Below are positions 1 through 64,000 of a DNA stretch of 64,000 bases, one piece after another (position 1 is the stretch's first letter; each line of letters opens with the position of its first letter). The notes beneath the pieces are model-generated. The model ran no database searches, was not told the DNA's origin, and was given only the letters and a program-made list of their open reading frames with translations. Origin of the DNA: Octopus sinensis (lineage: Eukaryota); NCBI RefSeq assembly GCF_006345805.1, contig NC_043018.1, positions 19,158,001-19,222,000 of the forward strand. Reading direction: 5' to 3'. The position numbers and the translations under genes were made by a program.

Positions 1-715
1 ATATTTAAAGTAATTGAAAGAAACACAGAGCATCTCAACAGAATACGGTAACAAAAGGGTTAATCAATTTATGAAATTGTTGAATTTGTTGAATTTGTAA
101 CAAAAGAGTTAAGATGATGAGCTTTCAAGGCAAGAAATCTGTCGTAAAATACCAGAAATGTGGGGGGAATTGTAAACTTCTCCCTTACAGAACGATCCAT
201 CAGTTCTCTCAAATGGTTGGAATCTGTTACGATTCTGCCTGGAGAACCATATGGAATACCTGAACATGTATTGCATTGGTTTGAAGTTGGTCTCTCTTTG
301 ACAAATGAGACAGTCTTCAAAAGTAGCTGTGTCTTCAGATGTACTTTAAGATTCATGGGAATGTTAATAGTGACACCTTGGGCAAGTGTCTTCTACTATA
401 ACCTTGGGCCGACCAAAGCCTTGTGAGTAGATTTTGTAAACGGAAACTGAAAGAAGCCTGTCGTATATATGTATACATATATATATTTATGCGTGTGTGT
501 CTGTGTTTGTCCCCCTAGCATTGCTTGACAACCGACGCTGGTGTGTTTATGTCCCCGTTACTTAGCGGTTCAGCAAAAGAGACCGATAGAATAAGTACTG
601 GGCTTACAAAAAGAATAAGTCCCGGGGTTGAGTTGCTCGATTAAAGGCGGTGCTCCAGCATGGCCACAGTCAAATGACTGAAATAAGTAAAAGAGTAAAA
701 GAGAGAGTGACACTT

Positions 716-1385
716 AATCTTTTAGAATTATCACAGATGATGACATTTGGGTTTATAGTTAAATCTGAAGACAAAACAGCAATAAAGAACTTGCGGTGAT
801 TAAAAACAAAGAAAGCAAAACAGATCCGCAATGCAATGAAAACCAGGCTCATCATGTTTTTAATGTCAAAGGTATCTTTCACCAATAATTTGTTCCTCCC
901 AACTGTAGTGTGATTACCTGAGGTATTTGGCAGAAGATTCTCAATAAAAAAAATGCCCAAATCTGTGGTGTAATTACAGTTGGTTGTTGCAGCCTGGAAA
1001 CCACTTGCCCTTACCTTTATCTAGATGTAGTTTTTGACTGAAAACAAAATGGTTTTGCCACACACTCCGTATTCGCTTACCCTATCTCTCGGTGACTTCA
1101 CTGGGTTTCCAAAAACAAAACTGAAGATGAAGGGGTGTTGTTCCAACATGGTGGATGACACTGAAAGAGAATTGCTGGGGTACAATGTGGCCTTCAGGAA
1201 ATGGGGTTTCTGCAGTGCCTTTGAGGTGGGGAAGACATGTTGAGATTACTGTTTATGTCCCCAGGGGGACTATTTCAAAGAGGATCCATACCAAGCAGAA
1301 ATTAGATAAGAAATACATTATTTACTAAAACACAGCATTTCTTTTTTAAGATTTGGTCTGGGAACTTTCTGATACCACCTTATAT
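716..1385 (+). mobile_element. Decayed mariner transposase fragment with right TIR
   Basis: KAKQIRNAMKTRLIMF..VKGIFH and PHTPYSLTLSLGDFTGFPKTKLKMKG (YSPDLAPxD motif region); TIR gggaactttctgataccacct + TA. Confidence 0.75.
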
Positions 1386-1938
1386 ATATTGACACATACT
1401 CTAGATGGGTACATATATACCTAGTACACACACAAACACACACACACACACACATGGTGTATAATGACCAAACTGTTTTCAGCATGCAGTTTTGTTGTTG
1501 TTTTTCGCTTTTTGTTGTTGCTTCTGTTTGTGTTGATGCAGTGTTTGTTATGTTCACTTATGTTTTTTTTTTACAGTGTGTCTTGTGTTTGCAGTTGGGT
1601 AGGGTCACCTCACGACTTGATTTATAGATTAATTTGGATTTTTAAGGAAGAATGAAAATGAGTGGCCTTGTCGTAAAATTTGGACGTACACCGTCTCAAA
1701 GAATTTTGCATTTGGCCATCTCATTACTTTCCTTTCTTTGTCTTCTAATTTTATATATATATATATATATTAAAATTAAGGATAAAATCTTTATAAGAAA
1801 TTATCAGTAGTTAGCGTGAAAAACCTCGTAAGAGAAAAAATTTGTAAATTTTTCCACTTTGAAAATATTTATTTATATTATATAGAGGGTACTATTATTC
1901 ATAGGTACCGCACGCTAGGAGGGACCAATGCGGCCATA

Positions 1939-2060
1939 ACTACTAAAATAAACAAAATTTTACTGAAGGCAAAACTTCAAAGCAAGTCATTTAAATTCTG
2001 TTTTTAAATGACTTGCTTTGAAGTTTTGCATTCGGTACAATTTGTTTATTTTAGTAGTTT
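1939..2060. repeat. Near-perfect ~55-bp-arm palindrome (small MITE)
   Basis: actactaaaataaacaaaa...caaaacttcaaagcaagtcatttaaa / tttaaatgacttgctttgaagttttg...tttgtttattttagtagt. Confidence 0.75.
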
Positions 2061-2240
2061 TGACTGCAAGAGTCCCTTATACATACACACATACCCATTA
2101 AGTATTAACTATTGGAAAAAGAGCACTCAATAACTGGATAGAAGTTAAAGATACTTTATTTGGTCGAGCCAGCCTCTTGCTGCTCTGAATTTCACCTGCT
2201 GGCACACAGATTAGAAAGAGGCTGACTCAACCAAAATAAA

Positions 2241-2301
<61 letters not shown>

Positions 2302-4984
2302 GGCACATTTTGGGTCTGAGTAATATATGATAGAAAATGCATCCATTATGTAAATCTTCCTAAGTTAAAGCCTTTCAAAAATATTTTTAAAATGCTTTCA
2401 TTTCGGAGTTTTTTTGTTGCGGATGCTTGTTCCTATTCTATATTATGAAGACCTGAAATGTAGAAATTAAAGGATTTCGAAATATTACTCTTTGGTTTAA
2501 CTTCATTATTACGACTAATATGAATTGATGCCAGTACAAACCAGCTGGTCTTGACTCCACTTATGTGGATACTCTGACAACAATTTGGAGTAATTTATGA
2601 TTGACATGAGTTGAAAATCACTGCTTCTTAGCTTATCATGAAATATCTATTATAAGCACAGACGTGGTTGTAAGAAGCTCACTTGCTAACCATGTGGATT
2701 CAGGTTCAGTCCCACTGCAAAGCATCTTGAGCAAATGTCTTCTACTGTAGCCCTGGGCTGTCCAAAGCTTTGGGAATGGACTTAGTAGATTGACTTCAAA
2801 AAAGAGAAGCCTGTTGTGTGTGTGTGTGTCTTCCACATGCTATTTGAAAGTCCCACTGTTAAAGTGGTGTTCTGTTGGCATTTCTCCTCTTAGTTAATTG
2901 CTGTGTGGAATAAGATTCCTTACTTGAAAAACATAAGGGCTTACTTGTGTTAAGAAACAATGTCTCAATAACATTAGACATTTAACCCATGCTTGCATGG
3001 AGAAATGAAGCAAATGAAATATATATATCTATGTGCGCATGCACGCACGTGCACACATGCGCATTTATGAAGCAACACTTCTCTTTTGATAAATGCCCCA
3101 GCTATTTCACAGTTATTTTAGACTTTACTTCTTCCTCAGCAGATAGATCATTCTACTGTTGTCTAATAAAGTGAACTATCACGTTTTAACTCAGTGTTTA
3201 TAACCAGAATTAATATATATATATATATGTTGTTATAATTTATTATGGTCTGCAGGATGGATATGTGTGCTACTTAAAGTTTCACCACTTGAATAGCATA
3301 ATAAAGCTATATCTGTCACTTAAAGTTGAAGGCAACTTGGTTGCGGGTACTGTGCTTTTGTTGATTATTTTAGGTGCCCATGTAGTTGTGCACAGATGGG
3401 GACGTCCTCTCGGCCCTTCTGTCCTGTACCCAGTGGAACATTCAGGACATAACCCATAAACTAGTAAATCCAGTGAATGAAAATGGAGTAAAATCCTACG
3501 GGATTAAAATAGAACATTTTATCTTCTCATTTTATACACTCTACATCACCATCCACCCCGGCACCTTTTAAACTTCTTGTTCATATTTTAATCAACACTA
3601 GAAATAAATGTGTCTGGGGAGAGTCATTTTCTTTTTGTGCTTTTTGAAAAGGTTGCAAGACGCAACGAAAATATTAGGAAAATAAAAATAAGAAATAAGT
3701 AGAAATTTTACTGGTGAGTGTGTTACATTATAAGGCCCAAAAAGCAAATGATTCACCCCCAGACACAACAGAATATGCTTCAACACACGAAATCCCATAA
3801 AGAATCTTGCAAACCAAATCCAAAAATGAAATAAAAATAAATGGCTTCCAAAAAATATCACTTACTAATGATCCAAGGGAAAGAATCTCAACAGACCAGC
3901 CATAAGTTATTTTCCCTTGTTATCTTCTATAATGACAGGAAGAATTAGTTGTGTTCAATGGTAGTTTGGTAAAATTGAGATTTAGAGTGAATGTATTGTC
4001 TGAATGATTTTTTCCTTTTTATGCATGCTAATCCACATTATCATTATTATGCTCTTCAACCGGTGGAACTTTAAGTAGCAAATACATTTCTCCTGTTAGC
4101 TGTAATAATAATATAACTCTAAATTGTATTGAGGTTATACCTGCTTATTTCACGCAAAGGAAATAGCTGCTCTTTGAAGCATATGCAAAGAGAAGCATCT
4201 TCAAAGAATTGTTAACTACTTACCTTACCCCCTGTAAATTGTTTTCTTTCTTTTTACTGAATTAATATTTTTGTTTCATAAAGGGTTTTTTTTTTGTGTG
4301 TGTGTGTGTGTGTGCATTTTGAACTCTTTGTGAGTCAAGAGTTATGAGCAAGAAAGAATCTGTTTGTGAACAATTAAACTATCTCGTTTGTGCTTTCAAT
4401 AGGACATGGGCCAAGGTACAGGTTCTCTTACCTCACTCGCTCACTCTGTGTGTATGTGTGTTATTTATTCCACACACACACACACATACATACATACACA
4501 CATGCATACATATGTATGTACAGACATATATAAACGATGATGTATATATATATCACAAAAATGAGTTCAAAAGGATATATTATCCTGGTGATATCTATCT
4601 ACCTACCTACCTACCTACCTATCTATCTACCTATCTATCTACCTACCTATCTATCTACCTATCTATCTATCTACCTATCTATCTATGTGTCTGTCTGTCT
4701 ATCTATCTATCTATCTATCTATCCATCCACCTATGTATCTATCTATTTATGAGAGAGAGGGAGAGAGAGAGAGGTAGGAGAATCTCTGCTTTGGCTCACA
4801 TGATATTGAAACTAACAAGTGCAGTGAAAATTTCATTACATATATATATATATTTTCACATATTATTATTATTATTATTAATGTCATTCCCCTTGTTGAC
4901 TTGGTTTGTCACGTTCTGACTTTAGTGAGATAGTAATATATCTAAGACTACATTTTTCAATGTGCCCTTTAAAAAAAAAAACTA

Positions 4985-7900
4985 AAACCCCCAAAAAATG
5001 ACCGATATGAGGGGAAACACTTGTCCACCATCCTCATCCTCTTCATTTTAGCGCATACTACACTAAAAAAAAAACCAAAAAAAAAATGACCGTTATAAGG
5101 GGAAACAGTTGTCCACCATCGTCATCCTCATCCTCTTCATTTTAGCACATACAACACTAAAAAAAAAACCCCCCAAAAAAATGACCGTTATAAGGGGAAA
5201 CAGTTGTCTACCATCGTTATCCTCATCATTTTAGCACATACAACACTAAAAAAAAAAACCAAAAAAAAAAATGACCGTTATAAGGGGAAGCAGTTGTCCA
5301 CCATCATCCTCGTCATCCTCATCATTTTAGCACATACAACACTAAAAAAAAAAGCCAAAAAAAAAAATGACCGTTATAAGGGGAAACAGTTGTCCACCAT
5401 CGTCATCCTCTTCATTTTAGCACATACAACACTAAAAAAAAACCAAAAAAAAAATGACCGTTATAAGAGGAAGCAGTTGTCCACCATCATCCTCGTCATC
5501 CTCATCATTTTAGCACATACAACACTAAAAAAAAAAACCCCCCAAAAAAATGACCGTTATAAGGGGAAACAGTTGTCCACCATCCTCATCCTCATCCTCT
5601 TAGCACATACAACACTAAAAAAACCCCCAAAAAATGACCGTTATAAGGGGAAATAGTTGTCTACCATCGTCATCCTCATCCTCTTAGCACCATACAACAC
5701 TAAAAAAAAAAACCCCCAAAAAAATGACCGTTATAAGGGGAAATAGTTGTCTACCATCGTCATCCTCATCCTCTTAGCACATACAACACTAAAAAAAAAA
5801 CCCAAAAAAAAATGACCGTTATAAGGGGAAATAGTTTCCACCATCCTCATCCTCATCATTTTAGCACATACAACACTAAAAAAAAAAAAACCAAAAAAAA
5901 AATGACCGTTATAAGGGGAAGCAGTTGTCCACCATCATCCTCGTCATCCTCATCATTTTAGCACATACAACACTAACCCCCCCCCCCCCCCCAAAAAAAT
6001 GACCATTATAAGGGGAAACAGTTGTCTACCATTGTCATCCTCACCATCATTTTAGCACATACAACACTAAAAAAAAACCAAAAAAAAATGACCGTTATAA
6101 GGGGAAACAGTTGTCCACCATCATCCTCGTCATCCTCATCATTTTAAGCACATACAACACTAAAAAAACCCCCCAAAAAAATGACCGTTATAAGGGGAAC
6201 AGTTGTCCACCATCCTCATCCTCATCATTTTAGCACATACAACACTAAAAAAAACCCCCCCAAAAAAATGACCGTTATAAGGGGAAACAGTTGTCCACCA
6301 TCCTCATCCTCATCATTTTAGCACATACAACACTAAAAAAAAAACCCCCCAAAAAAATGACCGTTATAAGGGGAAACAGTTGTCCACCATCGTCATCCTC
6401 TTCATTTTAGCACATACAACACTAAAAAAAAACCAAAAAAAAAATGACCGTTATAAGGGGAAGCAGTTGTCCACCATCATCCTCGTCATCCTCATCATTT
6501 TAGCACATACAACACTAAAAAAAAAACCCCCCAAAAAAATGACCGTTATAAGGGGAAACAGTTGTCCACCATCCTCATCCTCATCCTCTTAGCACATACA
6601 ACACTAAAAAAAAAACCCCAAAAAAAATGACCGTTATAAGGGGAAATAGTTGTCTACCATCGTCATCCTCATCCTCTTAGCACATACAACACTAAAAAAA
6701 AAACCCCCAAAAAAATGACCGTTATAAGGGGAAATAGTTGTCCACCATCCTCATCCTCATCATTTTAGCACATACAACACTAAAAAAAAAACCAAAAAAA
6801 AAAATGACCGTTATAAGGGGAAGCAGTTGTCCACCATCATCCTCGTCATCCTCATCATTTTAGCACATACAACACTAAACCCCCCACCCCCAAAAAAAAT
6901 GACCATTATAAGGGGAAACAGTTGTCTACCATTGTCATCCTCATCATTTTAGCACATACAACACTAAAAAAAAAACCAAAAAAAAATGACCGTTATAAGG
7001 GGAAACAGTTGTCCACCATCATCCTCGTCATCCTCATCATTTTAGCACATACAACACTAAAAAAAAAACCACCCAAAAAAATGACCGTTATAAGGGGAAA
7101 CAGTTGTCCACCATCCTCATCCTCATCATTTTAGCACATACAACACTAAAAAAAAACCCCCCAAAAAAATGACCGTTATAAGGGGAAACAGTTGTCCACC
7201 ATCCTCATCCTCATCATTTTAGCACATACAACACTAAAAAAAAACCCCCAAAAAATGACCGTTATAAGGGGAAACAGTTGTCCACCATCGTCATCCTCAT
7301 CATTTTTGCACATACAACACTAAAAAAAAAACCCCCCAAAAAAATGACCGTATAAGGGGAAACAGTTGTCCACCATCCTCATCCTCATCATTTTAGCACA
7401 CACCACTAAAAAAAAAACCCCAAAAAAATGACCGTTATAAGGGGAAACAGTTGTCCACCATCGTCATCCTCATCATTTTAGCACATACAACACTAAAAAA
7501 AAACCCAAAAAAAATGACCGTTATAAGGGGAAATAGTTGTCCACCATCATCCTCGTCATCCTCATCATTTTAGCACTACAAACCTAAACCCCCCCCCCCC
7601 CCAAAAAAATGACTATTATAAGGGGAAGCAGTTGTCCACCATCATCCTCGTCATCCTCATCATTTTAGCACATACAACACTAAACCCCCCCCCCCAAAAA
7701 AAAATGACCATTATAAGGGGAAACAGTTGTCCACCATCATCCTCGTCATCCTCATCATTTTAGCACATACAACACTAAACCCCCCCCCCCAAAAAAAAAA
7801 TGACCATTATAAGGGGAAACAGTTGTCCACCATCATCCTCGTCCTCCTCATCATTTTAGCACATACAACCCTAAACCAAACCCCCCCCCCCCCCAAAAAA

Positions 7901-9600
7901 AAATGACTATTATAAGGGGAAGCAGTTGTCCACCATCATCCTCGTCATCCTCATCATTTTAGCACATACAACACTAAAAAAAAAACCAAAAAAAAAAATG
8001 ACCGTTATAAGGGGAAGCAGTTGTCCACCATCATCCTCGTCATCCTCATCATTTTAGCACATACAACACTAAAAAAAAACCAAAAAAAAAATGACCGTTA
8101 TAAGGGGAAACAGTTGTCCACCATCGTCATCCTCATCATTTTAGCACATACAACACTAAAAAAAAACCCCCCCCCCAAAAATGACCGTTATAAGGGGAAA
8201 CAGTTGTCCACCATCCTCATCCTCATCATTTTAGCACATACAACACTAAAAAAAAAACCAAAAAAAAAATGACCGTTATAAGGGGAAACAGTTGTCCACC
8301 ATCGTCATCCTCATCATTTTAGCACATACAACACTAAAAAAAAAACCCCCCAAAAAAATGACCGTTATAAGGGGAAACAGTTGTCCACCATCCTCATCCT
8401 CATCATTTTAGCACATACAACACTAAAAAAAAACCCCAAAAAAATGACCGTTATAAGGGGAAACAGTTGTCCACCATCGTCATCCTCATCATTTTAGCAC
8501 ATACAACACTAAAAAAAAACCCAAAAAAAATGACCGTTATAAGGGGAAACAGTTGTCAACCATCGTCATCCTCATCATTTTAGCACATACAACACTAAAA
8601 AAAAAACCCCCAAAAAAATGACCGTTATAAGGGGAAACAGTTGTCTACCATCGTCATCCTCATCATTTTAGCACATACAACACTAACCCCCCCCCAAAAA
8701 AAAATGACCGTTATAAGGGGAAACAGTTGTCCACCATCGTCATCCTCATCATTTTAGCACATACAACACTAAAAAAAAACCCCCAAAAAAATGACCGTTA
8801 TAAGGGGAAACAGTTGTCCACCATCGTCATCTTCATCATTTTAGCACATACAACACTAAAAAAAAAACCCCCCCAAAAAATGACCGTTATAAGGGGAAAC
8901 AGTTGTCCACCATCGTCATCCTCATCATTTTAGCACATACAACACTACCCCCCCCCAAAAAAAAATGACCGTTATAAGGGGAAACAGTTGTCCACCATCG
9001 TCATCCTCATCATTTTAGCACATACAACACTAAAAAAAAAACCAAATAAAAATGACCATTATAAGGGGAAACAGTTGTCCACCATCGTCATCCTCATCAT
9101 TTTAGCACATACAACACTAAACCCCCCCCCAAAAAAAAATGACCGTTTATAAGGGGAAACAGTTGTCCACCATCGTCATCCTCATCATTTTAGCACATAC
9201 AACACTAAAAAAAAAACCAAAAAAAAAATGACCATTATAAGGGGAAACAGTTGTCCACCATCGTCATCCTCATCATTTTAGCACATACACACACTAACCC
9301 CACCCCCCCCCCCCCCCAAAAAAATGACCGTTATAAGGGAAACAGTTGTCCACCATTGTCATCCTCATCATTTTAGCACATACAACACTAAAAAAAAAAC
9401 CCAAAAAAAAAATGACCATTATAAGGGGAAACAGTTGTCCACCATCGTCATCCTCATCATTTTAGCACATACAACACTAACCCCCCCCCCCCCCCCAAAA
9501 AAATGACCGTTTATAAGGGGAAACAGTTGTCCACCATCGTCATCCTCATCCTTTTAGCGCATACAACACCAAAAAAACCCCCCAAAAAAACCCCCAAAAA
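4985..9600. repeat. Tandem minisatellite, ~65-72-bp unit, roughly 65 copies
   Basis: Unit aaaatgaccgttataaggggaaacagttgtccaccatcgtcatcctcatcattttagcacatacaacactaa + variable A/C homopolymers. Confidence 0.97.
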
Positions 9601-9655
9601 ACGAAAAAAAACTGAGACCGCATTGTTTGTTTCACTGTTTGCCTTATACTTGCAG

Positions 9656-9773
9656 TGGTTTGTTGAGTGGTATAACAGCAGTCAATTCACAAATAGCCGT
9701 CGGACTCATCATGATATTTATTGGAATATTTTTTATTTTCATTTCTGTATTTACATTTGTACTACTTGTCAAG
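9656..9773 (+). CDS. SCAMP: SCAMP (secretory carrier membrane protein) penultimate coding exon, last TM hairpin
   Basis: tgcag|T GGT...GTC AAG|gtacag. Translates GLLSGITAVNSQIAVGLIMIFIGIFFIFISVFTFVLLVK, aligning by eye to SCAMP1 [39 protein letters not shown]. Ends in phase 0 and joins in frame to the exon at 21563. Confidence 0.9.
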
Positions 9774-10239
9774 GTACAGTTTGTTTTTTTTTTGTGTGTT
9801 GCACCTACACCCGTTTCCCTGCAGGGTTCTCTCTCCCGCTGCCCGACCCCTCCTCGTTTCGTTGCTTCTGATTTATTTTGTTTGTCGTTCTTTAACATTT
9901 AATACAGTTTATGAATAACCTTGTAATAACCGCTTCCTGCTACCCATAACCAAATTTACACCACCCCTATCAACCTTCAACCCTCGTGACCCCCATCCTT
10001 CCATCCTTAAAATTATTATCTACTGTATGTCTTGCAGTCTTAAGCATTGTTTCTTCTTGGTTTTTTTTTTTTTTTTTATTATTATTGTTCAGTAATAAAA
10101 ATAATAATAATAATAATCCATTTTTTTCCTGCTTTGCTGAACAGGGGCTGTAAATATTTCGTAACTCTGTGCGGGTTTGTTTTATTATTCGGTCCTTCAT
10201 ACACAACTTGCTCTCGATGAAATATTTCTAACCTTAATA

Positions 10240-10380
10240 TTAGGTTGTCCCAAAAGTTCGTAAACACTTGCGAAAATTGAATTTTTACTCGCCGAGTACT
10301 AACAAAAACAACAAAAATTATTCCTCAAAATAAAGACCATTATTTTCCAAGACTTTCTACGAACTTTTGGGACAACCTTA
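10240..10380. mobile_element. Mariner-type MITE (second copy 34173-34302)
   Basis: TA|TTAGGTTGTCCCAAAAGTTCGTA...TACGAACTTTTGGGACAACCTTA|TA. Confidence 0.85.
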
Positions 10381-10437
10381 TAATTGTCACAGTGAATTAT
10401 TGAAGCAATAAATATAATGCCGCTGTGTCTTTTTTAA

Positions 10438-10660
10438 CCCTTTAGTGTTTAAAACCGGCCAAATCCGGCCCAATATTATTCTATATGTTTTATATTCAAA
10501 CTGGCGATATCTAGCCTCTCACTCCTAACCTACAATGCCATTTTGAAAGTAAATAATCACATCATTGAAACCTCAAAGCTATAAGATAATGCACGATTAA
10601 TTCAAGACAATTTGAGTGAAAAAGTACTACATTTAACAGAGTATTCTGAACACTAAAGGG
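10438..10660. mobile_element. piggyBac-type MITE, second family (also ~16257-16477 and remnant ~36590-36760)
   Basis: TTAA|CCCTTTAG...CTAAAGGG|TAAA; shared internal sequence between copies. Confidence 0.75.
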
Positions 10661-11948
10661 TAAAGCAGTAAAACCGCTGCCCTCCATTGTCTTTCACTTT
10701 CCAATTGTGCCATCGAATGGATAGGTTCGAGTTCTACGTTGACTACAAATTATTTGTTTCTGGTCAGCATAACAAATGTTGGAATTGACCTGCCCTTCTC
10801 TCCGCCCTGTTTCCATGATCCCGTTTCAAAATATTGATAAATTGAAAGAAAAAAAAATTTTTTTTTTTTTTTTAAATTCAAATCCTCTCACCCTTTTTTT
10901 TTTTTTTTTTTTTTTTAACTTACCTTGTTTAAAAACCAATCGACCAGTCTTCTCTGCTAAGAAATACCTGTGTTGATGGTTGGGGTGTTTTCTTAGTGGC
11001 AAAGGGGTCGATAGTGCAGAGCAAGTTGTGTTTATGGGGTTTCTTTACGATGACTGCAATACAAAAGTAGCTGAAGATGGAACGCAAAACCTTTACTACT
11101 ACTACTACTACTTCTACTACTACTACTACTACTACTTGGAGTCCTGTTTGTGGCATGCTTTTGTTTATGTGCTTTTTTTATTATTATTATTAAAAAGAAA
11201 CACTTCTCATTCACCTCTAATTAATCGAATTTTCTTTATTATTTTACTAATTATATATTTTTTCTCTCCCTCGTTAGTAACTTTTCCACATTTTCGTCAT
11301 AAACACTTTTGAAATTTTTCATTTTTATTTTTTGCCTTTCTTTTTCTTTCTTTATTTCACTTTCTTCTAACAAATTATTTTTCTTTTATTTTTTATGTCT
11401 CAGCAACAAAGGAATGAAATATTCGAATCTTCGTTGTCTCCTATTATTATTATTATCATTATTATTATTATTATTACTATTATTATTACTATTATTACTA
11501 TTATTATTATTATTTATTTTATTTATTTTAGTAAATTTGAAAAGAAAAAAAATATAACAACAAATAAAAACAAAACTGCTACATTTGTGGATTTCTTTTT
11601 CTAGCGGCTGGTTCATTTCCCTGTCGGTTTTTGGTAGTCATCCTGGCTTGGGGGTGTTTCTAACCCTTGTCTCCTTATGTCTCACTGTTTACACAGCAGC
11701 AAACATCTTAATGCTTATTAAGGTATGAAGTAGTTTCTAACGAGTTCTCTTGTCTTAACTCCTCCAACTCACTTCAGCTCTCTGCAAAGTCAAAACATCA
11801 GGTGCCACTTCACACGCATGCACACACACACGCACACACACACATGCATACACACACATGCACACACACATGCACACACACACACATATACACGCACACA
11901 CACACGCAAAAGATGGTTTCGTTGTTAATGCTTAACACCCTTGTTGTC

Positions 11949-11987
<39 letters not shown>

Positions 11988-14885
11988 TTTGTTGTGGTGG
12001 TGAGCTGGCAGAATCGTTAGCACATCGGGCAAAATATTCAGTAGCATTCCTTCTGGCTCTTTATGTTCTGAGTTCAAATCCTACTGGGGTCAACCTTGCC
12101 TTTTTGTCCTTTTGGGGTTGATGTAATCAACTGTCCTCCTCCCCGCACAATTTGCAGGCCTTGTGCCTCTAATAAAAAGTATTATTATTATTATTAGCTG
12201 GTAGAATAGTTAGCACTTTTGACAAAATGCTTAGCGGTATTTCACCCGTTACTATGCTCTGAGTTCAAATTCTGCCACTGGGGTTAATGTAATCAACTAC
12301 CCTGTCCCCAATAGTTTCAGGCCTTGTGCCTATAGTAAAAAGGGTTATATTATTATTGTTATTATTGTGAAAATGGTGAGCTAGCAGAATTGTTTGCACA
12401 TTGGACAAAACGCTTAGCAGTATTTTCTTCTGATTTTTTTTTATGTTCTGAGTTCAAATCCTATCAACATCAACTTAGCCTTTGGTTTTTTTTTGGTTTT
12501 TTTTTGTGGTTGATGAAATGAATATCAGTTGAACAGTGGGTAGTGTGTGTGGTGGGGGTTGTTGACTTGCTCTCTCTCCTCAAAATTGCTGGCCTTGTTC
12601 CAATAACTAGAAAGGATTACTACTACTACTAAATAATAATAATAATAATAATAAATGTTTCAAATTTTGGCACAGGGAAGGGGGTAAGGGATTACATTGA
12701 TCCCAGTGTTTCACTGGTACTTATTCTATTGACCCCCCCCCCCCCCCCGAAAGGATGAAAGGTAAAGTCGACCTTGACAGAAGTTGAACTCAGAAGGGAA
12801 AGCTGGAAGATATGATGCAAAACATTCAATAGTTCTGTCAGCTTGTCAAAGATTTAATGGCAATTTCTAATCTGAGCAGAAAGTACTTTGTTTTATTAAC
12901 CTTAAGAGGATGAAATCTAAAGATAGACCCTGTAGGATTTGAACCCTGAATGTAAAGAGCTGGAACTGGTACTGTAAGACAGTTGCGATGGTTGTGCTGT
13001 TTCATCGTAATAATAATTATTTTTATAATGATAAATGTTCATAATAATAATAATAATAATAATAATGATTTCAAAAATGAAAAAAAAAAATTTTGATATG
13101 ATGAAGACCATTAAAGTGTATATTATATTAATTTTTTACACCTGTAATAATTGAGTTGGTTAAAGAAGTTTCTTCACACACCTGCCACTTTGGTACCGTT
13201 ATGATGGATTGAACTTGCAAACTTGATTGATGATCCACAGCGTTTAGCATCTTTATTCACTAAGCTGTAGTAACTCTGAATGACAAACGTTTATTAGTGA
13301 AGACGTCTTGTAGAAATCACCATAGTGATTTAGATTTTGTGTGAAACACTGCTGCTCCTGCTACTACTGCTGCTGCTGAAAGCAAGCATTTGTCTGTCGT
13401 CTCCTTCGTGGCTCTGTCCCATATTGGAATCAGTCTTTGATTTTCAACAGTGAAATCTTGAACGAGGTTCTTTTTCTTTTTTGTTTTTCTATTTCTTTCC
13501 CCCCTCTCCCCTGCCATTCTGTGATGGCCTGAATTGAATTACAGATTCCTTCAATCGGCTAAATATCTTCGTTGCTAATCATTAGATTTATTACAGTTTT
13601 AAAAACCCATTAAATCAGCGAAACACAGGCAAGGATAATTGCAAATACATGATGAATGTTTATGATTGGTTAAAAAAACCCAGGAAAAACAGCAAAATTT
13701 ATAAATATTTTTTGTTTTGTTGTAGGCTTTGTTAAATAACTTTCTAGAGTTTGTTTGTTTTTAACTCTAAGAATGTCTCTCACAACACCTGTATTAAAAC
13801 AACACCTGTACTTGAACCATCAGGAGGAGCATCCAGCCATAAAAACTATATTGAAACTAAGATATTGAAGCACAATATGCTTGTCTGACTTATCAGATCT
13901 TGTCATTACCATCCAACCATGCCATCTACTTGTTACAACAATAGTAATGCTGTTTTTAACTCTCTGTGTGTGTTGTATACAAGCAACTGGATTTTGCGAG
14001 TAGTTAGAAATGATCACAGTATCTCTGGTTGCCCAATCTTAGCGCCAGATTAAGACTGAGACTGAAGATTGTGTTAGAATAATAAAATACCACCAGAAAA
14101 AGTGATGCCATGAATATATACACTGGAAATGATCTGAGGAAAAGAGTAAATGGTAATTTTTTTTTGGAAGCACTCCGTCGGTTACGACGACGAGGGTTCC
14201 GGTTGATCCGAATCAACGGAACAGCCTGCTCGTGAAATTAATGTGTAAGTGGCTGAGCACTCCACAGACACGTGTACCCTTAACGTAGTTCTCAGGGATA
14301 TTCAGCGTGACACAGAGAGTGACAAGGCCGGCCCTTTGAAATACAGGTACAACAGAAACAGGAAGTAAGAGTGAGAGAAAGTTGTGGTGAAAGAGTACAG
14401 CAGGGATCACCACCATCCCTGCCGGAGCCTCGTGGAGCTTTAGGTGTTTTCGCTCAATAAACACTCACAACGCCCGGTCTGGGAATCGAAACCGCGATCC
14501 TATGACCGCGAGTCCGCTGCCCTAACCACTGGGCCATTGCGCCTCCACAGTAAATGGTCATACTGTGTGACATACATGGTAATACATCCAGACAGGTGAT
14601 GAAGGCTAATTGACTAGATATTGTCATTAAGGACAACCAGGAAAGGGAAGTGCTTACTAAGAAAAACTGTGGGTAAAATGTATTCCTGTAGGTAGGTGCA
14701 TGAAGAACTATTCCTAAAGATTTGAACAGATGGATAGGAGAAGTAGGCGGCATAAGACCTAGTTTAGTGCAGCTCCATAAAACTGTTATTAGGGGACATC
14801 TGGGATACTTGGGAAGGTTCTTGGCATCTAGGGTTACTTGTTTGGAATTTTTTCCAACAGTCTAATCTGTTGTACATTAATGGAA

Positions 14886-16010
14886 TAATAATAATAATAA
14901 TAATAATAATTTCAAATTTTGTCACAAGGGCAGAAATTTTGTGGGAGGAGATAAGTTGATTAGGCAAAGTTGACCTCGGCAGAATTTGAACCCAGAACGT
15001 AAAAACAGATGAAATGCTGCTAACAATAATAATCCTTTCTACTGAAGGCCTGAGATTTGGGGAGAGGGGACTAGACTAGTCGGTTACATTGACCCCAGTC
15101 TTTCACTGGTACTTATTTTATTGGCCCCGAAAGGATGAAATACAAAGTCGACCTTGGCGAAATTTAAACTCAGAATGTAGTGACCGGCAAAATACCGCTA
15201 AGCATTTTGTCTAGCATGCCAATGATTCTGCCAGCTCACTGCCTCAATGATAATTTCTCACATTGGCACGGGGTTAAGGATTTGTTGGTGAGAGGCATAA
15301 TACATTTATTCAGCTTCAGTGCATACCTGGTTCTTGTTCCGAGAGATCAGGCAAAACCAGCTGTTGTAAGATATGAACTCCAGAGAGGATAAAGTAAAGA
15401 GTACTAGGCATGCAGTCCAGTATGTGTCACTTCGTTACTCTCTTTAATAATATAATAATAATAATAATAATAATAATTTCAAATTTTGTCACAAGGGCAG
15501 AAATTTTGTGGGAGGAGATAAGTTGATTAGGCAAAGTTGACCTCGGCAGAATTTGAACCCAGAACGTAAAAACAGATGAAATGCTGCTAACAATAATAAT
15601 CCTTTCTACTGAAGGCCTGAGATTTGGGGAGAGGGGACTAGACTAGTCGGTTACATTGACCCCAGTCTTTCACTGGTACTTATTTTATTGGCCCCGAAAG
15701 GATGAAATACAAAGTCGACCTTGGCGAAATTTAAACTCAGAATGTAGTGACCGGCAAAATACCGCTAAGCATTTTGTCTAGCATGCCAATGATTCTGCCA
15801 GCTCACTGCCTCAATGATAATTTCTCACATTGGCACGGGGTTAAGGATTTGTTGGTGAGAGGCATAATACATTTATTCAGCTTCAGTGCATACCTGGTTC
15901 TTGTTCCGAGAGATCAGGCAAAACCAGCTGTTGTAAGATATGAACTCCAGAGAGGATAAAGTAAAGAGTACTAGGCATGCAGTCCAGTATGTGTCACTTC
16001 GTTACTCTCT

Positions 16011-16019
<9 letters not shown>
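14886..16019. repeat. 567-bp tandem duplication
   Basis: Identical ORFs at 15180 and 15747 (offset 567); units bounded by (AAT)n. Confidence 0.93.
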
Positions 16020-16045
<26 letters not shown>

Positions 16046-17297
16046 CCTTTCTACTATAGGTACAAAGCCTGACGTTTTGGGGTAGGGGACCAATTGTTTG
16101 CAAGGACCTCAGTGCTCAACAGGCACTTATTTTATTTAATTTGAACTCTTAGCATTTGGCCCAGTATGCTAATGATTCTGCCAGTATAAAGCGTAAGTGA
16201 AACTGGTTATAGCTACTTAAACTAATCCTTAATGATGAGAAAGAATTTAATTTCAATCCTTTAGCATTTAAACCAGCCATATCCGGCCAAAAGTATTCTG
16301 CCTGTTTTATGTTCAAACTGGCCAGATCTGGTCTCTCACACCAACCCTACAATATCATTTTAAAAATTAACAGCTACCTCATCAAAATCTCATAGCTACA
16401 AGATAATGCCTGATTAGTTCAAAACAAAGTGGATGAAAAAGCATTAATTTTGGTAGAATAATGCGAACACTAAAGGGTTAATACCACTGGAGTATCAAAA
16501 AGCAACATTAGCCAAAGCAGAGTTTGAAACCAAAATCATTAGGATAGCAATCTAGAGAGTTCCTGTTGTTTTCTGTTACCATTTCTATCATCTTTGGTTG
16601 CTTATGTCTCTCTCTCTCTACAGACTTTTATTTCTGATGGATTCTCATCATTTAAGACATCAAAATTTAGATATTTTCCTCAGGTTTCTGGACATCAAAA
16701 CCATTCAGCCATGTCGATAACGATGCTAATGATTGCTTCTAGAGAAAAATTGATTGCTTGGCCTTTATAGTTGATTTTCTTTTTATTGTTTTGTTTTATA
16801 TATTTTTTATTAATATATTTAAATTTTGATAATTTCTTTTAGTTTAAAAGGAAGAAAATTCTGATCTGTTGATCTGTTTATTTTATTTCTTTCTTTATTT
16901 ATTCTCTTCAACTTTCCTTTCTACTTTTACTTTCTGGTCTTCTTCTTGTTGTCGCTATTGTCGCTACTACTACTACTGCAGCTGCTGCTTGCTACTACTT
17001 CTACCCTTACTAAACCTCGATGTAATCTAACAAGGTACTAATCACCTCCCTCACCCCTGACCTCCTCCTCCTCCTCCCGTTCCACCTTGGCTGCTTTCTT
17101 TGAGAACCCATCTCTCACCACTACTCTCATTGTTCTCCTGCAACTGCATGCTGCTTGTGTTGTTTGAGTTGACCCTTTCATGCCTTACTCATCACCACCG
17201 GCTTGAGGGTTCACTTTGGGGTTCAAATACGGGGTTTTGGTTTAATTTGAGTAATGTGTGTCAAACTTCATTGTATGTGAGTTTATGTATGCATATA

Positions 17298-17334
<37 letters not shown>

Positions 17335-17485
17335 ATATATATATGTGTGTATATATATATGTGTGTATATATATATTGTGTGTGTATATATATATGTGTG
17401 TATATGTATATATATATATGTATATATATATATGTATGTATATGTATCAAATCAAATAAGTGAAAAACAGGACTCAAAGGATGTT

Positions 17486-17581
17486 GCGGTACATATGTTT
17501 CGGGCTTTATAGAACAACTTATTCTTACATCAATGCATAATCGACATAACAGATAGTTCAAAAAGCCTTCTTCAGCTGCGT
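17486..17581 (-). ncRNA. Hammerhead ribozyme (family A), mutated copy in left arm
   Basis: Reverse complement CUGAAGA-AGGCUUU...AAAGCCC-GAAA-CAUAUG-UA-CCGCA. A10.1-C11.1 mismatch and disrupted stem I. Confidence 0.6.
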
Positions 17582-17803
17582 GCAATTGCTACACCAAGGA
17601 CTTGTATCACATTATAATATTGAGTGAAAAAAACGGTATGGACGATTTGTTTTGGAGTCTAATAATACCATGTACGGCTATGATGAAGATTTACAAACAT
17701 ACTTTCCCAATGGTACTCGGTTTACCTACCATTATAAACAATACCAAATGTTTTTTCTCAAACCTTTTGTAATGTGATACAAGTCTTTGGTGTAGCAATT
17801 GCA

Positions 17804-17896
17804 TGCGGCTGAAGAGGGCTTTTGAACCATCTTATGTCGATTATGCATTGATGTAAGAATAACTTGTTCTATAAAGCCCGAAACATATGTACCGCA
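17804..17896 (+). ncRNA. Type I hammerhead ribozyme (family A), GUA site after 17891, sense strand of SCAMP last intron
   Basis: UGCGG-CUGAAGA-GGGCUUU...AAAGCCC-GAAA-C(AUAU)G-UA-CCGCA: 5-bp stem I, 7-bp stem II, intact core. Confidence 0.85.
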
Positions 17897-18006
17897 ACAT
17901 CCTTTGTGTCCTGTTTTTCACTTATTTCATTTGATACATATATCCTATCACCTATGCTACTAGCTGGCATATACAGGTGCTTACATTTATCAAGTATTCA
18001 CCCTGA

Positions 18007-18052
<46 letters not shown>

Positions 18053-20950
18053 ATACACTCAGAAGCACTCACACTTGGTACTACTTTAGCAATTTATTAA
18101 CAAAACAATCTTAGGTAAGTAACTTTTGGCTCACCTTCTATGTAGTTAGTTCTGGGGTTTGTTGACCAGAAGAAAATGGCTTGGCCATTTAAAATTTAGG
18201 AAACTCAAAAGTGCTTCCTAAGGGTCTTAGAATGACACACAGACACACAGCTATATGGTTAGGTGACAATAGCAATGAACTGCTGTCAGGCTGAGTTCTA
18301 TAAGTATCTTGGTGTTGAGGTAGATCTGCTGTTTATTAGAATGGTAGGGACATGTCTGTGTGCGCAAATGGACCAGAATGGTGAATATGTTGCTGGTTGC
18401 TTCTTCAGATGTAAGGTTTGGGAATCAGGGGAGGGAACGGGCTGTCACTGCTTTAACTTTTCAGCCCTTATTTGCAAAGGGAAGCTTACTGCAGCTATCG
18501 TGTGTGTGTGTGTGTGTGTGGAAGTGGATGAGAATTATTCAACAAAGTTCGGATGGAATGATCATAAAATTAACGATCCATTTTCATAAAACACAGAGAA
18601 TGTGGAATCAAAAGATTTAGATGGAATCTGTGAGTTAGTGGTGTGGGAACAACAAAAAAAAAAAAATGTAATTCTGACAACGAATCAACATTTTATAAGG
18701 ATGTGCAAACGTTGCTTATTTAGTAATATTGCAGTCTGTGTAGAGAGACAGTGTGTAATAAGTACGACGTGGTGTATCATGGTGAACATTTAAAGTAAAC
18801 TGTAGTATATTGAAAATAGATCATTTTTGCACAGAGTTGTGATGACATTATTTTGTTTCTAGAAATAAATCTTACAAAAACATTGATGTTTATTCATTTT
18901 TAAGATGTCTGTGTGTATGTGGTGTGTTTAACATTATTTTAAGCATTAACGAAGATTTAGGGGTACTTTGTATCATATAGTGATCCCAGTTTCCATAGTA
19001 ACAGCCACTGTATATTCAGAGTGGCTATGTAGAATCTTTCTTTTTCCCCATTTACAGTTCTCGTTCCTAAATTAATAAATCTAAGACTAAACTAACGCCA
19101 GCAAGCATGAACTCCCGTCAGAGTGTGTGAGTTAATGTCATTAAAGGGTTAACAACTCTCGTTTTATTATCTGTTTGTACTTCCTTGACAGCATGGCCTG
19201 TACTTTGTAACTTTGGACTTTGTATTATTTTACTTTCTTCTCTTGTATTTTGTAAATATATGAATATTGCAATTTTCATTTATTTTTCAAAATAGTTGCA
19301 TTCATTCATTCATTTATATATATGTATGAAATTCCATTTGTTAGGATTAAATACACATTTACATCTTTAGAAATAGCAATAACATATTAATACAAAGTTC
19401 TCTTATAGAAATACATGTAAGCATTATATGTTCTGTTTTAAAATGTGACACACACACTCGTGTGTGTGGCATGGCTGTATAATTTAAGGGATGCAATTAG
19501 GGCTGTCGTTCAGAGTTCAATTCCCCTGCACAGCACTTTGGACAAGTGTCTTCTGCCATCATCTTCACTTGACAAATACCCTGTGGGTGAAATTTGGTGA
19601 GACAGAAATAGTGTAATAACACTATTTATCTTTATATGAAGTATGCCAAAAAACACAAAATAGAAAAAGAAAACGGATGTATACTTTAAATAGCTGCTTC
19701 AAAATGAAAACGGATGCTTGATTTTGAAATTCCTATCTCACAACTTGCTTGCCACACAAGATTTTTTTGAACTCTGTCAATATGTTTCTCGTACCCTTTC
19801 TTGCTTTTGTGGGGCTCATTAATGTCCAGAACATTTCTTGTGGACATTCTGAACAGTTCCATCTCTAATACGATTTATGGTAAATCACGGGAGTGGATCT
19901 CTTTGAAACCCCTTCCCAAATTGTCTTTACACTTTGACTGCATTTTCAAACTTCCAGTAACCCTTTGGGATAAATTCCCTTTGTTAAATGAATCCATAGC
20001 CATCGACACTTATCTAATGACAAGTGTGATGTCCAAGCGATAAATGTATGGTGAGACATTGGTGTCATAAAATCTATGGTGAGATATTGCTACAATGGAA
20101 CAAGAATAACCGAGTGGATAAAAATGTTATCCATTTTTAATACAAAAGCGAATATGGTTATTGAAAGGGAGTTAGATAGCCCCACTCCCCTTCATCATCA
20201 TCATCGTTTAACGTCCGTTTTCCATGCTAGCATGGGTTGGATGGTTCGACTGGGGTCTGGGAAGCCAGGAGGTTGCACCAGGCTCCAGTCTGATCTGGCA
20301 GTGTTTCTACGGCTGGATGCCCTTCCTAACGCCAACCACAATCGGATGGTGCTTTTTATGTGCTATGGGCACGGAGGCCAGTCAAGGCAGCGCTGGCAAT
20401 GGCCACGTTCGGATGGTTCTCTTACGTGCCACCGGCATTTATATTTCTGTAAACACATTAGATTAGATATTTTTTTTTCTCTCATTGAACTGTTTGTACT
20501 TCATAGAGGTGGGTGCAGAGTTGTATATGAGGGACGCTGTTGTCATGTGTTTCAGATTTCAGTTGATTTGTTAAATCGTATTTTCTTTTATATAAATCTT
20601 ATGCTGGTCTGAAAACGCACGAGCACCACCTCTGTACTACTTTGTGGGAATAGTTCTTTTAGTCCTGTATAAAATAACAAATGAAAATTAATTCCTCTCT
20701 CTATATATTTATAGATACACACACACACACACACACAGCTATTTGATAATGCAATCTTCAGCAGTTATACACCCGCATACACAGTCCACCCCAAAAAATG
20801 TATACGCAGTTCAGGAAAGGAAAAAATCTGTATAAATGTTTATCTTGTTTAAGTACCCCTATAAATATAGGTACCTCTTTCAATGTTTTATCAAATTGCG
20901 ATAGGTTTTAAACGGGTTTTAAATTTCATTCCTGATATTCAAAAGATTAA

Positions 20951-21416
20951 CCCTTTCGATACCAACCCGGCCAAAACCGGCTCTGGCTCTGTAGTACAAA
21001 GATCTTGTTTTCATAAGTTTTGAATTAAAATCTTCCACCAAACCTTTGTCACAATCTATGTTCCTAACACTAGCTTAATGATAACTAAGTTATTTTACTA
21101 AATTCTTTGTTATATTTAAAATTAATTGAAAGAAACACAGAGCATCTCAACAGAAATAGGATAATAAAAGGGTTAAAGTCACCATGCTATTTTTAACCCT
21201 TTGATGCCAACATGGCTGAAACCACCTCTGGCTCTGTATTACAAATGTCTTATTTTCAAAAGTTCTTAATTAAAATCTTCCACCAAATTTTAGTCACAAT
21301 TTATGTTCCTAACACCAGTTTAATGATAACTAAGTTATTTTACTAAATTCTTTGTTATATTTAAAGTAATTGAAAGAAACACAGAGCATCTCAACAGAAA
21401 TACAGTAACGAAAGGG
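20951..21416. mobile_element. Two adjacent piggyBac-type MITEs (20951-21172, 21197-21416); right end of another copy at 1-59
   Basis: TTAA|CCCTTT...AAAGGG|TTAA ends, ~220 bp each. Confidence 0.85.
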
Positions 21417-21562
21417 TTAATCAATTTATGAAATTGTTGAATTTGTTTTAACACTTTTTTTACACCAAAACTGTTGTACTATTTATGCCAGAATTGTTTT
21501 AGTCGTTGCCTTTCCCTTTTCCTTTTTCTCATTCTTTTCTCTTTGTCTTCTCTTTCCGAAAG

Positions 21563-21727
21563 GTACACCGAGTCTACCGTAGCACTGGAGCTAGCTTCCA
21601 GAAGGCCCAAGCGGAATTTGCACAGGGTGTCATGCGCAATGAAACTGTTCAGACTGCTGCTGCTAATGCCGCTGCTGGCGCTGCCCGAGGTGCAGCACAG
21701 CAGTACGGTTCCAATAATCGCTACTAA
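21563..21727 (+). CDS. SCAMP: SCAMP terminal coding exon
   Basis: Pyrimidine tract + aag|GTA. Encodes [54 protein letters not shown], matching the SCAMP1 C-terminus [37 protein letters not shown]. No upstream SCAMP exons found, so they probably lie 5' of the window. Confidence 0.95.
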
Positions 21728-22220
21728 GCCCCCCCTCACTTTCTCAACAAATGAAGGGAGAGAAAAAGAGAACAACTGATTGTCCCCTCCCCTCATCCCA
21801 CCATAGAAAAGAAAAGAAACAATCTGTGTAATCTCCCTGTTTTGTTTATTATTACAACTATATAATATTAATAATAATTATTATCATCATCATTATTATT
21901 ATTATTATTATATTATTATTATTATATTATTATTATTACTGTTGTTTGTTAATTAATGATTTTTTTTTTGTTTCATTAATTTTTTTGATTTAAATTAAAC
22001 ACAAGAAAAAAAAAATATGCAAAAAAAAAACCCCTAAAAAAAAAACCCCTAAAAAAAAAACCCCTAAAAAAGTAAACCACCTTCTACCACCCACCCCTAT
22101 GTTTTGTCTTGCGTCTAATCTTGATATGCTGTCCTTACCACCTCCACCACCACCACCACCACCACCACCTCCTACTTAATTCTGTAAATTAATGACTAGT
22201 ATCTTAGCTTAACCTTGTAT

Positions 22221-22226
22221 AATAAA
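22221..22226 (+). terminator. Candidate polyadenylation signal for SCAMP
   Basis: AATAAA about 500 nt after the stop codon; other A-rich candidates exist. Confidence 0.3.
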
Positions 22227-22512
22227 CAGTAACTGTTAGAACCACAAAACTTTCTTGACTGTTAACAACCAATATTTACTGTATATCTCTATCTTTCTGT
22301 ATATGTTTGAGTACTATGTATATACATATATATATATATTATTCATGTATGTATAAATACGCATACAAACACAAACACACACACACACAAGATTCTTCCG
22401 GTTTTTTTTTTCTCTCCTCTTCCCCCACCCCTGCTCTAGGTATGTTATTTAACATAAACAGGTAAAAATTGGTGAGACACTGTGCATGGGTGTGTGTGTG
22501 TGTGTGTGTGTG

Positions 22513-22613
22513 TGTGGCATTACACTCTTACATTGCAAGTATGTATCAACATTTTGTTTTGTATAAATAAAAATTGACTTACAACATGTGTTAGTGTGCT
22601 TGCATATATGTGC

Positions 22614-22644
<31 letters not shown>

Positions 22645-22760
22645 GCATTACACTCTTACATTGCAAGTATGTATCAACATTTTGTTTTGTATAAATAAAA
22701 ATTGACTTACAACATGTGTTAGTGTGCTTGCATATATGTGCGTGAGTGTGTGTGTGTGTT
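22513..22760. repeat. ~128-bp tandem duplication bounded by (TG)n
   Basis: tgtggcattacactcttacattgcaag... occurs at ~22513 and ~22641. Confidence 0.9.
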
Positions 22761-22834
22761 TGTCTGAGTGTATGAATGTGTCTACGAATGCGTGTATGTA
22801 TAGGATCATGCATACATGTGTGTGGGTATGTACG

Positions 22835-22866
<32 letters not shown>

Positions 22867-24119
22867 CACGTATACACACACATGCACACACATTTACACA
22901 CACACACACACAGATGCATGTAATATGCTCGGTTACGTATGTTCTGCTTGGAATCTTAGAATCCTTGTATAAGTTTTTAGTCTTGGACACTTGACCAATT
23001 CCTTTCCGTTCCAATAAAGCAAATCATGTGTTCCTTCATCAGCTCTGATTCCAGACCATTCTCTGTCATTGTCAGAATGAATTTCAACACTACTACTACT
23101 AACACCAACACCACCACCACCTAATGACATCATTTTCTCGTTTATTACTGGAAGGGTACCAATTACTTTGGGCCTTTGCATTTGTTTTGTCCCCACCCCC
23201 CATCTACACACCCATCTTTTTTTTTTATTAGCATTTGGTTGATTTCTTCCTTTTACTGCTTCTTTCTTAATATTAACCCTTAAACAGCAGATGTCATCAA
23301 TGAATGTCTCAAAACCTTTACATAGATACGGCCTTCATCCATTATAAAACGGGAGCTGAATATCTATTGGCCCCTTTCCATAATGGAATTCGAAATCTTA
23401 TTGTGTGAGGGACTAATAGTTCTTACGGTTTTTGTCCTTATTCAAAGTGGAGGCGTGTGGCTTAGTGGTTAGGGATGTTGGACTCATGGTCGTAGGATTG
23501 TGGTTTCAATTCCTGGACCGGGCGGCGCGTTGTGTTCTTGAGCAAAACACTTCATTTCACGTTGCTCCAGTCCACTCAGCTTGCAAAAGTGAGTTATCCT
23601 GCGATGGACTTGCATCCTATCCAGGTGGGATATATATACGCCAGGAAAGCAACCCTTAGGAGTTTATCACGACTCGAGAAGGTAACTTTTACCTTTACTT
23701 ATCTAAAGTGAAAATAAGTATAAAATTTACCCTTCAGATAAAAAAAAAGGACCTTTTTTTTTTCTTTTGTCTGTTTGACATCCAACATTCATGCAAGTAT
23801 TTTCCATTGTTTAAGGGCTTAAAAGCGGTGGTGGGGTAGGTGAGAGGGTAGAGTAGCATTCTCTGTCCATTTTTTTGGTATTTAGTTACGTCCCTTCGTA
23901 ATCTCACTCAGTAAACTTTAGGGAGGAATAAGACAAGTACCAATCCCTTCCTGAGAAATTTGTAGACTTGGTGGCAATATCCAAAAGCAACAACAAAAAG
24001 AACAACAAATGAAATCCCTTATTGCAATGGTTTGTCATGTGATTCAGTCAGTTTTTGACTTGATTTCAGGGGTCACTGTTCTCCATATTTTTGCTCTCCG
24101 CCTTCCATCGTCAGAGTAA

Positions 24120-24159
<40 letters not shown>

Positions 24160-27100
24160 ACCACCATCCTCATCATTGTTTAATGAAAGATGGACGTTAA
24201 ACAATGATGATGAGGTATTTAACAACATAATGTAATGGTGTTGGGTGAAACTCTGATGTCTTGGTGTGTGTTTATATTTGGGCAGACATTTTAAGATGGT
24301 GCAAAGTTGGTAAAGATTTTAAAGATTCTTTAGCAAAGTTTACTTTGGTGGAGAAGTTTGTCTGCCGCATGACTGGAACAGTGGACTCTATTGAGTCTCC
24401 CTCCCTCCCACCTCCACCACCACCTCCCTCTCTGTCCTTTGCTGGCTTCACTAACATAATGTTACCACCACCACCGCCACCAGCATCCATAAAGGAATTA
24501 TTGTTGTACAATATACTTGCCACCACAATCTTCGACTTTAACCACTTCTGTCAGCACCGACACCATAAACCCTGACACTACAATAATTAGCTGTGGTGTT
24601 CAGATCAGTTGTTAAAATTCAAAGGAAAGGAAGCATTCTTGGAATGGTTGTACTCAAGGGAACGTGTGTGTGTGTGTGTGTACGCACACATTGACACACA
24701 CTGAGTGCATATACATCACACACACATGCACACACATAGATATGCAGTCTTTCCTCTCGTCTTCATACAGAAGAAGAAGAACAACACAGAAAAAGTTTCC
24801 AAGAGGAAACAAATGTAGAAAAAAACATGTCAATATTTCTATTCCCTCCCCCCATATATCCACATATCTACAAATAGAAAACTTTAAAACCTGTTTATTA
24901 ATTCCTCTTTTATTTACTCCGTATTTTATTTATTCAGTGACAAATTGGTTTTGACTTGATACTATCGTCATGGTTGGCTGTTTTAAAACCCACATCCAGG
25001 GGTCGGGTAAGAAAAAAAAATACATGACGATACAGATCCAACTTGAATCTAATTATTCAATAAAAAGGAGGAAATTAAAAATATTTTAACGAGGTTCAGT
25101 TTTTAAATTATTTTCTTCTCCGAGTTTTGATACAAGCTTGGATTTCAATTTAAAAAAAAAAAAAAATAATATTAGTCTTATAATTGGTTTCTTCCTAACA
25201 AGTTTCTGAAATTGATAAACGTGAAAAATATCGGGGGAAGAAAACCACCCCAGCAAAGCTTGAATTGAAGTTCACGTCTTCAATCCAGGCTGTCACCTGT
25301 GTGTGTGTGTACGTACATTGTGATTGTGCTTTGACTTCACAAGCATGATTGCTCTGAATAAGGAAAACCATTATACATGCATATACATACAGCCACCAAA
25401 GTGTAAGAGGATGGCAAGCTGGCAGAAACGTTAGCACGCTGGGCGAAATGCTTAGCGGTATTTCGTCTGTTGTCAGGTTCTGAGTTCAAATTCCACCGAG
25501 GTCGACTTTGCCTTTCATCCTTTCGGGGTCGATAAATAAAGTACCAGTTACGCACTGGGGTCGATGTAATCGACTTAATCCCTTTGTCCTTGTTTGTCTC
25601 CTCTATGTTTAGCCCCTTGTGGGTAGTAAAGAAATAGGTATTTCGTCTGTCGTTACGTTCTGAGTTCAAATTCCACCGAGGTTGACTTTGCCTGTCATCC
25701 TTTCGGGGTCGATAAATAAAGTACTAGTTATGCACTGGGGTCGATGTAATCAACTTAATCCCTTTGTCTGCCCTTGTTTGTCCCCTCTGTGTTTAGCCCC
25801 TTGTGGGCAGTAAAGAAATATATATATATATATATATGGCCGTATGCATTCATCCAAAAATGAATAGGCGCTGAGCTGCATATGATTTGCATGAAGTATT
25901 CAGTAATGAGGAGAGTATTGGATGCGATGTACTTGGGTTCTCGCTGCAACCAAAGCAGTTCAAATTAGCAATGATGGTAGCTTTGAATGCCTCGCACTGC
26001 AATATGTAAACAGAACAGAACAGCAACAGAACCTGGTTTGGTTTTGAAGCATTGTAATTTTGGCCTCTTGCTGCACATTGTGTGTGTGTGTGTGTATGGG
26101 AGATTGAAACCAAATCTATTTTAATGAGAGAAAAAAAACTCAGATCACTTTCTTAGAAGTGGATGGTGGGGCAGAGTTTACAAGCGTTTGAAAGCAGATG
26201 CTGGGTCCAATTGTTTTTGCTGTATTTTTTAATTAAAAATCTTTTATGCTTTCATCTTTGGCCTCTTCCTCTTCCAACCCCAAATTTTGCGTTGATCCAC
26301 AGAATTGAGAACTCTCTCTCTCTCTCTCTCTCTGTACAGATACAAAACATAAATTCCCCCCACGGTAGATGTTGTGTAATGTATGTTGAGTAGTGTGACT
26401 TTTATTTGAGGGGGTGGGGAGTGGACCAGAAAAGACGGACTAGGGCTACTTACTAAAACAAAAACAAAAAAAAATGAAAAAAAATTAATTAATAAATAGT
26501 TTGGCTTTCATGTTTTGTCTTCATTTCTGTTTTGCTTCATAGGTTGATTTTTCCCAATCAATCTGATTAATTAAACCAATCAACTAACGATCAGAGATCA
26601 ATCAGCCCTTCCACATTTTGAAATCTAATCCACACCAGACGCAAATGACAGGGTTTCGTATGATGAAACGTACCCCCGTTTTCTTTATCCGTCATCATCA
26701 TCATTATCATTATTACTACTATTATTACTATTATTATTATTATTATTATTATTATAAGGGTGAGATGGTGGACAAACAAAAAACTGTAGAACACCAAATT
26801 ACGTGTCTAATGATACTTAGCATCTTGCTGCTATTCTGAGTTCTAATCTCGCTGAAGTCAATTTGGCCTTTCGTCCTTCTTTCTGGGTAAATAAAAACGG
26901 TACCAGTAATACACTGGAGTTGATTCTTTGGTTTACTGTCTTTTATTTTTATTATTGCTTCACTATGAATCAGACCTGCGTATACACTCTGTATGTATGT
27001 ATACATACATACATATATATATTATATTAAATTAGAGATAAAACCACTATTAGGCAAATCATGAAGTGAAAAACATAAACCAAAACATAGAAAAAATTAA

Positions 27101-27392
27101 TTAATATAATATATAAAATTCAAAATTTAAATTTTGATTTGATATTTTCGTCATGGTTGGCTGTATATAATATATAATCCTCATTTTGTTTATATATATC
27201 TGGTATATATATATATTATATATATATGTATATGAATAATTGAGTAGTTGAATGAATTATCTTATTATGGATAATTCGGTTAACCAATACCTGGGTAGCA
27301 AATTCACGTCAGAAAAACACGGTTGAAGCTACATGCCTAGGGCAGAGATCACGTGCTATCGTGTGGAAATTTGTGTGTTTTTTTAACTACAA

Positions 27393-27821
27393 ATAAATGA
27401 AAGAATGGAGTTGAACGACATACATACACACACATAGGCACTCATTCACAAAAGAAAACAACAAAATCACCATTCATTTGACCTGCACCCTTTCACGTTC
27501 CTATTCTTAGGTCTCTCTCCTCCAACCTTGTTTGAACCCTTGAACCTTCTAGGATCTTCTACATTCAACCATTTTTGACGTCACTACTTATAACGGAATA
27601 TTTTAAAGAAACACTCATTATCGCTATGAGCTCCGTGTGGGCAGTCATCTAAAAGTTTTTGTTCATCTTGATGCTGACATAAGTTCCTTGTTTTTCCTGA
27701 TGAGAAGGCGGCATAATGCACCCCCTTATTCCTTCGAAATTAGGAATATGCAGCCTTCGAAACATATGTCGAAAATAAAATAAAGGAATTTTGTTAATTC
27801 GTCGTTCAACTCCATTCTTTC

Positions 27822-27828
<7 letters not shown>
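27393..27828 (+). mobile_element. ~436-bp hammerhead-carrying element with 27-bp terminal inverted repeats
   Basis: ataaatgaaagaatggagttgaacgac at 27393-27419 and its reverse complement at 27801-27828. A truncated copy lies at ~51897-52100 (-). Confidence 0.75.
27684..27788 (+). ncRNA. Type I hammerhead ribozyme (family B), canonical core, GUC cleavage site after 27770
   Basis: UUUUC-CUGAUGA-GAAGGCGGCAUA...UAUGCAGCCUUC-GAAA-C(AUAU)G-UC-GAAAA. Stem II is 11 bp with one mismatch. Stem I is 5 bp plus distal UUCCUU/AAGGAA. Confidence 0.85.
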
Positions 27829-27895
<67 letters not shown>

Positions 27896-29554
27896 ATGTA
27901 TGTATATATATATATATATACACATACCAAGCTAGTATCAAAAAGTTACCGGACTAGTCCTGAAGTGCACCAACAGATGGCAGCACATGACTGCATGCAC
28001 AGTGGGAGCTAGCAGTGACCTTCCTGAGGCAGTGTTCTGAGTGACATCACTGTGGTTACTTTGCAAGTTGTGAGATTTGTGTCTTTGTGATCACGTGTGT
28101 ATGCTGTCGTCTGCAGTTTTTGTCACGAGAAGGATGCAGGAACAAAGAGCCGACATGAAATTTTGTGTTGAACTTGGGAAGTCTGCTACAGGGACATTGA
28201 GCATGCTTTGGCAAGCTTACGGCAATGAAGCAATGAAATTGTATGCAATGTTTCAAGTTGCACGGGCGCTTCTTCAACAGGAGGAGAATGTCCCTGGAAT
28301 AGGGATGAGCGATCTGGAAGATCTGCCACGAATGTCAACCCCAGAAATGGGGAGAAAATTGATCAGGTTGTGCACGAGGGAGTGTTGGAGGACAACCAAT
28401 GATGTTGGTCTGTTGTTGGATTGGAAGCACTCTGTCGGTTCCGACGATGAGGGTTCCGGTTGATCCGAATCAACGGAACAGCCTGCTCGTGAAATTAACG
28501 TGGAAGTGGCTGGGCACTCCACAGACACGTGTGCCCTTAACGTAGTTCTCGGGGATATTCATCGTGACACGGAGAGTGACAAGGCCGGCCCTTTGAAATA
28601 CAGGTACAACAGAAACAGGAAGTAAGAGTGAGAGAAAGTTGGGGTGAAAGAGTACAGCAGGGATCACCACCATCCCCTGCTGGAGCCTCGTGGAGCTTTT
28701 AGGTGCTTTCGCTCAATAAACACTCACAACGCCCGGTCTGGGAATCGAAACCACGAGTCCGCTGCCCTAACCACTGGGCCATTGCGCCTCCACTGGTCCA
28801 TTGTATGGGTCCGTGCAGGCAATCCTAGCATCTGAATGGAACATGTGGTGTGTCTCTACCAAATTTGTTCCCCAACTGCTGACCACTGAGCGGAAAGAAT
28901 ATCGTGTTGAAGTCTGTCAAGCCCTCTGTTGACGACCCGGCCTTCATGTCGAGGATCATCACCAGTGACAAGAGTTGGGTCTATGGGTGCGACCCCTAAG
29001 ACAAAAGCAGCAGTCATCACAATGGAAGACGGACATCATCTCCATGAATCGAAGAAGGCACGGCAGAGCTGCAGCTCAACCAAGAGCATGCCCATCGTTT
29101 TTTTTTTGACATTGTGCATTGAGAATTCATCCCCTCCAGGGCTAGACTGTCAATCGAGAGTCCTACTGTGATATTTTGAAGCATTTGAAGGCGGATTTTC
29201 AGTGAAAGTGACCAGATCTGTGGAACATGAAGAATCGGATTCTTCTCGACGAAGCACCATCACTCAGCTCTCCTCACTCCTGGGTTTCTTATGGTACCAC
29301 TTCTCCACCTGTCCTATTCACTACATTTAGCACCTGCAGACTTCCATCTCTTCCCCAAGAGGAAAATCCAGCTCAAAGGTTGCCATTTTAATGCCATTGT
29401 AAGGATCCAGAGAAAATCGCAAAAGGTCCTGGAGTCGCTTACGAAAAACAGCTTCCAGGCTGGATATCAAAAGTGGCAGGAATGCCAGCACTGGTGTATT
29501 GCTGTGCAAGGGGACTATTTCGAAGGAGATGATGTTATTTTTTTTTTATTAAAC

Positions 29555-29955
29555 ATATTTACATTATTTGTATTTGATGGATATTTGTCCTCATCTTGTT
29601 TGTTATTAACACAACGTTTCGGCTGATATACCCTCCAGCCTTCATCAGGTGTCTTTTGGAATTTCGAACCTGGGTTCTCATTCCTAAGGTATTTTTCGAT
29701 ATTATTATTATTATTATTATTATTGTTATTATTCAGGTCACAGGCATATAGTGTAGTGGTTAAGAGTGCAGGCTACTTACTAACCCCAAGATTCCGAGTT
29801 TGATTCCAGGCAGTGACCCGCATCGTAAAATACCTTAGGAATGAGAACCCAGGTTTGAAATTTCCCCAAGACACCTGATGAAGGCTGGAAGCTATATCAA
29901 CCGAAATGTGTTAACAACAAAGATGAGGACAAATATCCGTCAAATGTAAATAATT
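29555..29955. mobile_element. Inverted-arm element (~140-bp arms) nested in a mariner
   Basis: 29555-29705 is the reverse complement of 29825-29955; the spacer holds an (ATT)n run and a tRNA-like head fragment. Confidence 0.65.
29608..29653 (-). ncRNA. Minimal hammerhead-like motif (family D); degenerate inverted copy at ~29871-29915 (+)
   Basis: Reverse complement GACAC-CUGAUGA-A-GGCUG...CAGCC-GAAA-CG-UU-GUGUU. Stem III reduced to the palindrome ACGU; one extra A after the core. Confidence 0.5.
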
Positions 29956-30510
29956 CCTCATTTCTTAAATATAAGCTTGGCTAGTCTGGGACTTTTTGAT
30001 ACCACCTCATATATACACACGCATATGCACACTTTCACACAATATATATGAGTATACGTGTGTGTGTGTGTGTGTGCATGTATGTGTATGATTATGTATG
30101 AATAAATGTGTGTGTAAATATGTATTTCATCAACATGATGTTTGCCTTTCATGCTAACTTGGTTGGTCAGTTTGACAGAATTCAATGTCCCAGACAACTG
30201 CATCAAGTTCCAGTATCCATTTTGGCATGGTTTCTGTGGGTGGATACCCTTTCTAAAGCCGACCACTTTGCAGGGTATCTTTGGTGATTTTTTGGGTTTC
30301 TTTTCATAACAATGGCAAGACAAACAAAATTAAAGTCAGTGCAATGATTAAGGATTAGATTAAAGATTAAGAAATGAGTACTTGGTATGTTACACAACAG
30401 ATAATTCAAGCAGAGCATGGGAGGATCAATAAGAAGAGAATGCAGGCATTAATCCTAGACCAAGATGTGTTATTTAAGTAGGTTTTTCATGTAGAAATTC
30501 CTAAGTTTTA

Positions 30511-30898
30511 GGCGCAGGAGTGGCTGTGTGGTAAGTAGCTTGTTTACCAACCACATGGTTCCGGGTTCAGTCCCACTACGTGGCATCTTAGGTAAGTGTC
30601 TTCTGCTATAGCCCCGGGCCGACCAATGCCTTGTGAGTGGATTTGGTAGATGGAAACTGAAAGAAGCCTGTCATATATATGAATATGTGTGTGTTTGTGT
30701 GTCTGTGTTTGTTCCCCTAGCATTGCTTGACAACCGATGCTGGTGTGTTTACGTCCCCGTCACTTAGCAGTTCGGCAAAAGAGACCGATAGAATAAGTAC
30801 TGGACTTACAAAAGAATAAGTCCTGGGGTCGAGTTGCTCGATTAAAGGCGGTGCTCCAGCATGGCCGCAGTCAAATGACTGAACAAGTAAAAGAGTAA
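30511..30898 (+). mobile_element. tRNA-derived SINE family 1; other copies ~372-705, 40291-40704(-), 43800-44210(-), 46417-46830, 48892-49360, 50530-50770, 58520-58770
   Basis: Head ggcgcaggagtggctgtgtggtaag...ggttcagtccc (A/B-box-like), internal (TA)/(TG) tract, (AAGAGT)-like tail. Confidence 0.9.
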
Positions 30899-31613
30899 AT
30901 GTGAACAACTAATATGAGGTTGGCTGAAAAGTTCATAGGCTGACCAAGATACTCATGGAAAATGACCAAATGTTGTTTTATGATTCAGCACTGTCTCCCT
31001 TGCGGTCCACACACTTCTTCCATTGGTGTTGCACTGCTTGGATCTTATTGGTGAAGAAGCTTTGCATTGGTCGAAAAAAAGGTCATCAACAGCAGATAGG
31101 AGGTCATCATCTTCATTGTGATACTGGTTCCCAGTCAAGTGTTTTGTCCATGTTGGGGAGCAAATGATGGTCAGATGGAGCCAAATCAGGACAATGGGGA
31201 CGATGATCAACCAGTTTAGAGCCAGTCACACAACCAGAGCAACCAGTTTATCTGGTTGTTTGGTGTTGATAGTCTTTTGTAACTGTCTCAGCAAGTTGAC
31301 ACAGTACTGTCCATTGAGAGTGTAATGCCTTTTGCATCCCCAAAAACAGAGACCATCAACGTCCCTGCAGATGAAATGACCTTTGACTTCTTTGGAGCAG
31401 GTGAGGAGGGGTGTTTCCACTGCATGGATTGTCTCTGGCTCAAAGTGATGAATCCAACACTCATCCAGGGTAAGGATACCAGCTGGATCTGCCTGAAAAA
31501 AATGTCAGGTTTTCCCATGGTGTGATCAACCTGGTGTACCTTTGATCAGGTGTCAGAAAATGTGGCATCTATTGAGCAGAAACCTTCATCATGCCAACTT
31601 TATTGTGAAGAAT

Positions 31614-31995
31614 GGAGGCGCAATGGCCCAGTGGTTAGGGCAGCGGACTCGCGGTCATAGGATTGCGGTTTCGATTCCCAGACCAGGCGTTGTGAGTGTT
31701 TATTGAGTGAAAACACCTAAAAGCTCCACGAGGCTCCGGCAGGGGATGGTGGTGATCCCTGCTGTACTCTTTCACCACAACTTTCTCTCACTCTTACTTC
31801 CTGTTTCTGTTGTACCTGTATTTCAAAGGGCCGGCCTTGTCACTCTCTGTGTCACGCTGAATATCCCCGAGAACTACGTTAAGGATGCACGTCTGTGGAG
31901 TGCTCAGCCACTTACACGTTAATTTCATGAGCAGGCTGTTCCATTGATTCGGATCAACCAGAACCCTCATCGCCGTAACCGATGGATTGCTTCCA
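31614..31995 (+). mobile_element. tRNA-derived SINE family 3 with 12-bp TSD; other copies 14165-14549(-), 28421-28793(-), 53841-54170
   Basis: Head ggaggcgcaatggcccagtggttagggcagcgg...ggtttcgattccc; TSD attgtgaagaat at 31602-31613 and 31996-32007. Confidence 0.92.
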
Positions 31996-32667
31996 ATTGT
32001 GAAGAATATTCTCAATTCTTTTACAGGAGATGCTAATAGCATAGACTAATTGATTTGTAGTCAATCATCTGCCATCCATTACCACGTGGTAAACACAATC
32101 ATGGCAGTTGCAGGACCTCCAGACGTTGAGTCATCTTCAAAATTCTCCTTTCATCATCATCATCGTTTAGCATCCGTTTTCCATGCTAGCATGGGTTGGA
32201 CGGTTCAACTGGGGTCTGTGAAGCCAGAAGGCTGCATCAGGCCCAGTCAAATCTGGCAGTGTTTCTACGGCTGGATGCCCTTCCTAACGCCAACCACTCC
32301 GTGAGTGTAGTGGGTGATTTTTACGTGCTACCCGCACAGGTGCCAGACAGAGCTGGCAAACGGCCACGAACGGATGGTGCTTTTTATGTGCCACCGGCAC
32401 GAGGGCCAGGCGAGGCTGGCAACGGACACGAACGGATGGTGCTTTTTACGTGCCATCGGCACAAGGCCAGTCGGGGCGGTGCTGGCAACGGTCGCGAAAC
32501 GGAAGGTTCTCTTACATGCCACCGGCACTGGTAACAAATCTGCAATTTCCATTCATCGATTTCGATTCTGATCCTCCAAAATTCAGCTGTCCACATTTGC
32601 ACTATTGATAAAGCTGAAATGGTCATCCCCTAATGTAGCAACCATATCAGCTTGAATGTCCTTATGG

Positions 32668-32886
32668 CAGTGCTTTTGAAACTTTTTGCTGGAGCGGAAC
32701 CCCAAGGAAACATTCCACTGGCTCGAGGAACCCCCGTGCAATAATTTAATAGTCTTATGCACACGTATCTGCACAGGAGAATTAAAAATTACTGCCGATT
32801 TTAGCAGTTTTGTAACTTCTTGCGAAACCCCTAGACTGTGCTGGCGGAACCCTAAGGTTCCGCGGAACCCTGGTTGAAAACCACTG
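32668..32886. mobile_element. hAT-type MITE
   Basis: TIR CAGTGCTTTTGAAAC / GGTTGAAAACCACTG; 8-bp TSD ccttatgg at 32660-32667 and 32887-32894. Confidence 0.9.
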
Positions 32887-33459
32887 CCTTATGGGGCTAA
32901 ACCATTTTTCTGCAGGTATTTAGTAACACCACGATGCCAAACTTTGTTGATTTTAAAGACAAGTTGACACGAGTTCTTTCGAGGTCTTCTTTGAACAGTG
33001 AGATTTTCAGTTTAGCTGGAAAGAAACGATGCAGTTATTAATATGGAGATCTGAAATAAATACAAGCCAGACTTCACAGCTCTAGCATCACTCCTTCATA
33101 GTCAGTCTGTTCACATTTCAGCCCACCCCCATAACTTGTTCTTCTTCTTACTTCACTCAAATCTACAACTGAAAAACTCTAGCTCTACTACCAGCATCCA
33201 CTCCATCACGAAGAGCACACAAGGTTGTACAGACTGAAAACTGACTGGAAAAGGCAGAGGGTTGGGGCAAAAAAATTTGCACAAAATAATTCTTTCCTAT
33301 AAGTGAAGAACCACCTAATTCCTTGTCCTTTTTCCTTGTCCACCGAGTCGGTGATAATGATTCCAAGAGACTTCTGGCCAAAGATTACACTTGCCCTGGG
33401 CATGTTAAGTACTTGTACAGGATAGAAATAACCAGCTGATTAAAAAAAAAAAAAAAAAA

Positions 33460-34135
33460 CTGTAGTAAAGATTGTTTGCCAACATAACATTGCAGTCCTG
33501 GTTTAGGACGAATGTTGCTGTAATTTAGCCCCAGGAGACATCGTCTCCAGCTGGCTATACGACACGATCTGTGTCCTTATATTTTCGAACAAGGGAATCT
33601 AGCACCCCCACTCAGCTCAAAAAAATATCTGTGTATCGTGATTTCCGGGTTATTTCCCTTCATCAGCACAGAATAACTGTTTGGCTAGAGGTGGCGCTGC
33701 CAAATTCCCATTTGAAATATATAGTTTTCAAAGTGACAACTAGTCACTGATCTATAAATTAAAAAACTACTATTTTTAAACATGACAACGCGAGATATTC
33801 AGCAACAATACTTTGTAGTAAAGATTGTTTGCCAACATAACATGGCAATCCTAGTTTAGGATGAATGTTGCTGTAATTTAGCCCCAGGAGACATTGTCTC
33901 CAGCTGATGAAGGGAAATAACCCGGAAATCACGATACACATTGTTTTGAGCTGAGTTAGGGTGTTCGATTCTCTTATTCAAAAATATAAGGACACAGATC
34001 GTGTCATATAGCCAGCTGAAGATGATATCTCCTGGGGCTAAATTACAGCAACATTCGTCCTAAATCCTGTGTTATGTTGGCAAACAATCTTTACTCCAAA
34101 GTACTGTTGCTGAATATCTCGCGTTGTAAGATTAA
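33460..34135. mobile_element. Two copies (one truncated, opposite orientation) of a foldback element with a hammerhead-bearing core
   Basis: Arm gtagtaaagattgtttgccaacataac...gccccaggagacat occurs at ~33460, ~33815 and inverted at ~34030-34100. The central cassette is flipped between copies. Confidence 0.65.
33628..33672 (-). ncRNA. Minimal hammerhead-like motif (family E); partial second copy at 33904-33940 (+)
   Basis: Reverse complement UCUGUG-CUGAUGA-A-GGG(AAAUAA)CCC-G-GAAA-U(CACG)A-UA-CACAGA. Perfect 6-bp stem I; stem II flanked by extra A and G (non-canonical). Confidence 0.55.
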
Positions 34136-37100
34136 AAAATGCTAATTTTTTAAAACAAAAACTAACAATATATTAGGTTGTCCCAAAAGTTCGTAAACAC
34201 TTGCGAAAATTGAATTTTTACTAACAAAAACAACAAAAATTATTCCTCAAAATAAAGACCATTATTTTCCAAGACTTTCTACGAACTTTTGGGACAACCT
34301 TATATTATCAAAATAGGTTGCAGCAAGGGACTAAGAAAAAACAAAGAGAGAGAGGAAGTAAAGAAGATTCATATGAATGGAATTTCTATTCTTAGAAAAT
34401 CCTGGCTCATTTGAACAGAGCAACAGATTTTCATTGAACAAGTGTTTTCACTAAGATAATAGAGTTGCTTTTGTTTTTCAATAGAATTAAATTTACTTTT
34501 GAGAACCTTTAGTTGGCAACTCTTTCCAGATTACTCATTTTTTGAACTGGGAAGTGGGTGGAGGGAGTCACCTTGGTTAATACAATAAACAAATATTGAA
34601 TTTACTAAGATTCCCAACCATGTGGTTTTGAGTTCAGTCCCACTGCATGGCACTTTGGGCAAAGTGTCTTCTACTATAGCCTAGGGCCAACCAAAGCCTC
34701 GTGAGTGGATTTGGTAGACAAGCTAAAAAGTGTGCCATACATACACACACACACACACATTATCATCATCATCGTTGACATAATGAAATAGGAACAGCTA
34801 TGCCATAGGGGTCGCGGGAAGGAAGTTTTTTGGGTGGTACAGGTGACAGGATCAACAAAACACCCGTTTGAAAGCAGAATTGAAGAAGCAGACGTGTTCA
34901 AGACGGAGAAAAAAAGCCAGTCTGAGGGAAGCGAACTTCCGGGTCAAGGTTCTCATCGTTAAAGTTGAAGCTGGAGGTTTTGTGGGCAAATCTGCTTACG
35001 AGTGAATGTAACAACTCTAGAGGAGAAAAAAAAGGGACCAAAACCCCAAAGGCAATATCAGAGAAGTGGAAAAATGTTCTAACAGAACACTTCCATGCTT
35101 CCTGAGATTCGCCAATACTACACTTGATTTTCTCCCCTCCATACACACACAAGCATGTATCTGACTCATACATTGTTCGCTTTCCAGACATTTCTACATT
35201 GCTGCATGTACTTTATATGCACTTTCTGACAAGTTGTGGTGCACCTGAGCACTGTATACAAAAATCTCATTTTTATTATTATAGAAGTGATCTGGTCGAA
35301 GAAGAACAAGAACGACCTCCAAACGGGTTGGAAGGAAATATTTTTATTTCTAAGGGAAGTAACTCTGAGTGATATTTCATTGCTACCATGACAACGTGCG
35401 TTATTTCCACTCAGCTGTTTTTGTCAATTTGACTGAAATCATTTTCTCTTCCTCCAGCCACAGAATGGAGCAATAGTTTAGCTGAACTTCAAGAATGCAT
35501 TCTGTTAGCAGAGTGTCTTCTACTACAAAGTGTCTTCATATTGTGTTTCTACTAAGGATAGATTTGAAATTTGTAGTTATATATAGAGAGAGTACGTGAT
35601 GAAAAATTTCAGTAACAGATCGACATAAGATTCCTAAATCTATTTGTTCTGGTATCCTAATTAATTAATAATGGCTGAAAAGGCAGGGATCCAGTTGGAG
35701 AGAGGCAGGAAAGACCCTCAATCGTCCAATTTAACTGAAATAAATAGTTAATTCTGGGACAGCCTGTACACTGGGGCCATTGTCGACCATTCCGTCGAGG
35801 TCGACTTTGCCTTTCATCCTTTCGGGGTTCGATAAATAAAGTACCAGTTTCCAACCGGGGGTCGATGTAATCGACTTAATCCCTTTGTCTGTCCTTGTTT
35901 GTCCCCTTTATGTTTAGCCCCTTGTGGGTAGTAAAGAAATAGGTATTTCGTCTGCTGCTACGTTCTGAGTTCAAATCCCGCCGAGGTCGACTTTGCCTTT
36001 CATCCTTTCGGGGTCGATTAAATAAGTACCAGTTGTTTGTCCCCTCTATGTTTAGCCCCTTGTGGGTAGTAAAGAAATAGGTATTTCGTCTGCCGCTACG
36101 TTCTGAGTTCAAATCCCGCCGAGGTCGACTTTGCCTTTCATCCTTTCGGGGTCGATTAAATAAGTACCAGTTACGCACTGGGGTCGATATAATCGACTTA
36201 ATCCGTTTTTCTGTTCTTGTTTGTCCCCTCTATGTTTAGCCCCTTGTGGGTAGTAAAGAAATACATTTTCACAAGTGATGGGATGCAGGAGGTTGAATGA
36301 GATGCTAAAATTTGCAGGGAATTGGCACAATAATATATCAGCTCCTACATTTGACTCTCAGAAGATGAGGGTCTTTTATGCTTCCCTCCGGCTGGATCCC
36401 TGCTTTTCAGCCAACTTTTTTTTTTTTTTAATTTGCCCAATGCAATGAAATAGGAAGTTAATTTTGGGAGAGTATGATTTACCACAGATATCACAGTGAT
36501 ATGGTTTCTCACCTGTGCAGGTGTGCTTGTGAGTATATCTTTAGCATTCAGATTATTGTGTCGAATGTAAAGCTTATGTATTTACACCATGTAAAATTAA
36601 TCTTGCATCATTTCATGGCTTTGAGATTTCAATGATGTGATTGTTTATTTTCAAAAATGACACAATGAGGTAGCTATGAATGACCATATCTGACTAGTTT
36701 GAACATAAAACAGGTAGAATATTTTGGCTGGATATGGCTGGTTTAAACATTATAAAGGATTAAACTTCTCAGCTTACCACATTGATGTTACATTTTCAAG
36801 TACAGCAGCAACTACAACCATTTTTCAGTAAATAAAAATTTATTAACAAACAAGATTTAAATACAAGATACAAGTTGATATAAAATATTTTTTTACACCG
36901 TATAAGATTTTGTTCACTGAATCAGAAAATTTCAAAATTTGTTGATTCATTATCAAATTCATAATACGAAAAATATTATATATAAATGTGCAATTTTTTT
37001 TACATTCGTATGAATATATATATAGCTATATTTGGGGAGAGTCATCAGCATTAGACATATTAAAACATTCACCGGCTATTGTTTGTCTATATTTCACACT

Positions 37101-37681
37101 ATTTTGTACATGTGATGTAGAAAACTTTTGTCATTGTAAAGCAAATGAAATAGCAATCTCTATAAAGGGCCGTTTTCAGTAAATCCAGAAAAAACACCCC
37201 AAAAAAAACACAGCAACAGCTTGTGGCTGAACTACCAATCCTGGAATAAGTGAGGTGTCAGCTTCATGATAGGGTATAAAGAGTTAAAGTATGAGAAGAA
37301 GGGTGATCAAAGCAGTTTCTTGTAGAGGACCCAAGCAAAGAGCAATTTTTAAAAAAGCAAAATTCGAATTTTTGCAAAAAGTTTCTGAAAATTCACCAAA
37401 ATAAAAACAATTTCTTTATTCACCATATAAGGTTAAGAAAAAGAGGGGACGATATAGGGACAGACAAAACAAACATTGGGGTCAGGGGATCGAATGGAAC
37501 GGTCGAGGGGTTTTATAGAATGCTTAATTCAGAAATCCACCCAGGCAGTTTGCATCATAAAACCAAAAGCAGATTTGGTGGCGAGAACGAAATTTACTTC
37601 CGGGTTGCAAACTCATGTCCCAAGTACAATTTCTTTTTTTACAAACAAGTTCGATTTTCTCAATCTTACAAAAAAATAAAT

Positions 37682-38067
37682 GGCGATCTTTCGTCTCTAG
37701 TAGACCTTTCCGTCGATTTCCGTAAAAATTTTTTTTTTTTTTACATATGGGCTTGCGGGAACTTTTGAAGTAATATACACATACACCGAGTAAAAAATTT
37801 CAGTTATCTCTGTCTCTTCACACACACTAACAGAAGCACTTCACTTACACAACATACTGTCTGTCTCCCACACCCCATCAAACACACACATGTGCATCAA
37901 TGCTTCCCATGCACGGTAACTTCAAAAGAACTTCCCTCGTCATACAATCGCTTTCTCTTAGTCTCTTTCGCTCTCATTACTTCAAAAGTTCCCGCAAGCC
38001 CATATGTAAAAAAAAAATTTTTTTTACGGAAATCGACGGAAAGGTCTACTAGAGACGAAAGATTGCC
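37682..38067. mobile_element. MITE with ~90-bp TIRs and 8-bp TSD (Merlin- or Mutator-like)
   Basis: GGCGATCTTTCGTCTCTAGTAGACC... / ...GGTCTACTAGAGACGAAAGATTGCC; TSD aaataaat on both sides. Confidence 0.85.
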
Positions 38068-38604
38068 AAATAAATATATAATTATATAATAAACATATAA
38101 TTCGCTAGTAGTACCTATAATTGATATATAAATATATTAAGGTATAATTGTAGTAACACTTTACACGTCGTCACCTTTTTGTTTTATTTTTTTTGGGGGT
38201 ATTTTCAAACAGAGCTCAACCAAGTTCATTGCCTCCAGTCACGATATACCTTTAAATTAACATTTTCTACAAGACAAACTTACTTGGCAAATTAAATGTA
38301 CAAAGTAAAATTATAGTTACGACGAATTAAATAGGAGGGGTTCAATTTCTGATTTAAGACAAAAGTTGATTTAGGGATGGATTTTCCATTACAAGGAAAA
38401 GAAATGATACAGAAAAATTATACATCTTATTCTTTCCATACTATGATAAAAAAAAAAAATCATTTAATAGCACTGGCAATCCATCACTCTGGATTGAATC
38501 TGTTTTTATCGGTTAAATACTACAATTATACCTTTTTGTTTTTATGACCTGGTCAAAGGGTTTAGTTTGACCGCGAGATATCCTCTCCAATCGTTTAAAC
38601 ATTT

Positions 38605-39600
38605 CTAACGCTCATAAAAAATTAAATGTTTTTTTGGTATCCAACAAGCAGAAACCATTCCTTGATTTAAGTTGCGATTAATATCACACAACATATGTTC
38701 AAAACGGTAGAATTGTTTGTTTTCTTCGTTTTTTGCGTAGTTTTGGAAAACTTGAACCAGAAACTTAACGAAACTCTGGCTATTATCTTCGTAAAAAATG
38801 CGAACCACAAAAAGATCATCTTTCTCACAACATTCTGTTTCTCCACTATTTTTTCCCGAATTCTCCTTCTTGGTGCTACCATCCGTGTTATCAGTTTGTT
38901 CTCCACTACGGGTAGAACAAGACTTGCCTGTCTGCGAAGTATTCCCTGGATTATTATTAGCATCGTCGTTGTTCGAGGAATTATTTTTCTTAGATTCAGA
39001 AGTAACCCTTTCGCTATTAATAAGAAATAATTTCGGTGTGTTTTTAAGACAGAAATGTTCAATTATTTTGCCAACGGACAATTCGGTTTCTTTTCGGTCA
39101 ATCTGAAACAAAATGAATAGCAAAAAGATACCATCTGTGTCGATACCACATTTATTTTTGATATCGTTTTCCAATTCATTTACTGTTTTAACAACAACAG
39201 TAAATTTCATAGACTCAAAAAGTTTACTTAACTCATCAACTTCCTTCTTGTCCTGTTTTTCGTCGATGATTAACAAAAGGAAATGAGGTTCGAATACAGG
39301 ATACGACTTGAGGAGACAAGCCAAGTCAGAATAGCCGGTTTCCTTTAGAATTGAAATCAGATTTTCGGCTTTGTCTTTGTCATTGGAAACGGAACGATAC
39401 ATAGTCTTAAAAATCTCGTCGTGAACATCGTAATTAGAGGAAAATGTTTCCGAGGATATATTAAGTTTTTCCTTTGCTTTAGGTATAAATTCCCCTTCTA
39501 TATCGAAACGTTTACCAAATGTCCTTCTAATGTTTTTAAACATCTCCAGAATCTCCATGGAAAATTCTTTTTCTAGTGAATCAGTTCTGTTTTGTGACAT
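38605..39600 (-). CDS. Intronless 331-aa death-fold + catalytically dead caspase-like protein (c-FLIP-like pseudo-caspase)
   Basis: Uninterrupted non-repetitive ORF. N-terminal ~100 aa ends in ENLISILKETGYSDLACLLK, like the last helices of a death fold. Caspase p20 elements in order: HFLLLIIDE, EVDELSKLFESMKFTV, DGIFLLFILFQ (SHG position), LSVGKIIEHF, NTPKLFLINSERV (PKLFFIQACRG position). p10-like DDLFVV...SFVKFLVQVF...FEHMLCDINR...PKKHLIF. Homology judged by eye only. Confidence 0.75.
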   Translation of the reverse strand: MSQNRTDSLEKEFSMEILEMFKNIRRTFGKRFDIEGEFIPKAKEKLNISSETFSSNYDVHDEIFKTMYRSVSNDKDKAENLISILKETGYSDLACLLKSYPVFEPHFLLLIIDEKQDKKEVDELSKLFESMKFTVVVKTVNELENDIKNKCGIDTDGIFLLFILFQIDRKETELSVGKIIEHFCLKNTPKLFLINSERVTSESKKNNSSNNDDANNNPGNTSQTGKSCSTRSGEQTDNTDGSTKKENSGKNSGETECCEKDDLFVVRIFYEDNSQSFVKFLVQVFQNYAKNEENKQFYRFEHMLCDINRNLNQGMVSACWIPKKHLIFYER

Positions 39601-41017
39601 GATGAGAGAATTAATTAAAAAGCCACAACAAGCACCTGCTTCGCCTTCCGACGGAACACTTAATTACTAGTAATGCGGTGTAAATTAAATTTGTCCCTAC
39701 TAAAATAAAGGATTTATTTGTTCCAGCTGATGAAAGATTTTCGGATCTTTTCCCTTTGAACGGCAGATCGAGAAATTAATTTTTTTGTAACTAAACACTT
39801 TCAAACACTCGGACACTGGTAGACTGTGTCATATAAAAAAGCGGCGAACTGGCAGAAACGTTAGCACGCCGGGCGAACTGCGTAGCCGTATTTCGTCTGC
39901 CGTTACGTTCTGAGTTCAAATTCCGCCGAGGTTGACTTTGCCTTTCATCCTTTCGGGATCGATGAATTAAGTACCAGTTACGCACTGGTGTCGATGTAAT
40001 CGACTTAATCCGTTTGTCTGTCCTTGTTTGTCCCCTCGGTGTTTAGCCCCTTGTGGGTAGTAAAGAAATAGGTATTTCGTCTGCCGCTACGTTCTGAGAT
40101 CAAATCCCGCCGAAGTCAACTTTGCCTTTCATCCTTTCGGGGTCGATTAAATAAGTACCTGTTACGCACTGGTGTCGATGTAATCGACTTAATCCGTTTG
40201 TCTGTTCTTGTTTGTCCCCTCTGTGTGCAGCCCCTTGTACGTAGTAAAGAAATAAGAATGTGTCTTATAAAACATCTTTTACTCTTAGTGTTACTCTCTT
40301 TTACTCTTTTACTTGTTTCAGTCATTTGACTGTAGCCATGCTGGAGCACCGCCTTTAGTCGAGCAAATCGACCCCGGGACTTATTCTTTGTAAGCCCAGT
40401 ACTTATTCTATCTGTCTTTTTTGCCGAACCGCTAAGTTACGGGGACGTAAACACACCAGCATCGGTTGTCAAGCAATGCTAGGGGGACAAACACAGATAC
40501 ACAAACATATACACACACACTTATATATATATACATATATACGACAGGCTTTTTTCAGTTTCCGTCTACCAAATCCACTCACAAGGCATTGGTCGGCCCG
40601 GGGCTATAGCAGAAGACACTTGCCCAAGGTGCCACGCAGTGGGAGTGAACCCGGAACCATGTGGCTGGTTAGCAAGCTACTTCCCACACAGCCACTCCTG
40701 CGCCTATGTGTTGTTGATAAAAGTTTATATTTCCAAAGTTATTTCGTGTTAAAGTTGTCTTATTTCGGTAATTTCAACCAATCAATGACGTGTATTCAGC
40801 TGAATAAAATTACTGCTGTTGTTTGTCAACAACAACAACTATCGGCGGTGTATATTTCGTTTTAGTTACAGAAAATTAATTCCTCGATTTGCCGTTCAAA
40901 GGGAAAAGATCCAGATTTTCGACTCTTCTACGTAGTGATATCCTATCATATTTGTATTTAGTAAACGGAAAGACGCCTAAATACCGTGGTATATTTCTCC
41001 GTATTAACCCTTTACAG

Positions 41018-41193
41018 CAGTGTTTCCCAACCTTTTTTCCCGGCGCCCCACTTTTTCATAGCAAAAGTTTTTACGCCCCACCTTTTCCCAAGTCCACTCG
41101 ATGACCGCTCGTCATGTACAAATATTTTCACAGCCCACGTCTATGCCCCGCGCCCCACCTGAATTTTCTCAGGCCCCACCTTGGGAACCACTG
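41018..41193. mobile_element. hAT-type MITE
   Basis: TIR CAGTGTTTCCCAA / TTGGGAACCACTG; 8-bp TSD ctttacag at 41010-41017 and 41194-41201. Confidence 0.88.
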
Positions 41194-42300
41194 CTTTACA
41201 GTCTTATAATGACACCCAAACATAGGATCTTTTCGGTTTGAACGGCAGTTTTTTCTAGCGGTGTCATATGAAATTGTCACCCATAATTAGGACCCTAGTA
41301 TCGATCTATTGCATTTCAATCTGTTTTAGGGTAAGGTTAGAGTTAGGGTTGGGGTTAGGGTTAGGGGTGGGAGGAGGAGTATCAATTTTTCTTCAGAAAT
41401 GTAAATAAACCCAATCTGTTTCTTAAACATGTTCATACGACACGGAATGTTTTCACCTCAATAGACGTCATTGATTGGTTGAAATTTCAGAAATTGAAGA
41501 AAAAAACAACAACAAATATCTTACAAACTGTAGAATTTTCTCAATAAAGCCAAGAGAAAAAGATGTTTTATAAACACATTCTACCAGTATACGAAGTTTA
41601 AAAGTGTTTCATTACGTGGAAATTATTTAAAAAAACTGCCCCCCCCCCCCACGTAACCCTCAATACCTCTACCAACGGGTATTCTATTTCATCAGTCGCT
41701 AAACACAAACGGTAAAACTGACGGCAAGCCTTCGGTATTGGTATACAACGCCATTCCTGCTAATTGACAGATGCAGAGGCTGGGCTGAAGAAAACGGTTA
41801 AATGATGTCGTCTCCCCACACCAACGCTCTGTAGACCAATACCGAAGGAACACCAAATTGACCCTGGCAAAATTTGAACTCAGAACGTAAGCTTCTGTCT
41901 GTTAGTAAATGCTGGAGATGTTTTGACAGACACTCAACTGATTGTACCAACCCATAGCCTTCTTATTAGATAGAGGTTTTGATGGTGATGGTGGTGGTGA
42001 AAGTTGTATTGTTTTTAGTAGTGGTGGTGGTGGTGGTGGGGTAGCCGCAGTAGTAGTTGTACTGGTAGTTGTAGTAGTAGTAGCAGTAATGTTAGTAGTC
42101 GTAGTAATAAGAATGATGGTGGTGGTGGTGGTGGTGGTTGAGGTGGTGATGAGAACAGGGTTGTTGTTTGCGCTCTCGTCGGATGTTAGTAGTAGTAGTA
42201 GTAGTAGTAACAGCAGCAGCAGCAGCAGTAGTATTAGTTGTAGTAGTAGTAGAGTAGTAGTAGTAGTAGTAGCAGCAGCAGTAGTAGTAGTAGTAGTAGT

Positions 42301-42332
<32 letters not shown>

Positions 42333-42418
42333 TAGTGGTAGTAGCAACAGCAGTAGTAGTATTAGTTGTGCAGCAGTTTCACATTTACAAAGTCGATATC
42401 CACCCCCCACCCAGACGA

Positions 42419-42481
42419 ACACCCGATTGTATAGTACGTACACCCGATTGTATAGTACGTACACCCGATTGTATAGTACGT
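42419..42481. repeat. 21-bp tandem repeat x3 upstream of FAHD2
   Basis: acacccgattgtatagtacgt repeated exactly three times. Confidence 0.9.
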
Positions 42482-42870
42482 ATACACGCACAAGCCGTAC
42501 ACCTCGCTCCGTATATATATTTCTTTACTACCCACAAGGGGCTAAACACAGAGAGGACAAACAAGGACAGACAAAGGGATTAAGTCGATAACATCGACCC
42601 CAGTGCGCAACTGGTACTTAATTTATCGACCTCGAAAGGATGAAAGGCAAAGTCGACCTCGGCGGAATTTGAACTCAGAACGTAACGGCAGACAAAATAC
42701 GGTTACGCATTTCGCCCGGCGTGCTCGCTCCGTATATAATAAACACACAGACACACAGACACACACTTATTCAATGTGAAACGGTAAAAAAAAACTATTG
42801 TGACCGGTCAATGTGCTTATTGTTGTAAAAACAAGCAGGACTAGGCTGTTATTTCTAGCAATTAAAAGCA

Positions 42871-43262
42871 ATGATACGAGTGTCCTCGCTACTATCGTTA
42901 CCATCTTTAGTAGTGATTCCCAGGTTCACCACCACCACCACCACCACCACCACACTGATAACCTTTGGTCGTCGTCGTCGTCATCGTAATCGTGGTGGCA
43001 ATTATTGTTTATTTCGAAGCGACAGCGACAGGCACGGGTCTCTCCTCTTTTCTCTCTTCTGTTCTTCGGCCACATCTGGAACGATGAAGTTTGTGCAGTT
43101 CGAAAGACGGTGCAACGGTAATAAAAAGAAAGCACTTGGTGTTGAAACGGTGCACAATGGTAAACATGTGATTGTCGATTTAAATTTAGCAGATCCGTCC
43201 ATTCCGATGGACATGAGAACATTTCTTGACGATAACCACAACAACTTAATTAAAGCATTAAA
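42871..43262 (+). CDS. FAHD2: FAHD2 (fumarylacetoacetate hydrolase domain-containing 2) exon 1; ATG at 42871 (with presequence) or 43084
   Basis: MKFVQF...LGVET...VDLNLADPSIPMDMRTFLDD matches FAHD2A MRLVQF...LGLET...INLNAFDPTLPKTMTQFLEQ. Donor AA|gtaagt at 43263 is phase 2, compatible with exon 2. Confidence 0.88.
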
Positions 43263-43517
43263 GTAAGTCTTTAAAATCATTATTATCATTTTTTCCCTTT
43301 TTTAGCTATTATTAATATTAAACATTTTAAATTTTTTTGCCAATTAATGCCTTTATTAAACCTAACTTTTTGAGAGTTGTGTCAAAAAACAAACACGATC
43401 TTGGTTGTGGGATGTTCAGTCGGGCTTTTGTTTTATTGTAAAGTGAATGTATTTTTGTAGAAACTGGGCGGGCTGAAGATGCTTTATATATATATATATT
43501 ATATATATATATATATC

Positions 43518-43554
<37 letters not shown>

Positions 43555-43701
43555 GGAGAGAGAGAGAAAAAGATATATATATATGTATATATATAATCTT
43601 TTTACTATATATATAACATATATATATAATCTTTTGTATATGTATAATATATATATATATATGTATATATATATATTATATATATATATGTATATATATA
43701 G

Positions 43702-43744
<43 letters not shown>

Positions 43745-43761
43745 ATATATATATTGTATAT

Positions 43762-43792
<31 letters not shown>

Positions 43793-44005
43793 TTTTTTCT
43801 CTTTTTACTTGTTTCCGTCAGTCATTTTGACTGCGGCCATGCTGGAGCACCGCCTTTAATCGAGCAACTCGACCCCGGGACTTATTCTTTGTAAGCCCAG
43901 TACTTATTCTATCGGTCTTTTTTGCCGAACCGCTGAGTTACGGGGACGTAAACACACCAGCATCGGTTGTCAAGCAATGCTAGGGGGACAAACACCGACA
44001 CACAA

Positions 44006-44049
<44 letters not shown>

Positions 44050-44212
44050 GACGGGCTTCTTTCAGTTTCCGTCGACCAAACCCACTCACAAGGCATTGGT
44101 GGGCCCGAGGCTATAACAGAAGACACTCGCCCAAGGTGCCACGCAGTGGGACTGAACCCGGAACCATGTGGTTTGTAAACAAGCTACTTACCACACAGCC
44201 ACTCCCCGCGCC

Positions 44213-44298
<86 letters not shown>

Positions 44299-44934
44299 AT
44301 ATATATATTACTTGTTTCACTCATTAGACTACGGTCATGCTGGGGCACCGCCTAGAAGAATTTTAGTCGAACGAATCGATTTCCCCACTGTCAGCCTCCA
44401 CTTATTCTATCGCCTTCTTTTGCCGGAACACTAAGTTACTTTCCTTTACTGCCCACAAGGGGTTAAACATAGAAGGGACAAACAAGGACAGACAAACGGA
44501 TTAAGTCGATTACATCGACCCAGTTTGTAACTGGTACTTTAATTTATCGACCCCGAAAGGATGAAGGCAAAGTCGACCTCGGCGGAATTGGAACTCAAAC
44601 GTAACAGCAGACGAAATACGGCTGCGCATTTCGCCCGGCGTGCTAACGTTTCAGCCAACTCGGACGCCTTTTTTTAACATATCAATACCGGTTATCAAGC
44701 GGTGGTGGAATACACATATACACACGGGTTTCTTTCAGTTTCCGTCCACCAAATCCCTTTTGCTTGACCGAGGGGCAACACAGTGACGCCTGCGTCTATA
44801 CATCCATCAACACACCACACACACACACACCTTGTCTTCTATTTTTGGTTTCAGTCATTGGGACACTCTCATGCTGGGGCACTGTGGTGAAGGGCTTAAT
44901 TTAACAATGCCTGGTACTTATTCTATCGATCTCT

Positions 44935-45271
44935 TTTGCCGAACAGCTTATTTACAGGGACTTAGGGATTTAAACAAAACAACACCAGTTATCAAGCAGG
45001 GACAAACACACACACACACACACACGTAAACATAGATTGTATGTATGTGTGTATGTATGTATGTATGTATGTATGTATGTACATACGATGGGCTTCTTCC
45101 AGTTTCCATCTACCAGATCCACTCACAAGGCTTTGGTCGGCACGAGGCTATAGAAGAAGACACTTGCCCATGGTTCCACGTCATGGGATCGAACCCGGAA
45201 CCATGTGGTTGGGAAGCAAACTTCTTACCACACAGCCAATCCTGCGCCCACACAGCCAAATATGCAAGCAG

Positions 45272-45307
<36 letters not shown>

Positions 45308-46135
45308 ACGCACACACACACACACACGCACGCACGCACGCACATACACGCAGGCACAAGCCACTTTACGCTGCGTGCTGGGTGCTTTTAACCTAACACT
45401 GTCACGAGCGCATTTTATGGGACACTGGCTCTGTGCGTGTGCGTGCGTGTGTGTGCGTGTGTGTGTGTGTGTGTCTGCTTGCATATTTGGCTGTGTGGGC
45501 GCAGGATTGGCTGTGCGGTAAGAAGTTTGCTTCCCAACCACATGGTTCCGGGTTCGGTCCCATGACGTGGAACCATGGGCAAGTGTCTTCTTCAATAGCC
45601 TCATGCCGACCAAAGCCTTGTGAGTGGATCTGGTAGATGGAAACTGGAAGAAGCCCATCGTATGTACATACATACACACATACATACATACATACATACA
45701 TACATACACACATACATACATACATACATTCATACATACATACATACATACATACACACATACATACATACATACATACATACAAGTATACATGCATACA
45801 TACATACATACACACATACATACATACACACATAAATACATACATACACACATACATACATACACCATACATACATGCATACATACATAATACATACACA
45901 ACATACATACAATACATACATACATACATACATACTACATACTACATACATACATACATACATACATACATACATACATACATACATACATACATACATT
46001 CATACATACATGCATACATACACACATACATACAATCTATGTTTACGTGTGTGTGTGTGTGTGTGTGTGAGTCCCTGCTTGATAACCGGTGTTGTTTTGT
46101 TTAAATCCCTAAGTCCTTGTAAATAAGCTATTCGG
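44935..46135. repeat. Inverted duplication (SINE + unique flank + microsatellites) with ~70-bp spacer
   Basis: 45060-45360 is the reverse complement of 45430-45670, and 44935-45045 of 46020-46135. Confidence 0.85.
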
Positions 46136-46139
46136 CGCG

Positions 46140-46325
46140 GGAGTGGCCTTAACACTTCTGCTGTGGTGGACGGGTCTTTTCGAGCACAGCAAGGTGTAAG
46201 GTATCTCAGCCCTTTGTCATCTCGTCCCAAAGGGTCATCCTACTGAGGTCCTTCTTTAGTGCTTCGTCCCACGTCTTCCTGGCTCTCCCTCTTTCACGAG
46301 TTGCATCCATTTTGAGTGAACGGAA
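46140..46325 (-). mobile_element. RTE-clade LINE 3' fragment
   Basis: Reverse strand resembles GRPRKTWDE..KKDL..LWDEMTK..RYAVLEKTRPPQQKC. Confidence 0.55.
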
Positions 46326-46874
46326 CGCATAAAGCAGAGCAATAATTTCCCACAATAACAATGTTATAAATCGTTATACGTTCCCCCCAAAATATTTTAC
46401 CTATAAAATTTATGATAGGCGCAAGAGTGGCTGTGTGGTGAGTAGCTTGCTTACCAACCACATGGTTCCGGGTTCAGTCCCACTGCGTGGCATCTTGGGC
46501 GAGTGTCTTCTACTATAGCCTCGGGCTGACCTAAGACTTGTGAGTGGATTTGGTAGACGGAAACTGAAAGAAGCCCGTCGTATATATGTATATATTGCGT
46601 TTGGGTGTTTTGTGTGTCTGTGTTTGTCCCCCTAGCATTGCTTGACACCGATGCTGGGGTGTTTACGTCCCGTAACTTAGCGGTTCGGCAAAAGAGACCG
46701 ATAGAATAGTACTGAGCTTAAAAAGAATAAGTCGGGGTCGATTTGGTCTCGACTAAAGGCGGTGCTCCATCATGGCCGCAGTCAAATGACTGAAAAAGTA
46801 AAAGAGCAAAGAGAGTAACACTAAGAGTAAAAGATGTTTTATAAGACACATTCTTATTTCTTTACTACATACAA

Positions 46875-47770
46875 TGCTGGTGTGTTTATATAAAGAGGAA
46901 TGATGACACCTTGTCCTCTGGACCGGAAGGTTCTTAGGATCCAGAAACTCATCTTACGAGCTATATCGACCTTATTGTTGATGTGGGCATTCCAGCTGAG
47001 ATTGTTGTCAAAAATTACTCTTATGTCTCTGATATTATTTGATGCTGTGAGTGATTCCCCTGAAAGAAGGGAATATGGATTGTTTTAGCATAGTCTTTTT
47101 CCCAAAATGCATCAGCTCAAATTTTCTCTCATTTAGTCGTATTTTGTTTTTGTCTGTCCATTGACTTACAGCAGATAGATCAGACTGGAGTCCAGTTTGG
47201 TCTTCTCCGATAATAATTTTCTGGAAAATTTTCGCCGAATATTTTCACTTTGCGTTGTTTGATGATTCTTGAAATATCGTTTATACAGACTGTAAAGAGA
47301 AGCGGACCCAAGACAGTCCCCAGAGAGACACCACTGGTGACTTTTGCTGGGCTTGAGTGGATTCAACCGATCAAAACATGATGTGTTCTGTTCTCCAGGA
47401 AATACTCAATCCAGTGCAGTAGTTTTTCCACGGATTCCAACATTTGACAACTTTGACAGTTGGATATTATGGTCGACTCTGTCGAACGCTTTAATGAAGT
47501 CAAGATATATGATATATATGAGTTCGAACCTGACCCCAAGGCTTTAAGGATATCATCGATATGGTGTAAGAGCTGTGTTAGACAGTCCCTGCAGCAGCGA
47601 AAGCCATGATGGTTTGAATTTAGGAGATTGTGGCTCTCCGGGATCCTTGATCTCACCATCCTTTCAAACATTTTAATGATATGGGGAGGGTTGAGATTGG
47701 GCGATAGTTGACTGTGAGGGATCTGTTTCCCTGTTTGAAGACTAGAATGACAGACTGGGGTAAGAGGTGT
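46875..47770 (-). mobile_element. CR1-clade LINE reverse transcriptase fragment
   Basis: NYRPIS, HHGFR..CLTQLL, YLDFIKAFDRVDH, SGVPLGTVLGPLLF, FDNNLSWNAHI; frameshifted. Confidence 0.88.
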
Positions 47771-47774
47771 TTCG

Positions 47775-48170
47775 GTATGTATGTATGTATGTATGCATGT
47801 ATGTATGTATGTATGTATGCATGCATGCATGCATGTATGTATGTATGTATATGTATGTATGTATGTATGTATGTATGCATGTATGTACGTATGTATGTAT
47901 ACATGAATGTATGTATGTATGTATGTATGTATGTATGTATGCATGTATGTATGTATGTATGTATGCATGCATGTACGTATGTATGCATGTATGTATGTAT
48001 GTATGTATGCATACATGTACGTATGTATGTATGTATGTATGTATGTATGTATGTATGTATGTATGTATGCATGCATGTACGTATGTATGCATGTATGTAT
48101 GCATGTATGTATGTATGTATGTATGCATGTATGTATGTATGTATGTATGTATGCATGTACGTACGTACGT
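47775..48170. repeat. Long microsatellite (TATG)n; others include (CTAT)n 4600-4750, (GTA/GCA/GGT)n 41985-42365, (TA)n 43480-43790, (CATA)n 45660-46030
   Basis: Direct inspection. Confidence 0.95.
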
Positions 48171-48269
48171 ACACGCACATTTTTGTATGTATATTATATG
48201 TACCCGTGACTCGCTGGGTCACAACAAGTCAACTCCAAGTTGAAAATGTCAAAGCAAAGGAAAAAAAAA

Positions 48270-49065
48270 TACTATTTCGTATTTGATGGAATAAAATTCT
48301 TAAATAATACAGTTCTACCTTTGGTTTGACAACATAAACATGACCGAATGTTTCTTCTTTGAAAACCGTTCAAATGGCCTTCAACTTTTTCTTCCTCGGT
48401 TGCTTCTTTGCCATTCTTTGTTCCTACCATTCCAAGTGAAAGACATGGGGTACTTCAGCACAAAGTAATGTTTCTGCAAATTCATGTTAGTTAGTTAGTT
48501 AATTTGGCTCAAAAGCAAATAGCAAGGCCATGTAGGGGGACATGGAGTTAAGTACAGGGTGGTGTTCATGTAAAGAGTTCAGGCCACTTGAGGTCAAGGG
48601 AGGCTTTGAACAAAGCGGTCGTCGGCATCTTCACCATCTCCTCTGGCAGCTTGTTCCACGGATCCGCAACCTGGACGGAGAAAGCTCCTCTCCTTCGATT
48701 TAGATGAAATCGTCGCAGGTAAAGCTTTTCGGAATGACCCCGCAGCTGACGCTCTGGAGCAGGAGTGAAGAACAGCTCTTTCGAGAGGTTACACTTACCG
48801 CTTATGATGTTGTGGGCGAGAATGAGATCACCACGGCGGCGGCGTTTTTCATCATTGACACGCAATGAAAAGAATTTCGTCAATTTCGTCTCAGGAGTGA
48901 CTGTGTGGTAAGTAGCTTGCTTGTGAACTACATGGTTCCGGGTTCAGTCCCACTGCGTGGCATCTTGGGCAAGTGTCTTCTACTATAGCCTCGGGCCGAC
49001 CAAAGCCTTGTGAGTGGATTTGGTAGAGAAACTGAAAGAAACCTGTTCGTATGTATGTATGTATG

Positions 49066-49107
<42 letters not shown>

Positions 49108-49720
49108 TAATATATATCTATATGTATGTATGTCTGTGTGATTGTGTGTCTGTGTTTGTCCCCCTAGCATTGCTTGACACCGATGCTGGTGTGTTTACGT
49201 CCCCGTCACTTAGCGGTTCGGCAAAAAGAGACCGATAGAATAAGTACTGGCTTACAAAGAATAAGTCCCGGGTCGATTTGCTCGACTACAGGCGGTGCTC
49301 CAGCATGGTCCGCAGTCAAATGACTGAAACAACAAGTAAAAGAGTAAAAAGTAAGTAAAGTTATGTCTTTCACTGACACCCATATTTATCCTCATCATTT
49401 CTGAGCAATATTCGTTTCATCACTTGAAGATGAACTTTCTGTTTCATTATTGCAGTTGCTCTTTCAGGAAGTGACAATCCTAAAATAGCTGTAACTGCTT
49501 CGGCTGGTCCAATGTACCAACTGATTAGATATTGGACTAATTTCGTAATCATAGTTTATTTAAACAACAGCTTGGTCATTTCTTTCAGTGTGTACTTGAT
49601 GGCATATTTAGCTGACCTCACTAGGCATCGATTTCAACGTTACAGCGACGGATGTCCTTAAAAGAGTTTATCATTATAAGGCAAACTTATTAGTACACCT
49701 GAACTAAAGATATAAACTAA
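48270..49720 (-). mobile_element. Decayed Helitron RepHel fragment interrupted by a CR1 3' end and a SINE (part duplicated at ~50770-51130)
   Basis: Collinear motifs NVEI..SAKYAIKY..KGNDQAV, YLISWYIGPAEAVTAILGLSLPER..KVHL, FAETLLCAEVP..TWNGRNKEWQR..TFGHVYVVKPKVELYYLRIL. Confidence 0.7.
48486..48885 (-). mobile_element. 5'-truncated CR1-clade LINE 3' end
   Basis: RRRRGDLILAHNII..LRGHSEKL..FSVQVADPWNKLP followed by a (TAAC)n tail. Confidence 0.85.
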
Positions 49721-50447
49721 ATGTATAGAGAAAAAAAGGAGTACAGATTACACCAGTGTGCCATGGAATACCTATTCCTTTACTACCCACAAGGGGCCAA
49801 ACACAGAGGGGACAAACAGAACAGACAAACGGATTAAATCGATTATCGATTATCTCGACCCCAGTGCGTAACTGGTACTTAATTTATCGACCCCGAAAGG
49901 ATGAAAGGCAAAGTCGACCTCGTCGGCGGATTTGAACTCAGAACGTAACGGCAGACGAATTACCGCTAAGCACTTCGCCCAGCGTGCTAACGTTTCTGCC
50001 AGCTCGCCGCCTTGAATCCTATTTCTTTTATTACCCACAAGGGGCTGAACATAGAGGGGGACAAACATGGACAGACATAGGTATTAAGTCGATTATATCG
50101 ACCCCAGTGCTTAACTGGTACTTAATTTATCGACCCCAAAAGGATGAAAGGCAAAGTCGACCTCGGCGGAATTTGAACTCAGAACGTAACGGCAGACGAA
50201 TTACCGGTAAGCACTTCGCCCAGCGTGCTAACGTTTTTGCCAGCTTGCCGCCTTGAATACCAGTTGCGGAGCACTGTTATAAGGTACAATCCAATTGTTG
50301 ATTGTTTTTCCAGCCTTATGAGATTCCACTCCTCCCATTGCAAGGGGTCTTCGTCTATAAGAGACAACCGCTGTCTGCTTTTCTGCTTTTTGGTTAGGGT
50401 TTCTGATAATATTTCCACTTTAAAAATTAGAGTGTTCATTTCTATTT

Positions 50448-50497
<50 letters not shown>

Positions 50498-51859
50498 TAT
50501 ATTATATATGTATATTATATATTATATATATATATATGTATGTGTGTGGTGTTTGTGTGTCTGTGTTTGTCCCCCTAGCATTGCTTGACAACCGATGCTG
50601 GTGTGTTTACGTCCCCGTCACTTAGCGGTTCGGCAAAAAGAGACCGATAGAATAAGTACTGGGCTTACAAAAGAATAAGTCCCGAGGTCGATTTGCTCGA
50701 CTACAGGCGGTGCTCCAGCATGGCCGCAGTCAAATGACTGAAACAAGTAAAAGAGTAAAAAGTAAGTAAAGTATATGTCTTTCACTGACACCCATATTTA
50801 TCCTCATCATTTCTGAGCAATATTCTTCGTTCATCTGGAAGATGAACTTTCTGTTTCATTATTGCAGTTGCTCTTTCAGGAAGTGACAATCCTAAAATAG
50901 CTGTAACTGCTTCGGCTGGTCCAATGTACCAACCGATTAGATATTGACTAATTTCGTAATCATAGTTTATTTAAACAACAGCTTGGTCATTTCTTTTCAG
51001 TGTGTACTTGATGGCATATTTAGCTGACCTCACTAAGGCATCGATTTCAACGTTACAGTGACGGATGTCCTTAAAAGAGTTTCATTATAAGGCAAAATTC
51101 AGCAGTACACCTGAACTAAAGATATAAACTAAATGTATAGAGAAAAAAAGGATGTTCAGATTACACCAGTGTGCCATGGAATACCTATTTCTTTACTACC
51201 CACAAGGGGCCAAACACAGAGGGGACAAACAAGAACAGACAAACGGATTAAATCGATTATCGATTATATCGACCCCAGTGCGTAACTGGTACTTAATTTA
51301 TCGACCCCGAAAGGATGAAAGGCAAAGTCGACCTCGGCGGAATTTGAACTCAGAACGTAACGGCAGACGAATTACCGCTAAGCACTTCGCCCAGCGTGCT
51401 AACGTTTCTGCCAGCTCGCCGCCTTGAATACCTATTTCTTTATTACCCACAAGGGGCTGAACATAGAGGGGGACAAACATGGACAGACATAGGTATTAAG
51501 TCGATTATATCGACCCCAGTGCTTAACTGGTACTTAATTTATCGACCCCAAAAGGATGAAAGGCAAAGTCGACCTCGGCGGAATTTGAACTCAGAACGTA
51601 ACGGCAGACGAATTACCGGTAAGCACTTCGCCCAGCGTGCTAACGTTTTTGCCAGCTTGCCGCCTTGAATACCAGTTGCGGAGCACTGTTATAAGGTACA
51701 ATCCAATTGTTGATTGTTTTTCCAGCCTTATGAGATTCCACTCCTCCCATTGCAAGGGGTCTTCGTCTATAAAGAGACAACCGATGTCTGCTTTTCTGCT
51801 TTTTGGTTAGGGTTTCTGATAATATTTCCACTTTAAAAATTAGATGTTCATTTCTATTT

Positions 51860-51870
<11 letters not shown>
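49120..51870. repeat. ~1.4-kb tandem duplication
   Basis: 49120-50460 recurs at ~50530-51870 (ORF offset 1412), differing mainly by small indels. Confidence 0.9.
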
Positions 51871-51904
<34 letters not shown>

Positions 51905-51937
51905 TGAAAGAATGGAGTCGAACGACGATTTAACAAA

Positions 51938-52037
51938 ATTCCTTTATTCTCGACATATGTTTCGAAGACTGCATATTCTTAATTCCGAAGGAATAAAGGG
52001 TGCATTATGCCGCCTTCTCATCAGGAAAGACAAGGAA
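51938..52037 (-). ncRNA. Type I hammerhead ribozyme (family B, second copy)
   Basis: Reverse complement reads CUGAUGA-GAAGGCGGCAUA...UAUGCAGUCUUC-GAAA-CAUAUG-UC-GAGAAUAAAGGAA; core intact. Confidence 0.8.
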
Positions 52038-52252
52038 CTTATGTCAGCATCATGACGAACAAAAACTTTTAGATGACTGCCCACACGGAGTCCATAGTGA
52101 TAATGTATATATATATATATACAATTGCAACATGGAAGATATGTGTAAGCCATTCAAGAACACACAAAAACCGTTAGTTTCACTTCAACATTTAATTTTC
52201 ATTTGTGTCAAAATATTTTTTGTTGCTCTCTCTCTCTCTATATATATATATA

Positions 52253-53820
52253 CTAGCAGGCGTACCCGGCGTTGCCCGGAGCTGTTTGTTAAGTATGCCT
52301 CTTTGGTTATTAGACCATTCATGAATGCACCCCTGAACTGAATAAAAGAAATCCTAATGGCAGACGTTCCCTGCATTGTTTGATTTATTTAGTGCAATAG
52401 TGAACATGCAGAGTCATACGTCCACACCATTGTCATTGTGTTCCATTGGAATGGTAGGTCGATCTGTAAAAAACTGGCAGTAAATTGAGTTTATTTTTCC
52501 TTACCACATAACTGCTGACATGCGCTGTTTAGCAGATGGAAAGGTTGAGCCTAAAGATATGGCATAAAGAGAAGGAGTATGCTTACCAGCTGTTTCGAGG
52601 GGTAGCACGTACAACATTATCTGAACAAAAAATTTGACGTGTGGCCTGTGCAAAAAAGATGAAAAGTGTAGTATCTACCTCAAGATTGGGGCGCACTTTA
52701 CGGAGAGCACACTGTGAAGATTACGCTAATGAACTAAATAAGGGGACAAGGGTATGGTTACCTGATGTTTTCCTGTTTGCCGCATAGAGCAACATCCGTT
52801 GTTGTCTTTCTCCTGTAGTCTCCGTAGCGTGTGCAGCAGCAGTTGCTGCAAGCATCTCTTGTAAGTCGATCTCCGCGTTGTGCTGCAGTCTCTGCAGCTC
52901 ATGCAACAGCGGATGAGGAGGCATCTCTTGTATGTCGAATTGCACGTTGTGTAGCAGCACTTGAGGAAGCATCTCTTGTAAGTCGATCTGCAAATTGTGC
53001 TGGAGTCTCTGAAGATCGTGCAGCAGCAGTAGAGGAAGCATTTCTTGTTCGGCGTGCTGAACGTTGCTCGTTGCTCTGGACGGCTTGTTCCGCAGCAATG
53101 TGCTTTGACCGATCACAACGCTGCTCTTCTCTTTCCCTTCTTCCCGCTGAAGCCATCCTAAGTACATTGAGAGAGCTCATCCTGGCGGAGTCCTCGGCAG
53201 ATTCATTTGCACGCATACGTTTACTTTTCTTCGCAGCATTTGTTTGCTGACCTATATTGGATCTTTTGCATCGAGGCATGGTGGAAAATTATCAGTTTAC
53301 GCAATAGAAAAAGTCCTAAGGAAAAACCGGTGAATGTGTAGCACCCCAAAAAACCCAGTAAAATGTAGTTGGCAAAAATGTTAATCAAACAGACAGAATT
53401 AAAGATTTTTAATTTTGGGGAAGAGCTTTGAAGTGGCTAGTTTAAGTTGGAATAATTATATGAAAAAGAGCGCTCATGTGAAAACAGAGGCAAATCGTAA
53501 CTTGCAAATGAATACTGCTGGCAGTACTGTGCAAGCAGTCGATAAGAGCTCACCACAGCTGACAAAGTAAAGTATTGATCTTTTCCAGCTGGGTGTGTAT
53601 CACATTTTGTCACTGGCTCAATCCAAATCCTAGGCGAATTGAGAGTTGTTTATTTATGTTAGGGACATGGAATTTCGAGGAAAAATTTATAAGAAAAAAT
53701 GTCCTAAGTTAAAGAGAGCACTCATGTCAAATTTGGTGAAATTTGGTTGAAAATTGTAAGAGTAGAAGTGGTTCACACAACACACACCACACAGATAGAC
53801 AACTTGCCTTTTAATATATA
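52253..53820 (-). mobile_element. Internally deleted Helitron with 5' part of the RepHel ORF
   Basis: Minus-strand 3' end ccgggcaacgccggg hairpin + CTAG|T. ORF 52899-53279 (MPRCKRSNIGQQTNAAKK...) is Arg/Ala/Glu-rich like Helitron N-termini. 5' boundary approximate. Confidence 0.7.
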
Positions 53821-54965
53821 ATATAATATAATATATAATATGTGGAGGCACAATGGCCCAGTGGTTAGGGCAGCGGACTCGCGGTCGGAGGATCGCGGTT
53901 TCGATTCCGAAACCGGGCATTGTGAGTGTTTATTGAGCGAAAACACCTAAAGCTCCCGGCAGGGGGTGGTGGTGAACCCTGCTGTACTCTTTCACCACAA
54001 ACTTTCAGCCTTGTCACATTCTGTGTGTCACGCTGAATCTCCTCGAGAACTACGTTAAGGGTACACGTATCTGTGGAGTGCTCAGCCACTTGCACGTTAA
54101 CATCACGAGCAAGCTGTTCCGTTGATCGTATCAGCTGGGACCCTCATCGTCGCAATCGACGGAGTGCTCCTATTAATATAATATATATATATATATACAC
54201 ACACAAATGCACATGGCATAACGGCATTTGTGAATTAGTTACAATTGATCTGGAAGCCTGGGGAAGTTGTTCAATAAATTGACATTCTGGAATGTATACC
54301 TGCACACCTGAGCACACCTGAGCACACCCAAACACATACCTTTGTTTATATTTATGAATGTAGGACAAAAAAATAACATGAATTGCTTTCAAACAGCAAC
54401 CAGCTAAGTTTAAAATACAAAGCAGGATCAAATTGAAAAGAAGCCCAAAATGCCAAAAATGTGAATTTTCAGCAGACAAAAAAAACAACAAAAAAAAACA
54501 ACAAAAAAACGATTGTGGGGAATTAAAATGAAATTAATTGATCAGTTTATTTATAACTGTGTTAGGGTTTCCGTTTTTTACTATAAGGTGAAAATGTAAA
54601 CATTAACAAGTCGTCTATTGCCTGGGTAAAAAGATCTGGGTTAGATACGAAGGTACCACTCCCAGTTGTTTTGTTTTCTTTTAAATTTCTTTGAATTTCT
54701 ATGTTTACAGCAATAGAAATTACGATTTATAAAAATATGTATGTATGCATGTGACTAAGAGTTTGATGCACGAGCATTTTAGAAACTATGTATATGCTTA
54801 TATATATATATATAAATAAACATATACATATATTAGAAGAAATGAAATATTAGATGAAATTCGGATGGTTTTTATTACAGATATTTATTTGTATATTACA
54901 TGTTTTATACATCGTATAACTTAGATCATATATCATATATTAGCGCTTTCTCCCATTCTAGTGGG

Positions 54966-55017
<52 letters not shown>

Positions 55018-55179
55018 GGGAGAGTTCACGAAAAAAACAAAAGACGAAGACAGGTGGTGTAGAAAACAAACAGATGTATTAGTATAACGCTCAGGAATTG
55101 AAAAAGTCTTTTACGTTTCGAGCCTACGCTCTTCTACAGAAAGGGACACAGAAAAAATGTGTGTAATGGCTACCGATCT

Positions 55180-55225
<46 letters not shown>

Positions 55226-55937
55226 TATATAAATATATATAAAGCTATTTTGTTGAGTTCTTTCTTTCACATTGGTTATGAATCTGACCTGGGGAATTTT
55301 CTTGAAAGTTTTGATATTTTATTTCATAAGACGGAAGAAGAAGTAAAAATTTACCTGAAAAAGGGTTGGAGAATTCAGGTGTGTGGTACCGAAATGCAAA
55401 ATATTTGCCTTTTCAGTTTTTTGATTACCAACTGAAATAATTGTTTTTTTAGTGAAAGAATTACTTGTTACTTTCGTTATTGGGGAGATATGACATTACA
55501 GACGTTTATTTAGCTTGAAAAGTAGTTTGAAAAAAGAAAATTTTAAATAGCTGATGCTCGAAGTTTGATACCACAAAGGAAAGGAAATTGTTTAGGTAGT
55601 GGGTAGGAATAGGGTGACGTGAAACACTGGAAGAGTTCAAAAAGAAAGAAAAAAACCCTGCCCTTTTTTTTTTTCATGAAGTATGTGACTTCAAAGGGCA
55701 GCTGTTCAAAAACAACACCAAATACACTTTAAACCAGGGACTTTTGCTTCAATTTGCCTTCTGAAGGACTTTGCCCAAGTGGAGGGGGTTGCGTTGGTCT
55801 GTGGAAAGAGTTTGTCATGGGAGTGTTTTGTCAGGATCTCACCTGTTCCTGAATGGATGTTGATATGGCTGTTAGGTTAGCAAGTTCTCTTTGCCCCCGT
55901 GTGGTTTGGGGTTTACTCCCACTTCACGGCATCTTAG

Positions 55938-56307
55938 TCCCCAAAGTCTATCCCCTCCTCACCGTGGTGGGGACGCTGGCAACGGGTAGTGTCAGAGCTA
56001 TGCCGTCGGGAACTTCAGTTCCTGGTAGGGCCACCCAAGGCGGATTGGTCTGACACCGAGTGGTATTAGGGTTACAACCCGGCAGACGGGGCTCTGGTGA
56101 AAATCCTCGGAGTGTCTGCTTCGGCAACCGACGGCTCCTCGGTCGTTCTGTCCCTGCGTCTGCGGACAATCCGCAGCAAACAGGATGTCTCTACATGCGG
56201 GATTGTTGGGGACCGCTTGTGAAATCCACATATTCCCACGAAACTTCTTCTGCCTCGAGAGTGGTAGAAGTAGCCAGGGAGAATGTCGCCACAAGTACAA
56301 GTAAGTA
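55938..56307 (+). mobile_element. 370-bp GC-rich retroposon with 13-bp TSD inserted into an old SINE
   Basis: TSD cacggcatcttag at 55925-55937 and 56308-56320; short tandem tail caagtacaagtaagta. Confidence 0.7.
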
Positions 56308-56602
56308 CACGGCATCTTAGATTAAAAAAACCTTCTACTACAGCTATGGGTTGATTAAAGGCTATCAAGGAAATTTGCTGGAGAAATGGAAACTGTGTGG
56401 AAGCTCATGAGAAAGACTGTTCCTCTTTATGGGGATGTAGACTTTATCCATAATTTGGTTAAGCTCTTCTGTGTTGCCCTGGATGCCTTTAGTGATACTA
56501 ACAGGGTTATAATCCTTGCAACAAGGTACCTCTATATAGCTTCCTTCTTCTTAGCCTTAGAGAACCTGCAAAAGTCATCGATATTAACAGAACGGTGTCT
56601 GA

Positions 56603-56835
56603 GGCGGTGAGCTGGCAGAATCGTTAGCACGCCGGGCGAAATGCTTTGCAGTATTTCGTCCGCCGCTGCGTTCTAAGTTCAAATTCCGCCGAGGTCGACT
56701 TTGCCTTTCATCCTTTCGGGGTCGATAAATTAAGTACCAGTTACGCACTGGTGTCGATGTAATCGACTTAATACCTATGCCTGTCCTTGTTTGTCCCCTC
56801 TGTGTTTAGCCCCTTTGTGGGCAATAAAGAAATAG
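56603..56835 (+). mobile_element. tRNA-derived SINE family 2; other copies ~11995-12610, 25410-25820, 35780-36262, 39840-40255, 42520-42725(-), 44437-44670(-), 49770-50255(-), 51185-51665(-), 62452-62683(-)
   Basis: ggcggtgagctggcagaatcgttagcacg...gagttcaaattccgccgaggtcgactttgcc...gtgggtagtaaagaaata; often in head-to-tail arrays. Confidence 0.9.
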
Positions 56836-57344
56836 ATATTAACAGTTCTTCACCAACTCGCAAATACAAACACCTGTGGGGCATGTGCTGAAAAGTTCCT
56901 ATATTTGAAGAAAAGATGGTTAATGTGTGAAGTCCTCTGGTTTAGCAGTGTGGAACACGTGGGGGTAGGAGTTGAGAAGAATTGAGAGGTGAGAATAGAT
57001 TGATTGTCAACTAAGTAGGACATGCTGAGAGAAGTAGCGACAAGTTAAGTGGACCGTATCAAGCAGACATTGATTTTGAATAAGTAGAACAGAGAAAGGG
57101 TAAGAGCGATGAGTTTCTTTCTTTTTAACATCTGTTTGTCAATAAGATGTTCATTATAGATTCAGCTCTCGTTGATTTACTGGAGTCTAGAGGAGGACAA
57201 TGGATATGGAAGTGTTTGTGGGGGTTATATGGTTGTAAGTTCAATCTCGATGTTCGTTTGTTAAATAAATGTTCTTTACTGTACATTGTAACCCTTGTTT
57301 GACCAATATCTTATGGGGGAAATTGGTTTGTTGGAAACTCTACA

Positions 57345-57382
<38 letters not shown>

Positions 57383-57395
57383 TCACACACATGTA

Positions 57396-57439
<44 letters not shown>

Positions 57440-57441
57440 TC

Positions 57442-58022
57442 TTATATTAAATTAGAGACAAAACCACTATTAGGCAAATCAAACAATGAAAAACTTAAGC
57501 AATACATAAGATTATTATATTTATATTATTTAAATATATAACAAAATTATTAAAAATATAAATCACACTACGATCGTTTCATGCCTGCTAACTTCTTCAA
57601 ATTTTTGAGTCGCAGTCATTCATCAGGTGGTTTAAATATTTATCTTGGCGAGGTTTAAATTATATTATAATATAGTCAAAAATTGTGAAGCATGACTGTC
57701 ACACCACTACTACATGAACCTGAGATTGCAGAATTTAATGCATGAAAGTACTAGTTCAATCAGAATGAACATTTAACATTTTATTATTTATTTTATTTTA
57801 TTATATATATTATATTATCTTATATCATTATAAGATTGTAAATAAAACGTGAAAATCAGACAAGGTTGGAATTCCTTTTATTAATATACTTTATCTTTTA
57901 TTAAACTTTAATACGTTTGATATATATTTTAAATAATATAAATTAAATTAATTTTATGTATTGGCTTATGTTTTTTCATGTTTGATTTGCCTAATAGTGG
58001 TTTTATCTCTAATTTAATATAA
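57442..58022. mobile_element. ~580-bp AT-rich element with ~65-bp terminal inverted repeats and internal hammerhead
   Basis: ttatattaaattagagacaaaaccactattaggcaaatc... and ...gatttgcctaatagtggttttatctctaatttaatataa. A half copy lies at ~27021-27100. Confidence 0.7.
57566..57629 (-). ncRNA. Type I hammerhead ribozyme (family C)
   Basis: Reverse complement CAC-CUGAUGA-AUGACUGC...GCAGGCAU-GAAA-C(GAUC)G-UA-GUG. Palindromic GAUC loop; stem I only 3 bp. Confidence 0.7.
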
Positions 58023-58106
58023 TATAATATAATATATATACTATAAATTGGATCTAATCCTAAATCTGATTTTTCCCTGTAAGTTTGGATTTATTACCTA
58101 ATATTT

Positions 58107-58148
<42 letters not shown>

Positions 58149-59430
58149 TTTATATCGATAAATGTCTGCTTTCCATGCTGGCATGGGTTGGATGGTTTGA
58201 CTGAGGACTGACAAGCCAGAAGGTTGCACCACTATCCAATCTGGTCATGCTCTATAACATTTTACCCAGAGCTCCTGCGTAAATGGACAAAGCTTTTTTG
58301 TATGTAGGGTCTTCCATACTTTTTTAATCTATATCTATATTTAAAATCTTTCGTATCTCTGTCTGTTCCCAATGCATTCTCAAATGGCTCAACCAAATAA
58401 ATCAAATTTCACATGGTAATACTATCACACCCCAGGGGTGTCAACATGTAATTTTTTTGGATTAAAACAATGCAACATTGGCACTGGTTCCATATTACGT
58501 CTCAAAAAGCAAAGAATAAAAGTGAAACTGAAAGAAGACTGTCTTATATATGAGTATATTTGTTGTGAATGTGTTTGTGTTTGTACCCTCACCATCGCTT
58601 GCAACTGATGTTGTGTTTACGTCTCCATTACTTAGGGGTTTGGCAAAAGACACTGATAGAATAAGTTACTAGGCTTACAAAGAATAAATCCTGGGGTTGA
58701 TTTGTTTGACTAAAGGTGGTGCTCCAGCAAGGCTGCAGTCACATGACTGAAACAAGTAAAACAATAAAAAAAACTATGCCATTTTAATGCTGAGCAACGC
58801 CAGGTATCTCTGCTAGTATTTATATAAATCAAGAGTTGAACAGAAAGAACACAATGAGAAAAATTAGACAAAAACACAGCAGGTGGAAAACCAGCAAAAA
58901 CAAAACAAATGGAAAACTAGACGAAAACATAACAAACAGGAAACCGGACAAAGACATGATACAAGAAACATTCGCGGCTGATTGCCTCTTCAATCAAAGT
59001 CCAAGATATCGTAGCAGTTTCACACTTTTTACCATTGAGACCACTCGATCTTGGCAGGTGCCAGAGCATTAATTAAGCGTCTAGGAAAAGCTAGCAAATA
59101 AATAAAAATAAAAAATAATACACTGTTGCTAAGAAAAAAAAATAAAAGTCTGGATTGTCATGGTTGGAATTGTTGTAATCAAAAGTTGACTTGAAGCTAA
59201 ACAACAACAACAACAACAACAACAACTTATCCATGCTGATTATGATATCTTATTAACAGTCATGTGCCTGCTTATTAATTTATGGACAAAAACAAGACCA
59301 ACTAAAATGATAATACGTATACGAACAAAAAAAAAAATAATACAAATGCAACAAAAGAAATTATACATGTAGAACAGAAAAAAATGCCTATTAGTCATAC
59401 AACAGAAGGAGAATAAGGTGATTAAAATCA

Positions 59431-59616
59431 AAATAAGCAAGAAGGATATCCAGAGGTAATGCAGTACGACCGTTTCATGCAACTCCATTTAATTGAACGA
59501 TACAATCATTACATCAATTTAAAATGTAGAGCAATGATTGTATTGCTCAATTAAATGGAGTTGCATGAAACGATCGATCGTACTGCATTACTTCTGGATA
59601 TCCTTGTTGGCTTATT
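59431..59616. repeat. Palindrome whose arms carry only the 3' half of a hammerhead
   Basis: Arms aaggatatccagaggtaatgcagtacgaccgtttcatgcaac / gttgcatgaaacgatcgatcgtactgcattacttctggatatcc; GAAA-C(GGUC)G-UA present, CUGANGA absent. Confidence 0.7.
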
Positions 59617-59689
59617 TCGATACACACACACAAACACACATACATATACGTATATATATATTATATATATATATATATTATATATATAT

Positions 59690-59769
<80 letters not shown>

Positions 59770-59956
59770 GAGATACATATATATATATAAATGTATATAT
59801 CTATACACATATACATATGCATATATATATATATATATCACAATCAAGGAACGGCCATAAAAGGCCATTCACCCACTAGAAATAACAGCAAAGCTTCAAC
59901 CGCAAAATAACATTAATTCCGTAAACCAGGAGAAAATTAAAAAACATTTACCTGTA

Positions 59957-60062
59957 ATTTCTTATACGATGCACCGTTTCATCTACTGTTAATGGTAAAC
60001 TAACCTGATTAAATTAAATCAAGCCAATCTTCCATAGGCCCTTAGAATCGTCAGTAAGTAAA
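59957..60062 (-). ncRNA. Hammerhead ribozyme (family F), inverted copy
   Basis: Reverse-complement copy of 60490-60596 with one mismatch in stem I. Confidence 0.65.
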
Positions 60063-60489
60063 AACCAGATCGGAACAGATATTTTCACGAGGCATTTCTG
60101 TCCCTGCCTCGGCAATATCTGACCTAAAATTTTCAATCATCGCACTCGCGCCAAATTTATCGGCAGCAAATAAATATAAGCCGCCGATTCCATTACGGAA
60201 TTAACCAGAAAATTCATAATTAATCAATATAGGGTGGCAAAAATTTTGTAGAATTTTTTTTGCCACCAGCGGCCTAGTGGGAAAAAATTAAATAGTCATA
60301 GACCATTTTTAAGTTCAACATCACAATCAAGGAACGGCCATAATAGGCCATTCACCCACTAGAAATAACAGCCAAAGCTTCAACCGCAAAATAAATTTGG
60401 CGCGAGTGCGATGATTTGAAAATTTTAGGTCAGATATTGCCGAGGCAGGGACAGAAATGCCTCGTGAAAATATCTGTTCCGATCTGGCT

Positions 60490-60596
60490 ATTTCTTACTG
60501 ACGATTCTAAGGGCCTATGGAAGATTGGCTTGATTTAATTTAATCAGGTTAGTTTACCATTAAACAGTAGATGAAACGGTGCATCGTATAAGAAAT
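60490..60596 (+). ncRNA. Type I hammerhead ribozyme (family F), GUA site after 60588, sense strand of FAHD2 intron 1
   Basis: AUUUCUUA-CUGACGA-UUCUA...UAGAU-GAAA-CGG(UGCA)UCG-UA-UAAGAAAU. Perfect 8-bp stem I, 4-bp stem III, U-U mismatch at base of stem II. Confidence 0.72.
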
Positions 60597-60813
60597 TACA
60601 GGGTAAATGTTTTTTAATTTTCTCCTGGTTTACGGAATTAATGTTATTTTGCGGTTGAAGCTTTGGCTGTTATTTCTAGTGGGTGAATGGCCTATTATGG
60701 CCGTTCCTTGATTGTGATGTTGAACTTAAAAATGGTCTATGACTATTTAATTTTTTCCCACTAGGCCGCTGGTGGCAAAAAATTCTACAAAATTTTTTGC
60801 CACCCTATATTGA

Positions 60814-60856
<43 letters not shown>

Positions 60857-62182
60857 TATATATATGGTGATGAAAATAGTGGTTTTTGAGGTGATGATGA
60901 TGATGATGGTGATATTTAATGATAATAGCAATGAGGATGATGATGATGATGATGGTGTTAATAGCTAAGTTGATGAGAACAATGACAATGATGCTGCTGC
61001 GGCTGCTGATGTTGATGATGATGATGGTGGTGGTGGTGGTGATGGTGATGATATTGAATTTTATCCCCCCCCCCGTGTCCTATATTAGTTGATGATAGGT
61101 CGTCTTGTATGTGGCAGCTGTTTACTTAACACGTCAGCATGAGCCAAGGAGAAAACCCTGTCCAAGTGGTCATTGATTTCGCTAGAAACAGCAACCAAAT
61201 CTCCTTCTCACTGCACCTGGCTGTTTAAAAAAAAAAGTGAATGTTTGTACACTGTTGCTAAGAAAAAATAAAAAAATAAAAGTCTGGATTGTCATGGCTG
61301 GAATTGTTGTAATCAAAAGTTGACTTGAAGCTAAACAACAACAAAAACAGCAGCAGCAGCAGCGGCAACAACAACAACAACAACAACAACTTGTCCATGC
61401 TGATTAGGATATCTTATTAACAGTCATGTGCCTGCTTATCAATTTATGGTAAAACTTTCAGTTTTATCAGCATATTAATAGTGGTTGTCATGGATGGAGA
61501 TAGTGGTGGTAATTTTGGTGGTGTGAAGGGTGTAGATAGTTTGTAGATGTTTTATTGAACTGGCTGGTTTGTATTATCATTATTAAAGTTGAAGAGTATT
61601 AAATGTCTTTATATATAAACTCATTAGGTTTTACACCCACTTTTCCATGCTAGCATGGGTTCGATGAATATATTACATTACAGCTGGATGCTCTTCCTAT
61701 CACTAACACTTACCTATTTTTCAAAGAAGGGATCTTGTATCTTACATGTCTTTGAAGGAATGAAGCCAGTGAACAGGACAAATGTCAATAACATCAGCAC
61801 ATGATCGGTTGGAGCTTTTTATGTGCCACTGGCACAGAAGTCAGTCAAGGTGGCACTGGCATCGGCTACGTTCAGATGATGCTTTTTACGTGTCCCCGGG
61901 ACAGGGATCACAACTACAATTTCCATTGATTTTTGATGTTGATGTACTTGACTCAATAGGTCTCCTCAAGCACAGGGTCGAAACGGTGTTTCTATACTTG
62001 CCACCTGCACAGGAGTCAGTCCAGCAGCACTGGCAACGGCTGGGTGCCAGTCATAGGATTTGGTTCGATTTCGATTTGCTGCAGGAAATATTAGTCTTGA
62101 TATTATTAATATTAAACTAAGAAATTTCTATTCTTCTACCAAAGAGACTAAGGTCATTTAATGCTTCCCTTTTTTCTTGTAG

Positions 62183-62399
62183 GGTGGTTGAAAACTCAAA
62201 GTGTTCAAGTGTAAAGGAAGATGTGAAGTTATTGTCACCAATTACAAATCCTGATAAATTAATTTGTGTTGGTATGAACTACAAAGACCACTGTGAAGAA
62301 ATGAATATTGCTCTGCCCGCAGAACCGGTGATCTTTAGTAAGTTCTCCAGCTGCATTGTTGGTCCAACGGATAATGTTGAATATCCCAAAGAAACGACA
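62183..62399 (+). CDS. FAHD2: FAHD2 exon 2
   Basis: cttgtag|G GTG...ACA|gtaagc. Encodes VKLLSPITNPDKLICVGMNYKDHCEEMNIALPAEPVIFSKFSSCIVGPTDNVEYP, matching FAHD2A [48 protein letters not shown]. The gene continues beyond the window. Confidence 0.95.
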
Positions 62400-63261
62400 G
62401 TAAGCATATTCTTGTATTCTTTTATCTTCTTCACTAGTTTCACTGATATCTATTTCTTTACTACCCACAAGGGGCTAAACACAGAGAGGACAAACAAGGA
62501 CAGACAAACGGATTAAGTCGATTATATCGACCCCAGTGCGTAACTGGTACTTAATTTATCGACCCCGAAAGGCTGAAAGGCAAAGTCGACCACGGTGGAA
62601 TTTGAACTCAGGACGTAACGGCAGATGAAATACTGCAAAGCATTTCGCCCGGCGTGCTAATGATTCTGCCAGCTCGCCGCCGTTTCACTGATATCGCAAC
62701 ATGGTAACCACAATCACCGCATTCAGGGGAAAAACCTCGTGACTCACTTACTTTGTCGGTCTCATTGAAAGCTCTTCTGATATCTGACTAAATCTTCTTG
62801 CTGTTCTTATCGAAAATGCAACAATTGTCGCTGGTGTTATAAATATGCCAAAAGAAATAATCCAGGGAGACAGCCTGTCTTTGTTTCTGTTTATTTTGGC
62901 AAGATATGTGCTATTATTTATTTTGTGTGTGTGGACTGAAGTCTAATATGGGGCAAAGATTTTTACTTTAAGACCAAAGTGGTTTTGGATTCATTTCTAC
63001 TATGAAACATTTTAAGTGTCTTCTACAAAAGCCCAAAGACAACTGAAGCCTTGCGAGTGAATTTCATAGATTGAATCTGTGTAGAAATGTGTCATATATA
63101 TGTATATATATGTGTGTGTATGTGTCAAGTTCGCAAATTCGTTGACTGGTACCTGTGCCAGTTGAGCAGTAAGAGCTGTTGTGGAACATATTGGCCCCAA
63201 GGTAGCAAGTGGTGGGATTGAGCTCAGTGCCACTTGACTACGATGTGGAGAACTCTTCCTT

Positions 63262-63622
63262 AAACCATGGCTGTTGCCAGCGCTGCCCCGACTGGCCTCA
63301 TGCTGGTGGCACGTAAAAAGCACCATCCATTTGCAGCCGTTGCCAGCCTCATCTGGCACCTGTGCCGGTGGCACATAAAAAGCACCATCCGATCATGGCC
63401 ATTTGCCAGCCTCATCTGGCACCTGTGCAGGTGGCACGTAAAAAGCACCCACTACACTCATGGAGTGGTTGGCGTTAGGAAGGGCATCCAGCCATAGAAA
63501 CACTGCCAAATCAGACTGGAGCCTGGTGCAGCCTTCTGGCTTCCCAGATCCCCGGTCGAACTGTCCAACCCATGCTAGCATGGAAAACAGACGATAAACG
63601 ATGATGATGATGATGATGATGA
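63262..63622 (+). mobile_element. RTE-related non-autonomous retroposon with internal ~60-bp repeats and (GAT)n tail; copies 20193-20440(-), 32153-32565(-), ~61640-62090(-), ~58160-58250(-)
   Basis: ggttggcgttaggaagggcatcc core; 3' end cccatgctagcatggaaaac..acgatgatgatg. Confidence 0.7.
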
Positions 63623-63701
63623 GAGCTAGGGCCTGGCCAACTCTTCATCTCTTGATTAGATAATTCGAAGAATCAAAAAAAAAAAAAGATGTTTGTGCAT
63701 G

Positions 63702-63737
<36 letters not shown>

Positions 63738-64000
63738 GTTTGTAGATTATGCGGTAAAGTGAAACAGATGACAAGAAAATTCAAAATGAAACAAAATGCC
63801 AAACCATTGAAGTTTCTGTGTTTCTATCTGAAAGTCCTCCTCCTCCTCCTTCTCCCCCTCTTGCTGCTGCTTCTTTTTCTTTCTCTCCTCCACCACCACC
63901 CATCCCGCTCCCTTCCACCTCTCCATTTCTCCTCCCTCCCCAGTTATCTCCCCCACCCAGTTCTCCCTTCTCTCCAGTCTCTTCTGCCCCCCCCCCTTGC

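What the first reader, a model, noticed from the sequence alone, without database searches (positions are those of the whole stretch)
38605..39600. Intronless death-fold pseudo-caspase lacking both catalytic residues
Seen: an intact 996-bp single-exon CDS in a region where neighbouring genes have 12-19-kb introns. By-eye alignment places LFQ at the catalytic SHG and NSERV at QACRG, so His and Cys are both lost. Established: c-FLIP is a catalytically dead caspase-8 paralogue that regulates death signalling. Inference: a lineage-specific, possibly retroposed decoy caspase with a single CARD/DD-like prodomain rather than tandem DEDs.
Basis: partly seen in the sequence, partly recalled or inferred. 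Interest (0 to 1): 0.75.

Follow-up and report, generated by a model that had tools for sequence, protein, structure and literature searches.

The report
Octopod catalytically dead caspase homologue gene
The ORF is a real, selectively maintained gene of octopus-like cephalopods that encodes a caspase-shaped protein with no catalytic machinery, probably a non-enzymatic regulator of cell-death proteases, and it is an unannotated example of an already known kind of protein.

Summary
The 996-bp ORF (38605-39600, minus strand, 331 aa) is real. On its own it matches nothing in Pfam or the PDB. It has four relatives: two alleles from one project, one more distant Logan contig, and a syntenic Argonauta hians "hypothetical protein". 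A profile of the family hits caspase-3/7 (E 1.8e-7). One relative passes Pfam Peptidase_C14. The AlphaFold model's best PDB matches are procaspase-8, caspase-6 and procaspase-3.

Every member lacks the catalytic His (window F165-Q166-I167) and Cys (window N195-S196-E197-R198-V199), and the loop carrying the S1 arginine is deleted. All members have a single coding exon.

Selection keeps the frame open. dN/dS against the 50%-identical orthologue is 0.61 (CI 0.43-0.86), and 0 of 20,000 neutral simulations stay stop-free. The protein still evolves fast: 29% identity to Argonauta, next to a SCAMP exon that is 100% identical.

The roughly 98-residue N-terminal helical domain is probably CARD-like. 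A local profile match to CARD helix 6 gives E 1e-3, and 0 of 220 shuffles reach its score. The top fold hits are death-fold domains but are not significant.

The decoy or regulator function, transcription and a retroposed origin remain untested.

Verdict: a new member of the pseudo-caspase kind, of moderate interest.

The parts
38605..39600 (-). Complete single-exon CDS, 331 aa plus TAG stop (38605-38607): pseudo-caspase
   Evidence: orthologue P0001 aligns end to end; dN/dS 0.61, CI 0.43-0.86
39307..39600 (-). Residues 1-98: N-terminal five-helix domain, CARD-like (moderate support); family-invariant MFKN, HDEIF and SY motifs
   Evidence: helices 4-31, 38-46, 56-69, 75-87, 91-98; top fold hits are death-fold, E >= 0.28; local hhalign match to CARD helix 6
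39013..39306 (-). Residues 99-196: p20-like half of the caspase fold (beta1-alpha1-beta2-alpha2-beta3-alpha3-beta4)
39100..39108 (-). F165-Q166-I167, the position of the catalytic S-H-G: His lost
   Evidence: HMMER alignment to caspase-3; family alignment; codons TTT CAG ATT read
39004..39018 (-). N195-S196-E197-R198-V199, the position of Q-A-C-R-G: Cys replaced by Glu
   Evidence: codons AAT AGC GAA AGG GTT read
38812..39012 (-). Residues 197-263: long, disordered, N/S/T/G-rich inter-subunit linker containing D237-N-T-D240|G (DSSD in the orthologue)
   Evidence: pLDDT below 50 over 197-263; indel-rich; absent from P0002 and P0003; motif positions
38608..38811 (-). Residues 264-331: p10-like half (beta5, two helices, beta6), with the strongly conserved C-terminal strand ACWIPKKHLIF
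39601..39722 (-). Conserved 5' flank (about 70% identical to the orthologous contig); it contains a polypyrimidine-AG at 39700-39701 that could be a 5'UTR splice acceptor (untested)
38570..38604 (-). Conserved start of the 3' flank or UTR (93% over 29 nt in the orthologous contig)
21560..21724 (+). Synteny anchor, not part of the gene: last coding exon of a SCAMP gene, convergent with the pseudo-caspase as in Argonauta hians
   Evidence: 100% aa identity over 55 residues to L004 19850-20014, inside a gene called with PF04144 SCAMP

Best explanation
38605-39600 (-) is a functional, single-coding-exon gene of an octopod cephalopod. It encodes a pseudo-caspase: a probably CARD-like N-terminal helical domain of about 98 residues, then a complete caspase fold (p20-like half, long disordered linker, p10-like half). 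The catalytic His and Cys are replaced, and the beta1-alpha1 loop that carries the S1-pocket arginine in caspase-3 is deleted, so it cannot be an Asp-specific cysteine protease (shown). It belongs to a small, fast-evolving, unannotated family that is syntenic between this genome and Argonauta hians. The loss of catalysis and the single coding exon are therefore ancestral to the sampled family (shown). The mechanism is inferred. By analogy with FLIP(L)/caspase-8 and the dipteran caspase-like decoy molecules, the protein would act without catalysis on the activation of a CARD-type initiator caspase. In molluscs these are caspase-2 or caspase-Y, with CRADD as the only CARD adaptor and no Apaf-1. 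Its prodomain would take it to the same platform, and its conserved beta6 edge (ACWIPKKHLIF) would pair with a caspase protomer in place of a second active subunit, either damping or priming activation. My confidence is about 0.9 in 'catalytically dead caspase homologue under selection' and about 0.4 in the specific regulatory mechanism.
For: Caspase homology: the four-sequence profile hits caspase-3/7/6 and CED-3 chains in the PDB, best E 1.8e-7, in register through PKLF. Relative P0002 scores 39.7 bits on Pfam Peptidase_C14, cut-off 21.4. hhalign against human caspase-9 gives probability 91%, E 9e-7. The AF2 model has the caspase order of strands and helices, and its top Foldseek PDB hits are procaspase-8, caspase-6, procaspase-3 and drICE (probability 1.0, TM-target 0.5-0.64). 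Dead active site. Real gene: intact ORFs in four loci. dN/dS is 0.61, 95% CI 0.43-0.86, with 0.18% of bootstraps at or above 1. Neutral simulation at the observed divergence gives about 10.8 stops, and 0 of 20,000 runs stay open. Synteny with Argonauta next to SCAMP. CARD-like prodomain. Pathway context (CARD caspases, CRADD, no Apaf-1 in molluscs): PMC11463336. Pseudo-caspase precedents: PMC7586951 and PMC3141678, which cites Bryant et al. 2010.
Against: There is no expression evidence. The Logan contigs with the orthologue branch into different repeats at their 5' ends and look genomic. The window protein itself is not in the gene-call collection. dN/dS of 0.61 is high and roughly uniform across domains (0.55-0.72), so constraint is weak. 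The model is only moderately confident (pLDDT 58.9). The CARD assignment rests on about 23 aligned columns at hhalign probability 21%, and the fold hits are not significant. No partner caspase or adaptor from this species was examined, so heterodimerisation is pure analogy. The long linker is specific to the window/P0001 lineage and absent from P0002 and P0003.
Confidence: 0.55

Rival explanations
1. It is a maintained non-catalytic caspase-fold protein, but it has been neofunctionalised as a scaffold or adaptor in a process unrelated to caspase activation, such as immune signalling or a cephalopod-specific pathway. The caspase fold would serve only as a dimerisation module.
For: The substrate groove is dismantled: the L1 loop is deleted and the beta5-alpha4 (L3) loop appears shortened. 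Divergence is very fast (29% identity to the syntenic Argonauta orthologue, next to a 100% conserved SCAMP exon). The invariant motifs MFKN and HDEIF in the prodomain have no counterpart in known CARDs.
Against: The closest precedents for dead caspase paralogues all act on caspases (PMC7586951). The C-terminal strand that forms the caspase dimer interface is the best conserved segment. The prodomain's only detectable similarity is to CARDs of caspase-9, CED-3 and Apaf-1.
Confidence: 0.27
2. It is a non-functional relic: an old retrocopy or decaying paralogue whose ORF happens still to be open.
For: High dN/dS (0.61). No annotation or expression record. TE-rich surroundings, with a TIR-bounded element starting 143 nt upstream of the ATG. 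Catalytic residues lost.
Against: dN/dS is significantly below 1. At the observed divergence about 11 stops are expected under neutrality, and 0 of 20,000 simulations stay open. ORFs of similar length are intact in four independent loci, including a syntenic one in Argonauta. All indels between the orthologues keep the frame. Hydrophobic core strands are conserved while the linker varies.
Confidence: 0.06
3. It is a gene captured from a virus or carried by a transposable element, not a host caspase paralogue.
For: The CDS is intronless and AT-rich and is embedded among SINEs and a TIR element.
Against: No terminal repeats bracket the ORF. It is single-copy in the window and in the 20.9-kb Argonauta locus. 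The chromosomal position next to SCAMP is conserved. No viral structure match reaches E <= 0.001 in BFVD.
Confidence: 0.03
4. It is still a protease that uses non-canonical catalytic residues.
For: Cysteines C258, C305 and C319 and His182 are conserved between the window protein and P0001.
Against: None of them is conserved in all four members or lies at the active-site columns. The S1 Arg loop is deleted.
Confidence: 0.02

Closest known systems
FLIP(L) / CFLAR, the vertebrate pseudo-caspase (PMC7586951)
   Same: It combines a death-fold-type prodomain with a full caspase-like domain that lacks the catalytic cysteine. It is a paralogue-derived regulator. It has a large/small pseudo-subunit linker that is cleavable in FLIP(L); here there is a candidate DNTD|G site.
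   Different: FLIP has tandem DEDs and is a clear caspase-8/10 paralogue. This protein has one domain of about 98 aa whose only detectable similarity is to CARDs. A DED control scored at background. Its sequence is too divergent to assign to any caspase clade. Its origin is independent (cephalopod lineage). Here the S1 Arg loop is also deleted. Its function is untested.
Dipteran caspase-like decoy molecules (Aedes aegypti CASPS18; Bryant et al. 2010, cited in PMC3141678)
   Same: They are lineage-specific, enzymatically inactive caspase homologues that arose by gene duplication and modulate a paralogous caspase.
   Different: The mosquito decoys sit beside a recognisably similar active paralogue and have short prodomains (my own knowledge). 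Here no close active paralogue was found, identity to solved caspases is 9-16% in the Foldseek alignments, and there is a long helical prodomain.
C. elegans CSP-3 and vertebrate CARD-only proteins such as ICEBERG and COP (my own knowledge, not checked here)
   Same: They are non-catalytic caspase-derived proteins that interfere with activation of a CARD-caspase by occupying a dimerisation or CARD interface.
   Different: Each of those keeps only one module: the small subunit only, or the CARD only. This protein keeps both the prodomain and a complete pseudo-protease domain.
Lophotrochozoan CARD-caspases caspase-2 and caspase-Y, with CRADD as adaptor (PMC11463336)
   Same: The likely ancestral architecture is a CARD plus a caspase domain. 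These are the plausible partners or targets.
   Different: Those caspases are active and detectable by standard domain searches. This family fails Pfam for 3 of 4 members and lacks the catalytic dyad.
[quoted passage not shown]
   Same: It is a molluscan caspase-fold protein with an unusually long, regulatory inter-subunit linker.
   Different: Those are active executioners. Here the long linker is present only in the window/P0001 lineage, and the protein is catalytically dead.

Membership tests
Caspase family (MEROPS C14A / Pfam PF00656 Peptidase_C14) | Caspase alpha/beta fold with p20-like and p10-like halves | tested here: met
   Profile against the PDB, E 1.8e-7; hhalign against caspase-9, probability 91%; secondary-structure order; Foldseek top hits are all caspases, probability 1.0
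Caspase family (MEROPS C14A / Pfam PF00656 Peptidase_C14) | Scores above the Pfam gathering threshold | tested here: not met
   The window protein has no Peptidase_C14 hit even at E <= 10. Only relative P0002 passes, with 39.7 bits against a cut-off of 21.4
Caspase family (MEROPS C14A / Pfam PF00656 Peptidase_C14) | Catalytic His in the SHG motif after beta3 | tested here: not met
   F165-Q166-I167 in the window protein. No member has His at or near this column
Caspase family (MEROPS C14A / Pfam PF00656 Peptidase_C14) | Catalytic Cys in the QACxG motif after beta4 | tested here: not met
   N-S-E197-R-V in the window protein. K in P0001 and P0002, I in P0003
Caspase family (MEROPS C14A / Pfam PF00656 Peptidase_C14) | S1 pocket Arg/Gln/Arg (caspase-3 R64, Q161, R207) | tested here: not met
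   The R64 loop falls in a gap of about 13 residues. Q161 aligns with N195. The R207 region is shortened and its alignment is ambiguous
Caspase family (MEROPS C14A / Pfam PF00656 Peptidase_C14) | Asp-specific proteolytic activity | not testable with these tools
   Needs recombinant protein and peptide substrates
Pseudo-caspase of the cFLIP type | Caspase-like domain without the catalytic cysteine | tested here: met
Pseudo-caspase of the cFLIP type | Tandem death effector domains | tested here: not met
   There is only one helical domain of about 98 aa before the caspase fold. FADD DED scores at background in hhalign: 9.3 against a shuffle mean of 9.6-9.8
Pseudo-caspase of the cFLIP type | Heterodimerises with and regulates an initiator caspase | not testable with these tools
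   No multimer prediction, partner sequences or assays were available
CARD (death-fold) prodomain | Sequence or profile similarity to CARD | tested here: inconclusive
   Pfam gives nothing. The HMM against the PDB gives nothing significant. No column shuffle out of 220 reaches that score. DED, DD and PYD controls score at background
CARD (death-fold) prodomain | Six-helix death-fold bundle of about 90 residues | tested here: inconclusive
   Five helices are predicted, the first very long, at pLDDT about 62. Many of the top 20 Foldseek PDB hits are CARD, DD or DED domains (ranks 1-4, 6, 7 among them), but the best has E 0.28 and TM 0.41-0.51
CARD (death-fold) prodomain | Homotypic CARD-CARD binding | not testable with these tools
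   Requires binding assays
Processed retrogene | Coding sequence without introns | tested here: met
   One uninterrupted ORF in the window and in L001, L003 and L004
Processed retrogene | Poly(A) remnant and flanking target-site duplications | tested here: not met
   There is no A-run on the gene strand downstream of the stop; the A-run at about 38449-38459 is on the opposite strand. No direct repeats bracket the gene. These marks are expected to have decayed if the event predates the Argonauta split
Processed retrogene | Identifiable intron-containing parent gene | not tested
   No cephalopod genome collection was available. The protein searches found no close active paralogue

The most novel reading that the evidence does not exclude
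The family is an independently evolved, octopod-restricted 'FLIP for CARD-caspases'. It would be a CARD-bearing pseudo-caspase that tunes the Apaf-1-less CRADD/caspase-2 (or caspase-Y) pathway of molluscs. Its unusually fast evolution would reflect conflict with pathogens or lineage-specific control of programmed death, for example post-reproductive senescence.
Probability: 0.25. Interest if true: 0.65.

Novelty: new member of a known kind. Interest (0 to 1): 0.45.

Why it matters
Pseudo-caspases are rare and informative regulators. FLIP(L) is described as the only human one (PMC7586951). Apoptotic signalling in molluscs is poorly understood, and according to PMC11463336 it lacks Apaf-1. A dedicated dead-caspase gene with a CARD-like prodomain would give a concrete, testable handle on how CARD-caspase activation is controlled in cephalopods. 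The case also shows that a real caspase-superfamily gene can escape both genome annotation and Pfam. Three of the four members score nothing, and the one deposited copy is named "hypothetical protein". Caspase inventories of cephalopods are therefore probably incomplete.

Tried and rejected
- Pfam on the window protein alone gave only noise (RPAP3_C, Neur_chan_memb).
- phmmer of the single protein against the PDB found nothing.
- The exact look-up of the window protein in the assembly collection found no record.
- The word-indexed homologue searches with the protein, the family profile and P0002 added only P0001 and P0003. The exhaustive HMMER search added P0002.
- A literature search for the SRA run id found no paper. 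Literature searches on cephalopod and mollusc caspases and on pseudo-caspases found no description of this family.
- I tried to decide from contig ends whether the Logan contigs are transcripts. They diverge into different repeat sequences at the 5' end and all end at the same 3' base, so they look genomic. This gives no expression evidence.
Concatenating ORFs exceeded the size limit, so I dropped it. A regex search for SCAMP motifs upstream of 21560 found nothing, so the neighbour's intron sizes remain unverified.
- The viral structure library gave no significant match.
- The bacterial promoter/terminator scan and the tRNA scan were uninformative.
- L003 (P0002) shares no DNA similarity with the window or the Argonauta locus, so its taxon and its orthology or paralogy are unknown.

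Full report
**Observation.**
- The ORF listing finds an ATG-to-TAG ORF of 331 codons at exactly 38605-39600, on the minus strand (sequence).
- It is the only long ORF in the window that is not microsatellite or repeat read-through.
- The window has 38% G+C. The chance of 331 stop-free codons is about 2e-10, so about 2e-6 such ORFs are expected in 64 kb. The ORF is therefore real and non-random.

**First searches.**
- Taken alone, the protein matches nothing. There is no Peptidase_C14, CARD, Death or DED hit in Pfam even at E <= 10, and no PDB chain by phmmer.
- Its exact sequence is not among the gene calls of the public assemblies.
- The word-indexed search of 5.8 billion proteins found one relative, P0001 (341 aa, 50% identity, full length).
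- The exhaustive HMMER search of 1.84 billion cluster representatives found three: P0001, P0002 (305 aa) and P0003 (290 aa).
- P0003 is GAB1607690.1, "hypothetical protein Ahia01_001052900 [Argonauta hians]".
- P0001 and an allele, P0004 (N128D), come from four sequencing runs of one project. P0002 comes from one Logan contig of unknown taxon.
- In every locus the CDS is one uninterrupted exon.

**Caspase fold.** Four independent lines agree.
- A profile of the four-sequence alignment (A2) hits caspase-3, -7 and -6 (including reconstructed ancestral effector caspases) and CED-3 in the PDB, with best E 1.8e-7. Dozens of caspase-3 entries score between 2e-5 and 1e-4. The alignment runs in register from the start of the p20 subunit to the C-terminus.
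- P0002 on its own passes Pfam Peptidase_C14 (39.7 bits, cut-off 21.4).
- The AlphaFold2 model (pLDDT 58.9, pTM 0.52) has the caspase order of elements. After five N-terminal helices it runs beta1(106-112)-alpha-beta2-alpha-beta3(158-164)-alpha-beta4(191-196), then a disordered 197-263, then beta5(264-269)-alpha-alpha-beta6.
- Foldseek against the PDB returns procaspase-8, caspase-6, procaspase-3 and drICE as the top hits (probability 1.0, TM on target 0.5-0.64). Unrelated Rossmann-like folds appear only lower down.
- The model's confidence is moderate. The structural evidence is therefore corroborative rather than sufficient on its own.

**Dead active site.**
- HMMER aligns PKLFLINSERV with PKLF(F/I)IQACRG, so QACRG corresponds to N195-S196-E197-R198-V199 and the nucleophile Cys is Glu.
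- S-H-G corresponds to F165-Q166-I167. hhalign instead places a 3-residue gap there.
- No family member has His or Cys in or next to these columns. P0001 has CQI and NSKRV, P0002 has CCG and NVKIK, and P0003 has a gap and YKISR.
- The beta1-alpha1 loop that carries the S1 arginine of caspase-3 aligns to a gap of about 13 residues. Q161 aligns with N195. The loop after beta5 is shorter.
- Loss of catalysis is therefore ancestral to the sampled family. It is not a recent lesion.

**Is it a functional gene?**
- Against P0001, Nei-Gojobori gives dS 0.51 and dN 0.31, so dN/dS is 0.61. The bootstrap 95% CI is 0.43-0.86, and 0.18% of replicates reach 1. The ratio is similar in all four segments (0.55-0.72).
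- Random substitution of the CDS to the observed 27.6% nucleotide difference produces about 10.8 internal stops. None of 20,000 replicates stays open.
- All indels between the orthologues preserve the frame. They are concentrated in the linker, while the core strands and the C-terminal strand ACWIPKKHLIF are conserved.
- Position is conserved. In the 20.9-kb Argonauta locus the gene is convergent with a gene called SCAMP (PF04144).
- The exon at L004 19850-20014 is 100% identical over 55 residues to window 21560-21724 (+). That exon ends in a stop and reads as the SCAMP C-terminal tail. It has the same tail-to-tail orientation relative to the pseudo-caspase.
- The window gene and P0003 are thus positional orthologues, yet they share only about 29% identity. 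The gene is selectively maintained but fast evolving.
- It is single-copy in both loci. No LTRs or TIRs bracket it. It has no significant viral structural relative.

**N-terminal domain.**
- Residues 1-98 are predicted as five helices, the first long. pLDDT is 61-83 in the full model and 62 in isolation.
- The domain has no Pfam or PDB sequence match.
- Foldseek with the isolated-domain model gives no significant hit (best E 0.28). However, the top of the list is dominated by death-fold domains: MAVS CARD, FADD DD, the PIDD/RAIDD DD complex, CARD9 CARD, TNFR1 DD, caspase-8/cFLIP DEDs, vFLIP and PEA-15 DED.
The scores are 17.4 for caspase-9, 17.4 for Apaf-1 and 16.6 for CED-3. FADD DED, FADD DD and ASC PYD score 9-12, which is background.
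- One of 300 shuffles of the caspase-9 CARD reaches the real score.
- Against a seven-CARD profile the score is 23.4 (E 1.1e-3, probability 21%). No column shuffle out of 220 exceeds 15.6.
- I read this as moderate support for a divergent CARD, at about 0.6. It is certainly one domain, not tandem DEDs.

**Origin.**
- A single coding exon in all members is compatible with an ancient retroposition of a CARD-caspase mRNA.
- Nothing else supports that. There is no poly(A) remnant on the gene strand, no target-site duplication and no identified parent.
- A conserved polypyrimidine-AG lies 99 nt upstream of the ATG, in both the window and L001. It could be a 5'UTR acceptor. That would mean "single coding exon" rather than "intronless gene". 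This is untested.

**Mechanism (inferred).**
- The substrate groove is gone, so the protein is unlikely to act as a substrate trap. What is kept is the prodomain and the sheet, including the beta6 edge that forms the caspase dimer interface.
- The best-supported model is the classic pseudoprotease one described for FLIP(L) (PMC7586951) and proposed for the dipteran decoy caspases. The prodomain recruits the protein to an activation platform. The pseudo-protease domain then pairs with an initiator protomer and either blocks or primes activation.
- In molluscs the candidates are caspase-2 and caspase-Y with CRADD, because Apaf-1 is absent (PMC11463336).
- The window/P0001 lineage has a 67-residue disordered linker with a conserved DxxD (DNTD240|G, and DSSD in P0001). 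This could be an executioner-caspase cleavage site. That is speculative.
- The Asp just before beta5 (KDD|LFVV) corresponds to the structural Asp of caspases (PSD|IFVSYS in caspase-9). It is not evidence of cleavage.

**Comparison and novelty.**
- The protein fails the enzymatic membership tests for caspases but is clearly their homologue. It is a pseudo-caspase by definition.
- It is not a cFLIP orthologue: it has no DEDs and arose in a different lineage.
- No paper found in the held library describes it. The only deposited copy is called "hypothetical".
- I rate it a new member of a known kind (lineage-specific dead caspase paralogues), with a possibly new architecture of a CARD-like domain plus a pseudo-caspase domain.
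- Interest is moderate. The existence of such proteins is not surprising. But it gives a handle on cephalopod cell-death control, and it shows that standard domain searches miss part of the caspase repertoire.

**Open points.** Transcription is untested. The source species is unknown; it is an octopod, judged from the Argonauta synteny. The taxon of P0002 is unknown. The neighbours' intron sizes are unverified. The CARD assignment is not settled, and any partner is unknown.

Noticed in passing
window 21560-21724 (+): Terminal coding exon of a SCAMP-family gene (…[23 protein letters not shown]…, followed by a stop). It is 100% identical over 55 aa to the Argonauta hians locus and is convergent with the pseudo-caspase in both genomes. 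The distance from the pseudo-caspase stop is about 16.9 kb here and about 9.0 kb in Argonauta.
   Followed up: partly
window 62184-62400 (+): Isolated exon encoding the start of a fumarylacetoacetate-hydrolase domain (Pfam FAA_hydrolase, E 1.8e-7). It lies head-to-head with the pseudo-caspase, about 22.6 kb away.
   Followed up: partly
window 39743-40912: Element bounded by 41-nt inverted repeats (95% complementary), starting only 143 nt upstream of the pseudo-caspase ATG. A further copy of the terminal sequence lies at 41225-41248. It marks the end of the 5' flank shared with the orthologous contig, so any promoter is either very compact or lies beyond a 5'UTR intron.
   Followed up: partly
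window 39790-40255 and 20 further BLAST segments (e.g. 25413-25820, 35789-36263, 42518-42725, 44441-44676, 49772-50254, 51185-51666, 56604-56835, 62450-62680): A SINE-like repeat of about 230-280 nt, with most segments at 87-96% identity and five weaker ones at 72-77%. It includes a tandem 184-nt duplication (39888-40071 and 40072-40255) next to the gene. blastn does not find it in the Argonauta locus, although tblastx shows that another short repeat is shared. ARAGORN finds no intact tRNA.
   Followed up: partly
window 37681-37774 / 37976-38068: Long inverted repeat (arms of about 90 nt, 93-100% complementary, loop of about 200 nt), MITE- or hairpin-like, about 540 nt downstream of the pseudo-caspase stop codon.
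   Followed up: no
window 28077-28463 and 29291-29626 (+): ORF fragments that look like remains of a mariner/Mos1-type transposase. The only support is a weak Pfam HTH_48 hit (E 0.036); the C-terminal-like piece is unconfirmed.
   Followed up: partly
window 47363-48178 (-): An ORF whose non-repetitive part resembles a fragment of a non-LTR reverse transcriptase by eye, fused to microsatellite read-through. Pfam gave no hit.
   Followed up: partly
window 4344-5656, 22520-23014, 41942-42583, 43553-46104, 47363-48286, 59538-59879: Many of the 'long ORFs' are read-through of microsatellites and low-complexity repeats (for example CATA/TATG-type repeats giving YIHT/CMYV peptides). They are not genes.
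   Followed up: no
L001/L002/L005/L006 (orthologue contigs): Four runs of one project carry the orthologue with three SNPs: one in the 5' flank, one non-synonymous (N128D) and one further coding SNP. The contigs diverge into different repeat sequences at their 5' ends and all stop at the same 3' base, so they look like genomic data rather than transcript data.
   Followed up: yes
L004 10780-10873: The Argonauta protein has a C-terminal extension of about 25 residues beyond the shared …HLIF end. The extension begins at a GTAAGG that resembles a splice donor, so the annotated C-terminus may be read-through into an intron or simply a later stop.
   Followed up: no
L003 1440-2254: Downstream of the P0002 gene, the contig's reverse strand reads by eye like a fragment of a non-LTR retrotransposon reverse transcriptase. 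This was not tested. The contig shares no DNA similarity with the window or with the Argonauta locus.
   Followed up: no
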